In this document: positions 1 through 64,000 of the stretch, piece by piece
How positions within the stretch are numbered: the first letter of the stretch is position 1
How the letters are laid out: each line of letters begins with the position of its first letter
Assembly (NCBI GenBank): GCA_000004985.1
Contig: GG738929.1
DNA: 64,000 nucleotides
Origin: Naegleria gruberi
Taxonomy: Eukaryota
Strand: one strand, 5' to 3'
Translations under genes and position numbers: made by a program
Notes under the pieces: generated by a model
Seen by the model: only the letters and a program-made list of their open reading frames with translations
Databases searched by the model: none
Told to the model about the DNA's origin: nothing

Positions 1-693
1 TACCCAAACAGCAGCATTGATTTCACTATTTAAATATTTGATTTTCATACCTGAAAGGTATTGCACAATCCAGATCAAGTATTGTCTCGGAATTAAACTA
101 CTATTGAAATAGTCCACTTCAATCCAATGACTTACCAATGGTAGGGACATGTACTCATCATTGGCTAAAAACTCTGCTATATTCATATTAAAAACATCAC
201 TCGGTTCAACAACCTTCTCAACATTTTGATTATCCCCAATAATTGATCCAATTAATTTCAACATGGGCTCAAATAATTTGTCAAACAAATACCTAATACA
301 TGCCGATACTCTAACTGATCCAAAATATGAAAGATTATCCTCTCCGATGGCCAATCTAACAAGAAACTTTATAACCATATTGTCTGGAAATTCCACCAAT
401 TGATCAATCCAACCCTTGGTAATTGTAATAAAATCATCCTGTTCAATTATTCCTGTATAACCACCTTGTGTTCTTGTACGCAATTCTAAATCATGAAGCC
501 AAATATGTAATTCAAAACCAGCAGCTAATTGATTCCTCACCAAATGCTTCCAAAATACCTCCGTCTCAGTAATGTGGTAGAATGATGTACAAACCGATCG
601 AAATTGGAAAATATTATTGTGAAGATGATACGGATCGTGACTGTATGAGGTGATGTGTAATAAAATTTCGGAAGGCAAATCAGTAAGGATCAT
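1..693 (-). CDS. F-box domain protein, N-terminal part (gene runs off the window start)
   Basis: Minus-strand ATG at 693..691. The frame stays open down to position 1: MILTDLPSEILLHITSYSHDPYHLHNNIFQFRSVCTSFYHITETEVFWKHL... LPSEILLHI.SY....VC.SF is a canonical F-box signature. It is absent from the ORF track only because no stop lies inside the window. Confidence 0.5.
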   Translation of the reverse strand, partial: MILTDLPSEILLHITSYSHDPYHLHNNIFQFRSVCTSFYHITETEVFWKHLVRNQLAAGFELHIWLHDLELRTRTQGGYTGIIEQDDFITITKGWIDQLVEFPDNMVIKFLVRLAIGEDNLSYFGSVRVSACIRYLFDKLFEPMLKLIGSIIGDNQNVEKVVEPSDVFNMNIAEFLANDEYMSLPLVSHWIEVDYFNSSLIPRQYLIWIVQYLSGMKIKYLNSEINAAVWV

Positions 694-1988
694 CTGAATT
701 TTTTTAATTATTTACAATTTTAAATGTGAAAAATGTTAGACAGGTGGTAGAGCATTAACAAGACTCCAAAAGATTAGAAGGAAACAATCGGTAAGTTTCG
801 TTTAAGCCATCATCAGTTTCATCTAACTAAATTTATTGTAACACTGTAATGTCAATCATTAAGACTCCATTAATAGGTTTCTACCAGTTGGTAAATTAGG
901 AACAACCATGTTGCTACTAGCAATTGAAATCTTGTCAAGTTCTGCTTGATAGGTATTTGCATAGGAACGTAAATTTGTGAACACAGTATCAAGGGTTGTT
1001 GTTGTCAATACTATATTATGCAGGTGGGGGTATGTTCAGTATTTTGTTGTTCTCAAAAGCCACAAAAAAAATTTACAAGTCCAATAAAAAACATATTTTG
1101 CAAATATCAGGTCTTTTACTTTGTGGAAGAACACAAAAAATGACAAATAAAACTCAATGGATGATACTCTCTTTTTATTCATCTTTTCGATTTGTTTTTA
1201 ATGAGAAAATTGATTTTGAGGTGTTTTGCAAGATTTATTCACTTATTTTACACCAACAACAAAACCAAAAATGCAATCAATAAAAAATATTGTGATTTTT
1301 TGGCAATCAATTTTTGGCTGGATTTTGTTCATGTTATTAAAGCTGTGCACTACTACATAAAATTGAGACCAGGTAGAAGTACACACAATACATCAAATCG
1401 TTCTAGTTGATCTCTAGAATTTGATTTTAGGTTGCGTGAGATTCTAGTATCTATAGTTTTGGAATTTGAATTGTTTTTAAGAAAAAAGAATCATCTTGGC
1501 CCAGTTTCTTGCTGAAGGTGAGTTTGGAAAACTGAGAGCAGTTGGATGAAGAGAGAATACACTAACATACGCAATACTGGGTCTAGTTTTCAAAAATCTT
1601 GTCGTCATGATTCTAGTATATCCCCTTTACATCGAACTCAACACTCGTATATGATTTTCTCAATATATACACAATAAAATCAATATGTCACAAGGCAATA
1701 ATATAGATGCACATAAATATTAGTAAATTTGAAATATTTACTGGTTTTTGTTGTTTATTGGTTGAGCTATTGAATTTTACCATTAATTTTCGCTAGCGGC
1801 AAGTCAACATTCCCCTCCCTTGATATTATTTGAGTTGAATAAATTCTGTAGTCACCTTACATGATTTAGCATAGACCATACGATTAGTTTTTTCTGTTCA
1901 TTTGCAGCCGGAATATCTTTTTTTATTATATTTTGAAAGGTTTGCTTTTGGAGCTGACACCCTAATATTAATCAACAACTCAATTTTC

Positions 1989-4900
1989 ATGAATAAGTCG
2001 TCATCTAAAAAAATGGAACAAGCCACCAGTTCTGAACCCACAGCAAACAAACAGTTTCGTGCTTACGTTACACAGCAAATATCTTCAATTCCAACAGCAT
2101 CACCAACATGTGCCAACTTTGCTGAACAACAAGATGTAGAAGAAGATCATGACTATCACACAAATGTCAACATTTATTGCCCTCATTGTAAATCATTTTT
2201 CTGTGAAAACTGTCATTCGTTATGTGTTTATTCTTCCTTGGAATCCAACAGTAAAATTCCCATGTCAAAAAAGAAAACAGTACAGGCCGAACATTTAAAA
2301 CATCAGTGGAATATCAATGAGGATTATCAACAAAATATCCAACAAGATGTGATGCAATTATTCATCGTTACGAACAATCTGGTTAGTATGATACAACGAT
2401 GGACAAATGACACAACTAACGTCAATCTACAGGACATTATTGACCAATACGAATTATTTAAAACAGCCACAAGCAAACATATCATCACTCCCTATTTCAA
2501 TAGAACATTTTTAGAACCGCTGACCCCTATTTGTGAAAAAATTTCTATTTTCCACAAAGCACAAGAACAGGTCAACAAATTCTCTGAAATGTTTAAAAAA
2601 TACAATAACAAAGCTCTTGATATAATGGATAGCTTTACTTTGGCTTCCACTGAAATGCGATCATTTTGTAAATCATACCTTAAGATTTCTAATGACAAAA
2701 TGGAGGAATATTTATCTCTAGCAAACACAGCAGAAAAGCTTAAATGGAATGCCATTAATTCCAAAAATCCAATGAAGTGTTGTGTTGTGGGAATTACTAA
2801 TTCTGGTAAAACTACTTTAATGAATGCAATTCTTGGAATGAACCTTTTGCCAAGTAAGGAAGGGAGATGTACAATTGCTAATACAGAATTAAGATATGCA
2901 GATTATGATAAACGTAAAATTGAAATCAAGGAAGAACATGGTACTTTCAACACACTTTCTCAATTTACTTCAGAGTATCTGATGCAACATGAATCAATTC
3001 CTGAAGAAGTTGTATCTACTTTTGGTGTTTCTGAAAAAACCAAATCAGAACAGAAGAAGGATAGAGAATCTCAAAAAACTATAAGAGTTCATTGGGATTC
3101 TCTCTTGTTAAAAACAGGAATAGCCTTTAGTGATACACCTGGATATGATGATATTTATGAAGAGGAAGTTTTATTCAACACTTACAAAAGACAATCAAAG
3201 AAAAAAGCTTTGCCTAAAAATGTAATGGTCAACCCTCAAACATTAGAATTTATTCAAGAATCTGAACTTGTTATTCTAGTAGTTGATATTAATCACACAT
3301 ATACTTCCAAAGATGCTGTTCTAAACTTGTTGGACATTGATGAATTAAAAGGCAAACAAATCATGGTTGTGATGAATAAGTGTAACATGTTTGGAAGTAT
3401 TGGAAAACGTGAAGACAGAGGTTGGGAAAGTTTCATTCACTATTGTGAAGAATATGAAAATACAAAAACTGCATCATCACCTCCATTATTATTACAATTT
3501 TACAAAATGGTAAACAATACTCATGAAAAAGCTAGAACAACATTTGAAGCATGTCTGCTTAATCATATTGATATGATGAGTACAAAAGGTATTTCTGTAA
3601 ACCAAATATATCCATTATCTGCTATGGAATCCCTTTGTTGTAAAGTAGAAGGAACTGAATTGGATTTGCCGTTCACTCTATTTGAAAAAGCACTATTTAA
3701 TATTATGGAAGATATTACAAAGAAGCGTATGTCTAATTTTGCTTCTGTTGCACACTTTTCAGTCAATACATTCCTGAGATCAACTTTGCTATGCAAAAAT
3801 TGGCATGTAAAGATGTATCAAATGCAACTCGAAAAGAAAAAACAACTGGAGGACATATCAAGTCTTGTTGAAAAGTTCAGAGAACGAATTCAACAAATTA
3901 TTCAAGATTTAAGGCAGGACATTATTGAAGTTTTTGAGAGAACATCGAGTCAAAGTAGTTCCAAGAAAATTGAAGAAGCCATGCATATTATTCACACAAA
4001 AGTTTCTGTTGAATTTAAAGAATTCTTGAAGGAACGTATTGCACAAGATCCCAAGTTATCTGTTTCAGATTGGGCCTACATAATTTCCATAACAATATTT
4101 GCAATTCCTATTTCAATAATTTTGCTTGGTATTGCGGTTCTATTAGTCCCAGTGTTGATGCCTATCATGTTTCCATATGTAATGGTAAAAACAATTTTGG
4201 ACATGGTAACAGATTTAAAAAAGAAAAAGAAGAGCAATATTATTGATGAACTAGTTTATAAAAGTGAGAGAATTCAAGTAAGTGAGGAAGAATCAGATAG
4301 TGCTGAAAACGATACTGATGACGTTCCAGAAGTACTCTCCACAACATTATTGGCTCTTGATTCACAAAATCTAGATGTAAATCAAGTCATCCAAAAGATA
4401 ATGCAGAGTTATCCTGATATGTTTTGTCTAGAAATTGAAAAGCATCTAATATCTAAAGTTGAAAATGAGTACAACGACAAACTGAAAACATTTAACTTTG
4501 TACTTTGTAAAGATGGGAAAGAATTAGCATTTTTTAATGCCTGGAAAGAGTTTCAAAAAGATCAGAATGGATGTGAACAGCTTTACAATTACTATTGCAA
4601 GACTTCATCTTTGTTTTTTGATATTAACACAAAATTTTCACTTTCAAATTTGAAATCTTTTGAATTTTGTGGACACGGAGCATTTGGTAAAACCTATCGT
4701 TTAAATAATATTACTGCAATCAAGTATATTTCTACAATTAAGCTTGCTGAACATATTTTAGATAGAGAACTATTTTATAATTCACAACTTTCACATGCAC
4801 ATATTGTTAAAAGCATGCTAATTAAAAAGGAAGAAACTGAAAACGCTTTAAACGGTTACATTTATCAAGAGTATCTCCCACAAACTCTTTCACAATGGGC

Positions 4901-5483
4901 TCTGAACAAACCAATTAACTATAAGAAAGCTCTTAGATATGCTTGTGAAATAGCACTTGGTATGAAATATATTCAATCTTGTAATATCATGCATAGAGAT
5001 TTAGACAAGTCAAACATTATGATTGACAAATTTGATCATATCAAAATTATTGATCTAGGTGTAGCAAAAGAAATGGTTGATAATGCACACACAGCAAATC
5101 AAGGAAAATATAAAACAATGGCACCAGAAGTAAAACGCTCTGGATCTGACTTTGCAATTTATGATTTTAGATGTGACGTTTATTCCTTCGGAATAGTGGT
5201 TAAAGAATTGCTTGATGGTTATGACAGTAGTGAAATTTCATTATTATTAGAGAGATGTTTGGAGAAAGATTTTAAGAATAGAATTGGTGATTGGAATGAA
5301 ATAATATTTACTTTATATAAGAGTTATGAGATGTATGAATTAGATGTGGAACCAACTGAATATTCTAACCAATTGAAAATTGAGGTACAGGAAGTTCAAG
5401 AAGAATCACAAATTGATATTGAGGTATTGAAAAAGGAATTGAAAGATAAGAAAATCATACCAAAAAATTGCATTGTGCAATAA
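1989..5483 (+). CDS. multidomain signalling protein: B-box-like Cys/His zinc finger, P-loop GTPase (ROC/AIG1/IRG-like, DTPG type), predicted TM segment, C-terminal TKL-like protein kinase
   Basis: Track ORF 1902..5483 starts at TTG. The first ATG is at 1989 (MNKSSSKK). Zn-finger-like: YCPHCKSFFCENCHSLC. GTPase: G1 VVGITNSGKTTLMNAILG, G3 FSDTPGYDD, G4-like VVMNKCNMF. Hydrophobic stretch: AYIISITIFAIPISIILLGIAVLLVPVLMPIMFPYVMV. Kinase motifs: GHGAFGKTY, AIKYI, HRDLDKSNIMID, DLGVAKE, MAPEV, DVYSFGIVV. Single exon, TAA stop. Confidence 0.7.
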   Translation: MNKSSSKKMEQATSSEPTANKQFRAYVTQQISSIPTASPTCANFAEQQDVEEDHDYHTNVNIYCPHCKSFFCENCHSLCVYSSLESNSKIPMSKKKTVQAEHLKHQWNINEDYQQNIQQDVMQLFIVTNNLVSMIQRWTNDTTNVNLQDIIDQYELFKTATSKHIITPYFNRTFLEPLTPICEKISIFHKAQEQVNKFSEMFKKYNNKALDIMDSFTLASTEMRSFCKSYLKISNDKMEEYLSLANTAEKLKWNAINSKNPMKCCVVGITNSGKTTLMNAILGMNLLPSKEGRCTIANTELRYADYDKRKIEIKEEHGTFNTLSQFTSEYLMQHESIPEEVVSTFGVSEKTKSEQKKDRESQKTIRVHWDSLLLKTGIAFSDTPGYDDIYEEEVLFNTYKRQSKKKALPKNVMVNPQTLEFIQESELVILVVDINHTYTSKDAVLNLLDIDELKGKQIMVVMNKCNMFGSIGKREDRGWESFIHYCEEYENTKTASSPPLLLQFYKMVNNTHEKARTTFEACLLNHIDMMSTKGISVNQIYPLSAMESLCCKVEGTELDLPFTLFEKALFNIMEDITKKRMSNFASVAHFSVNTFLRSTLLCKNWHVKMYQMQLEKKKQLEDISSLVEKFRERIQQIIQDLRQDIIEVFERTSSQSSSKKIEEAMHIIHTKVSVEFKEFLKERIAQDPKLSVSDWAYIISITIFAIPISIILLGIAVLLVPVLMPIMFPYVMVKTILDMVTDLKKKKKSNIIDELVYKSERIQVSEEESDSAENDTDDVPEVLSTTLLALDSQNLDVNQVIQKIMQSYPDMFCLEIEKHLISKVENEYNDKLKTFNFVLCKDGKELAFFNAWKEFQKDQNGCEQLYNYYCKTSSLFFDINTKFSLSNLKSFEFCGHGAFGKTYRLNNITAIKYISTIKLAEHILDRELFYNSQLSHAHIVKSMLIKKEETENALNGYIYQEYLPQTLSQWALNKPINYKKALRYACEIALGMKYIQSCNIMHRDLDKSNIMIDKFDHIKIIDLGVAKEMVDNAHTANQGKYKTMAPEVKRSGSDFAIYDFRCDVYSFGIVVKELLDGYDSSEISLLLERCLEKDFKNRIGDWNEIIFTLYKSYEMYELDVEPTEYSNQLKIEVQEVQEESQIDIEVLKKELKDKKIIPKNCIVQ

Positions 5484-8400
5484 TTATAAAAATTGTTCCA
5501 ACGAATTGTTTATTACAAAAAAAATGAAAGAAATCATAACCATTGTCCATTCATATTGGCTATTTGACTCTTTCATGCTTCTATCAAGCCATTATCACCA
5601 ACAAATCCCTTTTCTTTAGATCCAGCCACTGGAATGAATTGATTAGTTTTTGGGTGATCCTTCTAATTCGAATATTATTTGTTGTAAGGTTGCTTTAAAA
5701 CTATTCGCTCCTCAGTTTCATGATTCCATCATGTTGGGGAATGTCATGTCTTTGCTAAATTCAAATCATCTGGAAATACTTCAACATTTGACTCAAGTTT
5801 GTATTGTTATAACAATACAGATTGTGAAAATGTTGTGGTGGTGTTGAACTTTCCTATCCAAATAGTGGTCCATCGTATGTTAAATATACCAACCAGACAT
5901 GTCTTCCACAATGTTCCAAAGCTATAAACGTGTCCAAAGTGTTCTCAGAAAAAAGATGCTACCTTCTGTACTTGTACCAGATTGTTTAATCAATGATGAT
6001 TGTATTGAAAGTGGTTCATCATAGGGTAGAAGTGAATGTATCAATCAAGTTTGTTCTGTTAAAACTTGTGCATCCAATAGTGATCGTTACAGCTGATTGT
6101 TGAACAAATTCTTCATTTTCTGAATAAATCAATTGATTTCCATATTCTCCCAAGTGGATATCAGTGTATAATATTTTTGTGGATGTTCTAGAAATATGTT
6201 ATCACATCCTAACAAGATCAAGAAGTCAGATAATGATGGAGGATATGAGGAAGTGTTTAATCTTAAGCTTGGAGAGTGATGTGTCTTATAGTTTGATTTC
6301 AATTTTTAAAACTGTATTTCTTCAGTGAACATACACTGAATTTGACCAACAGCAAGTGGAATCAATTAAATAATTTCGTTCATCAGAGTCATGTATTTAG
6401 GATGATATTTGTCATATCTGTCCACAAAGAATTTGGTAACATTTTCATTGGAAAATGAGGCAGCAATTGGAGAGTTACATGAAAGAATTTCAATTCACCT
6501 CTCTTTGTGATAGATTCTAAATTTTGAACCTTTTCAATATAAATATCCATCAAGAGAGCTAGCAAAATACAGAATGCCATGATATTGAGAATGAGAATAG
6601 TCACAACTAGACATTTAGTGTTGGACATAGAAACTGAACCACAACATGTATTCACCTCAATACCTCCAATTCCATCTCGCATTGGAACGCTTTATAATAG
6701 GTTATTGTTGCTGCGGGATTCGAAGAATGAGTAGGTGAAAAGGATGATGCTTTGGAAATTCTTGTTAATATCCATAAAAAGGAGGATTATAACTCTGGCT
6801 TATTCGAACTGAAGTTGAGAAAGGATACTCAAACCAATGACGAAGCAAAACATTGGCTTGTTTGATTCTCATTTGTTGTGTTGTTTGATGGTCTTGCCAG
6901 TTGTTAGTTCATTGGTGGCCTCGTTCAATAGAGAAAAGCAAGAACGTTGGCAAATTGGAAGAGCTAAAGTAATTGTCTGAATGATACAATGGCAGATCTA
7001 AAACTTAAGGAACTTTTCAAAAAGTTTAGTATAGAGAACTTCCTCATCTATATGCAGAATATATGCAATATTGTATTGGAAAGAGAATGACATTTCACCA
7101 ACTCCACTTAAAATGATATCTCCTGAGTGTACTGCTTGATGTTGAAATGAAGCTTAGTGTAATTCAGGTGGTTGAGCATATCACAGAGACAAAATAAATC
7201 TTAATCTTACAACAATACTAGTAACTGGTTTGTGTTAAATGTTGGTATAAAGGTAGAATTAATTGTTTTTAGGATTGATTGGAGATATTTCACTTTGACT
7301 GGTAGATTTTGGAATGAGATAATCTTGTTTGTACAGTAATGTTTACGTGGTGCTGTTTTAATATCTTCATCATAGTAACAAAAACATTTACCAGTAGCTA
7401 AATTTGAAGGTTCCAACATTTTGGAACAATTATGTTTCAAGCTAACATCATTATTGGATTTGTGCCATAATTGTAGGTTGAAACTTTTCCCAAACTACTC
7501 TTGATGGTTGGTGGAGTAATTTAATAACAATATCAACAACAACCTTGAAACAACAATCCAATAACAATTATTACGATTTTCACGAATAGATTCAAAAATG
7601 TTTAAACCTAGAGTGTCGAGTAATCACATATGGACTCTTACCGGTGAACTCTCATCATAATCTTCTTACAATAAATGTAAGGTTTGGTGATGTTGTGAAT
7701 GATGTTTCGTAGTTGTGTTGATGTGGTTGATGTAGTTGGTCTCATCATATTTTTGAATAAGAGGTTGCTGGTATTTTTTTTTAAAATAATAAAATAAATA
7801 ATTAAAATTGAACTAAAGAACTTTCAAATCCATTGATTCAGAGGAACACCAAGGGGAGAGTGAAGTAATATTGAGTGTAATTTTCTAATCAACCACCTTC
7901 TGGTTATTATATTTAAGAAATGCTGTTTGTTGCAATTCTTTGGTCTGCACCGATTTCTTCGTACGTTCAATACAGTTCCTAATTTATAAATTCCTAATTT
8001 ATTTAATTCCTTAAAAATAATTTGCGAATGTATCCAATAAAATATAAGTTTTCGTAATTGTATCGAAAGTTGCATTGTGCTATATCCTGGAGCAAGGACT
8101 TTAAATTCATTTGCTTATCTCTATGATGCAAAGTATTTTTAACAAAAAATGTATTACAACGAAGGTTTATTTTCTGACACAACGAAATCATGATTTCAAC
8201 CTCTTGATTTTTGCAGGTGTCCTTATTACATAAATTAACACGATTTGAGAATAGGTATTTTTCTATTTTTACTCATATCTCAAGAACGAAAGTTAGCCAT
8301 TCACTTCTCACCTCATGATGACATTAACAAGGGAAGGTTTTAAAGGTTTCGTATTTTCAAATGTTGGAGTTTATGTAATTTTAGAGGATTTGAGGATAAC

Positions 8401-9112
8401 TACTTCACAAAATCGAATAATTACAAGATGATTAACATATCAACGAGTGTTATAATGTGTTCCAATCGATAAATATTTTAAAAACATTGTCTTCGGCTCT
8501 GAGAGTACCCATTAGCTTAAATTATATATAACAAGAAGCACTCTCTTAAATTTTAATCAATATTAATAAAATTCATGTGTTGTTAGAACTGTTACTGATT
8601 GTGTGAATCATAATGTTGTGTATTTATTTTAAAAACATATATCAACTTGGAACCGTTCAGTGAAATCTCAACATTTACGCCTGGCCAATACCAACTTTCC
8701 GCCCTGGGAACACCTCAACAGTGTTAGTCTTGTTATTAATTGTGAATCCTTTTGTTAGCAAAATATCGTTCTCTTTTTTCAATTCTTCTGCAAATAGAGT
8801 TATTTCTTTCTCTTCTCCCTCCCATATTGCTAATGGTGTTGTTATCTTTCTTAACTGACCACTCCCAAAAAAATTTACTATTAATAACTGTCATAACCAG
8901 ATTGTTAAATTTGTTTTTGAAGCAGCATCTAAATTAAGACAAATAATAAAATCAGAAATGTCATTTACAAATTTTGAACAATGACAACATTCTTTAGACT
9001 TGGCATTTGATTCTCATGCTCAATCATCCATATTTGGTGGACTTATCACCAATATCCTCCCTTACATCTATCTCACAATGTTTATGTTTCTTACAATAAT
9101 GTTATTACATAG

Positions 9113-10251
9113 TTGTATACATGGCTGGTTCAGTTAAAATCCCAACTAATCCCCTCGCAACAATTTTCCTTTTACGAAAAAGGAACAATGCTGATTCCTC
9201 ACGAAAAGAAAGAAGTTGCACTCAACCTTATTCAAGATTTTCTCCAATCTCGAAAATTCGTTCGAATCAAACTGGTAGCTCAATTTATAGGAAAGCTGGA
9301 ATTCGCCTCTTTAGCAGAACAATACATAATGCCTCTGTTAAACAGATTACGAGTTTCAGTAGTAGGATGGTCAGTCTTTATGCTCATCAACAGAGGCCCC
9401 ATGACGGACCTAATAAGATTAAAGTCCATCATTTCAAACTCAAAAGGTTCTCTCCTAGATCTAAATCAACCTTTCCCAATTATAATCAATTCAGATGCTT
9501 CTCCTCAAGGATAAGGTGTCCACTCCTCAAACACTGTTATTATAGGAAGATTTCACACCCACGATCATATCAATTCGAAAGAAATGATGGCAATTCTTCA
9601 ATTCTTCATCGAAGCAAAATCACAAAAGCTCTTCCCAAGAGGAACCTATTTCGAGATAAGGTGGACAATTCAACTGCCTTCTCATACATAAGAAAAGGAT
9701 ATGGAACTTTCGAACACCTCGCTCAAATAGCAAGAAAAATTTGGAAAATTCTAATAGAATGTTGCTGGAGAATTGCAAAAGTAATTTACATTCCCTCAGA
9801 GAAAAATTCAATTGCAAACAAATTAAGCCTTTTAAGCGATTGGAAATCATCACCAGAATTGATAAATATGGTAGAAAAAGAATTCGGAAACCACACCATA
9901 GACAGATTTGCAACATCAGAGTCAGCAACAACGATCCATTTCAACTCTTTGTTAGAAAACGATGCGTTTCAAGAACTTTGGGAACAAAACTCAATCAATT
10001 ATTGTGTTCCTCCAATAGGTCTAATCCCACAAGCTCTATTTCACTTGATCCGATCAAAGGCCATAGGAACATTCGTAGTTCCTTATTGGCCAACAGCTTA
10101 CTGGTTCCCGATCTTGCTAAAGATATCTTTAGAACAGATACGTGTTCCGCTCCAATGGCTTATAACAGAGCATTACAACGAACTGCACAAACAATCAGAC
10201 AATATTTCGTTCATGGCGGTCAAAGTGAATGGAATGCTCAACTTTCAATGA
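9113..10251 (+). pseudogene. retrotransposon pol fragment (RT thumb, RNase H, DIRS-type MT-like region), broken by a frameshift near 9515
   Basis: Frame of 9113..9514: KFVRIKLVAQFIGKLEFASLAEQ (RT thumb-like), ending in PIIINSDASPQG, the start of the RNase H DAS motif. The reading then continues in the frame of 9121..10251: KGYGTFEHLAQIARKIW...IANKLSLLSDW...FGNHTIDRFATSESAT (RNase H C-terminal ADALSR/DRFA pattern). Then NYCVPPIGLIPQALFHLIRSKAIGTFVVPYWPTAYWFPILL, like the post-RNase H domain of DIRS/Ngaro elements. No RT palm (YxDD) survives upstream. The first ~130 aa of track ORF 9121..10251 are an out-of-frame overlap. Confidence 0.65.
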
Positions 10252-11141
10252 GATGTCAGGCTTTATCTACTGCTCTTGCAGAATCGACAAAGTATTCAGA
10301 ATTTTCTTATTTCTGTCTACTCCATAATTTAGACAAATCAGATGTTAGAGCCCCAGAATTATTCGCTTGCTATCTTGCGGTTCACAAGAAGCTCTACAGA
10401 TTGAATAGTTTGAAACCTACGTTGGATTTCTATTCAAATTTGGAAGGATGGTCCGTAAATTATTCTAATCAATTCTTTAGAATCAAACAAGGTTTGAATA
10501 AGTTTTATTCACGAGCCGATATTGTTAAACATAAGAGAAGTGGAATCTCTGCTCTCAATGTCAAGCAATTCATTGATAGGATCTCTATTAAAGACCCTTA
10601 TCTTCACATGTTGTCTTGTGCCATACTTTCCGTTGGCATTAGATTATTAGCAAGACCTGGTCAACTGGCTAATTTATCATGGTCTTGTGTTAAACTTGAT
10701 ACTCCTTTTATCGGTTGGGTTACTTTTGATCTTTCTGGTCACAAAACAGACCAATTATCTGACATGAAGAAACTCCTATTGAACCATAAAGAGGAAATAA
10801 GAAATACTGTCCAGTTTATAACCTTAGAAGATATGGATTATGTTAAACATATTAAGGAAGACGATTCTCCATTATTTTCGTTACTGTTTGATGAATATTT
10901 CACTCCTACTCAAATTTCTAATATTATTTCAAGCCCCATGAGCTCTATTGGTGTTCAAAACACTTCAGGCCATAGCCTTCGTATAAGTGCAGCTACTAAG
11001 CTGGCTTCTAAGGGTGTGTCTCAATCTATGATTGAGACAGCTGGTAATTGGGTGCCTAATTCAAAAATTAGATTGAGATATCAACGTAGAATTGGCCTAG
11101 CTACTCATGGTTTAACTACTTCTATTATGAGAACTGATTAA
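9741..11141 (+). CDS. DIRS-type tyrosine recombinase ORF (catalytic domain approx 10400..11141), overlapping the pol frame as in DIRS elements
   Basis: C-terminal half carries the tyrosine-recombinase box: LLARPGQLANLSW...SGHKTD...GHSLRISAATKLASKGVSQSMIETAGNWVPNSKIRLRYQRR. That is the R...K...HxxR...Y arrangement. The 5' third (9741..10260) only overlaps the pol frame. Confidence 0.65.
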   Translation: MENSNRMLLENCKSNLHSLREKFNCKQIKPFKRLEIITRIDKYGRKRIRKPHHRQICNIRVSNNDPFQLFVRKRCVSRTLGTKLNQLLCSSNRSNPTSSISLDPIKGHRNIRSSLLANSLLVPDLAKDIFRTDTCSAPMAYNRALQRTAQTIRQYFVHGGQSEWNAQLSMRCQALSTALAESTKYSEFSYFCLLHNLDKSDVRAPELFACYLAVHKKLYRLNSLKPTLDFYSNLEGWSVNYSNQFFRIKQGLNKFYSRADIVKHKRSGISALNVKQFIDRISIKDPYLHMLSCAILSVGIRLLARPGQLANLSWSCVKLDTPFIGWVTFDLSGHKTDQLSDMKKLLLNHKEEIRNTVQFITLEDMDYVKHIKEDDSPLFSLLFDEYFTPTQISNIISSPMSSIGVQNTSGHSLRISAATKLASKGVSQSMIETAGNWVPNSKIRLRYQRRIGLATHGLTTSIMRTD

Positions 11142-11901
11142 ATATATACTTTTATTATTTTCTAGGGACTAATCCATTTGTCTTAATTTAATATTTTATT
11201 ATTTTGTGGTTTTAAAAACATTTATATATTGCGTAACCGCTCCAAGTAATTTTTACACACAATGAATTTTTTATAGATTTTGAGCAAATAAAGTCTTGAA
11301 AATAGTTGATAAGGTAGAAAACTTCTATCACCCTGTGTGTTAAGGCAACGTAGTATTTTACTGTCATATACCTAGGATTCTCCAAAAATCCAATACTTAT
11401 TTATTTTTAATACAGGGCATAATATGACAGTAAAACAACCATATTCGAGAGTAGTTGTGATAAGAACTCTTTCATGAATAAAAAAGTACCTGTAAAAAAT
11501 TGTAAAGTCCTGTAAAATAATTACAATTGGTGGTTTTTCACAAGTAAAAAAATGCCTTAACACCTACACCAGCACTAAGGTTTTAATAAATTCCAACTTG
11601 TAAATTTTTTCCAAGTCCAAATTGTGTTTCATACGACTAAGCGCATGTCTTGTCCACATTGACAAGCACAATTCAACAACAATAAACAATAAATTATTTA
11701 TTTATTAATTATTAGTAATTATTATTATCAGGTGATAACAATCTAGGCAGGCAGGAAGGTTTGATTGATGGCCTTATCAACAACTGTAACGACTGCCGTA
11801 ATAAAATGGTGAATAAGTAAATTCCAAAAACGATCAATGAATGTAAAAATCACTGGACCGGTTACGCAATATATACATCCGAAAAGGGGTCAAACTAAAT
11901 C

Positions 11902-11951
11902 NNNNNNNNNNNNNNNNNNNNNNNNNNNNNNNNNNNNNNNNNNNNNNNNNN
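11902..11951. other. assembly gap (50 N)
   Basis: Run of n characters. Lies immediately 3' of the retroelement, as expected for a repeat-induced scaffold gap. Confidence 0.97.
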
Positions 11952-12009
11952 ACAAAGCAGAAGTTTGCCGATTCGTTCATAAGATTTAATTGAAAGACTT
12001 CATGTTAAT

Positions 12010-13029
12010 TTATCGATCTTTATGCTTTTCAAGATAGGCATTGGAAATTGCTTTGAAACTAAATTTACCATCCAATCTCTTGAATACTAAACCTTCTCTT
12101 TTGACATTCTTGTTCAAAGATGGCCCATCAGCCATTGCCAAAATCTGCTCTGCTGTATGATTCAATTCCAAATCATCCAAAATTGGGACATGTTTGACAG
12201 TGAATCCGTTATCATTCAATTGCTTCACCAATGATTGTCGTTCAATTGGTGTCAAATACTGAGCCTTATCAATATCATAAATATCAAACAAGTAAAAATC
12301 TTGACCTTTCAATTTTTCCAAATTTCCTTGAATTGATTCTCCAATAATTTCACCTTGTAGGGCCAAATTTCTATTTAAAAATTGTAATCCTTCAATCATT
12401 TTGTTTCTCCTAGCAGCATGCCATTGTGCATTAGTTGCAGTTTCTCTCAATTCCCAATTTCTTCCACATACACCAATATGGTCATCTTTCCTATATACAG
12501 TCATTGATGAGCCATCCAATTTCACAGTCACTTCAAATTTTTGACCCTTATTTTCTTCAATTTGTGGAATTAAGTTTTGTACACGTTCCTGATCTGTCTT
12601 ACTAATAAAAGTTGGAAATTCACCCAAAATTTCACCAGAAAGATTAGTGGAAATTGGTGGTTCCCACTTTGTAATTCCTAGAATTTCTGTAACATCATCA
12701 CCCACTTGATTGGAAGCCAATTCTGGGAATCTATCCATTGGCAAGAACAACCCTTGGCTCAATTGACCTCTCAACCTAGCAGTACGAAGACGAGTACCTC
12801 TTTGACCTTCATAATCAATAACTTGTTTTGAAAGCATTGGATACCTATCATTATCTTCCTTTATAAAACTATCAATTTCAAAATAGACTCCCCTATCACC
12901 TTGTTTAAATTCTCCCTTCTTGATCACACAAGTCCAACCATCAACATGGCAACATTCAATAGCTTCTGCACCTGCAATAGGAGTAATTTCTCCTGCAGTA
13001 CGAATAGTAGCAAGTTTACGTACACCCAT
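12010..13029 (-). CDS. ATP-dependent RNA ligase, Rnl5 family (nick-sealing ligase), KxDG nucleotidyltransferase
   Basis: Track ORF 12010..13053 starts at TTG. The ATG at 13029 gives a 339-aa product MGVRKLATIRTAGEITPIAG... The covalent nucleotidyltransferase motif KLDGSS (VTVKLDGSSMTVY) puts its lysine at residue 170. Length and Lys170 match my recollection of Naegleria gruberi NgrRnl. Single exon. Confidence 0.8.
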   Translation of the reverse strand: MGVRKLATIRTAGEITPIAGAEAIECCHVDGWTCVIKKGEFKQGDRGVYFEIDSFIKEDNDRYPMLSKQVIDYEGQRGTRLRTARLRGQLSQGLFLPMDRFPELASNQVGDDVTEILGITKWEPPISTNLSGEILGEFPTFISKTDQERVQNLIPQIEENKGQKFEVTVKLDGSSMTVYRKDDHIGVCGRNWELRETATNAQWHAARRNKMIEGLQFLNRNLALQGEIIGESIQGNLEKLKGQDFYLFDIYDIDKAQYLTPIERQSLVKQLNDNGFTVKHVPILDDLELNHTAEQILAMADGPSLNKNVKREGLVFKRLDGKFSFKAISNAYLEKHKDR

Positions 13030-13288
13030 AGTGTTATTATTATTATTTAACAATTATTAAAATAAATAATATTATTGGATAATATTATCTCCGGTCTCTT
13101 AGAGTTTTTAAAAGCAAATTGAAAATAAATTCCTTCTTGCTGATGGATTTTTTTTTAAGTTTGAAAATAAAAATGTTCCAAGTTCTCCTGAAATCAGTTA
13201 AATTGAATTTGTGTTTCTCCTTGAAATTGCACTGTAGCTCTAAGAGAGCATATATTACAATGTTAATGTGAGTTCATCAATATATTCT

Positions 13289-14879
13289 TTATTCTTTCTT
13301 TGATTCATCGAAACGAATTTGTGAAATAGTGCACTCGTAGGTATCCTTATTGATTTGGGATTTTGTTGAGGTTTCATAGGAGAGAAACCAAAAGTTTCTT
13401 CCAAAAGTTGTTGTAAGGTTGACGATTCTTGTGAGTGTGGTATCTTCTTTTTGATAGCTAATTTCAAATTCATAAAATAATCTGGATCCAGAAATATTGG
13501 TTGTTGAAACAGTTAGTGATGGATTGAATCTTTCACGTTTCTTGACAGGACTAATAATCATGACATTCTTAAGTGTGGAAGTGAGATGATTTAAATGTTG
13601 ATTTGAAAGATCTTCTAATGATTTGAATTGATCATTGGTAATTTGTTCCACAATAATTTGATCAATAGCTGATTTTTTGATATGAACTGGAGAATAGAGA
13701 TAGCTCAATTCAGAATAGTCCTTTTCCTGATAGACCCAACCAAATGGGTGTCTCAACCACAGAGAATCAGCAATGTCACAGTATAGAGAGGTGAATAGAG
13801 TGGATTCTTTTGGAGGCATTGATTTGAAAACACATTCTTCCAATGATGACTCATAAGGACTAGCACAATTAGACAAGTAAGAATAGGTCAGTATGGAATT
13901 GTGTCCAATTAAAATTGCATACATCTTTCCAGTAACAGCCACCTTTAGCTCCTTTCCCTTATTCTTCAAAGTAATAAATCCTGTAAATCCATTCAACATT
14001 TCAAATGACTTGGAATTATTGTTAATTGTCTTCCATGAAGACCCCTTCTTGAACTTTGTCATGGTTGATTCCAAATGAGTTTCGCATGCTTCCCTCACAT
14101 CAGTTGCCTCCGTTCCAGAGTAGGTTATGAGCTCCACTCTAATTCTATCAACAAATGCTGGATTTTCCAAGAAAGTTTCCAAAGGAGTAACAATATCCAA
14201 CAAGTGATCTTCCAATTTAAACTCAGTCCAACGATCCTTATTACTTAATTGTCTTGGAGATGCATTCTTTGATAGTGTCTTATCTACTTCAATTCCAATC
14301 TCAGTTCTTGACATTGGATATTTAATAATTCCTAACAGCCATGAATTTCTAGTACATTTAAAGAATACTTCTCTATCTTTAAATGAGCTAGGAATGGAAG
14401 TTTTTTGAATGTTTGGTCTAGGATAACATTTCAATGTACAAGAAATGAGTAAAAATCCTTTTTCTATATTTTGTAAAGGCAATTCCATAATTTCTCCATT
14501 GAAATTTGAAATTTCACTCAATTTGAGAATATAATCACCTTCAAAGTCATCGGAAATCATATCTTTATCCATTACTCTAAAATTAATACCTTCATTTGAA
14601 TTTTCAATTAGTGGAATTTGTATTGTTTCATTCCAAATTGGATCAAGAGTTTTTGGTTTGACTTTTGACTTGTGGGAAAAACCAGGATATGTTGTTAAAA
14701 CATACTGTAAAAGTGTTATTACGAATAAGAAAATTTAAAGTAAAACCCACTGGATCAGAGAGATTATTTCTATCTTTCGGAACTAGATCTTTGGCACCCA
14801 TCAAGGTTATTGTGAGAACATCTTGAAGATTTAAAAAATCGCCAAATACTTTGGTAAGACTTGGTGATGATGGTTCCAT
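13289..14879 (-). CDS. C2-domain protein (2 exons: 14879..14751 and 14704..13289; intron 14750..14705, 46 nt, GTGGGT...ACAG)
   Basis: Track ORFs 14643..14879 and 13289..14572 are joined by a 46-nt intron. The joined protein is 514 aa. Spliced N-terminus: MEPSSPSLTKVFGDFLNLQDVLTITLMGAKDLVPKDRNNLSDP|YVLTTYPGFSHKSKVKPKTLDPIWNETIQIPLIENSNEGINFRVMDKDMISDDFEGDYILKL. This is a classic C2 fold signature (SDPYV...KT..P.WNE...DD..G). The rest has no recognised domain. Confidence 0.7.
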
Positions 14880-15203
14880 AGTAGTGGTGGTTTAGTAGTG
14901 AATCGGTTGGATGAATTTTTTTCTTGAAAGTTTCGAATACATAATACATTAGAATGGTGATGAAGAAGGGCGCTTTTAGAACATTAAAGAACAGAACAAG
15001 TAAGATCTTAACAACAATCAATTTCTGGCATATTCACCATTCAGTGTCAGAAAACGTGTTGTCAACAATTCAACATTCGATTGGTACTCACTGGTGGAAG
15101 TCTGTTATACAACCATTAATGTCTATCAACGACAAAAAACAACCTTATTATCTTTGATTTTAAAATCTTTCAAAATAGCATTCGTAAATATATTTATTTA
15201 CAA

Positions 15204-16550
15204 TTAAATTTTACGCTTTTTTGTTTTTTGTTTGGTTTGTTTTTCTACGGCAGTAGAAATCATTTCTTCACTTTCTTGTTTCCATTTTTCGGCAAGATCA
15301 TAGTACTTTTGTTTTTCTTCCTTCTTGGCTTTCTTCCATGATGAAGCAACCATTCTACTAACTTCGTTTGGAGCCAAATCTGGATTTTCTTCCTTGAAAA
15401 TTGAATATTTTTCTTTACAATAGATATTGTAGGCATTAAGAGGTTTCTTTACAATTGGCTGAGCCTGTCTTGCCATTTCAATATAAGGTTGTTTCTCATC
15501 TTCTGGCATTGCTTTCCATTTTTGCCCGATTAACTTGGTAATTTGTTTCTTATCAATATTTGGATACATTTCTTGGAATGAAGGGAATACGCTTTTAACA
15601 AAGCTATTATACCCACTCAGAGGTTTCTTCACTCTGTTAGCAGTTACATTCTTGTCCAACTCTTTGAGTGATTCTTCATTGATTTGCTCATCTTCGGATT
15701 CTTCTTTATCCTTAGGAGGAACGAGTGGTTGCTCAACCTTATTGTTAATATTTGTTTCATCAACTCCAATGATGGATTCACTTTCAGAAAGCAAATTCCT
15801 TGAATCGCTAGGTGTTCCACCACTATAGCTTGAAGAAGCAACAACTTGTTGGAGCATTTCCCTTTGAGAAGCAAGAGCCAATTCAATATAATGTTGTTTC
15901 TCAGAATCATGCAATAATTGCCATTGAGCCCACACAAAAATTCTCATTTGGCTTTTTTCTTCCTCTTGTTGGAAGAAATCATTTGCACTTGGGAAGTTTT
16001 GGAATTGTTCGGCAAAATACCATTCAAATCCCATTTGAGATTGCTCCTCCGAGAATTTAGTATTAATTGGTTCATGTTGAGGCTCTAGCAATCCATGAGC
16101 ATCATGGCCTCCCAATAAGTCGTGAATATTGATTGAGTTCATGAGGTTATGATCTTGAGGAAGAGTATTATTAACTGTATCATTAGTTTGTGTTTGATCA
16201 TCCTCTTCCTCTTCCTCTTCATAGAATTGGTGTTCATCTTCTCCATTGAGAATCACTTCTCCCTCGTCTCCCTCTGGTTTTGGCATGCTTAAGCCATATT
16301 GAGCTAGTCTGGCACGATCATTAATTGAAATTAAAAAGTTGCCATCTCTATCTTTCTTAAAGAGACCAGATTTGATATATTTACGTTTCTTCTTAAGACC
16401 CTTCTTATTTTTCTTAGGATCGTAAGCTTTGTGAGGTTGTGGAGAGTTCTTCTCCTCCTCTTTGTCTGCATCTAGTTGATGGTTAGAATAGAGAAGCATA
16501 GTATCAACAGGTGGCAAATGTTGTTCATCACTTGATAATAAACTCTCCAA
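15204..16550 (-). CDS. HMG-box protein with two HMG boxes. 5' end uncertain: the track start is TTG, the first ATG is at 16499, and it may continue upstream into the Q/N-rich ORF
   Basis: HMG boxes: VKKPLSGYNSFVKSVFPSFQEMYPNIDKKQITKLIGQKWKAMPEDEKQPYIEMARQAQ and VKKPLNAYNIYCKEKYSIFKEENPDLAPNEVSRMVASSWKKAKKEEKQKYYDLAEKWKQ. Acidic and basic low-complexity segments. TAA stop. Confidence 0.75.
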   Translation of the reverse strand: MESLLSSDEQHLPPVDTMLLYSNHQLDADKEEEKNSPQPHKAYDPKKNKKGLKKKRKYIKSGLFKKDRDGNFLISINDRARLAQYGLSMPKPEGDEGEVILNGEDEHQFYEEEEEEDDQTQTNDTVNNTLPQDHNLMNSINIHDLLGGHDAHGLLEPQHEPINTKFSEEQSQMGFEWYFAEQFQNFPSANDFFQQEEEKSQMRIFVWAQWQLLHDSEKQHYIELALASQREMLQQVVASSSYSGGTPSDSRNLLSESESIIGVDETNINNKVEQPLVPPKDKEESEDEQINEESLKELDKNVTANRVKKPLSGYNSFVKSVFPSFQEMYPNIDKKQITKLIGQKWKAMPEDEKQPYIEMARQAQPIVKKPLNAYNIYCKEKYSIFKEENPDLAPNEVSRMVASSWKKAKKEEKQKYYDLAEKWKQESEEMISTAVEKQTKQKTKKRKI

Positions 16551-17395
16551 GAAGGATTGTTGATTGTCGTTACCAGAGGTTGTTGAAACATTGCTTGGTT
16601 GTTGTTGCTGTGTTGAGGTAGATCTGAAGGAGACAAAAAGACAGCACTATTATCTTGTTGAAAATTAGAATCTGTGACAAGTCCCATTTGATCGTTATTT
16701 GTCTTGTAGAGGTTTTGTTGAAGATTATGGAGAATTGGCCTAATATAAAGCTCATAGAGAGGTTCAGGAATTGCAACCGAAGTCATTCCCGTTGGCTGAA
16801 TATTTGGATTGAATAATCCTGCAGGATTGGCATTACTAGCACTTGGAGAATTACTATTGATAAGAAGTGGAGGTTGTGAATGATGTTGTGGCGTACCAAT
16901 GGAAGAAGGAGAATTTGATACCATTTGTTGGGCATTTACTTGTTGAGAGTAGAGGGAGTGGAGGTTTTGTTGTTCCATCATCATTCTCTGATATTGATAA
17001 TAATTGTGAAGGAAGGCTGAAAATAATTGTTCTTGGAGTAACAATTGTTCGTAAAGTGAGTTATTACCCATAAGAGCATTTTGATTAGGAGGAAGAGAGG
17101 TATTGCTACTTGTGGCAGTAGCATTGGTTTGTGGGGATGTAGTTGACGGTTGTAGTGTGTTAGAGGCTATTTGGGAAAAGAATGGATGTTGATTCATCAT
17201 TGGAATGGTGGGAGTAATGTTGGAAGAGATTGTTGGAGAAGACTTATTGCCACCACCATTATTATTATTGGAGGAGGCTGTAGGAAGGGTGTTATTGAAT
17301 GAATTATTAATCATAATGTTGTAGGGATGGTTTGGAGGTAGTTGTTGAGTGGTGGTTGGTTGGAATGTATTATTATTCTTGTTATTCACAGACAT
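16472..17395 (-). CDS. Q/N/S/T-rich low-complexity ORF, either a separate gene or 5' exon(s) of the HMG-box gene
   Basis: ATG at 17395: MSVNNKNNNTFQPTTTQQLPPNHPYNIMINNSF...SSNNNNGGGNKSS... Its 3' tail (WRVYYQVMNNICHLLILCFSILTIN) reads through the start of the HMG ORF in another frame. This suggests an unresolved intron or frameshift at about 16560..16640. Confidence 0.35.
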   Translation of the reverse strand: MSVNNKNNNTFQPTTTQQLPPNHPYNIMINNSFNNTLPTASSNNNNGGGNKSSPTISSNITPTIPMMNQHPFFSQIASNTLQPSTTSPQTNATATSSNTSLPPNQNALMGNNSLYEQLLLQEQLFSAFLHNYYQYQRMMMEQQNLHSLYSQQVNAQQMVSNSPSSIGTPQHHSQPPLLINSNSPSASNANPAGLFNPNIQPTGMTSVAIPEPLYELYIRPILHNLQQNLYKTNNDQMGLVTDSNFQQDNSAVFLSPSDLPQHSNNNQAMFQQPLVTTINNPSWRVYYQVMNNICHLLILCFSILTIN

Positions 17396-18351
17396 GTCCG
17401 AGATTGTTCTGATACAATGGAGTGAACCTAGTTAGTCAATAAATAAATATGTTATTTGTGATGGTGTTGTTGTTTGATTTGGATTCGTTTAATCAAAAGA
17501 GAAAATACTTGTGTTCGAAATTTTTCTCTCTCTGATAGGCTATTAATAGTAAGAGAATTTGTATTGATTAGAACCAATTTCAATGAAAATAGGAAATAAT
17601 AGCAGCACAGTTGTTATGTTTTGATAATCAAGCACAACAGCTTGTTTCTATCAGAGGGTGTGGGTGGTACAGTGTAGACTCCTTTTTTTAATAACCACCA
17701 TCTTTTAACGCGAAAATGTCTCCGGTCAAAAAGTGGTGAAATCATTAAGAATCAATACTTGTTGAGAATTAAAGCCTAAAAGATCTCATTTGCAAGCACA
17801 GCTATGTAGAGAAGTTAATGGGAAAATTTGGTTATGTGCACCTTCAAGAAGAAAATGTTCTGTTTTACAAGAAGCCTTGTTGGTACCAAATTTCCTTTGT
17901 TACCACCTTGCCAGCTGACAAAGTGAACGAAAAGCTGCAAAGCACAAAATTTGAGATTATCTTTGACTACGGTGAAAAATTTGTTTGGTAATACTTCTCG
18001 GAAGAGAATTTAATTTCATATTATAAATTTTAAATAAATTAGAATTGATGGAAATTAGTGTGGACCATTGGAAATTGAAATAACACTGTAAGTGGGTACT
18101 CAATTCTTTAATTAATATCATAAAGAAGTGCATTTACCAAATCTCTGTTTTCACTTCTCTTTCCCTCCCATCTGACTACAGTTATCCATTTAAATTTTAT
18201 TTAGAGAGCAAGAAGATAATAATATTTATATTTCATTACATACTCCGGAATGAAAGCACTAATAACTCCATACAATGATTCTCAATTCCATTGACATCAT
18301 TATCAAGGAGTGTAATTGCATTCCAAATCACCGGTCTTGTGATGGTAAACA

Positions 18352-20349
18352 ATGGAATGCATTAAAAAAATTGACCACTTCACATCTCACTCTTCATGCA
18401 GAATGCTTTCTGAGAACCAACTCGTAGAAGAATCAACCTTCATGACAATGGAAGTTCCGGCCATTCGTGAGCACTATTATTTTGTTCAGGAACATTGTCA
18501 ACAAACAATGGCCAAATTAAAGGAGAACGGAGTTGTTACTGGAGCAGATTGGATTGAATATCTTGCTAGAACATATTCCGATAAGTTGGCAATTCAAACA
18601 GTTCATAAACCAATAGATACTCAACCTGTAATTACCTATGAAAAGATGAATCAAATGGCAAATCAACTTGCTTATTATTTGATTAATGGTGAAATTGACA
18701 ATTTAAAATACTACAATGTGAAAAATAGTGGACTATCTAATCACATCATGACACAGGGTGATGTTGTTTGTTTGCTGATGGAAAATAATGAAAATTTTAT
18801 TCCTACTTGGGGTGGGTTAAATAAGTTGGGATTAACCATTGCTTGTATCAATACGTATTTGACACCAGATAGAATGAAACATGCTATTGAATTATCTGGA
18901 GCTAAATCCATTTTCCTCTCCAGAAAAATGTTACCACTCTTTGAGAAAGCAAGAAATGAAGAACAAGAATTTGAAATTTCAATTAGAAAAGCATCAATCA
19001 GAGATTTTAAAGTGTTTATTGTGGAAGATATTATTAAATATGAGAATTGTAACACTTTGGAAAATCCAAATTCAACAATTTATAGAGGTGATATCACGGG
19101 AGAGGATGCACTTCTCTATATTTACACTTCAGGAACAACAGGAAAGAGTAAATGTGCCAGATTTTCCAATAGAAGATTTATTGGAGCTGGTGTGACGTGG
19201 TCAGTGCAAATGGATTTGGTCAAAGATGACAAGTATTATATTGCACTTCCATTATATCATGGAAATGGTGGTGTGGTTGCTGTATCAGCAATCATGTTGG
19301 TCGGAGGAACAGCAGTTTTGAGAGAAAAGTTCTCTGCCAGTAATTTCTTGAACGATATTCGTACTTTTGGTTGTACAGCTACTATTTATATTGGTGAATT
19401 GTGGAGATACCTTTACAACACACCAGAAAAAGAAGACGATGCTCAAAATCCTCTCAGAGTTGCAGCTGGAAATGGGTTGAGAAAAGATATCTGGAATAGG
19501 GTAATGAAAAGATTTGGAATTAAGAAAATAGTGGAACACTACGGGCAAACAGAAATGTTGAGTGCCCACCCAATGATAAATTCATACAATAAGGTGGGAT
19601 CTTGCGGTTTCATTCCATTTGATTTGTGGACTAATCAAAAGAAGGAAGTTTTGTTAACATACGATTTTGAAACTGATTCTGTTAAAAGAGACCCAGTTAC
19701 TGGATTTTGCGAAATTGCAGGTCCAGGAGTTGCAGGAGAGGATGTCACAAGGATTTCGGAATTGTACAAAGCTTATAATAATCATGAGGACAATTTGAAA
19801 AAGGTTTATAGAGATGTTTTCGAGAAGGGAGACATGTGGTACAGAAGTGGAGATTTACTCAAATTCGATAATGATGGATTCTTCTATTTTGTTGATAGAT
19901 TGGGAGAATCATATAGATGGAAAGGTGAAAATGTGTCAACAGGAGAGGTCAGTGAGGCCATAACAAAAGCTCTCGACAAGCACAATATTGGCCTAAAGGA
20001 GGCTAATGTGTATGGTATTGAAATACCTCATTGCGAAGGAAGAGCAGGAATGGCTCGTTTGCTTATTGAGAATAGTTCTGAAGAATTGGACACTAAATTT
20101 TTATTAACCGAATTGAAGAAACATCTTCCACATTATGCCATTCCAATATTCCTTAGAATTAGTAAGGTAGAATCAGAGAAGACCAGCACTTTCAAATTCA
20201 TCAAGAATCAATACCAAGCTGAAGCATATCACCCAGACAAGGTTGGTCAAGACCAAATTCTCATGTTGGATGTATCAACAAAGGACTCTTACATTCCAAT
20301 TACAGAAGAAATTGTCAAACAATTATCTTCTGGAAATGTGAGATTGTAA
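18352..20349 (+). CDS. very-long-chain acyl-CoA synthetase / fatty acid transport protein (SLC27/FATP family)
   Basis: 665 aa from ATG 18352, TAA stop. AMP-binding P-loop YIYTSGTTGKSK. FATP/VLACS signature GDLLKFDNDGFFYFVDRLGESYRWKGENVSTGEV. Overall length and layout typical of FATP. Single exon. Confidence 0.85.
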   Translation: MECIKKIDHFTSHSSCRMLSENQLVEESTFMTMEVPAIREHYYFVQEHCQQTMAKLKENGVVTGADWIEYLARTYSDKLAIQTVHKPIDTQPVITYEKMNQMANQLAYYLINGEIDNLKYYNVKNSGLSNHIMTQGDVVCLLMENNENFIPTWGGLNKLGLTIACINTYLTPDRMKHAIELSGAKSIFLSRKMLPLFEKARNEEQEFEISIRKASIRDFKVFIVEDIIKYENCNTLENPNSTIYRGDITGEDALLYIYTSGTTGKSKCARFSNRRFIGAGVTWSVQMDLVKDDKYYIALPLYHGNGGVVAVSAIMLVGGTAVLREKFSASNFLNDIRTFGCTATIYIGELWRYLYNTPEKEDDAQNPLRVAAGNGLRKDIWNRVMKRFGIKKIVEHYGQTEMLSAHPMINSYNKVGSCGFIPFDLWTNQKKEVLLTYDFETDSVKRDPVTGFCEIAGPGVAGEDVTRISELYKAYNNHEDNLKKVYRDVFEKGDMWYRSGDLLKFDNDGFFYFVDRLGESYRWKGENVSTGEVSEAITKALDKHNIGLKEANVYGIEIPHCEGRAGMARLLIENSSEELDTKFLLTELKKHLPHYAIPIFLRISKVESEKTSTFKFIKNQYQAEAYHPDKVGQDQILMLDVSTKDSYIPITEEIVKQLSSGNVRL

Positions 20350-20412
20350 TAAATCTCGATTTATCTAATATTTCATTAAGGTAGTGTGCCTTAATTTAAA
20401 ACACAAAAAAAG

Positions 20413-21570
20413 ATGCCCTTTAATAACACCTACACTCCTCAAACTGATAATAACAACCATATGGTGGCACCACTTCCTTCCGATTCAGAGTTGATATATA
20501 TCAGCAATGAAGCAACAACAAATAATACTGATATTTACATTAGCTATAATCCAAGTAGCTATCAAGAGCAACCTCCTCCTTCCTTTAGTACAGCCTTAAA
20601 TGATCCCTCCGAATCACAACCATCAGCAGCTATTTTCTATCAAACACAAGTAAACAGCAGCTACGGCAATATGGAAGATAGTAGTAGTGCAATAGTTTAT
20701 AATCAAGCTTACCCATCTCTTCCTGTATTAATATCAGAAAATGAAGAAATATCAAATTCAACAAAGGTTCAACCTATTATTATTAATCTTAAACAAGATC
20801 CAAGCATAATTCCATCACATAGTAATGTTACTGTTTGTGATAATACAACCCCTTACCAAGTAGTTGTTGATCATTCTGCAATTAATATGAACATTAATTC
20901 CTATGTACCAGCCTCAAATCCAACAAGCAGTAATAACAATTCTCATTTTGGTGGACCTTTGATGAAGTTGGTCGATTTTCTAATGTTTGTAAGAACTTTA
21001 AGGTCCTCTGACTTTAATAGACATAAGAGAAATGGACAGCAACTTATCAACATAACTTTACTATCGACATTCATTGGTGTTGGCACCCTTATTGCATGTG
21101 CAGTTTTATTTGGAATAGCTAATGGAGATATTGTTATGATTAATGATGACACAGCTGTATCTTATATTCATAAAGGATGCTGTGACATTACCAAACATAC
21201 GTGTGATGGGACTGGCTATTGTAATTTAATTATAGCATTTCCTCCTCTCAATGCAGAATTTGCTAAGGATAATTCACATGGATATAATATTAATTGTAAG
21301 AGTTTTGATTCTTTGAAGAAAAAAACCTTGACATTCTCTCAACAATTAACATATCCAACAGCTGACATGACTTGGCACGATATTGATTGTTACACGAATA
21401 AGGAAGAAACAATAGCTAGGATTGAGACACCTTTTAGTGAACTCTATGCCTCCTATAGAGTTGGAGGGACAATTTGTGCTTGTATTGGAGGGACATCGAC
21501 TGCATTAGCAATGTCCATGATTTTCTTAATGTGTAAAACAATAATTAATAAGTATAAAAGTTCTTACTAG
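20413..21570 (+). CDS. hypothetical membrane protein (Ser/Thr/Asn-rich N-terminus, two predicted TM helices flanking a Cys-containing loop)
   Basis: ATG 20413, TAG stop, 385 aa. TM candidates INITLLSTFIGVGTLIACAVLFGIANG and ICACIGGTSTALAMSMIFLMC. Loop with KGCCDITKHTCDGTGYCN. No recognised domain. Confidence 0.5.
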   Translation: MPFNNTYTPQTDNNNHMVAPLPSDSELIYISNEATTNNTDIYISYNPSSYQEQPPPSFSTALNDPSESQPSAAIFYQTQVNSSYGNMEDSSSAIVYNQAYPSLPVLISENEEISNSTKVQPIIINLKQDPSIIPSHSNVTVCDNTTPYQVVVDHSAINMNINSYVPASNPTSSNNNSHFGGPLMKLVDFLMFVRTLRSSDFNRHKRNGQQLINITLLSTFIGVGTLIACAVLFGIANGDIVMINDDTAVSYIHKGCCDITKHTCDGTGYCNLIIAFPPLNAEFAKDNSHGYNINCKSFDSLKKKTLTFSQQLTYPTADMTWHDIDCYTNKEETIARIETPFSELYASYRVGGTICACIGGTSTALAMSMIFLMCKTIINKYKSSY

Positions 21571-21624
21571 TGAAGATTCGTTGGTGGTTAACTGATATTA
21601 AAATATTTTCATAATGAATAAGAT

Positions 21625-21696
21625 TCCCGTGTAGTCCAATGGCTAGGATACCTGGCTTTCACCCAGGAGGTCCGGGTTCAATTCCCGGCATGGGAG
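21625..21696 (+). tRNA. tRNA-Glu (anticodon TTC)
   Basis: TCCCGTG-TA-GTCC-AATGGCTA-GGAT-A-CCTGG-CTTTCAC-CCAGG-AGGTC-CGGGT-TCAATTC-CCGGC-ATGGGA-G. 7-bp acceptor stem (one G.U), anticodon loop CTTTCAC gives UUC, T-loop TTCAATT. T-run follows 10 nt downstream. Confidence 0.9.
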
Positions 21697-21795
21697 AATC
21701 ATTTTGCTTTTATCAATTTTCTAATTTATACAAAGAGAAAAGGATTCAGTATTTTCTGTTTGCAACCTAGTTGTTAAATATTTTAGTATCATAAT

Positions 21796-21914
21796 CGGCT
21801 ACGGCCATATCACGATGAATGCACCTCATCCCGTCCGATTTGAGAAGTTAAGCATCGTCGAGCCACATCAGTACTGAGGTTGGAGACAACTTGGGAACCT
21901 GTGGTGCTGTAGTC
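21796..21914 (+). rRNA. 5S ribosomal RNA gene
   Basis: cGGCTACGGCCATATCACGATGAATGCACCTCATCCCGTCCGATTTGAGAAGTTAAGCATCGTCGAGCCACATCAGTACTGAGGTTGGAGACAACTTGGGAACCTGTGGTGCTGTAGTC. Same length, helix order and conserved blocks as eukaryotic 5S (GCCATA.CAC, CCGATCTC/TTGAG, AAGTTAAGC, AGTACT, GGGAA.ACC.GGTGCTGTAG). Followed by the TTTTT Pol III terminator at 21915..21919. Confidence 0.9.
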
Positions 21915-21919
21915 TTTTT
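21915..21919 (+). terminator. Pol III T-run terminator of the 5S gene
   Basis: gtcTTTTTa immediately 3' of the 5S sequence. The same 25-bp flank (TCTTTTTATTTTCCTTATTATCTGT) is shared by the inverted second copy. Confidence 0.5.
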
Positions 21920-22178
21920 ATTTTCCTTATTATCTGTGTTTTTTATTTATTGTTGTGCATTGATGAGAGGAAATGTGTGTTGGTCAATTTGAGAGTTTTC
22001 AAAAGTGGTTCGAATCAAAAGTTCCTTTACAGTTTGTTTCAATTCCAAATGTTTCTATTATTTAACAGAGCGAGAAATCAGATGAATACTCACAGGAAAA
22101 AATTGAGAAGAAGGGCAACAACCACTTTGATTATTTCTTAATATAATTATATGTGAAGAAAACTCACTTTCAAAAAAA

Positions 22179-23613
22179 ATGATCAAACGAAGCAGACAAG
22201 ATTTTGAAAATCCATTAATTTCGGAGGAACTACTCATGATCAATAATAATAACATGGAAGAGAAAGCAAAAAAGAAAAAAGTTGTACAAGAAATATTTTC
22301 AGATGACGTTTGCTTTGAAATAATTTCCATGATTGATTCGTGGTTTATTTTGAATAATTGTTCCTTGATTTCAAAACAATTCTTTAATGTGATCAAGGAA
22401 CGTTCAAAACTTGTTATTCAATTTAAAAAAAAATTTACAGAGAAAAGAATTGAATTATTAATGAAAAGTCAATTTATGAATAGTATTGTTAACGTTAAAT
22501 TTTCGAGAAAGTTGCTTGACTCTATAGAACAAGCCAAATTCATAAATGAAATGAAGCAATTAACATCACTTGATATTGGTGGAAATCAAATTGGTGCTGA
22601 AGGAGCCAAATTTATAAGTGAAGTGAAACAATTAACATCACTTAATATATCTTACAATCAAATTGGTGCTAAAGGAGTCAAATTCATAATTGAAATGAAA
22701 CAATTAAAATCACTTAACATTATTGGAAATCAAATTGGTGCTGAAGGAGTCAAATTGATAAGTGAAATGAAACAATTAGCATCGCTTAATATTGGTGGAA
22801 ATCAAATTGGAGATGAAGGGGTCAAATTCATACTTGAAATGAAACAATTAACATCACTTAATATTTGTCTCAATCGAATTGGTGCTGAAGGAGCCAAACT
22901 CATAAGTGAAATGAAACAATTAACATCACTTGATATTTGTTACAATCGAATTGGTACTGAAGGAGTCAAATTTATACGTGAAATGAAACAATTAAAATCA
23001 CTTAATATTAGTGGAAATCAAATTGGTGATGAAGAAGCCAAATTCATAAGTGAAATGAAACAATTAACTTCACTTAATACTTATAAAATCAAATTGGTGA
23101 TGAAGAAGCCAAATTCATAAGTGAAATGAAACAATTAACATCACTTAATATTTATAAAAATCAAATTGGAGATGAAGGAGTCAAATTCATAAGTGAAATG
23201 AAACAATTAACATCACTTAATATTTTTACAATCAAATTGGTGATGAAGGGGTCAAATTCATAAGTGAAATGAAACAATTAACATCACTTAATATATCTTA
23301 CAATCAAATTGGTGATGAAGGAGTCAAATTCATAAGTGAAATCAAACAATTAAAATCACTTGATATTTATAACAATCAAATTGGTGATGAAGGAGCCAAA
23401 CTCATTAGTGAAATGAAACAATTAACAGCACTTAATATTTATAACAATCAAATTGGCGATGAAGGAGCCAAATTCATAAGTGAAATGAAACAATTAACAG
23501 CACTTAATATTTATAGCAATCGAATTGGTACTGAAGGAGTCAAATTGCTAAGCGAAATGAAACAATTAACAGCACTTGTTATTAATAACCAACAGATGAA
23601 ATCTATTAATTAA
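22179..23613 (+). CDS. RNI-like leucine-rich-repeat protein built from about 14 tandem 24-aa (72-bp) repeats. The frame is broken twice (about 23095 and 23225), so this is a pseudogene or a mis-assembled repeat array
   Basis: Repeat unit EMKQLTSL(N/D)I(G/S)(G/Y)NQIG(A/D)EG(A/V)KFIS. Track ORFs 22179..23120 and 23269..23613 are the same array in different frames. The breaks coincide with single-base length differences inside otherwise identical repeats (tataaaatcaa vs tataaaaatcaa). Confidence 0.55.
22540..23590. repeat. 72-bp near-perfect tandem repeat array (coding LRR units)
   Basis: Unit aaatgaaacaattaacatcacttaatat...aatcaaattggtgatgaaggagtcaaattcataagtga recurs head-to-tail with few substitutions. 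Confidence 0.8.
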
Positions 23614-24155
23614 AATCCAAAAAAAAGGATTTGGCATTACAAACGAAGAGAGGAGATTGGCTACCTGGTATCCAGAACGAAAGGTCTCAACACATTATTC
23701 CTATTGCATTAATTTTGCTAGAATGTATTTTAAAGGTCCAATTTCAATGAAGAGTTACTGAAATCATCAGATTGGACAGTTAAGATTGTGATTGTCGGTG
23801 GAATAAAGAAGAAAAAGATTTTACGCGTATGGGCTGTACTTTGATGATTCTTCGAGTGATTTCACATACTGAAGCTACCAAACTTTCACAACATCACCTA
23901 TATACTATTACTAGTGATTTTTGTTTGTGGATTATCATCAAACAACTCTCCAAAAAGCAAATCTTAGATAAAATTGAATCATAGAAAGTAAATTGTTGAA
24001 ACATTAGCCAACTAGAATTATTCCACCATTAGAGACAACTGAAGGAGAATCTGTTCCCTGAAAATAGTTACAGAACAGAATACTCCAAACAAGGAGGTTA
24101 TCTCAATCCAACCAATATTTCAAACAATTATTACAGATAATAAGGAAAATAAAAA

Positions 24156-24273
24156 GACTACAGCACCACAGGTTCCCAAGTTGTCTCCAACCTCAGTACT
24201 GATGTGGCTCGACGATGCTTAACTTCTCAAATCGGACGGGATGAGGTGCATTCATCGTGATATGGCCGTAGCC
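24156..24273 (-). rRNA. 5S ribosomal RNA gene, second copy, inverted relative to the first
   Basis: gactacagcaccacaggttcccaagttgtctccaacctcagtactgatgtggctcgacgatgcttaacttctcaaatcggacgggatgaggtgcattcatcgtgatatggccgtagcc is the reverse complement of the 21796..21914 sequence (near-identical). A-run (T-run on the coding strand) at 24151..24155. Confidence 0.85.
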
Positions 24274-25065
24274 ATTCATAATAATTTGGATATAAATCAA
24301 ATTTATACCAATTTTTTTAATCTCTATTCCTTACTTTGTGAAAAATCCTTTTCTTGACTCCCTGTTCCACTCGCTTCTCTAAAGAATTTGGTATCTTAAA
24401 CAATTTCAATATTTGAAGACTCAAATTCGAAAGGATAAATAGCTATCACCCATCAAGCTCTTAAACAACAACTTGCTGAACCAGCAACAATCAGATTAGC
24501 TTCCTTTGTCTATTTAAAATAAATGAAACCAAGTAGTTACATCAATAATATGAAATTAGTTTTCTTTCTATTAACATTTCATGGTTGTTTGAATTGCTAA
24601 AATGTATCGTAAAAATTTTATGTTTCCAGAATTAATATACCGAAGCGATTTTATTAAGAAAACTAAATTGCTATTACCACAAAGTCTACCAAATATTTCC
24701 TCTATCCAATTAAATATTTAGGCATATTGTTCACCCCACAGTTTCTAAATATTAATATTGAGGGTAACAGTTGTTCATTCAAGTTGAGATTCGAATAAGT
24801 TTTTAAGCTGATACTTCGGAATTGATGTTGCTTCATCTGTCTTAAGGTCTAAGAATGTGGAATATATTTGGATGAGATTAAATTCCTATTAAATTCCTAT
24901 CTGGAGAGCAAACTCAAAAACCAGAATCTTGCAGCTTGTGAATTTCATTACGAATTATGACAATTGGAAAATAGACTATTTCCCCAGCACCAACTAACTT
25001 TGCCGAATAGAGATCGTTCTAAGTATTATCGTGTTGCTCTGTTTCCCTATGTTAAAGAATAAATA

Positions 25066-28000
25066 TTACTGTTGGAAATATTTTTTGATCTTTTTCAGAT
25101 CATTAAAGATTTCTGAAAACTTTGGTCTGCCACTTGGATCTTGAGACCAACATTTTTCCATCAAGCTTACAAACAACTCTACACCATCAAGTATTTGTTT
25201 CTTTTGTTCATCTGAAAGGTTTGTATAATTATTAAAAAGATAAATATCCGCCCATTGTGATAGCTCATTCCTGTTTTCAAAAGGGACAAGTGGTCTTAAA
25301 CCTTCCTTTGCCACCTTGAAAATAATATTTAATCCATTATTACTGTTATTCAATCCAAAATTCCATGATTTTCCATTTGAAAAGAAATGAATTTTTTTTG
25401 AATCCTCATTCAAATATGGGTTTTCCTCAAAGAATAATTCATACATTATTATGGAAAATGAAAAAACATCTATTTTTGTGAGTAAATCTCTATCCTCAAA
25501 GCTGTCTTGAGCTTCTCCTAAAGATACCTCTGGAGCCATGTAAAAAAGAGTGCCCAATGTCATTGTAAATATAGACTGTTTCATTGAATTAGTGGAAACG
25601 ATTTTGGAAAGCTGTTTAAATTCAAAATATTAGTTCTTCAATACTAAAATAACATACACCAAAATCACAAACTTTTGCCTGTCCTGTCGCATTAATGAGA
25701 ACATTTGCTGGCTTTAAATCTCTGAGTAAATTATCAATTAATAAAACAATTGATACAGTAAAAACTAACCTATGAATTAATTTTGGTTTCAATCCATGTA
25801 AATATTTCATACCTGAGGAAATGTCCAATAATATTTGAGCTTTTTGTGAAAGTGTCAGAAAATCTTTTCCACTTCTACAGTCATTGATAATCTTCTCTAA
25901 ACTTCCTCTTTCGCAATATTCTACAACCATGAATCTCTTTGACTCGGTTATACATACTCCGTAGAAAGTGACAATATATGGATTTCTTAAATTTACAAGC
26001 AATGAAACCTCCCTTTCAAAATCCTCTCCATTAGTTTCATTTTCCTCTGATTTTTGATGGAACGACTTGATAGCTACATTGGTAGTCTCCCAACATTTTG
26101 CTAAAAATATGGAACCATAAGCTCCCTCTCCAATTTTCTTTTCTATTTTCAAGTCATCTGAATTAATGAGAAAGTTCATTGACTTTTTGTTCTTTATGAT
26201 TGAATCTTTTGGATCGTAATTGATTCCATAATTTTTGTGAAATTCAGACTTTAAAAGTCTTTTTTCAATATCCTCTTCAGCTTTTTCAAGCTTTTTTAAT
26301 TTTTTAAGTTTGTCCTTAATTTTCCACAATTTCCTAAAAGCAAAAGTTATTAATAATCCAATTATTATACCAGATATAAGAGCTAACAATACACCAACCA
26401 CCGACGTTGATATGAGAACCTCCATAGGAAATGAAGGAGCACACACACCTTCTTGAAGGGAATATCCATGAGGACATGGTGTAATTATCACAGTAATTGG
26501 TATAGATCTGGAAGTAATTTTCAGTAGTATTGGAAACTTGGATTCACTAGGTTGAGATGGTGCCTCAGAAAATGAAATATTGATACCATTATCTATGATA
26601 CTGTAGTCACATTTTGGTATATAGAGAGATGAATTTGAGATAGGTTCTATATCCTCTCTGAAAATATTTACCAAATTTCCATAATAATCTGCTGATTTCA
26701 AAATTTCAATTTTAGCATATTGACCTAAATGCAAATTAAGTGTGGCTGAATTATTAGTAGCAACCAAGTATTTTCCATCAATTCCAAAGTAGGTAGTTTG
26801 AATAGCATAAATAAATTGTATAGAAGATGCCATGTTATCTCCATAAAAACCAGCAGAATTATTTTTCAAATCTGTACCATCGAAATAACCATTTATAGAA
26901 AACACGCCTCCGCCAGCTATCTTTGCATGATTTCCCTCAATGAAACTCTTGGCATCTACAAGCTTTCTATTATCGTTGCTTGTGAATACAGCTCCTCCCC
27001 AAACAGCATAATTTCCTGTCGCGTTCACATTGTAAAATGTAATTATGCTCCTGAGTGAGATAGCGCCTCCAGATCCCTCACACGAGTAGAATCCTTTACA
27101 GTAGCTTTTATCAATATTAGGGTAATGGTTGATTCCATTGTCTCTAAATACTGAATAGGTAATTTGTGAGTGAGAATAATCATTTGAATTTGGGAAAACA
27201 CTGACCATAGCCACAGCCCCTCCTGATATTGTAGCTACATTCGAGACGAATGTTGAACGATCTATAGATAACATTGTTGAATCAGAAACTGCAACAGCTC
27301 CACCACTTCCATTCACAGCACTGTTACTGTCAAATATAGAATCCGCAACCACAAAGAATTCAGAGTCAACAAATACCGATCCTCCATTATCATTTGATAT
27401 CTGGTTGTCTAAAAATCTGGAATTACCAATTTTTGCACTTGAAGCGTCAATTAAATGTACAACTCCACCAATATTACCTGTTGACTCACATTCATCCATT
27501 ACAAACTCATTAACTCGTTCTACGAAAAGTATCCGTGTTTTAGCAGCATTTCCAATTATTTTGACTCTTGATATTGATACGTCGGATGTGTACTTTAGAG
27601 AAATCCAACCTCTACTTAGATTTAACGCCTGACAGTTATCCAATATTATGTTTAAAATCATTTCTGCATAAATTAAAAATGGTTTTTTACCTATAAGTAG
27701 TTCACCGTTTTCTCTTGAAGAAATGAATTTAGAGCCACTAATGTCTGTTTTCTGTATTGAGCTAAGCTTTAGAATACTGATGGAAGGATTACTATCAATA
27801 AATACTAGATTATTCATTTGTAAATGGTCAACATTTAAAATAGTCCAAATGGTACTAGGAGGATCGTTTCCATTTAAAATCATACTATTTAATATTTTCA
27901 CATTTGTCACTATATTGATAGATCCAGAAAGACCTTTCAGATATGATTGATCTATTATAACTCCGCTAGCATATTTTATATAAAAAAGACATGATATCAA

Positions 28001-28687
28001 TGTAGAATTATAGACATGTAGTTTTTGTGAAGTAATTCCCACGTTGGTAAGATGGGAGTTTGTCACAAAATTAAGATCCGCTGTTAATGATTGTAGGGAA
28101 AGCTTGTGAAAATTTGTTAAAGATATTAAGTTTAAATTAAATTCACCATCAGTAGAAAATAGAATAGCATTAATATCAGGGCATTTGTAAGTGAATATTC
28201 GATTTCCAAATGATTTAAACTCCAGTTGAATGGCCACATTGTTGGAAATTACTGCAAAGTTTGACTTGAAAAACAAATCTAATCCGCAATTTTCAACCAA
28301 ATTCTTATCAAAATCATCAAGTATAAATATATTGGCTGTAAAAACCATTTTCAACTTGTTCGTAACTAATTCATTCCAATTTAACAAAATTTCATTTTCA
28401 ATTATTGGTTTCAAAACATATCGAAATGCTAATTTGGGATTATTACACGGAATATCCATCTGTAAACCACATTTGAAGGGTGGATTTAAAAAAGATGAAT
28501 TTAAATATATCGTAGTATTATACTCCTTTTCCGGCTTGTTGTTTGATCCTATTGTTTTTAATTCTCCTCCTCCACCTCCGAATAAAACATCAGTGTTTTC
28601 CATCGTGTCCACCAATTGTAATTTTAAATAAATCATCAAAATGATGAAAATAAAATTCGATAAATATGAAGAGATACTTTGAGGCAT
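25066..28687 (-). CDS. receptor-type protein kinase: signal/anchor, large beta-helix (PbH1 / polymorphic-membrane-protein-like GGA repeat) ectodomain, TM, cytoplasmic TKL-like kinase. 2 exons (28687..25658 and 25575..25066; intron 25657..25576, 82 nt, GTATGT...AAACAG)
   Basis: Ectodomain repeats GSGGAVAVSDS, SGGAVAMVS, GSGGAISL, WGGAVFTS, GGGVFSI. TM VVGVLLALISGIIIGLLITFAF. Kinase GEGAYGSIFLAK, VAIKSF, HRDLKPANVLI, DFG|intron|SIFTMTLGTLFYMAPE, DVFSFSIIMYELF. Splicing joins track ORFs 25622..28687 and 25066..25584 in frame (about 1179 aa). Confidence 0.8.
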
Positions 28688-29488
28688 TTTTTTAAAGATT
28701 TTTATTTTCGTTACATTTTGAAAATTGATTCATTTTTGTATTGATTTAATATTGGAGCTCTTTTCATTGTTCTGTTAAATCATGGAATGCTTGAAAATTA
28801 CCTTGAAATGTTAGAGTGCAATTCAAATTCTTGTTGTTCTCAAACAATTAACTAATATCAACCCAATTTAGAATACTACACCAGCTTGGAATCGTTCTTC
28901 CATCAATGTGCCATCAGGAAGCTCGAATAATTTTCCAGATTTGATCTTGACCACCTGTGAACAATGCATAATCCAATGTGACATGTTGGGTTGAGACTAT
29001 CTAGACGATTTTTCTGTTAATATGAGTTAACCTTCTCTCAACAAATACACAGAATAGTACTGTAGTATGGGTAATAATTTGTGAACATCAATTAGTACAT
29101 CGGAAAATAGTATATCTTTTTGGGTTTTTAGTTTAGCTAATTTATCAACTAAATGAACACACAATGAAGATTGACAAAATTATTAAATTCAGCATTCGCA
29201 TGTATTTAAAACTTTCTATTTAAATTGAATTAAATATTTTAAATATTCAACATTGTGGAACGAGGAGCAAGACAGAAAGTCAAAGATCGACTTTGAACGA
29301 ATCTCTGCTGTTGTTGCTTTGATGCCTCTGGCTTGCTCTTGAAAATTAATAGGTCCTGGGTATGTTGTTCGAGTCAAACTCCACCCAAAATCTATTCACA
29401 ATAATTTTCCCCAACTTAGTATTGAAATTGTAAACTGACAAACCAACCAAAATTTTTGGATTGACAAGATTAAAAAATCTAGAAAAAA

Positions 29489-31732
29489 ATGAACCCCAAG
29501 CCGACTCTATTTCTCGTTTTTCTTCTTTTCGTTAATCTATTGTCTTGCGTATTTGGACAGACCACCACCTACAATATTACTACTATTGCTGGTGGTGGCA
29601 CAGGAGAAGGCGGTCCAGCAAGTACTGCCTTTTTATATACGCCAAACAGTGTGGCATTTGGTCTGAAAGGCGAATTGTACATTGCCGACGATTATAGAAT
29701 TCGTAAAATAGAGAATAATACCATTACAACTATAGTAGGGAGTGCCAGTAAGGGCTTTAGTGGAGATGGTGGGCTCTCCACTCTGGCTAAGGTGCAAAAT
29801 CCAACTGGCATCGTTGTTGGCACTAGAGGTGAGATTCTTTTTGTGGATTCTGATAGAATTAGAAAGATAGAGAATGGTATTATTACAACCATTGCTGGTA
29901 CTGGTGATTCAAGATTTGGTGGAGATGGTGATTTAGCAACGAAGGCACAACTAAATTCTCCTAGAGGTATCGCGATTAGTTCAACAGGTGAAATTTATAT
30001 TGCTGACACTTATAACCATAGAATTCGTAGAATTGCATTGAATGGTACCATTAATACTGTAGCAGGTACTGGTGATTCAAGATTTGGTGGAGATGGTGAT
30101 TTAGCAACGAAGGCGCAACTAAATTATCCTATGGGTATCGCGATTAGTTCAACAGGTGAAATTTATATTGCTGACACTTTTAACGAAAGAATTCGTAGAA
30201 TTGCATTGAATGGTACCATTAATACTATAGCAGGTACTGGTGTCTTAGGACTTAGTGGAGATGGTGATTTAGCAACGAAGGCACAACTAAACACTCCTAG
30301 AGGAATCGCGATTAGTTCAACAGGTGAAATTTATTTTGCTGACACCAGTAACCAAAGAATTCGTAGAATTGCATTGAATGGTATCATTGATACTATAGCA
30401 GGTACTGGTGATCCAAGATTTGGTGGAGATGGTGATTTAGCAACGAAGGCACAACTAAATTCTCCTAGAGGTATCGCGATTAGTTCAACAGGTGAAATTT
30501 ATATTGCTGACACTTATAACCAAAGAATTCGTAGAATTGCATTGAATACTAATATTTCAACCTTTGCCGGTAGTGGGTTTGGATATAGTGGATATGTTGG
30601 AGATGGTGGTTTATCTACTGATGCCCTATTGAATACACCCTTATCTGTAGCTTGTAGTTCAAATGGGGAAATTTATATTGCTGACACTTATAACCATAGA
30701 ATTCGCAAAATTTCACTTAATAATACCATTACAACAATTGCTGGTACTGGAGACAGTGGGTTTAGTGGTGATGGTGGTTTGGCTATCAATGCAAGATTAA
30801 GTTCACCTGCAGATATTGTTGTTAATTCAAATGGTGTAATTTACTTTTCTGATTACGATAATAACAGAATTCGTAAAATAGCATCTAATGGTATTATTAC
30901 AACCGTTGTAGGATCAGGTGTAATTGGAAGTGGGGGCGATGGTGGTTTAGCTATTAATGCCCAACTTAATCGACCTTATGGAATTACATTTAATTCAAAT
31001 GCAGAAATGTACATTGTAGAAAGAATGGGTAGCAGAATTCGTAAAGTTGGTGTAAATGGTATTATAACAACCGTTGCTGGAAGTGATATAGCAAGTGGGG
31101 GAACAACCAGCGTTGGTAGTTTGGCAACTAAAACTGTACTGAATGCACCTTCAAAAATTGTCATTAACTCTAACAATGAGATAATCTTTTCAGACTCGTT
31201 ACACGGTAGAGTTCTTAAAATTGGTTTAGATGGTATTATTAGTGGAGTTGGAAATAGTTTTCGTATGCCCATTGGTATAGCAATAGGTTCAGATGGTGAA
31301 ATGTATATTGCTGATACGAGCATTTTTGCAATACTTAAAATTGACAAGAAAGGAGTGCTTTCAACTATTGTAACTGGATTGGAATCTCCACGTGGCATTA
31401 CATTAGATTCAAAGGGTAATATTTATGTCACAGATTTATATGTTATACATAAAATAACACCAGGTCAACAACCATCTCCCTATAAATCCACTCAACCTGA
31501 TACTTCAATGAAACCAACTCAGCCTGATACTTCAATGAAACCAACTCCTGGAATATCAAGCAAACCAACTCCTGGAATATCAAGCAAACCAACCCCAGGT
31601 CTCTCATTAAAACCAGCCCAGTCAATGAATGTTCCTACACCAAAAAATAGTGAAAGAGTTTCAGAAGCTCTTTCAGTTGTATCTGGTTGGCTTTTTACTT
31701 TTATAATCTTTATTTCAGTTTTCCAATTTTAG
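29489..31732 (+). CDS. secreted NHL-repeat (6-bladed beta-propeller type, about 11 repeats) protein with C-terminal Pro/Thr-rich mucin-like repeats and a hydrophobic tail (GPI-anchor-like)
   Basis: Signal peptide MNPKPTLFLVFLLFVNLLSCVFG. Repeated GEIYIADTYNHRIRRIALNGTI units (NHL signature). C-terminal KPTQPDTSMKPTQPDTSMKPTPGISSKPTPGISSKPTPGLSLKP, then SVVSGWLFTFIIFISVFQF. Single exon. Confidence 0.8.
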   Translation: MNPKPTLFLVFLLFVNLLSCVFGQTTTYNITTIAGGGTGEGGPASTAFLYTPNSVAFGLKGELYIADDYRIRKIENNTITTIVGSASKGFSGDGGLSTLAKVQNPTGIVVGTRGEILFVDSDRIRKIENGIITTIAGTGDSRFGGDGDLATKAQLNSPRGIAISSTGEIYIADTYNHRIRRIALNGTINTVAGTGDSRFGGDGDLATKAQLNYPMGIAISSTGEIYIADTFNERIRRIALNGTINTIAGTGVLGLSGDGDLATKAQLNTPRGIAISSTGEIYFADTSNQRIRRIALNGIIDTIAGTGDPRFGGDGDLATKAQLNSPRGIAISSTGEIYIADTYNQRIRRIALNTNISTFAGSGFGYSGYVGDGGLSTDALLNTPLSVACSSNGEIYIADTYNHRIRKISLNNTITTIAGTGDSGFSGDGGLAINARLSSPADIVVNSNGVIYFSDYDNNRIRKIASNGIITTVVGSGVIGSGGDGGLAINAQLNRPYGITFNSNAEMYIVERMGSRIRKVGVNGIITTVAGSDIASGGTTSVGSLATKTVLNAPSKIVINSNNEIIFSDSLHGRVLKIGLDGIISGVGNSFRMPIGIAIGSDGEMYIADTSIFAILKIDKKGVLSTIVTGLESPRGITLDSKGNIYVTDLYVIHKITPGQQPSPYKSTQPDTSMKPTQPDTSMKPTPGISSKPTPGISSKPTPGLSLKPAQSMNVPTPKNSERVSEALSVVSGWLFTFIIFISVFQF

Positions 31733-32464
31733 AATTAAATAAAACAGTGACGACTATTGGTACATTAAGACCATCCTCTACCATAATTCATTATTTCTTG
31801 ATTCTCTTTTGTTTCAAATGGTAATGAAGTGTTTTGGTTTTTTTTTGGTAATAGTATTCACTAATTCCATTGCATTTTCGTATGATGTTACCACCCCATA
31901 CAGTGTCTCTTCTTATTACTCTCTAAAGATTTGACCCTTTGCTTCACTATCAAAATTTATAGAGGGCTTTGTTACCTCAATATATCCCAAAGCAAGTTTA
32001 ATAATATCTTTTTGCAAATTATTATTCTTATCAGATTAAAATCAGGCTTTCTTTAGTGTAGTGTTTCCCTTAAGTGAGAATCTACAGCAATATATCCATG
32101 GTGCGTTTTGGAAGAAATTCTGTTAAAAATTCTTGTACAAAGGATTCCTTAGTGAGGTTTCTTTCTTGTAGTGGTGTAAGAGTAATTGATTGGTGGAGAT
32201 GTGTCATGGTGATGGAAGCAGAACATTATCAAGCCATGTTGGGGCGCATTCTCACTTCAATAATCCACTATTAATCAACTCATCAAAAAACTCAGAGTTA
32301 TTTTCTGATGATTCTGGTTGCACCAATGGCAGCTTAATTTTATTCTCCAAAAGTGCAATTCGCTGCAATAAATTGTTAAGAGTTGATGGATCAAATTCCG
32401 TACTATTACAAAATTTGGAAATTCATTAAAGTTTTTTCATACTAAAGTAAAAAAATAGCAAACA

Positions 32465-33910
32465 ATGCATCTTCTCTCCCTTCCACTAGATATTTGGCAA
32501 CATTGTATTTTTGAATATTTGATTGGTCCGATTCATGAAATTAATTTTCAAACAAATGATGAAATTATGAAATTCAAGAATTTAACTTGTCCTAAAATTT
32601 GGGAAGGATTGGATGTGGAAACAGTCAAATCCATTCATAAATTGTGCAAAACTATTTCCAAGAGTACTATTCAATTATTATTGGTTGAAATGGATGAGTT
32701 TTGGCAGAGAGTTTCTAACATGTTGGAGATGGCTGTTTATTGGAAACGATATCAATCATTTGAGGGTTTTTCATTGGCTAGAGGTGATGTTAGTGTTGAT
32801 AGTTCCATTTCCATTGTAAAAATGCAGAAATTAATAGAGGCAGTTGAGATGAATGCGAATAGAGAGTACAAGGATATTATCGATCCAAACATGTGTAGTA
32901 ATAATTATTATTATGATACAGATTTAGATTTAAATGAAGTTCCAAATGATTTCTCAAATGAGGAAGTGAACAATTCATTCATAGAACGAGCTCAGAAATT
33001 AATGATTTCCAAATCAAAGTTCGAAAAAATCAAAGAATTGACTCAATTGGATCCATATGATTTATTTCTGCATAAGGCATTGATATTGTCTCTTGATATG
33101 GTTTCATATTTTGATAGCGAGAGATACAAAGGTGAAAACCATTACTATTACAGCACTTTGGAAAGATGTTGTTTAATTTCAGAAGGATTATTTACTGATA
33201 ATTTCACAGATACTAATTCTCTTGGTTTATTGATTGATTTGGAGATTGGATACTCAGCAGAGGATTTAACAGTTTTTGAAGAAATTCATCCTTGTTTTGT
33301 GGCCATTTCTATTAATTTCAATTCAAATTATCTGCACCTTACAGTACCAAAACATGCTCAATATTTATGCTTTTCTTTTGCAGATCCGTATGACAATACA
33401 GAGGAATACGAAAGCTTTTTAGAAGGTCAGGATGAGTTTCCAAACGTTCGAGATTTAACTATCAAATTTCCCAATACGCAAAATAACAAATATTTGGGTA
33501 TTGATACTGCCGATGTAGAGAATAATATCCTCTCAGCAATTACAAGAAAGAGATTTCCCAAATTATTGAGACTTTCAATTCAGGGATCTGTTTCAATGGA
33601 AAATCTTGACAATTATGGAATATTCTCTGAATTATTGTATGTGGAAATTATTAATAATAGAAGAAGAGCCGATGATTATGTCATTGTTAAATATTGGACT
33701 GAAAGGACAGTTCACTCTTTCATCAAGCAACAATTTATTGAGAAGGATTCACTGATTCATCAATTGGTTCTCTATGCCAATATTTGTAGGAATTATCCAG
33801 ATGCAGATTACAATTCCATTAAGGAATACTATGATATGAGCAAGGAAAAATTTGTACCCTGCATTGCACACTCTTCTGTCAATGAATATTATGATAGATG
33901 TTATGAGTAA
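32465..33910 (+). CDS. hypothetical protein with F-box-like N-terminus
   Basis: ATG 32465, 481 aa, TAA stop. N-terminus MHLLSLPLDIWQHCIFEYL resembles the F-box LP.(E/D)I...IF.YL. The rest is unrecognised. Confidence 0.5.
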   Translation: MHLLSLPLDIWQHCIFEYLIGPIHEINFQTNDEIMKFKNLTCPKIWEGLDVETVKSIHKLCKTISKSTIQLLLVEMDEFWQRVSNMLEMAVYWKRYQSFEGFSLARGDVSVDSSISIVKMQKLIEAVEMNANREYKDIIDPNMCSNNYYYDTDLDLNEVPNDFSNEEVNNSFIERAQKLMISKSKFEKIKELTQLDPYDLFLHKALILSLDMVSYFDSERYKGENHYYYSTLERCCLISEGLFTDNFTDTNSLGLLIDLEIGYSAEDLTVFEEIHPCFVAISINFNSNYLHLTVPKHAQYLCFSFADPYDNTEEYESFLEGQDEFPNVRDLTIKFPNTQNNKYLGIDTADVENNILSAITRKRFPKLLRLSIQGSVSMENLDNYGIFSELLYVEIINNRRRADDYVIVKYWTERTVHSFIKQQFIEKDSLIHQLVLYANICRNYPDADYNSIKEYYDMSKEKFVPCIAHSSVNEYYDRCYE

Positions 33911-34766
33911 TAGTTAATTAAATTCGAATGAATAAAAGGATTCGAGGTGATTAACAGATCATAACTCCAAAACTCAAGCTGTATTGGCAAGTTTATAATC
34001 CAAAGTTTGAGTACATGTATTGAATCCTCGTTTCCCGAGAGTAAATAGTTTGAAAATGGACACAAATTAAATGTAATTGAATGAATTCAAAAATTTAAAA
34101 GACTTTGGGTCAAAAGGGTAATTATCAGGGAAGGAATTGAACCTCCACCGTGTTAGACCCCTTCAACACATGCAGACCACTACAATACCTGAAATACCCC
34201 ATCAATGCTCCAAAAATACTGACCTAATTGACTAATGTAATTTTAGAACTGAGTTCCATTTTCTGAATTTAATAAACTTGCTATCGCCAAGCTTTTTAAG
34301 AAACTAGCAAACTCTTTTGATTCTGCTGTTCTTTCTTCGTTTATCGTTTTACTATTGACAAATTTTAAAAAGCAAATTATATTAATCAAAAATGCCAATA
34401 AACTTTGGTGAACATGTTCGAAACATTTTTCAAAATTTTAATATGAATGGTTTTATCAATTTCTTCTCACATACTATTTTAGCTTGTAGACCAGCATCTA
34501 ATTCTGTTGGAATATTTGAGCAGAAAAGTGAAACCTTGTTTTCAGTGTTATTGATAAATAATTGGATGTCAAATATTAAGGTGTGCACAATGTAAACTAT
34601 TTTTTAAAAAGTCAGTTTTGGTATAAGGACCAAAATATTCTCTGGCAGAGTAACCATAACAGTCTAATTGGTAGTCCATTTGAATAGAAATCGAAAAAAA
34701 TCAATAATTGTTTTAATAAATAATTTAATTGTTTTACAACTTTTATTTTGTTCAAATCTGATAGAT

Positions 34767-35900
34767 TTAGAAACACTTTCTGTGGACAATACCTGGGCCG
34801 GCATCCTCATATTCTTCCTTTGTGATCCACATTTGTTGGAAAGTGGACAATGAAGCCAAGATGGAACCACCAATCCAGACAGAGTACTTTCTTTCTGGTG
34901 GAGCAACAACCTTAATCTTCATGGAGGCTGGAGCCATAGCAGTCAATTCCTTGGTCATTCTTTCAGCAATACCTTCGAACATAGTAGTACCACCAGACAA
35001 GACAACGTTACCGTACAAGTCCTTTCTGATATCAATATCACATTTACCAATGGAGTTGAAAGTAGTTTCATGAACACCAGCAGCTTCCATACCAATGAAG
35101 TTTGGTTGGAACAAAACTTCTGGACATCTGAATCTTTCGTTACCGACAGTAATGACATTACCGTCTGGCAATTCGTATGACTTTTCAACAGATGATGATT
35201 CAGCAGCAACCTTCATTTCAGCTTCAAAGTCCAAAGCAATATAACAGAGCTTTTCCTTGATATCTCTGACAATTTCTCTTTCAGCAGTTGTGTTGAATGA
35301 GTAACCTCTTTCCATCAAAATCTTCATCAAGTAATCAGTCAAGTCACGACCAGCCAAATCCAATCTCAAAATGGCGTGTGGCAAAGCATAACCTTCATAG
35401 ATAGGAACAGTGTGGGAAACACCATCACCAGAGTCCAAAACAATACCAGTAGTTCTACCAGAAGCATACAAGGACAAGACAGCTTGAATGGCAACATACA
35501 TAGCTGGAACTGAGAAAGTTTCAAACATAATTTGAGTCATCTTTTCTCTGTTAGCCTTTGGATTCAAAGGAGCTTCAGTCAACAAGACTGGATGTTCTTC
35601 TGGAGCAACTCTCAATTCATTGTAGAAAGTGTGATGCCAGATCTTTTCCATATCGTCCCAATTGGTAACAATACCGTGTTCAATTGGATACTTCAAAGTC
35701 AAGATACCTCTCTTAGATTGAGCTTCATCACCAACATAGGCATCCTTGTTACCCATACCAACCATGATGGACTTTTGCTTTGGTCTACCAATAATTGAAG
35801 GGAAGACAGCTCTTGGAGCATCATCACCAGCAAAACCAGCTTTACACATACCAGAACCGTTGTCAACAACGAGGGCTTGAACGTCTTCACAGAAGGACAT
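34767..35900 (-). CDS. act: actin (intronless)
   Basis: The track ORF begins at TTG 35987. The true ATG at 35900 gives [129 protein letters not shown]...[10 protein letters not shown], 377 aa. It is near-identical to conventional actin throughout, except the divergent segment [14 protein letters not shown]. Confidence 0.95.
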
Positions 35901-36468
35901 TTTGAATTTTGAGTTTTTTTTGATTTGTGTGAAAAAATGATCAGTTGCAAGATGGATTTTAAATGGTTTGTGAAAAGAATCAAACAACCAATGGATTGAT
36001 GGGATGGTTGACAGGTGAATGATGGTTAAGTCGTCAAGTGACTTACAGTAAAGATCTTGATGGCTGTAACAACACGTAAGCCATTGTAACTTGAATTACA
36101 GTTTAAATGATGCCTGTACATGAAGTGGTGACTTATCATTTCTTCACCTCAACACAACTCATCCATCAACATATGAAGTAGTACTCGCTAATGTGCACTA
36201 CCAGGAAGTGTTATTCTTTATCTGTTCCTAGAAATTATAGTAACAAGCAACATGGACCAAGATTGTTATTTTCAAATATTAAGCACCAGAAACACATCCA
36301 TGTAGTTTTACATGTAATCGATTCATCTTTAAATCGTGTTTATGGACCCGAATTTTAATATATAACTCACTGAAAAAATATAAATTGAAGATTTTGAAAC
36401 ATCAACTTGATATCTGCACCATCAATCGATTGTAGAACTTGTTGCGATATTTTACAATAAGCAAAAAA

Positions 36469-37974
36469 ATGATTTCTCTTGATCAGTTGATGGATGGCTC
36501 TCATCAGAGTAGCGAACCATTGATGAAATTGTCTTCCGATAATTGGTTGGAAATTTGTAGATATTTAAATCCATGTGATGTGTTTAGAATTTCACAGGTA
36601 AATTGTGAATTGTATGAAAAGTTTCTTCCATTTGATGAAGTTTCTCCTTTTGAGTGGACTGTACAATTGATACAGGATTGTATCACTTTACATTTTCGTA
36701 AAACTATCCAAATTAAACTATTTACTATTGAAGAGGAAGAATTATTAGAAAGGATGGCTAATGGAAAAATTGCAAATCGGAGGGAATTAATTCAATGTTT
36801 GAAATTATATTTAAAATTTAATTTTTTACTTTTGAATAGGAATAGAGGTCACGATTGGGAATTTATTATTAAATTTACTGTCAAATCAATGATTGGGAAA
36901 GATGAAACTAGTTTAGAATTGGAACTGAAATGTTATCACAAGTTGATAGATTATTTGAGGAATAATTACATCAATGAGAAATATTTATGTGATTGTGATT
37001 TATATGACGATCGTTATAGGTGTGATAAGGGAAATAATTTTACAATTTTTGAAATTTCAAAATCGAAATCTTCTATTAGTATGCCACCAATAACATGTAA
37101 TTATGAAACTTGTGCCGAAAATTATAATAGAATTCAACCATACTATGATAAGGATACTGTCTATGGTGTAATTATTCAAAATGCATTGAATAAGAGGTTT
37201 TTACATAGTGACTTTTCAACTCGACTTGTCTCCAGACAATTATTTGAATTTCAGAATAGAAAGGTTGTGTTGAGATTGAAGAAATTGAATGATTTCATTA
37301 CACCAGTTTACCCCCTAATCAATCCAACTTATGAATATTGCCACATGCCATCATCCATTCATATTACATGCGAACCATTTGATTTACAAATTTCCTTTCC
37401 AATGAAAACTCTTCTTTCGTACAGAATTCTTAAAAGTATTACCAAGGATTTGACTTTCTCATTTGCAATCCTTACCTACATTTATTGTAATTACAAAGTA
37501 TTTGGATTTTCATCATTTTATCATACCTATTCACAATATACCAATCTGTTTACAAATACAATGGCTGACTATTCACTATTCATGAAAGTATTGGGATGTA
37601 TGGGAATGACACTATTCACTCTATTTTTTTCATTTTGTGTGGCCGCGTCATTAGGAGGAGTAGTTCACTTTGTTGGAAAATATACAGATCATGGCTTTGC
37701 TTTATATTGGCTATTTATTCTTTCGAATATAGTTCTGTATTTTATGAATATTGAGGTATTTAAAGGGGTGTATCCAGCTCCTCTCACATCCATTCATGTG
37801 TACTGGCCTTCTGTAGAATTATTTCATAATTTTTTGCTGTACTTTATTGAATTTCCAAACACCCTTCTATTTATTAAGCAGGCCACTTTTTGGTCATCCC
37901 ATTTCTTTTCCGAATCAATTTCAAAAGTTTGCAAATGGTTTAATAATTTAAAAAAGAAAATTTGGTCAACTTGA
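36469..37974 (+). CDS. hypothetical protein: F-box-like N-terminus, C-terminal multi-pass membrane region
   Basis: First ATG 36469 (track start is TTG). LSSDNWLEICRYLNPCDVFRISQVNCELY is F-box-like. C-terminus has several hydrophobic helices (MGMTLFTLFFSFCVAASLGGVVHFV, LYWLFILSNIVLYFM). Confidence 0.5.
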   Translation: MISLDQLMDGSHQSSEPLMKLSSDNWLEICRYLNPCDVFRISQVNCELYEKFLPFDEVSPFEWTVQLIQDCITLHFRKTIQIKLFTIEEEELLERMANGKIANRRELIQCLKLYLKFNFLLLNRNRGHDWEFIIKFTVKSMIGKDETSLELELKCYHKLIDYLRNNYINEKYLCDCDLYDDRYRCDKGNNFTIFEISKSKSSISMPPITCNYETCAENYNRIQPYYDKDTVYGVIIQNALNKRFLHSDFSTRLVSRQLFEFQNRKVVLRLKKLNDFITPVYPLINPTYEYCHMPSSIHITCEPFDLQISFPMKTLLSYRILKSITKDLTFSFAILTYIYCNYKVFGFSSFYHTYSQYTNLFTNTMADYSLFMKVLGCMGMTLFTLFFSFCVAASLGGVVHFVGKYTDHGFALYWLFILSNIVLYFMNIEVFKGVYPAPLTSIHVYWPSVELFHNFLLYFIEFPNTLLFIKQATFWSSHFFSESISKVCKWFNNLKKKIWST

Positions 37975-38664
37975 CATTATTTAATACAGGTTTATATGGT
38001 TATTCACAAATCTAATAACATCAAGTTTGCAAGCAATTTGATTTTATGGTGTTGATAAATTAAAAAAACATTTCTCACAAAACTTTATTCACTTCTCAAT
38101 TAACAAAGAGCAAAAATTGCCAAACTGGGGCAATTACAAAACTAATCGAGGCTCTAACTGAAACTACACATTGGTAGAAAGAATATCAGCACATACATAA
38201 ACTGAACAATCATCTACACTGTATCCAGTTGAGCATGAACAGGTATCTGTATCAGTACAAGTACCATGTCCAGAACAAGCAGATGAATTGGCAGAGTCGC
38301 TTCCCAATCATACGAATTGAGAACAAGTCTTCCTGAATAACCTGTTGAGCAAGTACAATAACATAACCATCAAAAAGCCTAAAACAACAAGGCTATAAAA
38401 TAAGTAATGACAATTATCTAGTACCAACAACTTTGAGATGTCTATTATCATCTGAATTTTCTTGTATCATTCTGGAAATAAATGAAATGTGGTATCCTAC
38501 TGTTCATCCAATACTACACAATATTTTGTAATCTCTCAACATTTACAATTTGTAAACCATTCGAACGAACTGTAAATCAATTTAAATTTGATTAATACGT
38601 AACTAGTTACCATAAACACATATTGTCCATCATCGTGTCAAATATTTTTCTAATATTAAAAAAA

Positions 38665-39363
38665 ATGCATCACCAACCAATTCTAACAAGTCCATCCATA
38701 GAGTCATCCTCTTCTTCCTCGTCGTCACACCAACAACACCACAACAGACAAAATGACCAACCAACTGCCAATATTAGAGTGATGCTAACAGGCATTGTAC
38801 CGAATTGCTTGTTGGGTAGATCGTTGACTATTAATTTATTACCGAATGGTCATAATAGTAGCAGTAACGGAATGAAGGATTTGATTGCAAAATATCTAAA
38901 TGAAACAACTGTAAAACACTTTAAATTGGAAATTCTACAAAATTTATTAGAACAAGCTGAGAAAGACTTTGGCGGTATTGAAAATGGTGCAAAATATGCT
39001 TCTGTATCAACGTTTGTCTCCCATGCAAAGCTATTGGATTTCAAATTAATCAAAATGGGTTTTCTGATGGAAAATGAAAGATCTCTCAATTACTATGTAA
39101 AATATCAAACATCCACTGTTATGAACGATGCCATGACAATTATTTCCCTTCATGCAGTTTTTCAAGATTATGCTGATTTAATGATTATGGTAGAAGAAAA
39201 GTTGCAACACGAATTGCACAATACTCAAGAAAGTCTCTATCATGACTCATTTACTATGGAGAAGAGAGGAGGTCTCCTCGATGAAGATGCAAGAGAATCC
39301 GTTGACATTGAACAGAATATTCGAGAAAATACCACCCCAAGAGGTTGCTGTACTATTTTGTAA
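38665..39363 (+). CDS. hypothetical protein ending in a CaaX prenylation box (CCTIL)
   Basis: First ATG 38665 (MHHQPILTSP...). Poly-Ser tract. C-terminal ...NTTPRGCCTIL then stop. CTIL fits C-a-a-L (geranylgeranyl type) with an adjacent upstream Cys. Confidence 0.45.
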   Translation: MHHQPILTSPSIESSSSSSSSHQQHHNRQNDQPTANIRVMLTGIVPNCLLGRSLTINLLPNGHNSSSNGMKDLIAKYLNETTVKHFKLEILQNLLEQAEKDFGGIENGAKYASVSTFVSHAKLLDFKLIKMGFLMENERSLNYYVKYQTSTVMNDAMTIISLHAVFQDYADLMIMVEEKLQHELHNTQESLYHDSFTMEKRGGLLDEDARESVDIEQNIRENTTPRGCCTIL

Positions 39364-39740
39364 TCTAATTGATCAAGTAGAAATATATATATTTATCTAT
39401 CTCTATTGATTCGAAATTGATCAATTAGATGAAGGTAAAAAGTGCTTGCTTCTGAAAGAGGTCACAACTTGCAAGCAACGATCAAACCTATGATGGTGCT
39501 CTAAAGTAATCATTCATCGATTGATACTGCCTACCACACTAACTCACTTTTCTACACTATAGAGTAAACTATTTGTGCAATGTCATAGAATAGATACAAA
39601 GGACCCATGGGAAAATGAGATCAAGTCAAGGTTCAAATTGTATCCAGTGCCTAAAAGGATCACCCTTATTTTTCACAAAAAAATAAAACTCTAAGGTTGT
39701 ACATTTAACGGCAACTCTCAACAATACTACTAGTAACAAA

Positions 39741-40513
39741 ATGCCTATTAAATATGCTCTGATTACAGATGGTGTAAATCTTTTAGGGGATGGACCAAAG
39801 GAAGACTTGGATCTTTCTAAACTCATCATGGAAAAGATTGTGAGAAAGGTTTCAAAGGATACCTTAGAAAAGAGAACACTTACCTCCGACGAGTAAGTAC
39901 ATTGAATTGTTCAGTAATTAATAACCATTTAAAAGATTGGAAATTCACTACAAGAAGAGTGGAGAATATATTTATTTCTGTGTAGCCTCAAATGATACTA
40001 AGAAGAGAGTTTGTTGGGCATTCATCGATGAAGTGGAAGGAGCCTTCTCTCAAAGTAATAATAAGAGACAAGCATCAGGAAATAGAAAGATTATTAAAGC
40101 AAAGATTGTATGTAGTAACAACTCACTCTATGAAGAAATATTAACCAATTTCTTTGATTAAAAATCACGATTTGAAATTATAGGATAAATGGAATGACCC
40201 AAATGCTGATAAGATCACTGCCTTACAAGATAAATTAGAAACAGTTAAGGAAAGTATGGTTGAAAATATTGATAAAGTATTGGAAAGAGGAGAAAAGTTT
40301 GAAACTCTCTATGAAAAATCAGATGAAATGCTCGTTGAAGCCAATGAATTCAAGAGAGGAACTGTTAAACTCAAAAATAAGATGATTTGGAGATTGATTG
40401 TTATCATTGTCATCATTATTATCATTTTAATTGTAATTATAATTATTGCTATTTTGGCTGGTTGTGGATTCCCAACATTTGAAAGATGTGGAGGTGGTTC
40501 TTCAAAACAATAA
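39741..40513 (+). CDS. longin-domain R-SNARE (VAMP7/synaptobrevin family). 3 exons: 39741..39892, 39936..40107, 40184..40513. Introns 43 nt (GTAAGT...AAAAG) and 76 nt (GTATGT...TATAG)
   Basis: Spliced product is 217 aa. Longin domain: MPIKYALITDGVNLLGDGPKEDLDLSKLIMEKIVRKV...|ELEIHYKKSGEYIYFCVASNDTKKRVCWAFIDEVEGAFSQ...KAKI|. SNARE motif: DKWNDPNADKITALQDKLETVKESMVENIDKVLERGEKFETLYEKSDEMLVEANEFKRGTVKLKNKMIWR with a zero-layer Arg in LERG. C-terminal TMD LIVIIVIIIIILIVIIIIAILAG. This unites track ORFs 39937..40161 and 40256..40513 with an unlisted first exon. Confidence 0.8.
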
Positions 40514-40530
40514 AAAACCAACTTGAAAAA

Positions 40531-42432
40531 ATGTCTCACAGAAGAAACTGTGTCAAATTGTTGAATAATTTATTTCACCAACACACAAAAATCTCCAATA
40601 ACAGAGTATTTGTTAATAATTATTGCTCATCAAAACTTGGATTAATTTCCGAGCAAAGAAATAATTATCATACTACATTTTGTAACTTATTCCATGCTGC
40701 TAAACCTTCCCATGAGGAGCACAAGGCTCTCCAACAAGTTAAATCACTAGAATCTAAATTTGAAGAATTATTACAGAAAAAGATTTCCAATGAAAAGTCA
40801 ACAGTGACCAATAATTTAGATGCTCAAAATTTAGTACTCTCTACAAATAATTTATATGACCTGGTATTGGAGCATTGGGATGATGAGAGCAAGAGTTCTT
40901 CCGAAGAGGAATTAACAATTATTTACAAGCTTGCTAAATTGAAAGTTAGACTCTTACTTAGGGACTTCTACAAATTGGATGTCAGCCCAACTCAACTCTG
41001 TGAAGAAGTACTAGAGGAGTGTCATAAATTGGCTCATGAGAGACCATACCTGATTGAAATTATTAAAGAGGAATTGACTGAAAAGAAGGAAATTGAAAAA
41101 TATCAGAAGGGAGATCCTTCAATCGAGTTTCCAACTGTTGAAGGTTTTGACTTGGAATCAAAAGATATCAAATGGTTGAAATATTTTGTTTATGATAGGT
41201 TTAAAAACAATAGAATCGGAGCAATCAGAACAAAAAAGACCATCATTTATAAGGAATTGGAAGATTTGATAGATACTGGTCTCAACTCATCTTTTGAGTT
41301 AGGACCTCAAGTAGCAAAAGAAGACTATTTCATTTTTGCATTCTATCAAGTAGTACATTTCTTTAGTAGAATGGATGAGGATTCATTTGAAAAGATTGAA
41401 AAGATTGTTAGAGTGTGGGATAAATCTTGGAAGGAGGAAATGAAGGACTTTACATTCTTGGATTGGGAAACTGGTGTACCATTAAGATTGGATTCTTGTA
41501 TGACCACACTCAAATCATTTATTGTTGGATTCAAAGGAGATGATGATGCAGATCATGATAGAGCTAGAAAATTAGCCCTTTCAGCCCAAAAGATGGATCC
41601 AAACAATTTTTATGTTTTCACTCTTGATTTTGGAACTGAAGCTGACTCTTACATGAAGAATATCTTAAAAACTGAAAGAATTATTTTGGAAAAGGGACAA
41701 GTTAAATCGTTACAACAATTGAGATTCTTCCCTCTCCTTTATAATAAGGCTAATATTCTCTTTTCCACTGCTGCAATGATTCAAGATCAGAAGAGAATCA
41801 AATTTGCTAAACAAGCTCTTGATGCTCTCACTGTTTCCTTCAACAGTCTTCATGTACCAATGGATCCAAGTGAAGTGCAAACTATGGCCGATTGTAAATT
41901 CATGATGGGAGATGCAGAGGCAGCTTTTAAACTTTACATGGAGTTTTTCGAAGTTCAATTCACCTCAGGTACACCTCACATTGTGCACGCAGTTGAAGTT
42001 TGTTCAACAACTATGGCTGCATTTTCATTGAGGGATAATGCAATCACATCACTTGATAGATATTGCCGACTTTTGCCAGAAGAATATACCACCTCTCTCA
42101 AACTCCACCTAATTTCTATTCTAATTGGAGTTAATCAAGCAGTTACAAAATCTACTCAAATGCAACAAGCACCACCTCCTCAAACACCTCAAAAGCTCTA
42201 CAAGGGAAACACTCTCAAAGAGGAATTAGAGTGGTGCAAGAAGGAAATGGTCAAAATCAAGAAGAATAATCGAAACATTCTCGAATCAGACCCTGGAATT
42301 AGACGTTTCTTTGATGATACACAAAATGCATTGGAAGAAAAGGTAGCCAAGTTAGGTATTTCTGTACCCAAACTAAAGCCTACATTGAAGGCTACAACAA
42401 GCAAATTGCTTTTTGAAAAAAAGAAGAAATAA
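40531..42432 (+). CDS. hypothetical protein (basic N-terminal presequence-like region; helical)
   Basis: First ATG 40531 (MSHRRNCVKLLNNLFHQHTK...). The track TTG start at 40486 would overlap the SNARE stop. 633 aa, TAA stop, no recognised catalytic motif. Confidence 0.5.
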   Translation: MSHRRNCVKLLNNLFHQHTKISNNRVFVNNYCSSKLGLISEQRNNYHTTFCNLFHAAKPSHEEHKALQQVKSLESKFEELLQKKISNEKSTVTNNLDAQNLVLSTNNLYDLVLEHWDDESKSSSEEELTIIYKLAKLKVRLLLRDFYKLDVSPTQLCEEVLEECHKLAHERPYLIEIIKEELTEKKEIEKYQKGDPSIEFPTVEGFDLESKDIKWLKYFVYDRFKNNRIGAIRTKKTIIYKELEDLIDTGLNSSFELGPQVAKEDYFIFAFYQVVHFFSRMDEDSFEKIEKIVRVWDKSWKEEMKDFTFLDWETGVPLRLDSCMTTLKSFIVGFKGDDDADHDRARKLALSAQKMDPNNFYVFTLDFGTEADSYMKNILKTERIILEKGQVKSLQQLRFFPLLYNKANILFSTAAMIQDQKRIKFAKQALDALTVSFNSLHVPMDPSEVQTMADCKFMMGDAEAAFKLYMEFFEVQFTSGTPHIVHAVEVCSTTMAAFSLRDNAITSLDRYCRLLPEEYTTSLKLHLISILIGVNQAVTKSTQMQQAPPPQTPQKLYKGNTLKEELEWCKKEMVKIKKNNRNILESDPGIRRFFDDTQNALEEKVAKLGISVPKLKPTLKATTSKLLFEKKKK

Positions 42433-43196
42433 TTATTTCCAAACAAATGCTTTAAATTCATTGTACTGTGCAGTTCAGAATATTGTATCTGCAATGCAGA
42501 AATAGCAGAAATAAATTATCAACACACATGAATTAAGGACGAAATTAAGGAGAGTTTTTTTAATGACTTAACGCTTTAAGAATCTTCTTGTTACCAACTC
42601 TCGTTTTTACAAGCCTCCTTTCAAATGATATCCGATTGAAATCATTCCCCAACATTTTACAACTCCAATATTAGAAACATTTTGTCCTATAATAAGATCT
42701 CTTATTTTTGGAGAGCTGGGTTTCTTATTATAGATATATAAAATTGCTTGATGCGATCACAAATGAATTGTTCTTCATCCTGAGTGATGATCGTTGTTAA
42801 TATTTTGAAACAGCCAATGGTCCTCTCCAACAGATTCGTAAGACACCTCACTCCAAGTTATGAGAGATAATCTTCACCACAAACCAGCAGCAACGTTATC
42901 AATTCCCCTCAAAAAAAGCCAAAAACGCAAGAACTTTACTTCGACACAATCATAAAAAATAAGAAGGAGGTCCAGCATCAAACAACAACACGTAAACATT
43001 TCTTTGGCTCCTTGCTTTCATAACAACACCAACATTATAACATCTCTAAACATCAACAACAAAGATTGGAATACGGTTTAAAGATTTTTACTTTAATACA
43101 AATAATACAATAGGGATCTTGGAAATAGTAGTAGACAAGTACAAAGAAATACATAATATATTATAAAAAAACATCATCAAACACAACATCAACAAC

Positions 43197-46100
43197 ATGA
43201 TTAACACAGGGAAGAGTGAGAGTCCTACATTTCGGAAAGATGCTCACTGCCCAGAGAGAAGACATGCAGTAGTAGGCGTTGATCCATTCAACAATAATTT
43301 ACAAACAAAATCTGAAACTTTCTCTTGGCTTCAAAAAGAAAATAACAAGACTGACGATAAATTCCTATTACCAAATAACAGCAGTTCTTCTACTGCAAAT
43401 GATACACATAGACTCTCTTCCGGAGATTTGGTAAATTCAATTACTGTTGAAGATGAAGGAGCAAAAAAAGTTTTGGTTGTAGATGATGATCGGGTAGCTC
43501 GTCAAGTTTTAACCAAGCTCTTGGAACAACTTGGTTTTCAAGGTATGTAATCTTCATTTGAATGTAATATGTTTATCTCTGATTGTATGACATTAATGCA
43601 TGACCTTACAACGCTCATTACATTTATGGTGTCTCTACAAAACGTACATGTAGTGAAAGCTGTCGAGGGAGGTAAACAAGCATTGGAAGTGTTAAGAGAA
43701 GAGGGTAATAATTATCATCTTCTCCTTGTAGATGTACTCATGCCTGATATGGATGGATTGCAACTGCTTAAAATTTTCAGACAAGCCTACTCTGAAGACA
43801 TGCCAATAATTAGTATGTATTTTAATGAATATGTTTTTGTTAACACGTTGGATAATAGTGGTTTCATCAAGTGAGGACCCCGATACAATTAATCAATGTT
43901 TCCAAAGTGGAGCTGAAGACTTTTTACAAAAGCCTGTTCAATTAGAAATTTTGAAAAGAAGAGTTAATATGTGTCTTGAGGACAGACTCAGACGCAGAAA
44001 AGAAAAAGCATATCAAGAAATGCTCCAAAATGAAAGAATCAATAGAAAGAAACTTACACTTCGTGTAAAGGAGCAAGAAAAGGAATTGGAAGAAATTAAG
44101 AATCAAATTAATAATACTGTAGAAACACCAATGCAGGTTGTTATGAAAACCATTGCTGATCTTATGGAAGGAAAGTATTCAATTGAAAATTCTAAGGGAG
44201 CTTTGATTGCTGTCCTTAGGTCACTAGGTTCTAAGGATTTATATAAACCAGCATTTTCCAATTTATTAAGAAAGGGAGAATTGGACGACAATACTAGAAG
44301 ATGGCTCCAAACAGAATTCATGAACGAAGGAGACAATAATGTAAATGGCAACAAATCTAACACACCAATATCTAATGAATCATCACCAACTACCGAAAAA
44401 AATTCACAACAAACTAAGGAGCAATCACAATCTTCATCAGCATCTAATCAACAAGTTTCATTATATCACAAGCAAGTTGATGATATTGTAACCAAAAACA
44501 CTTTACCAGGTGATTTAGGAAGTCATACATTTGATACTTTGAAATACTCACATGATCAATTAATCCAATTCATTGTCCAAATGTTTGAAAACTTGGGATT
44601 AATTGAAACATTCAAAATTCCACCAAAAGAACTTGTTGATTTATTAACAGTCGTAAGAGAATCATACAAACACAACCCATACCACAATTTTACTCATGCT
44701 GTAGATGTAACTCAATTTGCTTACCACCTTCTTCTTGTAGATAGAATTTCACAAATGTTTTCACCAATGGAAAAGTTTGCTCTGATGTTTTCTGCCATAA
44801 TGCACGATGTGGGACATCCTGGAGTTAACAATAACTATTTAATTAATATTAAGGATGAATTGGCTCTCATTTACAATGATGTTAGCGTGTTAGAAAATCA
44901 CCATGCATCACAAGCCTTTTACCTCCTTCTCAAACATAATATTTGCTCCAATCTTTCCAAGGATGAATTCAAAGAGTTCAGAAGACTGGTTATCAGTACA
45001 ATTTTATGTACAGACATGTCTCACCACTTTGAAATTCTCACCAAGTTCCAAACAAGACTTCAAACTGGTACGCTCTCTAAGGAAAGTAAGGAAGATAGAC
45101 TCCAACTGATGGGAGTAATTTTAAAGTGTTCTGACGTCAGTAATGCTCTCAGACCATTTGACGTTTCTGAAAAGTGGTCAAATGTCTTGTTGGAAGAATT
45201 TTTCTTACAGGGAGACAGTGAGAGAGACCGTGGATTACCAATCTCTCCTCTAATGGACAGAAGATCTGTTGACAAACCAAAGTCCCAGCTTAACTTTATT
45301 GATTACATTGCTGCACCACTTTTCAACAATTTAATCACTTATTGCTCATGCTTGAACACAACACTCGGAGAAACTTTGCAAAAAAATAGATCCTTGTGGG
45401 AAGAGAGGGCACAAGCTGCTTCGGGCATGGGAAGTAATCAACAAAAAGAAGATATTAGTAGTACCCATACAACAACAACAACAAAAAATACAATAACTAC
45501 AACAACAACAACAAAAACCTCCACTACAACAACTACAACAAATTCACAAGAAAAACCTGTACTCACTGGATCAATGCCAAGTCATTTCGCTAAAGCCAAA
45601 GGATTTACCATCCTGATTATTGATGATGAAAGTGCTCAATGTGCAAAGAAATTAGAACAACCTTTACTTTCACTTAGTTATACAGTTGTATCAACAACAT
45701 TAGCAAAAACCGAGAGTGAATTAGTCAAGTCAAAAGCAGACATTATTCTTTTAAATTACGATATTGTACAATCAACAGAATTGGTGCAAAAAATTAGATT
45801 GGTATCTCCGATTATACCTATAATTACAATTTCTTCCAATTCTGTACAAACCGATTGGTGCCAACAAAGTTTTGTAAGACCAGTAGACACTACAGCATTG
45901 ATTCACTCTGTTGAACATCATATTGAATTATCATTGGATAGGGTACAACCAATAGATTTGGAAATTGCTCTTGAGCAAACAGGTGGAGATGAGGAATTCT
46001 TGTGGGATATGTTGAATGAACTTATTGGTGCAGGAAGTGAGCAAATCGAGAAAATTAAACAATCAACAAAGACTTTGGATTGGGCATCTATGGAGCTTAA

Positions 46101-46281
46101 TTCTCACTCTCTGAAAGGTTCATCAGCACAGCTTGCTTGCAAACCATTATCGCAAGCTGCTTTATCAGTGGAAACGAGCTCTAAGAATCAAGACTCTGCA
46201 AATCTTGAACAAAAGATTGCTTTAATAGAAAAACGACTCAACGATTTAGCTAACTTTGTACAAAAACATCAGCAACAATGA
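43197..46281 (+). CDS. RegA-like two-component cAMP phosphodiesterase with fused phosphorelay module: receiver (REC) - class I 3',5'-cyclic-nucleotide PDE - second REC-like domain - HPt. 3 exons: 43197..43542, 43654..43812, 43859..46281. Introns 111 nt (GTATGT...GTAG) and 46 nt (GTATGT...AATAG)
   Basis: REC1, spliced across both introns: KVLVVDDDRVARQVLTKLLEQLGFQ|VKAVEGGKQALEVLREEGNNYHLLLVDVLMPDMDGLQLLKIFRQAYSEDMPII|MVSSSEDPDTINQCFQSGAEDFLQKP. PDE: YHNFTHAVDVTQFAYHLL...HDVGHPGVNNNYLINI (class I HD signature)...DMSHHFE. REC2-like: GFTILIIDDESAQ...ADIILLNYDIVQ...PIITISS...FVRPVD. HPt: MELNSHSLKGSSAQLACKPLSQAA. Total about 975 aa. Track ORFs 43197..43550, 43569..43874 and 43825..46281 are the three exons. 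Confidence 0.8.
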
Positions 46282-46296
46282 TAAAATGTAAATTTA

Positions 46297-48339
46297 TTAC
46301 CTTATTTGAATAGTTACATCTTTTTCATAGCGGATAGAATGCTCCAAAAAAAGATGTTTTGTTTTTTCAATGTAGGCAAAGTCGGGCTTAATATTAACTC
46401 TGGAAACATAATTGCAAGCGTCCAACATAACTTCAATTCCATCACAAGTTACTTCTTCACACTCAACAATATTAATCTCTCTCAAATTTTTCAAAATGGA
46501 AACAGCATTCAAAGCCTCATCAGACAATAATGAGCACTGACTGAAGTCAATGACACGCAAATATTTACATCCTTCACATAATATTTCCACAGCATCATCA
46601 TTGAGATTTTCATTTCCACTAACAGAGAGTTCCTCTAACAAGGGAGTTGATTCAGAAAGTACAGTCATGGCTTGATTGATATCATCGACTGATTGAAGAG
46701 TTAAACATGTAACAGATTTTGATGTGAGTGCTTTTCTTAATCCTTGAGATGTATATCTTGCTTTAGATTTGAATCCTTGAATGAGGCCAAGCTTTTTTGG
46801 ACATTTCAAATACTTTCCAATATTTTCCAGAGAAACATCAGTCAACTTTTCCCAACGATTAAGGTTTAAATATTTGAGTGATGGGAATTTTTCCAACAAT
46901 ATTTGTAATCCTTCATCTGTAGCATTATAATTTGATTCACAAATAAAATGTGTAAACTTTTCATTACTAGAAACACTGTCTGCAATAACTTTGAGAACTT
47001 TGTTCGTAATTCTCAGACCCGTAGTATCGAGATGGTATAAATCACTCAAATTAGAAATTTCCTTAAGAGACTCTTCGCTAACTTGCCAGCAATTATCTAA
47101 AATAAGCTTCTTGACTGATTTACATTTCCTCAAAATGGTAGAAAGTGCCATATCATCCAAATTATCACATCGAGTTAAATTTAAATGGGTCAAATTCTTC
47201 AAAGAACCAAGTTTTTTAAATCCATTACTTTCTATGGAGTTCTCATTAAAAAGCTCTAAAGTTTTCAAACTTCCAAATTCTCCAAGATGACTACTCAAGC
47301 TGTCTTTAGAGGAGGAAATAAACTTAACATGTTTCAATGAAATTTTTGTTAAATCACAATCTTCAGACAAATCTTGCAATGATTTAAGGGTAAGGGAAGT
47401 TTCTGCATTTGTAAGTAATGTCCTAAAATGTCGTTCGCTGTTATTTGAAATGAATTTTAACATGGTTGGTGTGATTTTGTCTGATTCGATTTTCACCTTT
47501 CTCAATCTATTTGAAATGGTTTTCGAATCTTTAGGTTGTGCAACTGGTCCATGATAGGTTTTCAAATTTGGTAAAGAAAGTACATTGTTAAATTGCACTT
47601 CTTCTGTTGTAAAGGAATTTCCATCAATTTTCAAAATTTCAAGTTTTGGACAATTCTTAACAATTGAGCTTAAAACAGGGTGTGAAAAATCCTCTTCTTC
47701 AACAACAGCAACTGTTTCCTCCTCCTTCTTTGTTTTCCTCTTCTTTTTTGGTGGATTCTTTTTCACTTTCCTCTTTAAACAATTTCTAATTTCCAATCCA
47801 AGTAATATTGGTCCAAATTGTCGAGTTATTCTAATGATATCCTCTTCAGTGGCAATTTCATCCATGACAAGGTGAATGAAATGACTTTGATTTTCTCCAG
47901 CAGTGCTTAAATGTTGAGGATAATTAGGTTCATGATACCTCTTCCATATAATTTTGTGTACCTTTCCAATGATTTGCTTCTTCTTTTTCAAGGCTCTTTC
48001 TCTCTCTAGAATGTATCGGAGTGAGAGAAGGTAATCCATTGCAAAATCAGAGGCTTGTTTTGTTGCATCGTGTTGTGTTGCTTCCGATTCATCACTAAAG
48101 GCTGAAGCCACGCTTGGAGTGTCCATAATATCACCATTCAATAGAAAATCCTCTTCTTCATCAATGGGATCTCTTTCTTCATGCTCATCATGCTGATTCT
48201 CGGAAGGTGCCTCTAAGTGTTCTTGCTGTTCATCTTGATTTGAAGATAATGGTTCCATTGGACGATCATCCTCTTCATCAAATTCCAGACTTGTTGCCTC
48301 TTCCTGTTGCTCTTCTTCAGCTGATCGCTTCTTCGTCAT
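46297..48339 (-). CDS. leucine-rich-repeat protein, cysteine-containing LRR subtype (FBXL/AMN1-like), acidic N-terminus
   Basis: ATG 48339, 680 aa. Repeated LRR-cc units (LTDVSLENIGKYLKCPKKL, CDNLDDMALSTILRKCKSVKKLILDNCWQVSEESL, CSLLSDEALNAV). N-terminal D/E-rich region and a basic KKKRKTKK patch. Its stop lies 15 bp from the convergent RegA-like gene stop. Confidence 0.7.
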   Translation of the reverse strand: MTKKRSAEEEQQEEATSLEFDEEDDRPMEPLSSNQDEQQEHLEAPSENQHDEHEERDPIDEEEDFLLNGDIMDTPSVASAFSDESEATQHDATKQASDFAMDYLLSLRYILERERALKKKKQIIGKVHKIIWKRYHEPNYPQHLSTAGENQSHFIHLVMDEIATEEDIIRITRQFGPILLGLEIRNCLKRKVKKNPPKKKRKTKKEEETVAVVEEEDFSHPVLSSIVKNCPKLEILKIDGNSFTTEEVQFNNVLSLPNLKTYHGPVAQPKDSKTISNRLRKVKIESDKITPTMLKFISNNSERHFRTLLTNAETSLTLKSLQDLSEDCDLTKISLKHVKFISSSKDSLSSHLGEFGSLKTLELFNENSIESNGFKKLGSLKNLTHLNLTRCDNLDDMALSTILRKCKSVKKLILDNCWQVSEESLKEISNLSDLYHLDTTGLRITNKVLKVIADSVSSNEKFTHFICESNYNATDEGLQILLEKFPSLKYLNLNRWEKLTDVSLENIGKYLKCPKKLGLIQGFKSKARYTSQGLRKALTSKSVTCLTLQSVDDINQAMTVLSESTPLLEELSVSGNENLNDDAVEILCEGCKYLRVIDFSQCSLLSDEALNAVSILKNLREINIVECEEVTCDGIEVMLDACNYVSRVNIKPDFAYIEKTKHLFLEHSIRYEKDVTIQIR

Positions 48340-48496
48340 TCCCGAAATTTTTTAAAAATGCATAAAACACAGAATTTCGAGTTTTTGTATTTTTTTTATG
48401 GTGTGCAATTCTGAATATTGCTTTATGATTAACTGTTTACTTGAGAACAATTTCAAATTTCGACTAGTCAAGTGGTTAGGTTGATTTATGTGATGG

Positions 48497-50136
48497 TTAT
48501 TTACGAGGTGGTCTGTATCCGTGCTTGATTGCTGTTTTGAGAAGATGGGGATCTTGCTGTAGTTGTGGAGGAAGATCTGGAAAGATTTTACCATTTAATC
48601 TGAGACATGAAATAATGTTGGATTTGGGAAGAGTAAGGAGTTGAGTTGGAGAAATTTTCATGATGGCATTAGCATTCGATTTTAGCAGTAAGGTCAGTAA
48701 AATTTCCTCACTCGAGTATGTGTAATTATCTGGAAGGTGTGAAATGGTGTGAGCTTTGAAATTTGGGGAACGAATGACTGTTTCAATAACACAATCAAGT
48801 TTTTTAAATTCTGTTGGAATGTGCTTGAGAATATCTGGATAAATTTCAAGAAGTTCTAAAATGATGTCCAGTGTTTGATACTTTTTTGGGATGAATTCTA
48901 AAGCAAAAGGAGTTTGTTTGAGGGCACATTTCAATATTTCCACATCTTCCATATAATCATCAAAAAATCCAATTGTTGTTCCATCTGCCTTTACGCATTG
49001 TAAAATTTGATCTCTGGTCAACTTGGACTTATCCAAATATTGAACTATCCCAGCACCAATCATGGCATTAATGACATCTTCATTCGAATGCAATTCTACT
49101 GGAATATTTTCAGCAATAATCATTCCACGGCCATCAGAATAGTTCAATGCATTTACAATAAATTCCTTATCATATTTGAACCCCTTTGGTAAACAATAGT
49201 AGTGTGTAGGATTAAACTGAATAATTTTCATTTGAATATCTCTATGACTTAACAATGAAGAATGAAAATGAACATATAGAGAGGGATGCAATTCAAGTAT
49301 TCTCAGAGCCATTTCTTTATCAGATCTCACTCTCTCAGACGCATACTCGTATGATTTGGGTTCCATTTCAATTATTATCCAAATAAAATCCAAATTATCA
49401 TCAAATCTACTTTTAAGAGTATTCAAAATTGGTCTATATAAAAAACATTCCACATATTTAGAATTTAACAATGCATCCAGAGCTTGCTTATCCTCAAACC
49501 AGTCATACCAATCCTTAATTATTCCAAGAATAGACCTATCATACCTGAGAGCTGTCAAACACAGATCGTGATCATTCCTAAGCAACTTGATTAATTGTTC
49601 AGTAAAAACTCCTCTCCAACTAAACTCTTAACAATTTCAGTTTCATTAATAACTAATTTCAAATCAAGTCTTGCCAATATATTTCTATTCATCGTATCCA
49701 TTCTCAACAAATCATTCAATAATGTTTCTTTCATTGATTTTGGTAATATGAAATAATATTCCAAATCTACTTTTAACAATTCCAAAGCTTTATCTCTATT
49801 GTGAATATTTAATTGAGTTAAACGCAAATAATTAATTAGATTTTTGCAGTAAATTAACTCTTCCTTATTGAATGTTGTAAAATGTTTATAAACAATTAGC
49901 ACGTGACGGGAAATGGAAATTAATTCCTTGACAAAATTTAAATCATCAATTACATCATCATTCAATTTGTAATTCTCCAGAAACGAAATTCTACTGTTTT
50001 GATCGATACATTCTTCTAAATCGGAGAGAAATTCAATTTGTTCGATTCTTTTTCGTTGCGTGTATGAAAAGAAAGATCGTAAATGATTACATGATGAAAA
50101 ATCTATCAATTCCAACACCACTTCATGTTCTGCCAT
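48497..50136 (-). CDS. hypothetical protein. 2 exons: 50136..49633 and 49585..48497; intron 49632..49586, 47 nt, GTTAAG...TCAAG
   Basis: Track ORFs 49591..50136 and 48497..49585 differ by +2 frame and overlap by 37 nt. A 47-nt GT..AG intron joins ...LKLVINETEI|LLRNDHDLCLTALRYDRS... in frame (about 530 aa). Contains tandem about 35-aa helical repeats of the form E.IL.C(V/L)K.(D/T)G.....(F/I)..(D/K)....(E/D) of unknown function. Confidence 0.5.
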
Positions 50137-50263
50137 TTTTTAATTGGAGTTCCGTGTTACTATCCTTGTTGTACTCAGTACTAATAATGATCTGATAGAT
50201 ACTTTTTGTAAGATTGGAAAGATAAGAGAAACAATGTTGAAATTACCAAAGTTAACAATCAAT

Positions 50264-51703
50264 TTAATCAATTTGTCTTCTGAGATATGGCAAAGCAATT
50301 CTGAAGAGCTTTTCATAATCAATCTTATCAGCTTCTTCGTCCCAGTTGTTATTAATATAACCCTTAACACCTTCCTTCAAATATGGGAGAGCAGCACGCA
50401 AAATTTCCTTGAATTTGATTTCAGCATCAGCTTCTTCTTGGTATTCAGCAGAAGCAGAAACGAGGTTCTTAAGATATTCCTTACCAGTCTTCTTGAGTTC
50501 ATCACGAACAACCTTCCAGATCTTCTTCAAGAACTTGTCAGATTGTGGCATATCTTCCAATGGAATACCGAATTGAGAGGTCAAATAAGCCTTACCCAAA
50601 CCCTTAGCAATACCAACGGCCTTCTTGAAGATCTTACCGAGCTTGAGGTCAGACATTTCTTCATTTTGGTCCCAGTTGTTGTTAATATATTCCTTAACAC
50701 CAGACTTGATGTATGGCAAAACCTTCTTCCAGATCTTACCTAACTTGAGCTTTTGAGCATCAGCAGCAGAGTCAAAGTTTTGGTTGACATATGACTTGAC
50801 AGCACCCTTTCCGATATCCTTAACAACCTTCCAGACCTTACCCCAGAATTTGTCAGACAATTCCATTTCTTCATCCCAGTTTTGATTGACATAATCCTTG
50901 GCAGCATTCTTTCCGATATCCTTAACAACCTTCCAGATTGAACTGAAAAACTTTTTATCAGCTTCTTCGTCGAAATTGTTAGCAATGTAGTTCTTAACAC
51001 CAGCCTTGATGTATGGCAAAATGGTCTTGATGACTTCAGACCACTTCTTGTCAGCCATTTCTTCAGCATCCCAGTTGTTATTAATATATTGTTTAGCACC
51101 TTCCTTCAAGTATGGGAGAACAGCCTTGAACAATTTACCCAATTTGAGATCAGCTTCTTCTTCTGGAATTTCATCCCAGTTCTTGTTGACGTAATCCTTG
51201 ATGGCAGCTGTTGGTAAATATTTGATAGGTAAAGATTATCGATACAGAGGTGATGATATCGAGATTCGAATAAAATTGTTATTAGAATCGAATAGTGACA
51301 GAAGATCAGAATCATCGGTTAAAAATAATTTCCAGTCCACAAAACGATATCATTGATGATAATATCAAATAAACAATAACCAGTTATCCTCATCATTTTC
51401 ATATTACTACTTACCCTTTCCAATTTCACCGACAACCTTCAAAGCCTTCTTCCAGAATGACTTGTCAGCCAATTCTTCATCAGTCAAAATGTAGTTAGCA
51501 GGAGTACGAATCAATCTCTTGATGAGAGCAGGGGAAAGAACCAAATCAGCTTGTTCTTCAACAACAGCTGGTTGTTGTTTCAAGAAATTCTTGAAGAAAA
51601 TTGACAATTCTTGATCAGCTTGTTCAGTAACTTGAGCAGAGACTGCAATAGTTGCGAACAAGGCGACGAGCAAGAGAGCAAGTAATTGCTTGGAAACGTT
51701 CAT
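50264..51703 (-). CDS. secreted repeat protein: signal peptide plus about 10 tandem 33-38-aa Lys/Trp-rich amphipathic units separated by acidic NNNWDEE-type linkers. 2 exons: 51703..51415 and 51207..50264; intron 51414..51208, 207 nt, GTAAGT...AACAG
   Basis: Signal peptide MNVSKQLLALLLVALFATIAVSAQV. Units such as KFWGKVWKVVKDIGKGAVKSYVNQNFD and KIWKKVLPYIKSGVKEYINNNWDQNEEMSD. No Cys. Splicing joins ...FWKKALKVVGEIGK|AAIKDYVNKNWDE..., preserving the repeat phase. Total about 410 aa. Track ORFs 50144..50743(+) and 50740..51099(-) are out-of-frame or antisense shadows of this repetitive gene. Confidence 0.65.
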
Positions 51704-52270
51704 GTTCGTTGATTGTTTTTTTTTTAGATGATGAAAATTTGAAAGGAGCGTGATTGGCACTTTTTGAATGAAAGATTGTAATCAGCATAAATAAACATTG
51801 GAATCAAGAAGTCGTACATGGATAGTTATAATAACTACAAAAGATTTTAACAACCTACAATGTTGGGACTATGTTGGATTGGTATGACCTGTTTTGTTGG
51901 ATTCGTGTTAGGTCAAAGAGATTCGTGCTGTGGCTCTGAAGTTAATGGTTGCATTTCCCTGTTTTAGAGCAAATACACAACATTTCATCATTATAATCTG
52001 AAGGAGTTATTGTTTACAAAATATTGACCTCATAATATCAACATTGGTTTGTACATTATCAATTATCTGATGAAAATATTGAGATTGGTTCCTAATCATC
52101 ATATTATAATGATACTAAATACTAATGGTGCATCCAACTAACTTTTAACTTACTGAGTTTCATAAATTAATAGGTATGAATCTTTGGGATTATTTCTAAG
52201 AATCACAGGTAATAGATATCTTTTAAATTTCCTTGTTTGCAATTACTGATTGAATTGCAAATATTCTTGT

Positions 52271-52945
52271 TAACAACAGGGAGAAACAAAAACATCTTCC
52301 TTGTCTGAAAGAATTAGCTCAATGGCACTTCTGACATCTTCCTTGTTTGTTGTATTAATAATGTGATAGGTACAAATACTCTCCCTTGATGCAGTATCTA
52401 ACGCTTCATCCACTCTTGAAGTTTCATCAAGCAACATTGATTAAATTCAGAAAGAGAGGCCATTAGAATGACAATATTTAAATTACCATATGAACGATTC
52501 CAGTTGCCTCTTTCATGCATGTTTACTCCAAAAATATCTATAAATTGAATCTTGTTCAAATCTTTCTGGATGGAATGAAAGAACATTGGGTTTTGAATAG
52601 AACTTGGATCAAAGATTGTTTCAGAGCTAATTTTCATAATAATCTCTTCTTAATTTTCAAATAATTGATTTTCATCTTTATTCCATTTCGATTCAATTTC
52701 TTTTTGCATTTTCCATCTCTCCCACATAATTGAGCATGAAAAATATAAACTTGATTCAAAACTTTCTCTTGTGAGACAATTAGTTTTTTCATTGGAAATA
52801 ATCCTTGTAAGCCATGGAAAAATGTTGTTTTTCCAACAGAATACGTTCCTATAATAATGGCCTTAGCGAGTTTCTTGTCATTACCTCTGCAAATATTTTG
52901 ATAGATGGAATGAAGAGTGAGAGGTTCCCATTTTTTAATAAACAA
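52271..52945 (-). pseudogene. Ras-superfamily small-GTPase-like locus with degenerate G motifs and C-terminal CC prenylation tail. Fragmented across three frames with no in-frame ATG, so it is a pseudogene or a gene with unresolved very short introns
   Basis: Frame 1 (52945..52634): ...KAIIIGTYSVGKTTFFHGLQG (P-loop G....GKTT). Frame 2 (52637..52398): FIDIFGVNMHERGNWNRSYGNLNIVILMASLSEFN (G3-like DxxG region). Frame 3 (to stop at 52271): ...RESICTYHIINTTNKEDVRSAIELILSDKEDVFVSPCC stop (NKxD-like NKED, SAx as SAI, Rab-type CC terminus). A 38-nt GTTGCT...TTAG intron could join frames 2 and 3. The 5' end begins only 43 bp from a tRNA gene. Confidence 0.4.
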
Positions 52946-52987
52946 ATTGATTTTTACATGTAAGGAAATTGTTTAAAAAGATTATTA

Positions 52988-53062
52988 ACCCGCTACCAGG
53001 ACTTGAACCTGGATCATGCGGAATGAATAAGTCGCATATTCTAACCATTGAACTACAGCGGG
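52988..53062 (-). tRNA. tRNA gene with atypical anticodon arm. Anticodon unresolved, possibly Ile-UAU with a micro-intron, or a pseudogene
   Basis: Minus-strand read: CCCGCTG-TA-GTTC-AATGGTTA-GAAT-ATGCG-ACTTATTCATTC-CGCAT-GAT-CCAGG-TTCAAGT-CCTGG-TAGCGGG-T (75 nt). Acceptor, D and T arms are well formed (T-loop TTCAAGT). The anticodon stem ATGCG/CGCAT encloses a 12-nt loop ACTTATTCATTC instead of 7. Confidence 0.65.
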
Positions 53063-53144
53063 TTGTGTAAATTATCTAAAAATATAATCATGATCAGCAT
53101 ACGCTTACAAATAAAAACATACCGAATGCAATGTTTATTGAAAA

Positions 53145-55040
53145 TTATTGAAAAAACTCTGGAAAATAAAAGTACAATATCATTCCTATAGTAGAAATGA
53201 TCAGGAATGAACTCATCCATGAAATGGAAGATGACTCTGGTTCACTTGTTGTTACCTCTTCATTTTCTTGAGTTTCTTCAACTTGTTCTTCCTCCTTATT
53301 GAGTTCCTCTATCTGATTCTTCAATTGTTTGTTTTCTTTTGTTAAAAGAACATTTTCTGCTTGAAGCTGTTTGATGATCTTTTCTTTTTGAAGAGTCATA
53401 TAAGTATCCTTCTTCAACTGAGATATCTGTTGATCCTTTTCTTGTATTTTTTGTAATAATTCTTGTTCGACTTCTGAGTTGGAAGTAGTATCTTGTTGTT
53501 TCTTATTGGATTTTACATCTTTTTGGGAGGAAACTGGTTGTTGAGAATGGGTTGTAGTCTTTTTGAAAATTGCTTCATAATTTTCAATTAAAAACTGACA
53601 AAAATCACAAACAATAGCGATTGTTTGTTGTTGATTTTTGAGTTGAGTTTTAAGAGAAAATCTTTGATATTCATCCATGTTCAATTTCTTTGAATCGCTC
53701 TCTGATGGAAGGTAGAGTAAATTAGGACCAATCACGATACCCATATTCTTACTTGTCATTTTAGTAAGTGTCACATTTTCTTCATTACAACAAATTTCAT
53801 GTAATAAATTCATGAGCTCTGACAATATCGATTTGTTACATTCTGGAAGGTCAATCATGAGAAGTTTGACCTTATCAATAAGAGTTTTGGTTTTTTCAGG
53901 AGTTCTTCCAGTAAACATTTCAATTACCTCCTCATACTTGTCAAATGTGAGTAAACATTCAGGTAAGTTTCTAATATAATGTTTGATTAAATCTGCAACT
54001 ACCATCACACCAAAACTTTGTGGAATTTCAATAGCCAAATCATTGTACATTTCTGGGAATGCCATAAAACTGTTAAACAATTTACACAACTCTAACACTC
54101 TTCTCTTTGAACCAGCCTCTCTGAATATTCCCAAAGTTTTCACACCCTTATTATCTCTCAAATATTTCAAACAAACTCTGAGAATGTATGGAACTTTGAT
54201 GGGATTTAACAATTCCTTACCTAATAAATCTCCACAAATTGGTTTTCGTGTACTGTCTTCCTTCTTTTCCAATTGTTTGTGATATTGTTGCATATTGAAG
54301 AGAGTTTCATTGAGGCAGACCATTGTTGGAGAGAGATTCATAACACAAACTCTTGACAAATCAATGGCAGGATTCAGTTCAATAAAGAGAAAATCATCAC
54401 TAATATGATCTACGTTGGAAAGGAATTCATTGGAAGATAATACATGACATAATTGATCCATGTTAGTACTATTTGAATTGAACATTTGAATTTCAATAAT
54501 TTGAAACAAGTATATAACTTACCATTCTCCAGCATAACTGAAAACAGTATCTGACATTTTCACCATCTTCTTTTTGATTTTCCCCTTTTGTTGCTCAGGA
54601 GGATTGAATAAATTATCGGCAGACAATTGACTATTCGAAGGAAGATTAGAATCCAAAACAGTACTCGATGGAGCAGTAGTGGTAGTTGTGGATGACGAAT
54701 TATTCATAATTTTCTTTTTGAGATTGAGTGAGGATCTTCCAATGTTAGTCAGAAAATTCTTCTTTTGTTTGGTTTTAACACACCACAATAGGAATGAAAC
54801 TTGTTGCTCCTTTTCGAGTGGTGATTGAGAGAATGTGGAGGCATACTCTGAAAAGATTTTAGAAATTGAGCTGTCAGGAGATTTGGCTGGCAGAAGGATT
54901 TGTAACTTTTCCTGAAGAGAGTCAAGAATATTGAGAAAGGTTATTTGTTTGTAGTTAGTATTGTTTGATGAAACGTTATCTAGGTAGATTGTTTCTGAAG
55001 ATAATTTGACAATAATCTTCGGGAGTGTGATTAGAGACAT
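53145..55040 (-). CDS. RhoGAP-domain protein with Ser/Thr-rich N-terminus, C-terminal coiled coil and tail-anchor TM. 2 exons: about 55040..54523 and 54468..53145; intron about 54522..54469, 54 nt, GTAAGT...AAATAG
   Basis: RhoGAP motifs: GIFREAGSKRRVLELCKLF...VMVVADLIKHYIRNLPECLLTFDKYEE...LMIDLPECNKSILSELMNLLHEICCNEENVTLTKMTSKNMGIVIGPNLL. Coiled coil: QELLQKIQEKDQQISQLKKD...KQLKNQIEELNKEEEQVEE. Tail: SSISWMSSFLIISTIGMILYFYFPEFFQ. Splice joins track ORFs 54519..55109 and 53145..54509: ...MSDTVFSYAGE|C|TNMDQLCHV... The first ATG in exon 1 is taken as the start. Coordinates near 55100 are plus or minus 1. Confidence 0.7.
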
Positions 55041-55200
55041 TTTTTTAGTTGAAACTTGAAGATTGTGACAAATTTGACAGCTGTGATTGCGCTTGTATAA
55101 GAATGGCAATAAGTTGTCAACACAAAAACACCAAAACAGTTAATTTATTTTGACGATTGTTTTCAATATTTGATTTCAATAATTTAAAATATCACAAAAT

Positions 55201-57210
55201 TTACAATAAAGTAAGCAGTAAAACAATGAACATCAGTCCATAAATACTAACACTCAAAGTATTAGATAAATTTCCTTGAGTACTACAATCAATACCAGCC
55301 CAACCATAGAAACATTGACATTCATCCTTAGAGCAAATACCACTCTTACAATTATGAAGTCCACATTTGAGAGTGATGGAAGAAGCTGATGATGGAATGT
55401 CACATGATGAAGTTGAGGAAAGATAACATCTACATTCTCCGTTAAAGCATACACCCCTATTGGCTTTCCAACCACATTCACTATTATAAACAGGTCCTAA
55501 ATTTGTAGTAGCTGGGCAAGAAGTTGGTGAATCATTGAATGTTGATTCAAATGAAGAATTAGATTGAATATATCGCATAGCATCAAGAGTATTGACAATA
55601 CCCCAACCTAAATCATTACCTGGTTCAGTATTTTTGGATGCTGTCATCATGACTGCTTTTCTCATTTGATATGGAGTCCAGGTTGGATTTTTCTGAAGAA
55701 TTAATGCAACACAACCAGCAACAATTGGAGTGGCAAAACTTGTTCCAGAACTTGTTAAATAGTCACTATCTGTATTTGGAGAAACCAAGTATGTTGAGCT
55801 ACCTCTTGCACTAACTTCAGGTTTTGTTCTTCCATCATCGGAAGGTCCTCTACTTGAAAAGTATGAAATTTTTCCATTAACATCCACTGATCCAACTGAG
55901 ATAACATCAAATCCATCCGAAGGAGTTCCGATAGTATTACTTCCACCTGCACCTTCATTTCCAGCAGCTAGCACCATAATTAATCCCTTGTAACGAGAAG
56001 CAATATTGACAACTCTAGTGAGTGGTGAAGTGACACCATTAAATTCCTTCTTTGAATGTGAATACCAATCAGTATATCCAAGTGAGGCACTAACAATATC
56101 TGCTCCCAATCTTTCTCCCCATTCAATAGCTTCAATAAAATTATCCTCTTCTACTTGTGTTTCAGTTCTGACATCTTCAGTTTTAGCTAATAATACTGAA
56201 GCGCCTGGAGCAGGTCCCATAAAATTACCAAGATCATAACCAGCAATAGCAGATAAACATTGTGTACCATGATTAGAAGTTGTAGCTGCTTCTCCACTTT
56301 CGTTATCAGTATTAGTGTCCTTATTTACAAAGTCATATTGTCCAGTAATATGAATTGATTTGAGTGCTTTGTGTTGAAGGTGGAATCCACTGTCACAAAC
56401 AAGAATTGTGATACCAGTTCCATTTAGTTCAGGATACATATTTCTTGTAGCCACAACATTCACTTGATTTAATTGGTTGAAAGCCACTCCATAACTAGAA
56501 TCATCAGCTACATGTCTTGTATTAACAACCTTTTGATTTCTTTCCTCTAAGTTTGATCTTTTGAAAGTGGCAACTCTTTCAATTCTATCTACAAATGCTA
56601 ATTTTTGAATCTTTTCAATTTGTTCTTGTGTTACATCAGAAACTGTAATGGCATTCAACCAATTACTACGTGCTCCAATTTTTTGATCTTGTCTTAACAT
56701 ATTTACAATCTTTTGTACGTATTCTTCTACAATAGGAACATCATGAATTGAATAGAGTGATAATTCCTCACCACTAACATCTCTCTTCAAGGAAATTGAT
56801 TCTTGAACAACTTTACGTCTTCTTGCAAGTGCCTTCTCGCTGATTGGAACACTTGTAGGAAAGTGTTTTTCCAAGCTTTCCGAAGCTAAACTTTTAAGTT
56901 TTGTTATTCTTCCATCAATGATCGAAGGAAGATGCAAAGACGATCGTGAATTCTTCTCATCAATTCCCTTATTATTAAAATATATCCAAATCTTCATCGA
57001 TGAAGGTAATGTTGATGAAGGTGTATTACTTGAATTTACTCCTCCAACCAATAATACAAAAGTTGTTGCAACAATCATCATGCTGACCACAACCATCATC
57101 ATTGAACTTTTATATTGTTTCTGCTGTTGTTGACAGGAAGACTTTGTATTCATCATCATCTTCCAAGTATTCTTGTTCGATCTTGGCAAGGCAAATGATG
57201 TGGAGAACAT
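55201..57210 (-). CDS. subtilisin-like serine protease (S8 family) with N-terminal signal anchor and propeptide-like region, C-terminal Cys-rich EGF-like module and TM anchor
   Basis: ATG 57210, 669 aa. Catalytic triad contexts ILVCDSGFHLQH (Asp), HGTQCLSAIAG (His), GTSFATPIVAGCVALI (Ser). Cys-rich tail CGWKANRGVCFNGECRCYLSSTSSCDIPSSASSITLKCGLHNCKSGICSKDECQCFYGWAGIDC. C-terminal hydrophobic IYGLMFIVLLLTLL. Single exon. Confidence 0.85.
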   Translation of the reverse strand: MFSTSFALPRSNKNTWKMMMNTKSSCQQQQKQYKSSMMMVVVSMMIVATTFVLLVGGVNSSNTPSSTLPSSMKIWIYFNNKGIDEKNSRSSLHLPSIIDGRITKLKSLASESLEKHFPTSVPISEKALARRRKVVQESISLKRDVSGEELSLYSIHDVPIVEEYVQKIVNMLRQDQKIGARSNWLNAITVSDVTQEQIEKIQKLAFVDRIERVATFKRSNLEERNQKVVNTRHVADDSSYGVAFNQLNQVNVVATRNMYPELNGTGITILVCDSGFHLQHKALKSIHITGQYDFVNKDTNTDNESGEAATTSNHGTQCLSAIAGYDLGNFMGPAPGASVLLAKTEDVRTETQVEEDNFIEAIEWGERLGADIVSASLGYTDWYSHSKKEFNGVTSPLTRVVNIASRYKGLIMVLAAGNEGAGGSNTIGTPSDGFDVISVGSVDVNGKISYFSSRGPSDDGRTKPEVSARGSSTYLVSPNTDSDYLTSSGTSFATPIVAGCVALILQKNPTWTPYQMRKAVMMTASKNTEPGNDLGWGIVNTLDAMRYIQSNSSFESTFNDSPTSCPATTNLGPVYNSECGWKANRGVCFNGECRCYLSSTSSCDIPSSASSITLKCGLHNCKSGICSKDECQCFYGWAGIDCSTQGNLSNTLSVSIYGLMFIVLLLTLL

Positions 57211-57601
57211 TTTTTGTATCTTGTTGTGGTGTAGGGTTTTCTATTGTTTTACAGCACAGCCGTAGGATTCTGGATAACAAGAGACAAGACTGAACGGCAG
57301 TTATGATAGTTGGTTGGCAAGTGAATGGATTGTTTGAGGAGGAGGATTCAGTGTGAGTTAGGAAGGTTGCTTTTGATGGATTTAAAAGAACTGATGGTTG
57401 AAAATATAAAGCAAGTCTAGTAGATGAAGAGGGAATGAATCCATTTGAAGAGTGTTACCCAATATTAAGTAGATCATCAACCATAACTTTTTAAAATTCA
57501 ATATATTACCATTCCGATTGTTCTAATGTTTTGTTCAATTTCTCCTTTGCACTTCTAATTATTAAATTGAAATTATTGAAGAAATTAAAAAACAATTAAA
57601 A

Positions 57602-59200
57602 ATGTGTTCACTTCCTGAGGATGAAATTCTTCATGTTATTAACAAGGCCAGTGAAGTAGGATGTTGTATCCGATGTGGTTTATGTTATTTGGATTTATTC
57701 AAGATGAATATTGCCATGTATTCAAAGAATGAAAAGGAACTTGTTGAAACTCTTCTTCCTAATCATCATCAACAAGTTTGTTTACTTTCATCATCGAGAT
57801 GTAAGATTTGTTTTGGTGCTTTTCAAGATGAATATCTTCACGGAAGACTTCCTAATGAAATGGAAAAAGTTTATCATGAATATGATATTGAATATTTGAG
57901 CGAATTCCATGTTTCATTAACATTTTCAAATCATTTTCATATTAGAGAACATTGTTTTAAATATTTACTTGCAAAACATGTGGAATCGGAGCAAGTTAAA
58001 AAGATTTTACAATCTTCACAACCACCTCTTGACAGAAAGAGGCTTTTGAAAACTACACTTTCCGATATATTTGAAAAGTCAATGAAGGCTAAAGGTCATG
58101 AATTAAAAGCTAATCCACAAACTGCACCACTTATGATTGAAGTTAAATTTAATGATGATGTTATTATGAATGCAAATTCTAAGGAGGAAGTTGTGGAAGA
58201 GAATTTATCTCCATTAAAGAAAAAGAGAAAAAAGAACAAGATTGATAGAAGAGAAAATTCAAATCTTCAAAGTGTTTTGAGATTAAAATCTTTGGAAGAA
58301 CTTGATACAATTATACAGTCAGAAATACCAGCTGAATGGAATAATGATTTGAGTGATTTTTCATCTGAAACATCTGTGAAACTTGATGAAAAATTTATCA
58401 AAGTGTCTGGTACTCATTCAGTCATCTATATTTCAGGATATTATAGAAAATTAGAAAGAGGACTTCCACAATCTCCGTGGGTAATGAGAGGTTCAAAGGA
58501 GGATGAACAAAATACTAGAAGTGTTGATACATATATTGGAGGACCTTTTATGGAATATACCAAGGCAGACTCTTACAAATTTGACTCTTCTGGAAGAGAA
58601 GATAAGAACGTGAGAATGTTGGGTAATGGTAGACCTTTTGTTTTTGCAATTCATAATCCAAGAAGAAGTCACTTTACACTTGAACAAGTCAAGGAAATTG
58701 AGAACACAATCAACCAAAGAGCTAATGGATCTATTGAAGTACATACTATCCAAGTTCACTTTAATAATCTTGTATGCCAAAAGATGAAGGAAGGGGCAGA
58801 AGAAAAGAGAAAAAATTACAGATGTGTTGTTTGGTGCGAAGCTGCGTTGACGAGTGATACTGATCCATCACTCAAGGAGAAAGTTACCAATTATCTTGAA
58901 TCTATTAAGGACCTGGATATTGGACAAAAGACACCACTCAGAGTACTCCACAGAAGAGCTCTCCACACTAGAAAAAAGATTATTCACTCAATTAAGTGTA
59001 CAGAATTTATCAATTCTCATGCTATGGTTTTGGATCTTTGTACAAGTGCAGGTACTTATGTAAAGGAATTTATTCATGGCGATTTTGGTAGAACTGAACC
59101 ATCATTTGGTACCTTGCTTGCCAAGCTATTTGAAAGATCCTTACCTTTTGATTCTCAAATTTTGCAACTTGATGTTATGGAGATTGAAATTTCATTATAA
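57602..59200 (+). CDS. PUS10: tRNA pseudouridine synthase Pus10
   Basis: ATG 57602, 532 aa. N-terminal Zn-ribbon/THUMP-like CIRCGLCYL...CKICFG. C-terminal catalytic region MLGNGRPFVFAIHNPRR...RKNYRCVVWCEA...QKTPLRVLHRRALHTRKKII...LDLCTSAGTYVKEFIHGDFGRTEPS matches the Pus10 family signature (GGRPF, TP.RVLHRR, AGTY(I/V)KEF(V/I)HGDFGRT). Single exon. Confidence 0.8.
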   Translation: MCSLPEDEILHVINKASEVGCCIRCGLCYLDLFKMNIAMYSKNEKELVETLLPNHHQQVCLLSSSRCKICFGAFQDEYLHGRLPNEMEKVYHEYDIEYLSEFHVSLTFSNHFHIREHCFKYLLAKHVESEQVKKILQSSQPPLDRKRLLKTTLSDIFEKSMKAKGHELKANPQTAPLMIEVKFNDDVIMNANSKEEVVEENLSPLKKKRKKNKIDRRENSNLQSVLRLKSLEELDTIIQSEIPAEWNNDLSDFSSETSVKLDEKFIKVSGTHSVIYISGYYRKLERGLPQSPWVMRGSKEDEQNTRSVDTYIGGPFMEYTKADSYKFDSSGREDKNVRMLGNGRPFVFAIHNPRRSHFTLEQVKEIENTINQRANGSIEVHTIQVHFNNLVCQKMKEGAEEKRKNYRCVVWCEAALTSDTDPSLKEKVTNYLESIKDLDIGQKTPLRVLHRRALHTRKKIIHSIKCTEFINSHAMVLDLCTSAGTYVKEFIHGDFGRTEPSFGTLLAKLFERSLPFDSQILQLDVMEIEISL

Positions 59201-59898
59201 AAATCTATATTTGATTGTTATTAAGCTTATTTAACGATTGAGAAGCAGAGGCAACTCTTGGACGATTTTTAATTGTTAAGGTATTGGAATTGCAACTTCA
59301 TAAGCGCTATTGGCAGTAAATACCTGGTTACAACTGGTCGAACAGTTGAATCAAGAGAGGAAGCCAAAATATTGTAACATTTTGGAGTTCAGCAATTAGC
59401 TCCACCATAGTTACAAGGTATTAACATCTCCACATGCACGTCCATTACAAACACTAGCATTATTAGCAAGAATACCTAAGCAAAATAGATATTTGCAATA
59501 ACCAGCAGGACCAAACACAAAAACAAAGATGAATTGAATCTCACTTATTCAATCACTCAATGACCTCATTAACTGGTCATCCTGTATATGTTGATATCAG
59601 AAAGGCATCCAATAATCAATTTGACTATTTGGACTTTATTAGAAACCGAGTTAAGCTAGTGTTTGTTCCAAAATACTCTCCTAAATTGAATTTCATCAAA
59701 CAATTTTTTTTTAAAACATTAAAATTTTGTCAAACTTGAAGTAAACGCTGCAGTATACTTCCTCAATTTCATATTATTAATTATTAAATAACAATTCCGC
59801 ATTTTCACGTTTGTCTGTTGAAAGTGTTATTGATAACCATTTGGATTTTCTTTGGATTGGCTAAGTGGTTAAGGCATTTAAGAGTATATCAGCACAAA

Positions 59899-60093
59899 TA
59901 TATGACAAGCCACTCACAACAACAATTCAGTCGTTATGATCAATATTCAAAACAAGTAGACAAGCCAACTTTTACTGAACTTGCAAACACAGCCAAAACC
60001 TATCCAAAATACGATTACGGAGAAGTGCTTGATAAATTTGTAGAATTGCTCAATGAGATAGTAGGAAAAGCAAGTGTATTCTACAGAGTTTAA
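59899..60093 (+). CDS. small ORF (64 aa from ATG), doubtful
   Basis: Within track ORF 59818..60093 (TTG start). ATG-initiated MTSHSQQQFSRYDQYSKQVDKPTFTELANTAKTYPKYDYGEVLDKFVELLNEIVGKASVFYRV. No domain. Lies between convergent genes. Confidence 0.2.
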   Translation, partial: YMTSHSQQQFSRYDQYSKQVDKPTFTELANTAKTYPKYDYGEVLDKFVELLNEIVGKASVFYRV

Positions 60094-60177
60094 ACAAAAA
60101 CTCAAAACCAAGGTGAAATAAAATCCTCATCCATTCTGAAACCAGATTGGAATGCCTTGACTCATTTCTTGCGAAGG

Positions 60178-62349
60178 CTATTGATGAGAGGCAAAGTAAT
60201 TGACAATGCATTGATATGATTGTTCTCTTAGCATTCTTCGTAGTTGGTATTGGAGAGATTCTTCTTCAGAAGATTGTTCAAGATTTTCATCTGAATCGTC
60301 CTCTCCATTAAATATTGGAAACTCATCGAAATTGTCATCATAGAGCGTGTAACCAAAATATTCCAAATCTTCTTTACAAACACTTTCAAGGGTTTCCTTT
60401 TCATTTGTTTGAAACTCTTCTTCAACTGAAACTTCGTCATCATAAATAACTTGATATCTTTGTGGATATTGAAAAGTGGATTCAACATCGTTTGGCGTTT
60501 CTTCAACATTTGCTTCTCCTTCAATTATTGCTTCATCAGTCTTTTGTTGAGGTATAAACTGCATAGAAGGAGGATTATCCAAATCCTTCGAACAATTCTG
60601 GAAGAATAAATCACCACAGCCATACCAATGTTTGAGATAGAGCTTTTCCGAATGAGCTCTTTCTTTTCCATACACTTGTTCATGAACTCGAATAGAAACT
60701 TTCATTAATTCATCTTGTAGAGAATCCCCAAGATTGTCCAAATCAAAAGTGTAAATCTCACTATCATCAATAAAGTTTTGCTCAGTGATTGTTTTCTGAC
60801 TCGGCTCGTCCTCTTCTTCTGTTTCAGAATCTTCACCATCTGATATCTCAAGATCTTCTTCCGATTCTTCATCCTCACTTGGTGTGTCCCCAGCAGTTGT
60901 TGGTCCTTCTAATTCATTCCCGTCGCCTTTTAATGGTGAATCTTTAGAATTTACCTCTAGTTCATGGACTGATTGAGTACCGTGTTCTTTTGCGTAATAC
61001 TCCTTCATACCTGAATCGTTCAATTCATAAGGATCTTCTACAGTAGCATACGTTACTTTCAAGCCAGTAACCTTTTCGAATGATTCTAAAATTTCCTCAT
61101 GATTTAATTTGAGGTCAGTATCAATATTATCATCAAATGTTGGACAATATGCATCGTATGGATCGATGCGATATGTATCATATTGATACCTGGATTCTTC
61201 GAATTTCAATTCTTCAGTCTTGTTTGGAAACTTTTTCTCGTAGGCGTCTTTGAGGGTTAAATGAATTACCTTCTTCAATTCATATAACATATCCTCAATT
61301 ACTGATGGTTCAAAGTACTTAATACCACCTCTTCTGGCCAATCTTTTAATGCCTGATCTCAGAGCATAAAATGTAAAATCAGAAGAATCCTGTGCACTGG
61401 TATAAGAAGTGTCATCAGTGTAGATTACATTTCCATCAAGAGCTATTGGACCATCTGTGTCTGTATCAAGTGACTCTTGGATTTCATGAAGATATACATT
61501 CACCATATCCTTCTCTTGTTCCATCTTATCACTCAACTCAAACGGGTTGAAGCAAATAGTTCCTTGCTCTGAGTGAGGAATTCCCATAAATTGTTCAATC
61601 ATTTTTCTATATGTTTTAGTGTCAATTTCACTCGAAACCAATTCATACTGATCTGAAATAGTTCCCTTACAAAGTGGAACTCCAAACGGAAGAACCTTTT
61701 GTCTATAGTTCAACCCTTCAATCTCAATCTCTACCTGATTGTCATTAATTCTATCCCAACTCAACCCAGAATACTCCTTCTCATCCAAATCATCATAACA
61801 CAAATATGCCTTCCAAGTTGCCAATTCAGTAAACAAACCATCAGCGATCGTGCCACTATCCCCATTATTTTCAACATGTTGTTTCAATTCTTCCAAATGC
61901 ACATTTTCATCGTACATAACACGACACGTCTCTATAAATGATTTTAATTGTGGAAGGAATAGGTGAAACCAATTCTTACAAACCAAGATCATACTCTTCA
62001 TCTCTGGAGCTTGACAGAATTCAAAGATGACCCTCCAACAATCTTCAACAATTAAATTATTATTCTGATGAAGGTTATCATGATCGGAGGAGTGAATTCT
62101 CTCAGGAATAATCTTGATGGCCGAACGATGATCTTTGAATTCCTCTTCTTCTTGAACGTCATCAACCTGTTGTTTATCATCATTCGATGGTTGAGTTGTT
62201 TCTTCTGTCTTGTTTTCTTCTTCGGAAATTAGTAAATATTTACTTGGTTGAATGTATTCGGATGAGTAGAGTTGTAAAAATCCTCGTTTTCTAGATTCTG
62301 ATGCCCCTTTGGCCTTGAAACTATTCAGATAATCATTCAAGTTAAACAT
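60178..62349 (-). CDS. hypothetical acidic protein with F-box-like segment
   Basis: ATG 62349, 723 aa, single exon. LIVEDCWRVIFEFCQAPEMKSMILVCKNWFHLF is F-box-like. Long D/E/S-rich low-complexity tail. Confidence 0.55.
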   Translation of the reverse strand: MFNLNDYLNSFKAKGASESRKRGFLQLYSSEYIQPSKYLLISEEENKTEETTQPSNDDKQQVDDVQEEEEFKDHRSAIKIIPERIHSSDHDNLHQNNNLIVEDCWRVIFEFCQAPEMKSMILVCKNWFHLFLPQLKSFIETCRVMYDENVHLEELKQHVENNGDSGTIADGLFTELATWKAYLCYDDLDEKEYSGLSWDRINDNQVEIEIEGLNYRQKVLPFGVPLCKGTISDQYELVSSEIDTKTYRKMIEQFMGIPHSEQGTICFNPFELSDKMEQEKDMVNVYLHEIQESLDTDTDGPIALDGNVIYTDDTSYTSAQDSSDFTFYALRSGIKRLARRGGIKYFEPSVIEDMLYELKKVIHLTLKDAYEKKFPNKTEELKFEESRYQYDTYRIDPYDAYCPTFDDNIDTDLKLNHEEILESFEKVTGLKVTYATVEDPYELNDSGMKEYYAKEHGTQSVHELEVNSKDSPLKGDGNELEGPTTAGDTPSEDEESEEDLEISDGEDSETEEEDEPSQKTITEQNFIDDSEIYTFDLDNLGDSLQDELMKVSIRVHEQVYGKERAHSEKLYLKHWYGCGDLFFQNCSKDLDNPPSMQFIPQQKTDEAIIEGEANVEETPNDVESTFQYPQRYQVIYDDEVSVEEEFQTNEKETLESVCKEDLEYFGYTLYDDNFDEFPIFNGEDDSDENLEQSSEEESLQYQLRRMLREQSYQCIVNYFASHQ

Positions 62350-62574
62350 TTTTTTCCTTCGAGAAATGGAAATTTTACATGACCATTCAGAAATTACAAT
62401 GAAACTCTACAACCCTATATTTTGGTTGTTTGCTTCACACTCCATAGCATGTAAACACACAATAGACCTTCCATTTGATACAATAGTTAACAGGTTCTTC
62501 ACTCAAAACATGAAAATCATTTGATATCAATCAATTTGGTTGATGGAATTATTAAAAACAACAAGTCTGAAAAA

Positions 62575-64000
62575 ATGCTCCGATTTGTGGGAAGGAAAAT
62601 CCCATCATCGAAAGGCTTCCAATCATTATTGATCAATAGTAATAATAATAATAATACACTATCATCGGTGTGTTGTACTCCGTCATCACTCTCTCATAAT
62701 AGTGGAGTGTATTCAAAATCAATTTTTAATAAGCCTGTTTTATTGGAAAATAATAGTAGTAGGAATTTTACAAGTACAACTGTAAAGAGAGCAGAAAGTG
62801 TGGAGAAGGAAATTAAAAAGGATGAAGAAAATGTAAAATTAACAAAACCATCATTATCAGTTATTAAAAAATTAATAGAAATTGCTAAACCAGAAACTAA
62901 ATTACTTGCCACTGGTATGGCTTGCTTAGCAGTGAGTGCTGCTGTTTCTTTAATTTTGCCGATTGGAGTTGGTAGACTTGTAGATACTTTGGCTCTTCCT
63001 CCAGAACAAGCCACTGAACAATTAAAATTAATCGGATATGGATTATCTGGTCTATTTGCTGTCTCTGCAGCTGCTGTGATTGGAAGATATACAGCTGTTC
63101 AAACAGCAGGTCAAAAAATTCAAAAAAGATTAAGAAAGAGATTATTTGATTCATATATGAGACAAGATGTTCAATTTTTTGACAATACAAAAACAGGAGA
63201 ATTGGTCAATAGATTGAGTACAGATGTTGAAGTAGTTAGTGAAACAATTACACATACCATTATTTCTGGTATGAGATCATTAGTGGAAGCATCAGGCGGT
63301 ATAATTTTATTGTGTTTCCTCAGTTTCAAACGTAAGTTGAAGCACTACATTTAACTAATCCATTTTTAGTTACCGGAGTTGCAGTTTCAATATTCCCACT
63401 TTTGGGTATTGGTGCTGTAGTATATGGTAGATATGTAAAAAAACTCTCTAAAAGCTATTTGGATGAACTTGCAAAGAGTACTGCCTTTGCACAGGAAAGA
63501 ATTTCAAATATCAGAACTGTAAGATTATTCTCTGCAGAAAAGAAGGAAGTCAAAAACTATGAAGATAAAATTGAACATGTTTTCAATTCAGGAAGACAAC
63601 TTGGTATTGCAAGAGGTGTATTTTATAGTGCTGTCAATTTTGGTGCTAACATGTCAATGATTGCTGTTTTAGCATTAGGTCAGTATTTTAAAACAATGTA
63701 GTATTTTTAATATTTTTTATAGGTGGTTTTGATGTTATTTCTGGAGCTTTAACTGTTGGTAAATTAACAAGTTTCCTTCTCTATTCCATTTATGTTGGTA
63801 TTTCATTTACAAATTTGAGTCAAGTATATGGTGATGTTATGAAAGCAATGGGTTCTAGTGAAAGAATTTTCGAATTAATGCACCAAAAACCATTAATAGA
63901 AGTTAGTAGAGATCACGGAAAACAATTAGACAAAATTATTGGAAATATTGTATTTAATGATGTCACATTTTCTTATCCTCAAAGAAAGGAAGTTCAAGTA
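62575..64000 (+). CDS. ABCB-type (MDR/TAP/mitochondrial half-transporter-like) ABC transporter, transmembrane domain. Partial: continues beyond window end. At least 3 exons: 62575..63331, 63370..63678, 63723..>64000. Introns 38 nt (GTAAGT...TTTAG) and 44 nt (GTCAGT...TATAG)
   Basis: First ATG 62575 (MLRFVGRKIPSSKGFQ, presequence-like). ABCB TMD hallmarks VQFFDNTKTGELVNRLSTDVEVV, RTVRLFSAEKKEVKNYEDKIE, LTVGKLTSFLLYS, SSERIFELMHQKPLIE, IVFNDVTFSYPQRKEVQV (just before the Walker A region). Splicing: ...LSFK|L|TGVAVSIFPLLGIGAVVYGRYV and ...AVLALG|GFDVISGALTVGKL. The last exon is open to position 64000. Confidence 0.8.

Follow-up and report, generated by a model that had tools for sequence, protein, structure and literature searches.

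Dynamin-like proteins (DLPs) are known as mechanochemical remodellers of membranes, with a mechanical output. In the bacterial protein BDLP, the middle domain and the GED are separated by a lipid-binding paddle, and the hydrophobic element that the BDLP class carries at this junction is a membrane-inserting paddle or a transmembrane (TM) hairpin (PMC2862293). BDLP and Fzo1 both hold GED/HR2 on the G-domain side of the membrane (PMC2862293, PMC5800796); human Mfn1 and Mfn2, by contrast, were found in biochemical experiments to cross the membrane once, N-out/C-in, and a single span has been claimed for metazoan mitofusins (PMC5800796). The TbMfnL family, named for a mitofusin-like DSP of Trypanosoma brucei, is represented in various eukaryotes and prokaryotes and occurs in T. 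brucei and the euglenid Euglena longa (bioRxiv 10.1101/2023.06.28.546890). We found no description in the literature of a DLP-class GTPase combined with a C-terminal kinase.

Here we describe a Naegleria gruberi gene located in a window of 64,000 nucleotides, the whole stretch of DNA that was analyzed. Judging from sequence comparisons, its product appears to be a membrane-anchored DLP that belongs to the bacterial-DLP/mitofusin class and carries in addition ~200 residues at the N terminus and a eukaryotic-type kinase at the C terminus, and in this identity we place high confidence. Taken together with the topology and mechanism proposed below, it forms our best explanation overall, to which we give a probability of roughly 0.55.

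The open reading frame spans nucleotides 1902..5483 of the plus strand, on which all features below lie. Its first ATG is at 1989, and the full single-exon coding sequence (1989..5483) specifies 1164 amino acids plus stop. A stop-free run of 1193 codons has a chance of ~1e-40 given the base composition of the window. The product is 100% identical to an uncharacterized NCBI entry, "predicted protein [Naegleria gruberi]" (P0001, 1156 aa), whose model starts at Met9 (nt 2013). The 1164-aa single-exon protein proposed in a sequence-only reading of this DNA is thus a real reading frame with a collinear database model; every motif quoted there was found at the checked coordinates, and the single chain does carry, besides a P-loop GTPase and a protein kinase, one membrane segment that is strongly hydrophobic. 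Its suggestion of a lineage-specific type also stands, as no full-length relative was detected in other organisms: a search of 1.84 billion representative proteins returned no full-length relative, orthologue or paralogue. The gene is a single orphan, in one amoeboflagellate.

An architecture unique among 1.84 billion representatives, and a gene record that was not found in exact form in the assembly index, are what one would expect if separate DLP and kinase genes had been joined artificially, by mis-assembly or through an unrecognized intron or stop. We consider this very improbable. The frame is uninterrupted from aa 1 to 1164, the kinase follows the DLP module directly, its N-lobe separated from the DLP tail by only a few residues, the NCBI model is independent of ours, and the GC content of the gene is uniform with its flanks (genome, 32% GC).

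Close to the N terminus, a Cys/His cluster, CPHCKSFFCENCHSLC (aa 64-79, 2178..2225), with the ligand spacing C-x2-C-x4-C-x2-C-H-x2-C, lies inside a low-complexity region modelled with pLDDT <50. It had been described as a B-box-like zinc finger, a label without HMM support: on aa 1-130, the Pfam profile zf-B_box gave no match even at E<=10, and only sub-threshold matches, to IBR, nanos and CHY, were obtained (IBR, E=0.0076, 16.7 bits versus a cutoff of 24.3). In the absence of a recognizable zf-B_box match, the B-box identity was dropped; the cluster may be a small zinc knuckle. Between it and the G domain stretches a helical extension (~aa 95-255, 2271..2753), for which AlphaFold2 (AF2) predicts long helices with pLDDT of 50-70 and which has no homologue among the 1.84 billion representative proteins. 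BDLPs have ~70 residues ahead of the G domain, compared with which the N. gruberi extension is much longer.

The dynamin-type GTPase module

Residues 258-470 (2760..3398) constitute a dynamin-superfamily G domain, as delimited by matches to Pfam Dynamin_N and to BDLP (PDB 2j68). The Dynamin_N profile (PF00350) aligns over nearly its whole length (positions 2-167 of 168, aa 265-464) with 63.2 bits versus a gathering cutoff of 27 (E=4.1e-17). The domain contains G1 GITNSGKTT (aa 268-276, 2790-2816), the switch-I motif NLLPSKEGRCT with T295, G3 DTPG (aa 382-385, 3132-3143) and G4 NKCN (aa 463-466, 3375-3386), in which Asn replaces the usual Asp. DLP-invariant residues G273, K274, N279, T295, D382, P384, G385 and N463 are all kept. 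Loss of the guanine-specificity Asp from NKCN could, to judge from the motif, weaken or alter nucleotide binding.

The GTPase had been placed closest to ROC/AIG1/IRG-type proteins, and its linkage to a kinase likened to the Roco logic. An ordinary Roco/LRRK-type kinase, in which a Roc GTPase and a COR dimerization domain regulate the kinase, would have the hydrophobic stretch as a buried COR-like helix. When the HMM search proposed in the sequence-only reading was run, no Pfam match at E<=1 was obtained for Roc, COR, AIG1 (PF04548) or IIGP (PF05049), nor for LRR or ankyrin, whereas Dynamin_N passes its gathering score. The nearest relative of solved structure is Nostoc BDLP (2j68, E=4.9e-6), the match to Mfn1 in the same PDB search being marginal (E=0.13). 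Consistently, all 52 non-self matches among the 1.84 billion representatives (52/52) are Dynamin_N proteins, and the named ones are nearly all annotated as bacterial "dynamin family protein", with one from the mollusc Lottia gigantea. We conclude, from these comparisons, that the GTPase is not ROC/AIG1/IRG-like but belongs to the dynamin superfamily, with a G domain of BDLP/mitofusin type.

The similarity extends beyond the G domain. Aligned with hhalign to a profile of bacterial DLPs (a 17-member alignment), aa 258-650 match profile columns 56-399 over 321 columns with 99.5% probability (E=3.1e-22). The helical middle or stalk region (aa 471-694, 3399..4070, predicted helices) thus aligns, up to aa 650, with the helices that open the stalk in bacterial DLPs, which is not the COR domain that the Roco reading requires. 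Neither PF21808, the bacterial DLP helical domain, nor Fzo_mitofusin was matched in Pfam at E<=1. Past the membrane segment, aa 734-880 (4188..4628) comprise a KKKKK basic patch, an acidic linker and helices predicted with pLDDT <50. This region occupies the position of GED/HR2 in BDLP and mitofusin, and its 147 residues compare with tails of 84-155 aa in single-headed (~600-790 aa) bacterial DLPs; its alignment to the BDLP GED is non-significant (hhalign, 17% probability). Apart from the G domain and the opening helices of the stalk, no part of the protein was alignable, and no homologue was found among the 1.84 billion representative proteins.

Both AF2 models were poor (mean pLDDT 48 and 51). 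A Foldseek search with a low-confidence model placed BDLP, Mfn1/2, IniA, Campylobacter DLP1/2 and Fzo1 on top, a ranking that is partly circular, since the AF2 input alignment consisted of bacterial DLPs. DLP structures scored ~6 Z units above LRRK. Altogether, ~aa 200-880 reproduce the layout of an entire bacterial DLP in the same order, from the G domain through the helical middle and the hydrophobic lipid-inserting element to a tail of GED/HR2 length.

Hydrophobic element and membrane topology

The hydrophobic stretch, reported earlier as 35 residues long, is present and membrane-grade, but it measures 39 residues, W695-V733 (4071..4187). It is the sole TM-grade segment of the protein, contains no charged or amide residue, and reaches a 19-residue Kyte-Doolittle mean of up to 2.86, values not typical of a core helix. 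With neither a buried COR helix nor a clean Roc-COR-kinase architecture found, an ordinary Roco kinase is effectively refuted.

As in the BDLP class, the element sits at the junction of the middle domain and the GED-like region, and it begins 427 aa past the P-loop, compared with 383-510 aa in single-headed bacterial DLPs of ~600-720 aa. By analogy, W695-V733 most plausibly inserts as a paddle or a TM hairpin. G714 lies exactly in the middle, 19 residues from either end, and P707, P721, P725 and P729 are distributed along the element. Hydrophobicity taken by itself favors one strong helix, aa 698-720 (~-3 kcal/mol), the second arm, aa 715-733, being weak and Pro-rich (~+2.5 kcal/mol). The C-terminal flank is basic, with six K/R versus two D/E in 15 residues, KKKKK included.

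The sequence-only reading had put GTPase and kinase on opposite sides of the membrane unless the segment were a re-entrant or amphipathic element, a paradox that is probably only apparent. Hairpin or paddle insertion would bring the two domains to the same side, and the paradox would then be gone. The GTPase and the kinase alike require cytosolic nucleotides, and the protein, in which 694 residues precede the sole hydrophobic segment, presumably lacks an N-terminal signal peptide. Reasoning from the BDLP class, we favor the same, cytosolic, side for both as the probable arrangement.

The same DLP-kinase could instead cross the membrane once, N-out/C-in, with the GTPase in the cytosol and the GED-like region and kinase in another compartment, such as an organelle lumen or the intermembrane space of mitochondria. 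The strongest candidate for a TM helix is indeed one segment (aa 698-720), the Pro-rich half (P721, P725, P729) is poor as an independent TM helix, and Mfn1/Mfn2 set a precedent. However, the strongly basic C-terminal flank would be cytosolic by the positive-inside rule, 39 residues are long for one crossing and have G714 at their exact center, and the placement of GED/HR2 in BDLP and Fzo1 speaks for the same-side arrangement. To our knowledge, a Hanks-type kinase with TKL-like motifs would also be unusual in a lumen or extracytosolic space. We therefore hold a single span to be improbable; in its extreme form, with GTPase and kinase in separate compartments, the protein may signal across an organelle membrane.

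The kinase domain

A protein kinase domain follows at aa 885-1110 (4641..5318), as delimited by Pfam (Pkinase, E=5.3e-26, 92 bits versus a cutoff of 31.7; PK_Tyr_Ser-Thr, E=4.8e-23) and PDB alignments, and the chain ends in an acidic, Glu/Gln-rich tail (aa 1111-1164 plus stop, 5319..5483). The N-lobe contains GHGAFG (895-900), K912 or K918 as the candidate lysine and E927. In the C-lobe are HRD (1002-1004) and N1009 within the catalytic loop HRDLDKSN (4992-5015), DLG (1022-1024, 5052-5060), MAPE (1044-1047, 5118-5129) and DVYSFGIV, with D1063 and R1098. Catalytic residues K912/K918, E927, D1004, N1009 and D1022 are kept, as are APE and the residues of subdomains IX and XI.

The core had been called complete, with DLG in place of DFG. 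The catalytic residues and the DLG bear this out, but the loop is non-canonical, with Asp at the position of the Ser/Thr-kinase Lys, and the C-lobe is ~25 residues short between helix F and subdomain XI: D1063 and R1098 are 35 residues apart, and PKA has ~60 residues over the equivalent span. The Pkinase match covers profile positions 6-193 of 263, and the PDB alignments all stop at aa 1075-1089. The assignment to the TKL group holds at the level of motifs, MAPE, DVYSFGIV and DLG being TKL-like, but not in the PDB matches, which favor no one group: bacterial STKs, ZAK, PKA and Src-family kinases all score with near equal E-values (bacterial STK, 7.5e-15; ZAK, 1.3e-14; PKA, 2.2e-14; LCK, 3e-14).

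Going by these residues, the odd catalytic loop and short C-lobe could make the kinase weak or inactive. They would also fit a degenerate young fusion in which GTPase, kinase or both are inactive, the protein being a mere membrane scaffold or having no selected function. The Asn of G4 points the same way, as do the lack of any orthologue or paralogue in the set searched and the pseudokinase-like HRG loop of the other DLP-plus-kinase-like protein, P0043 (below). Against this, a frame of 1164 codons has stayed intact at 32% GC, the other metal-, nucleotide- and phosphate-binding residues are retained in both domains, Asn at the G4 position is present in bona fide bacterial DLPs too (2 of 19 aligned), and DLG is found in active TGF-beta-receptor-type kinases. 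We judge degeneration unlikely, though less so than a single membrane crossing.

Proposed mechanism and comparison with known systems

By analogy with dynamin-family G domains, which dimerize or oligomerize on or between membranes when GTP-bound, G-domain assembly of the N. gruberi protein would bring its kinase domains together, allowing trans-autophosphorylation and substrate phosphorylation. A membrane assembly or tethering event would in this way become a phosphorylation signal; alternatively, the kinase might feed back onto DLP assembly. That DLP assembly switches on the kinase is a tentative proposal, with odds below even. Still more doubtful is the wider notion of a first dynamin-class "GTPase-activated-by-dimerization" kinase, in which a membrane-embedded DLP would turn its GTP-dependent assembly, its tethering or its sensing of damage directly into protein phosphorylation. 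The protein may be of bacterial DLP origin and, by analogy with bacterial DynA and LeoA, may have a role in membrane surveillance or defense. If the proposal is true, a natural DLP-kinase shows that GTP-driven DLP assembly can double as a signaling switch, and offers a simple single-chain test system for kinase activation by G-domain dimerization, the question at the core of work on LRRK2 and the Roco proteins. It would also strengthen the case that BDLP/mitofusin-type DLPs exist beyond opisthokonts and plants, and in unexpected architectures.

In sequence, the G domain is most closely related to bacterial DLPs (Nostoc punctiforme BDLP, PDB 2J68/2J69; IniA, LeoA, DynA, Campylobacter DLP1/2). 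They have in common with the N. gruberi protein the motif N-A-x-L-G-x-x-L-L-P-S-x4-C-T and a hydrophobic lipid-inserting element. This element is of similar length in both, is equally far from the P-loop and precedes a tail of ~100-150 residues. The N. gruberi protein differs in being encoded by a eukaryotic gene, in its ~200 extra N-terminal residues with the Cys/His cluster, in its shorter middle region, in a more hydrophobic, TM-grade membrane element, in G4 NKCN, and in the C-terminal protein kinase, which no characterized BDLP has.

Mitofusins and Fzo1, among the top structural matches, belong to the same DLP class and have the same order of G domain, helical region, TM region and HR2-like tail. 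Fzo1 has a long N-terminal extension as well, and its TM region is a two-helix hairpin (PMC5800796). What separates the N. gruberi protein from them is the marginal sequence likeness, the absence of a Fzo_mitofusin match and the appended kinase. TbMfnL, going by its description only, is likewise a DLP from outside the opisthokonts, and has a GTPase domain and, near its C terminus, two TM helices in succession; it differs in its N-terminal mitochondrial targeting sequence, in ending soon after the TM helices and in lacking a kinase. T. brucei, Euglena longa and Naegleria are all discobans.

Among the 52 nearest relatives, the only other protein with Dynamin_N and a kinase domain is P0043, a 1534-aa environmental protein from a JGI metagenome. 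Its G domain is 29% identical to that of the N. gruberi protein, the catalytic Asp is missing from its kinase-like domain (HRG), and it carries a C-terminal patatin phospholipase and no TM-grade segment. The kinase domains of the two show no specific relationship (BLASTP, E=0.03), and hence the fusions look independent.

Roco proteins (LRRK2, LRRK1, Dictyostelium Roco kinases, DAPK1) resemble the N. gruberi protein in functional logic, that of a dimerization-activated GTPase united with a TKL-like kinase on one chain. Their GTPase is a Ras-like Roc, whereas that of N. gruberi is dynamin-type; the N. gruberi protein has no COR domain and none of the LRR, ankyrin or WD40 repeats, and a membrane-inserting element is in turn absent from Roco proteins. 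A dynamin-class kinase of the kind proposed would be functionally convergent with Roco/LRRK on a BDLP/mitofusin scaffold.

Gene model and neighbouring genes

The dynamin-like protein (DLP) kinase under study, hereafter DLP-kinase, is encoded on the plus strand by an ORF at 1902-5483, in which the first ATG (1989) opens a 1164-aa product. With the base composition of the window, 1193 stop-free codons in a row have a computed chance probability of ~1e-40. An NCBI entry of 1156 aa that begins at Met9 ('predicted protein [Naegleria gruberi]') matches the product at 100% identity, which identifies the window as nuclear DNA of N. gruberi; the single-exon reading agrees with this public gene model, and DLP-kinase is found in public databases solely as this unnamed predicted protein. 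That the ORF is an artefact of gene modelling or assembly is very improbable. Translation confirmed the observation of the sequence-only reading that a GTPase, a hydrophobic segment and a kinase share one ORF, and all motifs quoted there were found.

GC content is ~32% throughout the window; long ORFs occupy both strands, and introns visibly interrupt several of them. At 9121-11141 (+), ORFs 9121-10251 and 9741-11141 overlap in different frames, which suggests one gene split by an intron; the former has a sub-threshold match to Dam-type N6-adenine methyltransferases (E = 1.7e-4, 21.7 bits, cutoff 28.1). An 818-aa ORF at 43825-46281 (+) contains a cyclic-nucleotide phosphodiesterase domain (PDEase_I, E = 1e-86), preceded at the N terminus by part of a response-regulator receiver and followed at the C terminus by an Hpt phosphotransfer domain. 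Since the receiver matches at profile positions 73-110 only, an upstream exon is likely; the product resembles a RegA-type phosphodiesterase with an Hpt domain in addition, an unusual two-component/cAMP fusion. Tandem copies (14.7, 87% identity) of a 72-bp (24-aa) unit, whose consensus resembles a leucine-rich-repeat unit, were found at 22535-23589, inside and slightly beyond ORF 22179-23120. The 747-aa NHL/teneurin-type beta-propeller protein encoded at 29489-31732 (+) (TEN_NHL, E = 5e-89) has repeats detectable in the DNA as 168/336-bp tandem repeats (29872-30750). ARAGORN called a normal tRNA-Glu(TTC) at 21624-21697 (+) and an odd tRNA with a four-base anticodon, 'attc', at 52987-53063 (-); the latter may be a spurious call or a tRNA with an intron.

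Family assignment of the GTPase and layout of the protein

The GTPase motifs G1 GITNSGKTT (aa 268-276), G3 DTPG (aa 382-385) and G4 NKCN (aa 463-466) were all present at the translated coordinates. The sequence-only reading had considered the domain closest to ROC, AIG1 and IRG GTPases, but in Pfam aa 265-464 match Dynamin_N instead (E = 4.1e-17, 63 bits against a gathering score of 27) over nearly the whole profile, with a weaker MMR_HSR1 match to the same region. None of the Roc, COR, AIG1 and IIGP models matched DLP-kinase at E <= 1, and the Roc-COR and AIG1/IRG identities were therefore rejected. With Dynamin_N above its gathering score and Roc and COR lacking, we give next to no credence to a Roco-type kinase.

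When the non-kinase part (aa 1-870) was compared with all PDB sequences, the best match was the bacterial DLP (BDLP) of Nostoc punctiforme (2j68, E = 4.9e-6), and mitofusin-1 matched marginally. An exhaustive HMMER search of 1.84 billion representative proteins with the same part returned only DLP-kinase itself below 1e-10. The 52 further matches (1e-7 to 1e-3) were all limited to the G1-G3 region, and all 52 contain Dynamin_N; those with names are bacterial 'dynamin family protein' entries (Ruminococcus, Caryophanon, Desulfovibrionaceae, Oscillospiraceae) and one mollusc protein. Word-indexed protein searches recovered nothing beyond the protein itself, three bacterial kinases, bacterial DLPs including cyanobacterial BDLPs, and generic GTPases. 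When whole DLP-kinase was compared, profile to profile, with an alignment of 17 bacterial DLPs, aa 258-650 were paired with profile columns 56-399 at 99.5% probability (E = 3.1e-22, 321 columns); the similarity therefore spans the G domain and ~100 residues of helical stalk. Residues invariant in DLP alignments are kept (G273, K274, N279, L287, T295, D382, P384, G385 and N463), as is the BDLP-type switch-I signature NLLPS-x4-CT. In the G4 motif, Asn stands in place of the Asp by which the guanine base is normally read, as it does in two of 19 aligned bacterial DLPs (NRIN, NRWN). We conclude from these sequence comparisons that the GTPase is a member of the dynamin superfamily. In PADLOC, DLP-kinase matched nothing but generic kinase families and, weakly, LeoA (E = 6.4e-7); this does not count as evidence for a role in defence.

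The layout of DLP-kinase was compared with that of the retrieved single-headed bacterial DLPs of about 600-790 aa. The hydrophobic element begins 427 aa C-terminal to the P-loop (383-510 aa in bacterial DLPs of 600-720 aa), the element itself measures 39 aa (typically 14-46 aa; 34 aa in cyanobacterial BDLPs), and 147 aa separate it from the kinase N-lobe (84-155 aa to the C terminus in bacterial DLPs). Since these distances match, aa ~200-880 are collinear with a complete bacterial DLP. By sequence layout, DLP-kinase is thus a bacterial-DLP-like unit with a kinase added C-terminally and ~200 extra residues at the N terminus.

Within the N-terminal extension, the Cys/His cluster CPHCKSFFCENCHSLC (aa 64-79; C-x2-C-x4-C-x2-C-H-x2-C, with further His at 54, 57 and 66) is indeed there and may bind zinc. 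Its earlier description as B-box-like was dropped, because aa 1-130 have no B-box match in Pfam at E <= 10; the region reached only sub-threshold scores, with IBR (E = 0.0076; 16.7 bits where the cutoff is 24.3), nanos and CHY. Long helices are predicted for aa 95-255 in a low-confidence AF2 model, and HMMER found no homologue of this segment among the 1.84 billion representative proteins.

A full-length AF2 model (16 sequences, mean pLDDT 48), in which the kinase came out all-helical, was discarded because MAFFT had placed three bacterial kinases on the G domain and BDLP tails on the kinase. A model of aa 1-880 (18 sequences) had a mean pLDDT of 51; values were 60-80 for the G domain and fell below 50 from aa 696 on. 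It was used for coarse fold ranking only, which is partly circular since the input alignment consists of bacterial DLPs. Foldseek of this low-confidence model against the PDB ranked BDLP first (E = 1.1e-12), followed by Mfn1, Mfn2, IniA, Campylobacter DLP1/2 and Fzo1, with MxA, dynamin and EHD lower. These model-based rankings agree with the sequence evidence and add little independent weight.

Hydrophobic element and membrane topology

The sole transmembrane-grade segment in DLP-kinase is an uncharged stretch, W695-V733; the hydrophobic stretch of the sequence-only reading is therefore present, with a length of 39 residues and not 35. Mitofusins have transmembrane helices at the position corresponding to the BDLP hydrophobic element, and the BDLP C-terminal helices (GED) are the counterpart of mitofusin HR2 (PMC2862293). 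When aa 651-880 were aligned to the bacterial DLP profile with hhalign, the post-membrane region did not significantly resemble the GED of BDLP (17% probability).

A membrane-spanning segment between GTPase and kinase had raised the paradox of two enzymes on opposite sides; this is most plausibly gone if the element is a paddle or hairpin with both flanks on the same side. Because DLP-kinase presumably has no signal peptide, both enzymes require cytosolic nucleotides, the flank on the C-terminal side is strongly basic (KKKKK; 6 K/R against 2 D/E in 15 residues) and the element is symmetric around G714 (19 residues on each side), we favour a same-side arrangement, with a probability of about two in three. 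The reading as a receptor-like kinase whose GTPase is extracellular was rejected on the presumed lack of a signal peptide and the 694 residues preceding the only hydrophobic segment. On a Hessa-type scale with approximate values, aa 698-720 form one strong predicted transmembrane helix (about -3 kcal/mol), and the Pro-rich second half (P721, P725, P729) makes a poor independent one (+2.5 kcal/mol). These energies would favour a single span placing the kinase across the membrane from the GTPase, an arrangement with precedent in this protein class: human mitofusins have been demonstrated to span the membrane once (N-out/C-in), whereas Fzo1 has two spans (PMC5800796). Against the basic flank and the symmetry of the element, we consider such a single span quite unlikely.

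The kinase domain, nearest relatives and proposed mode of action

The kinase matches Pkinase (E = 5.3e-26) and PK_Tyr_Ser-Thr (E = 4.8e-23) in Pfam over aa 893-1077. The residues and motifs of a kinase core were found (GHGAFG, K912/K918, E927, HRD 1002-1004, N1009, DLG 1022-1024, MAPE 1044-1047, D1063 and R1098). The C-lobe, however, is short: both profiles are covered at positions 6-193 of 263 only, every PDB alignment ends at aa 1075-1089, and D1063 (subdomain IX) and R1098 (subdomain XI) are 35 residues apart, compared with about 60 in PKA, so some 25 residues are missing in the region of helices G and H. DLG does replace DFG, as previously noted, and is also found in active TGF-beta-receptor-type kinases. 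In its motifs MAPE and DVYSFGIV the kinase looks TKL-like, but PDB E-values are essentially equal for a bacterial PknB-type kinase, ZAK, PKA and LCK, so TKL is a candidate group at motif level. In the catalytic loop, HRDLDKSN, Asp occupies the Ser/Thr-kinase Lys position and Lys follows one residue later. All metal- and nucleotide-binding residues are kept, and the kinase is predicted from sequence to be probably active. The retention of these residues argues against a catalytically degenerate young fusion, which the imperfect motifs of both domains (NKCN; HRDLDKSN) would suggest and which we consider unlikely.

A second large kinase gene lies at 25622-28687 (-), a 1021-aa ORF probably extending into 25066-25584 (-); its kinase domain breaks within its catalytic loop (LIHR ... 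DLKPANV), suggestive of an intron at this point. Pfam matches nothing in the N-terminal 840 residues, and the gene is unrelated to DLP-kinase except for the kinase fold.

For the parts outside the G domain, no orthologue or paralogue was found in the protein, viral-contig and metagenome-contig libraries searched; the scan of viral contigs gave no relatives, and that of metagenome contigs nothing but a kinase match that is unrelated (L001). Of the 52 proteins related in the G domain, one alone also has a kinase-like domain: P0043, a 1534-aa JGI metagenome protein with Dynamin_N, kinase-like and patatin domains. As the catalytic Asp is missing from its kinase-like domain (HRG), which is only marginally similar to the kinase of DLP-kinase (BLASTP E = 0.03), we take P0043 as an independent fusion. 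The P0043 G domain is LeoA-like, its patatin phospholipase is similar to bacterial defence effectors, and its DLP-pseudokinase-phospholipase architecture is apparently undescribed. In full-text searches of the literature, no report turned up of a fusion between a DLP and a kinase, nor of a Naegleria protein of BDLP/mitofusin type. Outside opisthokonts, the described eukaryotic family nearest to DLP-kinase, set beside it by description only, is TbMfnL, which combines a mitochondrial targeting sequence with a GTPase and two transmembrane helices and lacks a kinase (bioRxiv 10.1101/2023.06.28.546890).

DLP-kinase thus comprises a dynamin-class G domain, the start of a BDLP-like stalk, a membrane-grade element at the paddle/transmembrane position, a GED-length tail and a kinase; the Roco/B-box reading gives way to a BDLP/mitofusin-class GTPase that has a membrane paddle or hairpin and, at its C terminus, a kinase. 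The hairpin or paddle would anchor the protein in a membrane with both enzymes cytosolic. G-domain dimerisation or oligomerisation on GTP is the general mode of action of the dynamin family (PMC2862293); in DLP-kinase, it could join kinase domains for trans-activation, and membrane assembly, tethering or stress would thereby be converted to phosphorylation. Alternatively, the kinase may tune DLP assembly. What is new is the combination, the parts themselves being known. DLP-kinase is a single orphan gene, and imperfect catalytic motifs temper its appeal; its architecture holds conceptual attraction as an analogue of the Roco kinases that is based on dynamin.

Follow-up and report, generated by a model that had tools for sequence, protein, structure and literature searches.

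Results and discussion

The locus between positions 5484 and 11951 of the window (the whole 64,000-nucleotide stretch of Naegleria gruberi contig GG738929.1 analysed here) raises the question of whether one element fills it. An earlier note had read it as a single old, decayed copy of a tyrosine recombinase (YR) retrotransposon, about 6 kb long, ending at the 50-N scaffold break and possibly defining an uncharacterised family. Our results indicate that the segment from 9122 to about 11221 on the plus strand is very probably a 5'-truncated, pseudogenised copy from a compact (~4 kb) DIRS1-like YR retrotransposon family of N. gruberi. The features, including the scaffold break, which lies where it had been reported, are summarized in Table 1. 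A giant-virus or other viral context, considered for this AT-rich and gene-dense window, was ruled out by its actin, HMG, RhoGAP and PDE genes and by the ORF at 12010-13053, which matches NgrRnl, the N. gruberi RNA ligase of PDB 5COT, without a difference and whose neighbours are intronless eukaryotic genes; this identity marks the window as nuclear DNA of N. gruberi.

Table 1. Features of the locus (positions in the window)
Feature	Position	Strand	Remarks
R1, unrelated dispersed non-coding repeat	5798..7789	.	sharp left end at 5798; not a DIRS-like element
ORF-poor DNA between R1 and the truncated element	7790..9121	.	no Pfam match, DIRS similarity or coding signal
Stop-free second frame over pol, N-terminal extension of the YR ORF ('X' frame)	9100..10247	+	frame switches at the 9665 deletion
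pol ORF remnant (RT thumb/connection, RNase H, MT-like)	9122..10251	+	L086 pol residues 235-626
Premature TAA interrupting the pol frame	9512..9514	+	TAT (Tyr) in SDASPQGYG of L086
1-nt deletion (GGGGGG to GTGG-), frame shift within RNase H	9664..9666 (at 9665)	+	relative to the intact relative
Tyrosine recombinase coding region	10248..11141	+	ATG start and pol TGA stop share the bases ATGA; 297 codons (L086: 304)
3' non-coding end of the element	11142..11221	+	20-nt AT-rich insertion, then the motif CTAGGGACTAATCCATTTGT at 11162-11181
Foldback adjoining the element	11220..11878	.	arms 11220-11314 and 11772-11878 around ~460 nt
Assembly gap, 50 N	11902..11951	.	starts 23 nt past the right arm of the foldback

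Identity and state of the copy

The blocks of RT thumb, RNase H, MT-like and W..P.W sequence lie on the plus strand from about 9113 in the DIRS order, as noted earlier, and the reconstructed RT-thumb/RNase H/MT-like protein matched RVT_1 proteins of 626-640 amino acids (P0001 at 88% identity, the highest), which are encoded on contigs with the gene order gag-pol-YR. The closest intact relative, L086, is a 3.9-kb element from an environmental assembly with gag, a pol comprising RT, RNase H and MT-like domains, and a tyrosine recombinase; its three ORFs are intact, and its contig stops at the recombinase stop codon and is without termini. The sample is labelled 'metagenome', and its Naegleria origin is inferred from the 97% identity of two unrelated sequences. 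Positions 9122-11141 aligned to 1825-3914 of L086, where 59 of 2019 aligned bases are mismatched and 10 indels occur; in blastn, the pol remnant showed 93% identity to L001/L086 when gaps were counted and 97% over aligned bases. The homology breaks off abruptly at 9122, corresponding to pol residue 235, 27 residues past YIDD, and nucleotides 1-1824 of the L086 sequence had no match in the whole window. The copy is about 2.1 kb long, its right end lying some 680 bp before the assembly gap. It keeps the 3' terminus but lacks its left counterpart, gag and the catalytic core of RT; of the RT domain only the last ~20 residues remain, and the palm is absent, in agreement with the first reading.

The damage within the remaining part is of several kinds. 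The frameshift suspected near 9515 proved to be the in-frame stop (TAT to TAA), and the actual frameshift is the 1-nt deletion at 9665. The fourth acidic residue of RNase H has changed from Asp to Asn (ADKLSRL to ANKLSLL, about 9815-9835), D483 being invariant in the alignment of the relatives, while L086 conserves the motifs DAS, E, DN.T and AD.LSR. The recombinase ORF is open yet broken: indels of +1, -2 and -2 at 10755, 10764 and 10833 put a segment of about 70 nt out of frame, replacing some 23 conserved residues in comparison with five related families, and a deletion of 18 nt lies near 10289-10293. Because gag and the RT core are lost and the stop, the frameshifts and the RNase H active-site change are present, the copy cannot move alone or make functional proteins. 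An autonomous element would have intact gag, pol and YR genes and both termini, which this copy does not have. The evidence supports a non-autonomous, mutated YR retroelement with an MT-like domain, of DIRS1/PAT grade. Non-autonomy had been recognised before; the great age proposed with it does not hold, and judged by its 97% identity to the intact L086 the copy is not old.

The MT-like block (DRFA...PP...W..W) has columns invariant across six relatives, and the recombinase motifs R, HxxR, W and Y are kept, with RLLARPG, GHSLRI and RLRYQRR present in both the window and L086. In the Pfam searches, RVT_1 of L086 was above the cut-off (E = 1.7e-23), whereas the Dam-like match (E = 1.7e-4 in the window, 4e-4 in L086) and the Phage_integrase match (window, E = 1.4e-4, 22.2 bits; L086, E = 6.5e-6, 26.5 bits; curated cut-off, 27.1) were below theirs, so the assignments of these two domains are based on motifs, architecture and literature, the nature of the MT-like domain being taken from PMC4738411. 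Homologues were also found for the ORF ending at 11141, in line with the tyrosine recombinase domain (R...HSLR...Y) recognised there earlier.

The domains had been described as spread over three frames. These frames exist, and two of them are the natural overlapping pol and YR frames of the family. In the window, stop-free frames run from 9100 to 9665 and from 9660 to 11141, and the two ORFs that overlap at length (9121-10251 and 9741-11141) arise because the 'X' frame overlies pol and the 1-nt deletion falls within it. In L086, L002, L003 and L087, the +2 frame of pol has one stop against 25-40 expected; no such off-frame stop avoidance was seen in gag and YR of the intact relatives. DIRS1-like elements are known for a long pol/YR overlap that leaves the catalytic YR domain in the 3' part beyond it (PMC3266345), and the catalytic domain of the present family is placed in the same way; the overprinted frame was accordingly dropped as a new discovery.

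Codons 10155-11141 have been annotated in GenBank as a predicted protein (EFC36492.1, NAEGRDRAFT_75764). A host recombinase gene, functional or domesticated, would account for the 328 uninterrupted codons, for the annotation and for the intact R, HxxR and Y motifs, but the sole support is an ab initio gene model, the ORF is continuous with the broken pol, the out-of-frame stretch has cost conserved residues kept in five related families, and sister copies elsewhere in N. gruberi are also fragments. We regard a host gene as extremely improbable. Other copies in N. gruberi are NAEGRDRAFT_72065 and NAEGRDRAFT_76874, plus two further families, and at least three recombinase families occur among its annotated proteins.

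The upstream ORF-poor DNA

Open frames of 120 or more codons are absent from 5484-9099, and this interval of 3616 bp is, as stated earlier, the longest of its kind in the window (the next is 1452 bp). It had been taken for the missing gag/RT part and a terminal repeat, within an old element of about 6.4 kb that fills 5484-11951 and has the downstream inverted repeats as its 3' non-coding part. The window has no other long ORF-poor region, and this one directly adjoins the recognisable part, as that proposal would have it. However, the recognisable part is just 3% diverged from an intact copy, and upstream DNA of equal age should therefore still align, whereas the first 1824 nt of L086 did not; moreover, the missing part of the family needs about 1.8 kb, not 3.6 kb. 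Over 5484-9121, the one six-frame Pfam match, L27_1, was unrelated and sub-threshold (E = 0.1), 86 DIRS-like loci had no counterpart there by tblastx or blastn, and codon-usage scoring detected no gene-like signal. The tblastn check for RT remnants that the earlier note had suggested used as queries the gag, pol and YR proteins from three related families (L001-L004), and the upstream DNA scored no better than shuffled DNA (best E 0.55; shuffles 0.04-2.7). Rfam and tRNA scans of 5000-12500 also found nothing.

At least 5798-7789 is instead another repeat, R1, which ends on its own at 5798 and is flanked differently at a second locus: a contig (L089, ENA ERZ929261) carries it with 92.5% identity including gaps, or about 97% over aligned bases, next to a different gene. 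The remaining 7790-9121 may continue R1. On these comparisons the upstream 3.6 kb is not decayed gag/RT, and a single element of 6.4 kb seems very unlikely. R1 came to light through a 97-amino-acid ORF at 6389-6682 on the minus strand. This ORF is probably not a gene; among 1.8 billion representatives it has a single relative, namely R1 as it occurs on another contig.

The 3' end and the foldback

The 3' end of the truncated copy is placed with the help of more distant families, not a second copy of its own. The motif CTAGGGACTAATCCATTTGT after the YR stop is common to the L003, L087 and L088 families, the tail resembles that of L088 up to AACAT (5 of 300 shuffles reach the score), and the corresponding junction in L091 reads AAACAT/GTTCT, suggesting a terminus ...AAAAACAT at about 11221 (+/-5). 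A 15-nt perfect inverted match (8930-8944 and 11176-11190) was rejected as the termini of a 2.26-kb element, as 9 of 200 shuffles reach its score and the registers are inconsistent.

Beyond this point lies a foldback whose outer 46 nt are 85% complementary (DNA fold z = -5.9). The inverted repeats reported earlier thus exist; their assignment to the element is what is doubtful, for this 660-bp foldback (11220-11878) is most likely outside it. If the element instead ran to 11878, 11220-11314 would be the right half of an internal complementary region (ICR) and 11772-11878 the outer end of a right inverted terminal repeat (ITR) of about 560 nt, the arrangement of canonical DIRS1-type elements. 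The geometry is like the ITR/ICR of distant metagenomic relatives: L012 and L028 are textbook cases, the ICR of L012 (8208-8328) pairing with its left end (3816-3865) and right end (8525-8597), and they served here as controls for such structures rather than for the ends of the present family. The left arm also begins exactly where family homology ends, and the reverse complement of the L086 head weakly matches 11156-11220 (10 of 300 shuffles reach the score). Against this, the closer families (L002, L003 and L091) have only about 35-170 nt between the YR stop and the next gag, and as their unit ends in ...AACAT and starts with GTTCT..., there is no room for a 560-nt ITR. Furthermore, the reverse complement of the L086 5' region was not found in 11315-11878, and the foldback showed no similarity to any of the 86 DIRS-like loci. 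An extension of the element to 11878 is accordingly unlikely.

The closer relatives have short inverted sequences only, around the junction ...AACAT/GTTCT.... In L091, the 5' region recurs past the recombinase as a direct repeat (61-306 = 4079-4324, 97%), which reaches at least 148 nt into gag, so that a tandem second copy fits better than a split direct repeat. The graph of L003 is circular with a 30-nt end overlap, and the tail of L002 matches the head of L086. Taken together, these three observations are as compatible with split repeats as with tandem copies or circles. A scan of metagenomes for close relatives with termini yielded distant ones only (at most 32% identity), except for one N-terminal fragment at 55%.

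Comparison with known elements

DIRS1-like elements were reported in N. gruberi by Piednoel et al. in 2011 (7 copies in 6 families, classification left uncertain; PMC3266345), the same kind of element in the same host, and in N. lovaniensis 0.32% of the genome consists of DIRS elements (PMC6125883). The window copy is therefore real but ordinary, and the earlier idea of an uncharacterised family falls away. The 2011 survey counted only elements with RT, MT and YR within 10 kb of one another (PMC3266345), so that the RT-less fragment in the window would have gone unrecorded; its families are given without descriptions, so that a one-to-one matching with the present families is not possible.

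Like DIRS-1 of Dictyostelium discoideum, the family encodes gag, then a pol that combines RT, RNase H and MT-like domains, then a tyrosine recombinase, and the DIRS1-like pol/YR overlap is likewise long. L086 joins RT and RNase H with YR in one element, the combination that, in place of a DDE integrase, marks the DIRS order. The unit size of about 4 kb is like that of the compact AcasDIRS1 of Acanthamoeba (3974 bp), and a unit GTT...CAT resembles the NTT and NAT termini tabulated for DIRS1-like elements (PMC3266345). Truncated DIRS1-like copies are common; the one in the window differs from complete elements in having no left half, and the closer relatives differ in showing recombinase-short spacer-gag junctions (tandem or circular) rather than ITR-bounded units. 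PAT-like elements (PAT, TOC, kangaroo) share the gene set and the MT-like domain, and the L091 repeat is readable as a split direct repeat. Terminal repeats formally separate DIRS1-like from PAT-like elements, and this distinction is to be read with the window lacking a left end and L086 ending at the YR stop; the window copy has no A2 after B, as the PAT-like pattern (A1 ... B1 A2 B2) would have. Ngaro, VIPER and Crypton elements also integrate by a tyrosine recombinase. Ngaro and VIPER, the groups set against DIRS1-like elements for ORF overlap in the literature consulted, have neither an MT-like domain nor long overlaps, unlike the present family with its MT-like domain downstream of RNase H, and Cryptons have no RT and RNase H, whereas here RNase H and MT-like sequence are contiguous with the recombinase.

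Organisation and proposed expression of the family

Intact members encode gag, pol (RT, RNase H, MT-like) and a recombinase whose ORF is free of stops across all of pol in a second frame, its catalytic domain being in the non-overlapping 3' end. On the standard DIRS model, the element would be transcribed and then reverse-transcribed, the cDNA ends would be joined, and the recombinase would insert the product without target-site duplication.

In the intact relatives, gag and a recombinase ORF of about 920-1020 codons lie in one frame, split only by the stop of gag. This codon is TGA in every case, with C as the next base: TGA-CAT, -CTA, -CTT, -CGA and -CTC in five Naegleria-type families and, in two distant lineages, the CARYYA-type contexts TGA-CAA-TCA and TGA-CAA-TTA. 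This shared frame with its sole TGA-C stop suggests programmed stop-codon readthrough, which could possibly, as a tentative model, produce a Gag-linker-recombinase fusion, with pol made from the other frame. The overprinted stretch of 620 codons is stop-free, yet its amino-acid conservation is no better than that of the third frame. In the literature we could reach, which does not cover Poulter & Goodwin 2005 or Repbase, no paper stated such a model, and the long DIRS1-like overlap was merely noted, with no explanation; the gag/YR TGA-C arrangement may be new.

Implications

The main value of these results is the correct annotation of NAEGRDRAFT_75764 as a transposon pseudogene rather than a host gene. 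The copy lies in a small repeat islet between two host genes, with R1 upstream and the foldback and scaffold gap downstream, and the 6.5-kb gene-free interval from the dynamin-kinase gene to the well-studied NgrRnl gene is an islet of at least two unrelated repeats. Whether true DIRS1-like elements exist outside unikonts was left uncertain in 2011, the Naegleria copies being too damaged (PMC3266345); the intact 3.9-kb relative, with RT, RNase H, MT-like and YR domains, an ORF overlap and 97% identity to the fragment, would let phylogeny settle this point. The readthrough-like organisation of gag and YR is a testable lead on recombinase expression, and readthrough, if true, would explain mechanistically why the ORFs of DIRS1-like elements overlap at such length.

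A truncated copy and its intact relative

The DIRS motif blocks reported by the earlier note are all there, in the claimed order, on the plus strand from about 9113, and they are not due to chance. A conceptual protein bridging the stop and the frameshift had 6 protein matches, the best of which (88% identity over 99% of the query) carries Pfam RVT_1, and the recombinase part had 7, three of which are annotated N. gruberi proteins; Pfam searches with the window copy gave sub-threshold matches only (Dam, 21.7 bits; Phage_integrase, 22.2 bits). The homologues sit on short contigs with the gene order gag, pol, recombinase. A search using gag of one such contig recovered L086 (3916 bp; ENA ERZ929261, assembly of run ERR1078381), a relative with three intact ORFs. 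Over 2019 aligned bases, window 9122-11141 and L086 1825-3914 differ at 59 positions (97.1% identity); they are further separated by ten indels.

The similarity to L086 starts sharply at 9122, that is, at pol residue 235, 27 residues past YIDD; therefore, what should precede this point (the 5' end, gag, and the fingers and palm of RT) is missing, not decayed. In the remaining part, TAT has become TAA at 9512, creating a premature stop, one G is missing at 9665, which shifts the frame within RNase H, and Asn stands in place of the final acidic residue of RNase H, which does not vary among six relatives. The recombinase ORF is apparently open, with indels of +1, -2 and -2 at 10755, 10764 and 10833 that put 70 nt out of frame and replace the conserved ETPIEPYRGNKKYCP... 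segment. Six further deletions are all multiples of three (3, 18, 9, 18, 6 and 12 nt) and probably date from a time when the lineage still coded. The frameshift previously placed near 9515 is thus the stop codon, the actual frameshift being the G loss, and the copy, taken to be old, is young and broken, given its identity to L086 together with its stop and frameshifts.

Features of the window and of related loci
Feature	Position	Strand	Remarks
ORF with dynamin-type GTPase and protein kinase domains	window 1902-5483	+	1193 aa; GTPase domain 294-493, C-terminal kinase domain 922-1106
Longest stretch lacking any open frame of 120 codons or more	window 5484-9099		3616 bp; next longest 1452 bp
Palindrome, 56 nt	window 5782-5835		adjoins the sharp left end of R1
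3' motif	window 11162-11181		just past the recombinase stop
Foldback arms	window 11220-11314 and 11772-11878		arms ~95-107 nt; outer 46 nt 85% complementary
N run (assembly gap)	window 11902-11951
RNA ligase ORF	window 12010-13053	-
tRNA-Glu(ttc)	window 21624-21697		ordinary
tRNA-like gene	window 52987-53063	-	four-base anticodon (attc), no assigned amino acid (ARAGORN)
Other gene products	window		actin, HMG-box, RhoGAP, kinases, subtilase, Pus10
Cyclic-nucleotide phosphodiesterase	window		with receiver and Hpt domains
gag	L086		350 aa; intact ORF
pol	L086		626 aa; RVT_1 residues 93-256 (E=1.7e-23), Dam-like block 490-549
Recombinase	L086		304 aa; intact ORF
gag stop	L086 1149-1151; L002 1198; L003 1037; L087 956; L091 1275; L023 96; L029 409
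Distant metagenomic relatives (~30% pol identity)	L012 3816-8597; L028 1374-6181		textbook DIRS1 architecture; no pol/recombinase ORF overlap; in L012, 131-nt ITRs 99% complementary, ICR pairing with left (50 nt) and right (73 nt) outer ends

The upstream region

The 3.6 kb upstream, described earlier as the only long ORF-poor stretch, is the longest such stretch of the window. Its reading as the missing gag and RT part is contradicted by the sequence, by null results from Pfam, tblastn, tblastx and codon usage, and by the repeat R1. L086 1-1824 is unmatched anywhere in the 64 kb, where a counterpart at 3% divergence would have been detected. Within the 3.6 kb, a six-frame Pfam search returned one sub-threshold, unrelated match only (L27_1, E=0.1), tblastx against 86 DIRS-like loci was empty, and codon-usage scoring found no gene-like signal. 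In tblastn, the proteins encoded by three related families (gag, pol and recombinase) scored no better than on shuffled DNA. The only ORF with a slight score (6389-6682, minus strand) had a single relative in the full-library search, on contig L089. L089 (573-2616 in window orientation) aligns with window 7789-5798 at an identity of ~97% when aligned bases alone are counted; the alignment contains many indels whose length is not a multiple of three and ends sharply at 5798, and the flanking gene differs in L089. These features indicate that at least 5798-7789 is a separate, dispersed, non-coding repeat (R1, at least 2 kb), distinct from the DIRS-like element.

The 3' end and the foldback

A motif, CT(C/A)GG(G/A)AC....CCATT(T/A)GT, is common to four families just past the recombinase stop. 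The window tail resembles that of the related locus L088 up to AACAT at 11221 (score reached by 5/300 shuffles), and the tail of L002 matches the head of L086 (0/300 shuffles reach the score). L003 closes on itself via a 30-nt overlap (1-30 = 4098-4127), giving a unit of 4097 bp with 137 nt from the recombinase stop to the gag ATG, and L091 reads ...AAGAAACAT|GTTCTTATCG... past the recombinase and, from GTTCT onward, repeats the 5' UTR and gag start (61-306 = 4079-4324, 97%). Therefore, the unit starts with GTT... and ends with ...AACAT, which agrees with a published table of the terminal trinucleotides of DIRS1-like elements (PMC3266345). Since the DNA past AACAT in the window is unrelated, the 3' end was set at about 11221 (+/-5) and, judging from the sister families, is probably intact; the extent of about 6 kb, reaching the gap, shrinks to 9122 to about 11221. 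In the assemblies, the relatives L003, L091 and L002/L086 appear as circles or as head-to-tail junctions, and the distance from the recombinase stop to the following gag is only ~35-170 nt; this spacer forms an imperfect palindrome that surrounds a conserved hairpin, GTTCT...GAAGAAC, and a ATGCTCAAAAAA box lies ~20 nt upstream of the gag ATG.

The nested inverted repeats noted downstream were found in a region that folds far better than shuffles (z = -5.9), and the gap that the earlier note also reported starts 23 nt past the right arm of this 660-bp foldback. The DIRS-like fragment's inferred 3' end and the start of the foldback coincide exactly, and the geometry of the foldback resembles the pairing of the ICR with the right ITR end in the distant relatives L012 and L028. 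However, a 560-nt ITR would not fit in the closer families, the foldback lacks the L086 5' region in reverse complement, and the foldback has no match to any DIRS-like locus compared, so that its being the ICR paired with the right ITR's end in the same element is improbable. The foldback may be a MITE-like element, or may have caused the scaffold gap, for which the AT-rich DNA and hidden repeats are further candidates.

The overprinted frame and the gag stop

In L086, L002, L003 and L087, the frame common to gag and recombinase runs without a stop over the entire pol, the gag stop excepted: 1 stop was observed, where 1000 synonymous-codon shuffles gave an expectation of 25-40 (minimum 13-24). 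Stop numbers were normal in pol of the distant L012 and, within the four loci themselves, in gag and recombinase. A considerable pol/recombinase overlap, which spares the 3' end that holds the catalytic domain, is known from DIRS1-like elements (half of 28 annotated elements; Piednoel et al. 2011, PMC3266345). In the window, the 1-nt deletion joins this overprinted frame (9100-9665) to the pol frame, producing a 376-codon ORF (9121-10251), and the overprinted frame resumes as 9660-11141, which accounts for the 'overlapping ORF' of the earlier note. The three frames and the overlap were real, but they arise from the natural overlap plus the deletion, with a stop rather than a frameshift near 9515.

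gag and the ~920-1020-codon recombinase ORF share one frame, in which the gag stop is the sole separator and the open frame starts directly past it. This stop is TGA followed by C in five Naegleria-type families (CAT, CTA, CTT, CGA, CTC), and two distant lineages that share the overlap have TGA-CAA-TCA and TGA-CAA-TTA. Leaky stop contexts include UGA-C, UGA-CUA and stop-CARYYA, and the arrangement suggests that stop-codon readthrough may yield a Gag-linker-recombinase product. The conservation of TGA-C is weaker evidence than it appears, because it coincides with an Asp codon (GAC) that is conserved in pol, and because the families are related to one another. A search of the accessible literature turned up no paper that states this idea. 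The overprinted protein is rich in Arg, Ser and Lys, and Pfam found no domain in it; between families its sequence is conserved no better than the remaining frame, which suggests that selection acts on openness only.

Host genes and annotation

Every residue of the RNA ligase ORF matches PDB 5COT, the crystallised Naegleria gruberi enzyme. The remaining long ORFs are intronless eukaryotic genes in DNA of ~33% G+C, and the dynamin-type GTPase/protein kinase combination is an unusual fusion. The window is accordingly nuclear DNA of N. gruberi. By exact look-up, the GenBank 'predicted protein' EFC36492.1 / XP_002669236.1 (NAEGRDRAFT_75764; 189,881-bp scaffold) corresponds to window codons 10155-11141.

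Classification and significance

Superfamily definitions were taken from PMC7192593 and PMC3266345. The family has the RT, RNase H and tyrosine recombinase of the DIRS order, and its MT-like domain excludes Ngaro and VIPER. Its ORFs overlap at length, as is typical of DIRS1-like elements, among which it probably belongs; the feature that tells these apart from PAT-like elements is ITR/ICR versus split direct repeats. The proposal of an uncharacterised family does not hold, since DIRS1-like sequences of N. gruberi were published in 2011 (7 copies in 6 families, too damaged for phylogeny; PMC3266345). DIRS elements also account for 0.32% of the genome of N. lovaniensis (PMC6125883), and in N. 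gruberi the recombinases fall into at least three families, with about nine fragments annotated. The earlier note was largely right in its observations, correct as to the kind of element, and wrong in extent, age, upstream region and novelty.

L086, L089, L090 and L091 all come from the same assembly, ERZ929261 (PRJEB11402), which is labelled metagenome. This assembly holds 97%-identical counterparts of two unrelated window sequences and members of three DIRS-like families, among which L086 has its three ORFs intact; on this sequence evidence, an amoeba belonging to the N. gruberi complex is evidently present in the sample. Given the earlier records from N. gruberi and N. lovaniensis, the window copy is therefore a dead addition to a known kind of element in a known host, and the sample behind ERZ929261 is a possible source of active DIRS-like copies.

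Follow-up and report, generated by a model that had tools for sequence, protein, structure and literature searches.

A tRNA-Glu(UUC) gene, two 5S rRNA genes on opposite strands (copies A and B), and an LRR gene between the 5S copies make up the locus described here (Table 1). The locus is part of the window, the whole 64-kb stretch of DNA analyzed, which we placed at Naegleria gruberi NEG-M scaffold_85:32001-96000. Two window ORFs (29489-31729 and 57602-59197) are identical to N. gruberi EFC36497.1 and EFC36503.1, whose scaffold is 189,881 bp long, and the acyl-CoA synthetase encoded at 18352-20346 matches, at 100% identity, an N. gruberi protein from the same scaffold as these two. The N. fowleri orthologue of this synthetase, 74% identical, has an entirely different gene neighborhood, with no 5S or tRNA gene within 10 kb.

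Table 1. Features of the locus, in window coordinates
Feature	Position	Strand	Basis and remarks
tRNA-Glu(UUC) gene	21625..21696	+	Rfam RF00005 full length, 67 bits; ARAGORN
5S rRNA gene, copy A	21797..21915	+	Rfam RF00001, 105.4 bits, model 1-120; points towards the LRR gene
141-nt module (5S gene + 22-nt 3' trailer)	21797..21937	+	equals the reverse complement of 24133-24273; alignment, 100% identical
LRR gene	22179..23613	+	three-frame ORFs; Pfam LRR_6 E=8e-34; N. gruberi paralogues
72-bp tandem array, 15 units	22527..23604	+	units cut in register
Frameshift 1, unit 8	23085..23088	+	A4 vs A5 in sister unit 9; 1-nt deletion, unit codons 19-20
Frameshift 2, unit 10	23223..23227	+	1-nt deletion at T-run, unit codons 18-19
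5S rRNA gene, copy B	24155..24273	-	Rfam RF00001, 105.4 bits, model 1-120; convergent with copy A

Pol III genes

The tRNA-Glu gene folds into a cloverleaf whose 7-nt anticodon loop carries TTC, an assignment already made in the initial annotation and borne out by two methods (ARAGORN, 21624-21697; Rfam, 21625-21696, 67 vs 29 bits). Two T4 runs, read from the sequence, follow it at 21702-21705 and 21708-21711, the first beginning 6 nt downstream. 5S copy A lies on the same strand beyond a 100-nt spacer.

Both 5S copies cover the full five-helix RF00001 model at a score far above the gathering score of 38, and their Rfam coordinates differ by at most 1 nt from those annotated initially. The 119-nt gene is identical in the two copies, which are separated by 2.2 kb. 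Identity runs for exactly 141 nt from +1, with 0 nt identical upstream of +1 by exact-run count; the shared 3' flank, first described as ~25 bp with a T5 run, does contain the T5 but measures 22 nt. In copy A, the terminator consists of this T5 (21915-21919) and a T4 (21921-21924), and both runs are also present in copy B. Both copies carry TTTTTATTTTCCTTATTATCTGT.

Apart from the 5S pair, the 64-kb window contains no long inverted repeat. No further 5S relic was found in the window, and a permissive Rfam scan of 21000-25000 returned no small RNAs beyond the three genes. With only two copies in 64 kb, on opposite strands, the arrangement differs from a classical tandem 5S array, which is head-to-tail with a fixed short period; the earlier description as three Pol III genes with the two 5S copies inverted stands. 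A bacterial promoter/terminator scan, irrelevant to a eukaryote, gave no excess over shuffles.

The LRR gene between the 5S copies

The LRR gene is composed of a family-specific N-terminal domain of ~116 aa, 15 GALA-like LRR units of 24 residues, and a tail LVINNQQMKSIN. The LRR profile PF13516 (LRR_6) matches twice (E=8e-34 and 2e-24), and a PDB profile search retrieves the GALA proteins 9j7j (E=9e-11) and 4xa9 (E=1e-5), with no match outside the LRRs. Paralogues in N. gruberi are 66-73% identical, and none of the protein database matches is an identical gene model.

TRF delimits the array at 22535-23589, with a period of 72, 14.7 copies, and 87% matches. The initial annotation counted ~14 near-perfect repeats; the 72-bp array is real and has 15 units, but "near-perfect" overstates their pairwise identity of 79-96%. 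Identity reaches 94-96% between units 8 and 9 and between units 10 and 11. Unit 8 (23031-23101) and unit 10 (23174-23244) are 71 nt long, each having lost one base at a short homopolymer. These two 1-nt deletions, correctly noted beforehand as two single-base breaks of the frame, split the gene into ORFs at 22179-23120, 23126-23263, and 23269-23613; the repaired gene would encode ~478 aa.

Two close paralogue models have frameshift-type ends ('IVLVMKEPSS' in P0001 and 'NPNW' in P0003), and several paralogue gene models are truncated inside their arrays. The frameshifted gene in the window is either a pseudogene of recent origin or the product of consensus error in an array that is hard to assemble. 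The Naegleria-specific GALA-like LRR family seems prone to frameshift or truncation in its 72-bp arrays, which affects the annotated gene count.

Within the N-terminal domain, an F-box-like motif (FSDDVCFEIISMID...LISKQFFNVI) is seen by eye only, and Pfam gives no F-box match there at E up to 10. In hhalign comparisons with P0096 and P0067, which both have an F-box among their precomputed Pfam domains, the LRRs alone aligned. AlphaFold pLDDT is <50 for residues 1-77.

Three LRR homologue loci from other Naegleria-like sources (L014, L015, and L017) have no 5S gene nearby, so the LRR family is not intrinsically tied to 5S genes.

The dispersed 5S family of N. gruberi

The 5S genes of N. gruberi are dispersed, with 279 putative copies listed by Feng et al. 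2012 (PLoS One 7:e36878; PMC3369914, Table S1), who also reported an internal control region, an upstream TATA-like box, and T-run terminators and found no TFIIIA in this species (PMC3369914). Parsing Table S1 and keeping copies of at least 110 nt left 264 copies on 113 scaffolds. The genome-wide count that the initial annotation called for is thereby available from the published list: ~264-279 copies on >100 scaffolds (PMC3369914). Copy A fits the entry scaffold_85 53800-53916 (window 21800-21916), and copy B fits 56154-56270 (window 24154-24270); these are the only two entries inside the window, in agreement with the Rfam scan. Both fall in the majority similarity class, which holds 157 of the 264 copies. 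The dispersed organization is already known, and both copies are catalogued.

Neighbor gaps of at most 6 kb number 35 among the 264 copies vs 5.7 expected, a six-fold excess, and about a quarter of the listed copies have a neighbor within this distance. Gaps of 1.1-3 kb account for 21, and the smallest spacing in the list is 1104 bp. Because gaps of 1-6 kb are enriched and none is shorter than 1.1 kb, single genes with a 5S gene on either side recur as a local pattern. Since N. gruberi 5S genes were already known to be scattered and about a quarter of them have a close neighbor, the arrangement in the window is the normal state of the species and not an oddity. Strong pairing at one-gene spacing, with no true tandem arrays, contradicts the "tandem" label given in PMC3369914 and hints at non-random dispersal of the 5S genes.

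A 27-nt 5S word was used to look for related 5S sequences in metagenome, prokaryotic genome, and viral collections. It occurred on 13 metagenome contigs, all with a single-copy 5S in unrelated flanks; contig L005 carries a Naegleria-like 5S with 1 nt different, and the other 12 come from another organism. The word had no match in the prokaryotic genome or viral collections.

Interpretation of the locus

We read the locus, with a probability of roughly 80%, as a normal nuclear locus of N. gruberi NEG-M in which three independent Pol III genes sit in two spacers around one protein-coding gene. The tRNA-Glu(UUC) gene and two majority-type 5S genes occupy consecutive intergenic spacers flanking the LRR gene. 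By analogy with Pol III biology, each small gene is probably transcribed singly, with internal promoter elements, an AT-rich upstream region, and its own T-run terminator. The 5S pair belongs to the dispersed family of ~270 copies, never head-to-tail and often in groups of two or three spaced by one gene length. The 141-nt module may be a DNA-level copy of a short module, or it may descend from a sub-family carrying the trailer. The bracketed gene is one of a Naegleria-expanded family that shares a conserved N-terminal domain, and it evolves by tandem unit duplication, as seen in the closeness of units 8/9 and 10/11. The locus matters little in itself: it is an example of the scattered 5S organization already known in Naegleria. 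Trailer identity and the sharp edge at the 5S +1 are unexplained by mere residence in neighboring spacers and call for a copying mechanism.

A local inverted duplication, in which one 5S gene served as template for the other, a few kb off (e.g., by template switching or ectopic repair), is a tentative possibility; such a pair could drive inversion of the 2.2-kb segment or, as the initial annotation also suggested, hairpin formation. The perfect 141-nt identity points to it, including as it does the 22-nt trailer beyond the T5, which is absent from the Naegleria-like 5S of L005, and the genome-wide six-fold enrichment of close 5S neighbors is consistent with it. However, flank sharing is limited to those 22 nt, and identity begins precisely at the first base of the gene. 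Identity of the 5S coding part is uninformative because 157 of the 264 copies share a similarity class, and it is expected by chance in ~35% of pairs. Genome-wide, same-class neighbor pairs number 12 vs 13.3 expected, class being a coarse proxy for sequence identity, and 23 of the 35 neighbor pairs certainly differ. The initial annotation took this view, proposing an inverted duplication nucleated on the 5S gene; as a segmental event this is not supported, with only the 141-nt module shared and identity ending at +1 and 22 nt past the gene. Nothing beyond 141 nt is common to both sites, which argues against any larger inverted segmental duplication.

We consider it improbable that the 5S spreads as a discrete ~141-nt module inserting preferentially into spacers beside existing Pol III genes. 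If it did, module insertion would explain why a tRNA gene and a 5S gene are adjacent here and why 5S-gene-5S brackets recur at six times the chance rate (35 pairs), and the 5S family would be Pol III-targeted and mobile element-like rather than passively scattered. Quite improbable, too, is a composite mobile unit formed by 5S-LRR-5S, or a 141-nt module that is itself mobile or retroposed and landed near Pol III genes. The module boundaries are sharp and start at the transcription start, the tRNA gene lies just upstream of copy A, and 5S neighbors tend to be spaced by one gene. The outer flanks also contain TCATAAT as a 7-nt direct repeat (21789-95 and 24276-82), but it falls 1 nt and 2 nt short of the two repeat ends instead of adjoining them, was found post hoc, and has a chance probability of 1-3% in AT-rich DNA. 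No transposase or reverse transcriptase is encoded nearby, nor a transposase ORF between the arms, and sequence inspection around either single module revealed no poly-A or clear target duplication. The trailer end in copy B does not coincide with a Pol III terminator, and the three LRR homologue loci lack 5S neighbors. A composite or TIR transposon is recognized by a target site duplication abutting its inverted repeats, together with a transposase or multiple genomic copies of the unit; the locus shows neither an abutting duplication nor a transposase.

An assembly artefact, with the second 5S copy or its inverted orientation misjoined, the LRR array collapsed, and the frameshifts arising as consensus errors, is very unlikely overall. 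For the array only, several features are compatible with it: a length of 1.06 kb with units 79-96% identical, both deletions at the codons that vary most between units and next to near-identical sister units, and the truncation of several paralogue models within arrays. For the 5S pair, the evidence points the other way, as both 141-nt arms are embedded in unique sequence on each side and pairs of 5S genes at one gene-length spacing occur 35 times across the assembly. The N. gruberi assembly was presumably built from Sanger reads, longer than the 141-nt arm, which we count against a 5S misjoin.

Yarrowia-type co-transcription, with the tRNA-Glu acting as promoter for copy A to compensate for the reported absence of TFIIIA (PMC3369914), is scarcely credible: the tRNA-Glu lies on the same strand as copy A and is among the Yarrowia leader tRNAs (PMC2566860), but its two T4 runs intervene in a 100-nt spacer that measures 4-7 nt in Yarrowia (PMC2566860), copy B has no upstream tRNA by ARAGORN or Rfam, and a tRNA is present on 0 of the 13 related 5S contigs.

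Comparison with known systems

The bracketed gene resembles GALA-type LRR proteins (PDB 9j7j, "GALA protein"; 4xa9, "Gala protein type 1, 3 or 4") in the shared 24-residue pattern LxxLxIxxNxIGxEGAKxI. It differs from them in its family-specific N-terminal domain and its frameshifts.

The tRNA-5S neighborhood recalls the dicistronic tRNA-5S genes of Yarrowia lipolytica (Acker et al. 2008, PMC2566860), with a tRNA upstream of 5S on the same strand, Glu as a leader, and TFIIIA dispensable or undetected in the organism. The Yarrowia dicistrons have no terminator between the two genes and are co-transcribed (PMC2566860), and the segment 21625-21915 lacks this short, terminator-free junction. Because of the 100-nt gap and the tRNA's own T-runs, tRNA-Glu and copy A do not form a Yarrowia-type dicistron.

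The closest precedent is the list of Feng et al. 2012, which covers the same organism and catalogues both window genes, in the majority class (PMC3369914). That list labels the arrangement "tandem" and gives coordinates without strands, flanks, or neighboring genes (PMC3369914). Its coordinates nonetheless include groups of two or three 5S genes separated by one gene length, and the convergent pair in the window is one such group. In Schizosaccharomyces pombe (about 30 copies) and Yarrowia lipolytica (108-109), too, 5S genes are dispersed: they are separate from the rDNA unit and stand singly between protein-coding genes, each a Pol III gene (PMC2566860). Compared with both, N. gruberi has a higher 5S copy number and marked local pairing.

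A tRNA-Glu gene and two convergent 5S genes sharing a 141-nt module

The tRNA-Glu(TTC) gene and the two oppositely oriented 5S rRNA genes of the initial annotation are confirmed by ARAGORN and Rfam, with 5S copies A and B facing inward. Alignment and exact-run counting reveal 100% identity of the two copies over exactly 141 nt (21797-21937 versus 24273-24133), a module composed of the 119-nt 5S gene and a 22-nt 3' trailer (TTTTATTTTCCTTATTATCTGT) past the last modelled base, with T5 and T4 runs in the trailer region. The shared 3' flank, put at ~25 bp including the T5 in the initial annotation, is thus real and measures 22 nt. Upstream of the first 5S nucleotide, the exact-run count gives zero identical bases between the copies, and flank similarity outside the module is at chance level in the alignment. 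The identical inverted copies are as first described, but the proposed inverted duplication nucleated on the 5S gene is not supported as a segmental event: the shared part is limited to this module. The whole 64-kb window contains no second long inverted repeat besides the 5S pair and no 5S relics.

Coordinates of the small RNA genes and of the LRR gene reading frames
Feature	Position	Strand	Support
tRNA-Glu(UUC) gene	21625-21696	+	ARAGORN and Rfam agree
5S rRNA copy A, full-length	21797-21915	+	Rfam, 105.4 bits (gathering score 38)
5S rRNA copy B, full-length	24155-24273	-	Rfam, 105.4 bits (gathering score 38)
LRR gene, first ORF (three frames of one gene)	22179-23120	+	
LRR gene, second ORF	23126-23263	+	
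LRR gene, third ORF	23269-23613	+	

N. gruberi 5S genes are dispersed and paired at one-gene spacing

Feng et al. (2012) catalogued 279 putative 5S genes in the N. gruberi assembly, featuring an internal control region, a TATA-like box and T-run terminators, and did not find TFIIIA (PMC3369914). With the window placed at scaffold_85:32001-96000, two Table S1 entries (scaffold_85 53800-53916 and 56154-56270; PMC3369914) map to window positions 21800-21916 and 24154-24270 and fit copies A and B; both genes are therefore already in the published list, and the locus is of a known kind. No further Table S1 copy falls within the window, in agreement with our observation.

Parsing Table S1 for copies of at least 110 nt gives a genome-wide count of 264 on 113 scaffolds, with a minimum spacing of 1104 bp. 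This spacing bears out the earlier view that the locus is not a classical tandem 5S array and, contrary to the 'tandem: yes' score (PMC3369914), leaves no head-to-tail array. Neighbour gaps of ≤6 kb number 35 versus 5.7 expected under random placement in 41 Mb, and 21 of these 35 span 1.1-3 kb, approximately one gene length. Given this excess, 5S genes in two consecutive spacers are a recurrent pattern, of which the window locus is one instance: N. gruberi 5S genes are dispersed, with pairing about one gene length apart rather than arrays. The initial interpretation is partly supported; it left out the background against which the locus is unremarkable.

A metagenome scan with a 27-nt 5S word matched 13 contigs, each with one 5S gene and none (0/13) with a tRNA gene. 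The 5S gene of the Naegleria-like contig L005 differs by 1 nt from that of the window, in unrelated flanks; the remaining 5S contigs belong to another organism and share just TTTT(ACT) 3' of the gene. Contigs L001-L004 and L006-L012 (VFQM01.../VFQO01...) each carry one related but distinct 5S copy in unrelated flanks, most with a TTTTACT trailer, and are a further case of dispersed 5S genes.

Origin of the 5S pair

Neighbouring 5S genes are no more alike in Table S1 similarity class than random pairs (12 same-class neighbour pairs versus 13.3 expected by permutation), and the copies certainly differ in 23 of the 35 neighbour pairs. The class of the window copies is common to 157 of the 264, and identity in their coding part is therefore a poor guide to a local origin; of the shared sequence, only the 22-nt trailer is informative. 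Most likely, either a short 5S module would have been copied into the neighbouring spacer, or two members of a trailer-carrying sub-family would have arrived independently. A composite transposon spanning the 5S-LRR-5S segment is weakly hinted at by TCATAAT, a 7-nt direct repeat in the outer flanks (21789-21795 and 24276-24282) resembling a target-site duplication; however, it does not abut the pair, lying 1 and 2 nt away from the 5S 5' ends, was spotted post hoc, and has a chance probability of ~1-3% (AT-rich 14-mers). Recombination between the 141-nt inverted repeats could plausibly invert the 2.2-kb segment.

None of the three LRR-homologue loci carries a 5S gene (Naegleria-like contigs L014 and L015, and L017, whose protein a source names N. 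fowleri). The gene neighbourhood of the N. fowleri acyl-CoA synthetase orthologue differs from that of the window, with no 5S or tRNA gene within 10 kb, and synteny therefore provides no dating. Two points stand out: the pairing of 5S genes one gene length apart, and the 141-nt module as a possible unit of their spread.

The enclosed LRR gene and its frameshifts

The LRR gene is composed of a ~116-residue N-terminal domain, 15 units that are each 72 bp or 24 residues long, and a tail (LVINNQQMKSIN). The array, initially described as ~14 near-perfect repeats, is upheld (TRF, 14.7 copies, 87% matches), but its units are 79-96% identical pairwise when cut in register, so 'near-perfect' is too strong. 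Pfam assigns LRR_6 (E=8e-34), and a profile of the family hits two GALA-type LRR proteins of solved structure, 9j7j and 4xa9. The nearest relatives are N. gruberi 'predicted proteins' (66-73% identity) with the N-terminal domain in common; no identical protein is on record among the database matches, which thus include no annotated gene model for the locus. An F-box-like motif in the N-terminal domain is seen by eye only: Pfam finds no match there at E up to 10, a PDB profile search matches only the LRR part, hhalign against LRR proteins with an F-box among their precomputed Pfam domains aligns the LRRs alone, and AlphaFold pLDDT is <50 for residues 1-77. P0037, an N. gruberi model on a 3,465-bp scaffold, has the first and third units of the LRR gene and its C-terminal tail, with only four units and a dissimilar N-terminus, a pattern suggestive of unequal crossing-over or of arrays exchanged among loci or haplotypes.

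The two single-base frame breaks noted initially reside in units 8 and 10, each 71 nt long: A4 at 23085-88 versus A5 in the sister unit, and one base missing at the T-run 23223-27. These independent 1-nt deletions, 140 nt apart, both fall in unit codons 18-20, the most variable positions of the unit, and units 8 and 10 are each closest to their right-hand neighbour (94% and 96%). The gene is otherwise intact and, with both deletions mended, would encode ~478 residues. The chances are about even between a very young pseudogene and a consensus error where near-identical units vary most. The assembly was presumably built from Sanger reads, and the array exceeds one such read. Among related N. gruberi models, P0001 finishes with IVLVMKEPSS, read in the -1 frame, and P0003 with NPNW, read in the +1 frame, both stopping inside LRR units with signatures matching the two breaks, and P0002 and P0007 end mid-unit. 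Because these close paralogue models also break off within their arrays, frameshifts or assembly errors in 72-bp arrays, whichever the cause, appear to be family-wide.

Genomic setting

The window is gene-dense with a GC content of ~33%. Two of its ORFs are letter-for-letter identical to N. gruberi EFC36497.1 and EFC36503.1, both encoded on a scaffold of 189,881 bp. The same scaffold carries the N. gruberi protein to which the acyl-CoA synthetase located upstream of the island is 100% identical. EFC36497, an NHL/teneurin-like repeat protein at 29489-31732 (+), contains 168-bp tandem units (~90% identity), and an ORF at 50264-51142 (-) has internal repeats of ~100-330 nt. Two unusual domain fusions occur: at 1902-5483 (+) a dynamin-family GTPase is joined to a protein kinase, and at 43825-46281 (+) a cyclic-nucleotide phosphodiesterase is accompanied by weaker matches to a receiver domain (below Pfam's cutoff) and an Hpt domain.

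A tRNA-like gene at 52988-53062 (-) scores 50.5 bits with Rfam tRNA and is called 'tRNA-???' with a 4-base anticodon by ARAGORN. It folds as a cloverleaf whose anticodon loop (ACUUAUUCAUUC) has 12 nt, and is 72% similar to tRNA-Glu across 67 nt. Candidate readings are a pseudogene, an unusual tRNA, or a gene interrupted by a very short intron.

Transcription of the small RNA genes

From the canonical structure of each small gene and its own T-run, we infer that tRNA-Glu and the two 5S genes would each be transcribed separately, as independent Pol III genes. In Yarrowia, co-transcription of a tRNA and a 5S gene depends on a 4-7-nt spacer that lacks a terminator (PMC2566860). In contrast, two T4 runs (21702-05 and 21708-11) follow tRNA-Glu, and 100 nt separate it from copy A, an arrangement that departs from Yarrowia-type co-transcription in both spacer and terminator.

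Follow-up and report, generated by a model that had tools for sequence, protein, structure and literature searches.

Gene organization and protein features

The gene described here lies within a window of 64,000 nucleotides from Naegleria gruberi contig GG738929.1 (the whole stretch of DNA that was analysed) and is read from a start ATG at 51703 on the minus strand. Its organization is as follows.

50264..51703, minus strand: whole gene, two exons encoding a 410-aa secreted-type polyprotein, with the TAA stop at 50264-50266
51415..51703, minus strand: exon 1, 289 nt, encoding aa 1-96 and the first base of codon 97
51208..51414, minus strand: intron, 207 nt, GTAAGT...ACAG, phase 1, within unit U4
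50264..51207, minus strand: exon 2, TAA included
51635..51703, minus strand: putative signal peptide, aa 1-23, MNVSKQLLALLLVALFATIAVSA, read from the sequence by eye
51614..51634, minus strand: short propiece QVTEQAD near the N-terminus, closed by the first junction motif
51464..51613, minus strand: a pair of divergent segments (aa 31-53 and 54-80) in the N-terminal part, both closing with E-x-A-D

The intron splits U4 at GEIGK|AAIKDY and the reading frame carries on across it, which bears out an earlier claim that the phase of the repeat units is kept across an intron of exactly this length. The N. lovaniensis orthologue has an intron of ∼425 nt at the same position. The protein contains 60 Lys, 35 Glu, 28 Asp and 7 Arg residues but no Cys or His, and its net charge is ∼+4. 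Reading of the sequence confirms the general layout given in the preliminary description of this DNA, namely a signal peptide followed by a Cys-free chain in which ∼10 cationic units alternate with acidic linkers. The n, h and c regions of a signal peptide can be made out at the N-terminus, with small residues at −3 and −1 of the MNVSKQLLALLLVALFATIAVSA|QV boundary as judged by eye. This putative signal peptide is retained across all family members, and in every one of them a short propiece closing with ..[AS]D comes next.

The two N-terminal segments that follow the propiece are not strongly cationic. The stretch YILTDEELAD is invariant in the three full-length Naegleria-type sequences aligned (the window protein, P0001 and P0002) and recurs in N. 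fowleri P0012. Its counterpart in Willaertia P0004 is YYLSEDELAD, and P0003 lacks the region.

Repeat units and the junction motif

Twelve x-x-[AS]-D sites, compared with 3.8 expected from composition, cut the protein into 13 segments. The first is the signal peptide with its propiece and the next two are the divergent N-terminal segments; nine full units, 31-37 aa in length, and a truncated one of 20 aa make up the rest. The units are listed below.

51149..51463 (intron inside the span), minus strand: U4, aa 81-116, B-type, KSFWKKALKVVGEIGKAAIKDYVNKNWD + EIPEEEAD
51050..51148, minus strand: U5, aa 117-149, A-type, LKLGKLFKAVLPYLKEGAKQYINNNWD + AEEMAD
50957..51049, minus strand: U6, aa 150-180, A-type
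50852..50956, minus strand: U7, aa 181-215, B-type
50759..50851, minus strand: U8, aa 216-246, B-type, KFWGKVWKVVKDIGKGAVKSYVNQNFD + SAAD
50648..50758, minus strand: U9, aa 247-283, A-type
50537..50647, minus strand: U10, aa 284-320, C-type, LKLGKIFKKAVGIAKGLGKAYLTSQFGIPLED + MPQSD
50426..50536, minus strand: U11, aa 321-357, D-type, KFLKKIWKVVRDELKKTGKEYLKNL...
50327..50425, minus strand: U12, aa 358-390, A-type, weakly cationic (+2)
50267..50326, minus strand: U13, aa 391-410, truncated A-type, KIDYEKLFRIALPYLRRQID

Each unit consists of a Lys-rich amphipathic helix (core net charge +2 to +7, with only +2 in U12 and U13) and an acidic tail (−1 to −6), and at every unit boundary the tail is closed by E-x-[AS]-D. 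All four of the linkers named previously (EEMELSD, EEADKK, SAADAQ and QNEEMSD) are found. The sharply defined junction motif, the subtypes of unit and the stronger conservation of the tails relative to the cationic cores had not been noted in the preliminary description. The units had been described as 33-38 aa long and as following one consensus; both points need correction, because the measured lengths are 31-37 aa and the units fall into three or four subtypes. The C-type, represented here by U10, occurs more widely across the family than any other type of cassette.

The similarity of the units to one another is well above that expected by chance, with a mean pairwise local BLOSUM62 score of 62.0 among the nine full units (Smith-Waterman) versus 19.5 ± 0.7 (maximum 22.2) for 200 shuffles. 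A blastp comparison of the protein against itself returned the diagonal only. Given that the unit copies are 60-88% identical in DNA and that TRF does not detect a tandem array in the DNA, the copies must be old and diverged.

Properties of the helices and predicted structure

A helical-wheel and moment check, proposed in the preliminary description, gave high values: the α-helical hydrophobic moment is 0.55-0.71 over 18 aa, and for nine of the ten units it exceeds that of at least 98% of shuffled sequences. The periodicity maximum falls at 90-110° in nine of ten units, and the polar faces of eight carry 5-9 Lys or Arg residues compared with 0-1 Asp or Glu, the remaining two being U12 (5:2) and the truncated U13 (4:3). 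Judged against reference peptide sequences, this make-up is like that of magainin, latarcin and pleurocidin, whereas apoA-I helices have 1-3 Lys or Arg and 3-5 Asp or Glu. The helices therefore resemble known lytic peptides in charge, polar face and hydrophobic moment, and are unlike those of apolipoproteins.

The AF2 model of the exon 2 product contains one helix of 23-29 residues per unit, with short breaks between helices and no inter-helix packing (pLDDT 35, pTM 0.19). For a fusion paralogue with a likewise shallow alignment, the enzyme part reaches a pLDDT of 64-75 and the cassettes 29-40. Because both models are of low confidence, matches from a fold search would mean nothing. On the strength of the AF2 model, the window protein is predicted to be without a globular fold. 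The [AS]D of the junction motif sits 0-5 residues from the start of each predicted helix.

These properties bear on an alternative left open by the preliminary description, in which an antimicrobial precursor was set beside an apolipophorin-like lipid binder. An exchangeable apolipoprotein or apolipophorin-like carrier would wrap lipid with tandem amphipathic helices, and the succession of 23-29-residue helices with short breaks between them, together with a helix-breaking Pro (LPY) in some units, fits that arrangement. However, class A helices are zwitterionic, whereas the polar faces here are nearly all Lys and the acidic residues are kept to the tails, off the helix face. There is no Pfam match to apolipoproteins or ApoLp-III and no PDB sequence match even with a profile, and the enzyme fusions described below would make no sense in a lipid carrier. 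We regard this explanation as very improbable. The antimicrobial branch of the original alternative is strengthened both by the nearly all-Lys polar faces and by the fusions to NlpC/P60 domains.

Relatives, cassettes and enzyme fusions

Nothing beyond sub-threshold noise (GUN4_N at 0.0034, among others) came from Pfam when the window protein was searched, and PDB sequence searches, run with the protein alone and with a profile built from five sequences, yielded nothing below E = 0.005; the antimicrobial peptide nicomicin-1 appeared in the profile search at 0.26, which is not significant. The preliminary description had recognized no described family, and these searches agree. No paralogue was found within the window. 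A weak tblastn match at 61.6-61.9 kb was rejected as a paralogue, as it falls within an unrelated acidic 723-aa ORF.

The relatives found are confined to Naegleria (N. fowleri and N. lovaniensis), Willaertia magna and metagenomes. The genes C9374_005675 of N. lovaniensis and FDP41_005569 of N. fowleri are orthologous and syntenic, and W. magna has at least seven paralogues. The exon-1 read-through ORF occurs verbatim on a metagenome contig, as P0023, and one family member lies on an mRNA-like contig ending in a short A run, which may be where a poly(A) tail begins. In the literature, we found neither a paper nor a proteomic record for the gene or its orthologues, and the family is not described among the antimicrobial peptides of Naegleria, Willaertia or Heterolobosea. 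By sequence comparison, this appears to be an undescribed family, so far seen only in Naegleria-type amoebae (Naegleria and Willaertia) and metagenomes.

The junction motif is a property of the family as a whole. The [AS]D count is 3-4 times the expectation in all 12 family members examined, and of the 121 sites in these members, 72 have Glu at −4 and 102 have Glu, Gln or Leu at −3. In the relatives, the motif marks off cassettes of different kinds: three to four helical Lys-rich types, Arg-rich and Pro-rich cassettes, and an enzyme domain. Arg-rich runs always close with ..VE[SA]D. Insertions and deletions between orthologues correspond to whole cassettes bounded by the motif.

The enzyme domain is a C-terminal NlpC/P60 domain, present in five relatives (P0009, P0010, P0011, P0021 and P0026) and absent from the window protein as judged by Pfam. 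P0009 and P0011 match Pfam PF00877 at 1e-13 and PDB entry 8er5 at 1.4e-15, with further matches to LytE, RipA, CwlO, MepS and the Trichomonas NlpC. The paralogues have the catalytic Cys (..DCSG..) and His (..GHVGIY..) motifs; for P0010, P0021 and P0026 the assignment was made by direct reading of FDCSGLV, plus GHVGIYVG where the sequence extends that far. The motif precedes the enzyme in four of the five fusions, where the domain starts at the junction (..NNNLAD|TQ.., ..EEESD|SMNGG..). The exception is P0021, whose enzyme junction (..GVPLSE|TSSPGD..) is without the motif.

Two further, weak Pfam similarities, both to antimicrobial peptide families, were seen among the paralogues. Willaertia P0006 passes the threshold for ocellatin (PF08110; 32.9 bits, GA 22.7) through two ∼10-aa stretches such as LLDILKGAAKD, and similarity to styelin is below threshold. 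Membership of the ocellatin family was rejected, since the P0006 match is short and compositional or convergent, and the window protein has no ocellatin match.

A repetitive, secreted-type and probably abundant protein might also be a structural component of a cyst wall, surface coat or extracellular matrix, devoid of membrane activity. However, neither Pfam nor PDB provides homology to any structural repeat family. No tertiary packing is predicted, and Cys residues, low-complexity runs and glycosylation regions rich in Ser, Thr or Pro are all absent from the protein. Wall proteins do not typically have cassettes that are shuffled with enzyme, Arg-rich and Pro-rich modules. A structural role is therefore highly unlikely.

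Selection and expression

Together with the synteny and the shared intron position, an overall dN/dS of 0.20-0.23 shows that the gene is real and under purifying selection. The tails (0.10-0.14) are more conserved than the cationic cores (0.24-0.31), in which positive selection is not seen, and no part of the unit is more strongly conserved than the Y-x-N-x-N-[WF]-D stretch of the tail. Purifying selection weighs against a host-defence reading, since diversifying selection is often seen in host-defence peptides, and the conservation of Y-x-N-x-N-[WF]-D exceeds that expected if the tails were disposable spacers.

Codon bias is the highest in the window, with AAG used for 88% of Lys codons compared with 39% in the background. 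The index of C- or G-ending codons is 0.66 versus a median of 0.29, and the second highest value in the window (0.60) belongs to an actin ORF. A codon bias above that of actin suggests that the gene is highly expressed.

A proposed polyprotein precursor of linear cationic peptides

The reading that we favour, with moderate confidence, is that the gene encodes a polyprotein from which linear cationic antibacterial peptides are released at an Asp-directed junction. The pre-pro-polyprotein would enter the secretory/endolysosomal pathway, where cleavage at E-x-[AS]-D, with the Asp as the simplest cut point, would set free ∼10 linear, Cys-free, Lys/Trp-rich amphipathic α-helical peptides. As long as the precursor is uncut, its acidic tails would offset the cationic cores, leaving a net charge of only ∼+4 and sparing the producer cell. 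Once freed, the peptides could bind and permeabilize anionic bacterial membranes, either in the phagosome or extracellularly, and so help a bacterivorous amoeba to kill or lyse its prey. A junction built on Asp and a small residue rather than on dibasic sites makes sense because the cargo is rich in KK pairs and, in Willaertia, in Arg runs. That paralogues join these cassettes to a peptidoglycan hydrolase suggests that bacteria are the target.

The position of [AS]D relative to the predicted helices is open to a different explanation. Asp and Ser are good helix N-cap residues, and the motif, lying exactly at the predicted helix N-termini, might serve as the N-cap and charge-balancing linker of a protein that is never cleaved. 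Such a protein would be an intact secreted or lysosomal string of ∼10 helices that binds bacterial envelopes multivalently and destabilizes them, and in the NlpC/P60 paralogues the string would be a targeting or permeabilizing arm. Some phage endolysins carry cationic helices, and a covalently attached membrane-active arm would help the enzyme fusions. The greater constraint on the tails, including Y-x-N-x-N-W-D, than on the cores and the missing motif at the P0021 enzyme junction also fit an uncut chain. However, N-capping does not account for the motif directly after the signal peptide, at the ends of non-helical Arg- and Pro-rich modules and ahead of the enzyme in most fusions, nor for the gain, loss and shuffling of whole cassettes at the motif. 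Moreover, a near-neutral chain would bind anionic membranes less strongly, and AF2 places no packing between the helices. We consider the uncut string unlikely, although it is the alternative that we take most seriously.

Other observations weigh against the cleavage model or limit the form that it can take. Asp residues also occur inside the cores (VVKD|IGKG, IKD|YVN), and plain Asp specificity would therefore destroy the peptides. The P0021 junction argues against processing at every enzyme border, and the charge of only +2 in U12 and U13 also counts against the model. We know of no protease with E-x-[AS]-D specificity in these amoebae, and a literature search that took in legumain of Naegleria brought up no matching protease. 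An S8 subtilase encoded two genes away (55201-57210) was considered as the processing enzyme and set aside, as it is of the generic subtilisin type with no specific link to the precursor. Trimming by dipeptidyl peptidases in the manner of melittin or α-factor was likewise rejected because the propieces (e.g. QQQEAD) are without Ala or Pro at alternate positions.

Comparison with known precursor systems

Maturation at acidic residues has precedents. Cnidarian neuropeptide precursors are cut after Asp or Glu, and plant phytaspases are Asp-specific subtilases that release systemin and PSK. Both are examples of secretory-pathway processing at Asp instead of at dibasic sites, as proposed for the junction here.

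Naegleria itself reportedly makes pore-forming peptides, the naegleriapores, from multipeptide precursors (Herbst et al. 2002/2004). The naegleriapores and the amoebapores of Entamoeba share with the present family the type of organism, the presumed job of killing ingested bacteria and the strategy of packing several peptides into one precursor. However, naegleriapores have a saposin fold with six Cys residues, whereas the window protein has no Cys, no SapB match in Pfam and no predicted compact fold; membership of the naegleriapore/SAPLIP family was rejected on the first two grounds.

In frog peptide precursors, the processing and pro regions are conserved and the mature parts evolve faster. 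This pattern of conserved signal and pro regions and more variable mature parts is comparable to the tail and core dN/dS values reported above. The insect and frog precursors (apidaecin and other PrAMPs, dermaseptin/ocellatin and promelittin) are processed at KR or RR or by dipeptidyl peptidases, and the frog precursors carry one peptide each. Their acidic pro-regions neutralize a cationic cargo, as we propose here, but they have no homology to the window protein. Precursors of the apidaecin type are tandem polyproteins (PMC11549390, PMC3415428).

The closest system in working principle is that of the complex precursors of spider venom glands (cupiennins, latarcins and lycosins), which mix several peptide families in one transcript (PMC7889660). 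The shared features are a signal peptide with an anionic propeptide, tandem Cys-free cationic helices and anionic linkers that bear a processing motif. Arg stands at both ends of the spider linkers (iPQM/PQM), which are cut after Arg, whereas the junction here is E-x-[AS]-D with no Arg or other basic residue. Sequence homology is absent, and all homologues of the window protein are heterolobosean or metagenomic, so the spider precursors are analogues and the window protein is not a member of their family. The producer also differs, being an animal gland in one case and a unicellular heterolobosean, some of whose family members have an enzyme cassette, in the other. Processing and activity are proven for the spider peptides, whereas here both are inferred. 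This design is thus a known one, used in spider, insect and frog multi-peptide precursors, and what is new is the lineage and the junction motif.

The comparison also raises the possibility that the peptides, or the intact protein, act on something other than bacteria, either as cytolysins against eukaryotic prey or host cells, which would matter for N. fowleri, or as signalling or pheromone peptides. Spider linear peptides of the same design are mainly cytolytic venom components (PMC7889660), and signalling peptides, too, typically come from precursors with many copies (PMC5850478). Specific conserved residues (P-Y, G and Y-x-N-x-N-W-D) are a better fit to receptor-recognized peptides than to antimicrobial ones. 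However, the charge of +4 to +6 and the membrane-active type of moment would be needless for signalling, and a peptidoglycan endopeptidase joined to these cassettes indicates bacteria as the target. The family is also found in the non-pathogenic N. lovaniensis and W. magna, besides N. fowleri. We judge a non-antibacterial role to be improbable.

A possible cassette defence system in heterolobosean amoebae

Trichomonas NlpC enzymes target through SH3b domains. The T. vaginalis enzymes NlpC A1 and A2 (PDB 6BIM/6BIQ) and the NlpC/P60 paralogues described here are alike in that protists are armed with a wall hydrolase of bacterial type, but in the paralogues cationic helix cassettes, not SH3b, lie beside the NlpC/P60 domain, and the window gene is without an enzyme domain. 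This combination leads us to a broader and more tentative proposal, which we hold to be plausible without being probable: a lineage-specific heterolobosean cassette defence system, in which precursors mix Lys-rich helical, Arg-rich and Pro-rich peptides with a peptidoglycan hydrolase, all freed by a secretory or lysosomal protease that recognizes E-x-[AS]-D.

Free-living amoebae are major predators of bacteria, and their known peptide weapons are essentially Cys-rich, saposin-like pore formers. If the cassette proposal is correct, polyprotein-derived linear cationic peptides would be a second, unrelated amoebal arsenal, the first linear (non-saposin) antimicrobial peptide family from a protist and the product of a new Asp-directed proprotein-processing pathway. 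In a deep-branching eukaryote, the E-x-[AS]-D motif would offer a handle on a processing protease that is directed by Asp and not by dibasic sites. The pathogen N. fowleri encodes a member (FDP41_005569), by which its virulence candidates would gain an unstudied secreted product. The family is expanded in the Legionella-killing W. magna, where it would suggest a speculative explanation for Legionella killing and for the biocontrol activity of lysates. Peptide and enzyme cassettes in one precursor would be a natural counterpart of engineered lysin-peptide fusions. The window gene alone would supply ∼10 candidate peptides and the family dozens; examples are KFWGKVWKVVKDIGKGAVKSYVNQNF (U8) and LKLGKIFKKAVGIAKGLGKAYLTSQFGIPL.

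Gene structure and conserved locus

The polyprotein gene, read from the sequence as two exons, probably encodes a pre-pro-polyprotein that is cut into antibacterial peptides, which is the most economical reading of the locus.

51703 (ATG)..50264 (TAA), minus strand: polyprotein gene
51703..51415, minus strand: exon 1
51414..51208, minus strand: intron of 207 nt, GTAAGT...ACAG, phase 1
51207..50264, minus strand: exon 2, with TAA at its end
51464-51613, minus strand: N-terminal segments, residues 31-80
48497-50136, minus strand: two adjoining ORFs of 362 and 181 aa, directly downstream
55201-57210, minus strand: subtilisin-type S8 protease gene, 669 aa, two genes from the polyprotein gene
34770-36095, minus strand: actin gene, second most codon-biased ORF of the window and our yardstick of codon bias

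The product has 410 residues, including 60 Lys, 35 Glu, 28 Asp and only 7 Arg but neither Cys nor His, and a net charge of about +4. The window is eukaryotic sequence of 33% G+C. The Naegleria lovaniensis orthologue, C9374_005675, is 66% identical, and its intron interrupts the same codon (GEIGK/AAI). The gene order Pus10, subtilase S8, RhoGAP, polyprotein, LRR/F-box is common to the window and N. lovaniensis, and N. fowleri-type contigs have the same order around the polyprotein gene. The exact exon-1 ORF is also found on a metagenome contig (P0023).

In N. lovaniensis and N. fowleri-type contigs, a multi-BRCT gene (∼1000 aa) lies between the RhoGAP and polyprotein genes. We compared this gap by tblastx (window 51704-53290 against 6379-9694 of the N. 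lovaniensis locus L001 and 885-4005 of the N. fowleri-type contig L003) and found no trace of the gene in the corresponding 1.6 kb of the window, which points to a loss or relocation specific to one lineage. For the 362- and 181-aa ORFs, which may be one gene, the only counterpart seen at the N. lovaniensis position is the beginning of the LRR/F-box gene, which they match weakly. The N. lovaniensis locus also has, about 6 kb beyond the orthologue on its downstream side, a 399-aa gene without Pfam hits (L001 17564-18920), whose weak tblastn matches to family members (E ∼4e-4) could mean very remote kinship or only a shared composition.

Repeat architecture

The pattern x-x-[AS]-D occurs 12 times, against 3.8 [AS]D expected from composition, and splits the protein into a signal peptide with a short propiece (QVTEQAD), two divergent N-terminal segments, nine full units and one truncated unit of 20 aa. 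The preliminary description of a secreted-type, Cys-free chain of cationic units and acidic spacers holds. The repeat that it described is also real (mean pairwise local alignment score of 62.0 among the nine full units vs 19.5 ± 0.7 in shuffles), although the units are 31-37 rather than 33-38 aa long and fall into three or four subtypes:

Subtype A: ..LPY(I/L)K.G.K.YINNNWD
Subtype B: KFW.K.WKVVKDIGKGA.K.YVNQN(W/F)D
Subtype C: LKLGKIFKKAVGIAKGLGKAYLTSQFGIPLED
Subtype D: KFLKKIWKVVRDELKKTGKEYLKNL..

In every unit, a cationic core with a charge of +2 to +7 precedes an acidic tail with one of -1 to -6. DNA identity between copies is only 60-88%, and TRF did not detect a tandem array at the DNA level in the gene; this is no recent array but a set of old copies that selection has maintained. 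The two N-terminal segments lack the cationic-amphipathic character of the units. They contain the string YILTDEELAD, invariant among Naegleria-type orthologues, and could be a pro-domain or a signal for sorting.

A family of cassette proteins

The protein has no matches in Pfam or among PDB sequences, in agreement with the preliminary description, in which no described family was recognized. Only about 25 relatives emerged from a word-indexed search combined with an exhaustive HMM search of 1.8 billion representatives. The N. lovaniensis orthologue was found directly and that of N. fowleri (FDP41_005569) via cluster membership; Willaertia magna has at least seven named paralogues, two further members come from NCBI assembly GCA_041937235.1, and the remainder are metagenome or metatranscriptome sequences. 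The signal peptide is common to all of them, as is the junction motif with which their cassettes close, E-x-[AS]-D. Across 121 motif sites in the family, position -4 is E in 72, position -3 is E, Q or L in 102, and position -2 is A in 78 and S in 43.

The kinds of cassette are mutually unrelated. They include helical Lys-rich types, Arg-rich types (e.g. RRRRFGPRRQRVPRF...) that invariably end in ..VE[SA]D, Pro-rich stretches (DPFDPRPRPTYP.., YPIRPRPIPIPAPVP) and small Cys-rich tails, with which the family proteins P0022 and P0017 end. Five members carry a C-terminal NlpC/P60 domain, entered via ..NNNLAD or ..EEESD, that matches bacterial peptidoglycan endopeptidases and Trichomonas NlpC enzymes and keeps the Cys and His motifs. 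Orthologues differ by whole-cassette insertions or deletions at the motif.

Several environmental members (contig L005 and P0014, P0021, P0022) come from contigs that look like transcripts, with a short in-frame 5' leader; transcription of the NlpC/P60 fusion form in nature is therefore probable. L005 (JGI 3300011370, 1375 nt) is mRNA-like and closes with a few consecutive A residues, which could be where a poly(A) tail begins.

Helix properties

The hydrophobic-moment analysis proposed in the preliminary description gave high values. The best 18-residue moments of the units are 0.55-0.71 (Eisenberg scale), exceeding at least 98% of shuffles in 9 of 10 units, and the maximum falls at 90-110 degrees per residue, the α-helical range, in 9 of 10. 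The polar faces carry 5-9 Lys/Arg vs 0-1 Asp/Glu in eight of the ten units (U12, 5:2; truncated U13, 4:3). In reference sequences, the lytic peptides magainin, pleurocidin and latarcin have this same pattern, whereas apoA-I class A helices carry 1-3 Lys/Arg vs 3-5 Asp/Glu.

AF2, run on exon 2 only with a five-sequence alignment, predicts one helix of 23-29 residues per unit and non-helical acidic linkers, with a pLDDT of 35, a pTM of 0.19 and no predicted tertiary packing. As a rough control, a fusion paralogue modeled with an equally shallow alignment gave a pLDDT of 64-75 for the enzyme domain and 29-40 for the cassettes. Moments, faces and models are consistent with peptides that would fold only on membranes, but are not conclusive. 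The preliminary description had left the choice between an antimicrobial precursor and a lipid binder; the former is strengthened, though still inferential. An apolipoprotein-like carrier, to which amphipathic helices might have pointed, is now very improbable, as is a structural repeat protein: the negative Pfam and PDB searches, the AF2 model, the Lys-rich polar faces and the enzyme fusions argue against both.

Selection and expression

Among the window, N. lovaniensis and N. fowleri genes, dN/dS is 0.20-0.23, with 0.10-0.14 in the tails (Y-x-N-x-N-[WF]-D, the acidic run and [AS]D) vs 0.24-0.31 in the cationic cores. The 'spacers' thus matter at least as much as the cargo. This conservation would also fit the main rival, in which the uncut chain would serve as an arm that binds envelopes multivalently. 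In the AF2 model, the [AS]D pairs coincide with predicted helix N-termini and could be N-caps, and one junction in the fusion protein P0021 lacks the motif. We consider an uncut chain unlikely, and favor the cleaved precursor.

The codon usage of the gene is extreme compared with other ORFs of the window (AAG 88% vs 39%, TTC 88% vs 32%, AAC 71% vs 24%, GGT 84% vs 42%). It ranks first in codon bias among 42 ORF segments, just above actin, which is indirect evidence for very high expression.

Proposed processing and known systems

From its signal peptide, the precursor would be translocated into the ER, where its near-neutral charge may keep it innocuous through intramolecular balance. An endoprotease would then cut at E-x-[AS]-D; since the cores contain K-D dipeptides that have to be spared, a P1 Asp alone would not be enough for its recognition. 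An Asp/small-residue junction suits cargo so rich in KK pairs and Arg runs, which a kexin-type enzyme would shred. Candidate enzymes are an Asp-specific subtilase, such as the plant phytaspases, or legumain at acidic pH, which could also use the conserved Asn run. The freed Lys/Trp-rich helices would attack anionic bacterial membranes, in the phagosome or outside the cell; a non-antibacterial role, as cytolysin or signal, seems distinctly improbable.

The neighboring S8 subtilase keeps its relative position in N. lovaniensis. We rejected it as the processing enzyme: it is of ordinary subtilisin type, its best PDB matches being generic subtilisins rather than kexin/furin or plant subtilases, and has no demonstrable link to the polyprotein.

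The design itself is already known. Spider linear-peptide complex precursors, with a signal peptide, an anionic propeptide and cationic peptides joined by fixed-motif anionic linkers (PMC7889660), share its working principle, but their linkers are Arg-flanked and cleaved after Arg, and they are not homologous. Insect apidaecin-type polyproteins and frog prepropeptides are similar in logic. The naegleriapores, Naegleria's known weapons, also derive from multipeptide precursors, but have six-Cys saposin folds, unlike this Cys-free protein without Pfam matches. In the literature searched, neither this gene nor any orthologue is mentioned, and no heterolobosean family of linear peptides; what is new is the lineage, the family, the junction motif and the enzyme cassettes. 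The gene is a clear, cheap-to-test lead for amoeba–bacteria ecology and the biology of N. fowleri and W. magna, and bears on peptide discovery and non-dibasic proprotein processing.

Other genes in the window

21624-21697, plus strand: tRNA-Glu(TTC), adjoining the first 5S rRNA gene
21797-21915, plus strand: 5S rRNA gene (Rfam, 105.4 bits)
24155-24273, minus strand: 5S rRNA gene (Rfam, 105.4 bits)
52987-53063, minus strand: tRNA-like gene between the polyprotein and RhoGAP genes (Rfam tRNA, 50.5 bits)

The two 5S rRNA genes, equal in score and inverted in orientation, are ∼2.2 kb apart and flank the stretch where the window is richest in A+T (22-24 kb, 28.8% GC). The N. lovaniensis locus has a matching 5S-like segment at its end (L001 about 21130-21270). 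For the tRNA-like gene, ARAGORN calls a 4-base anticodon (attc) and gives no amino-acid identity; the tRNA could contain an intron or be unusual in another way.
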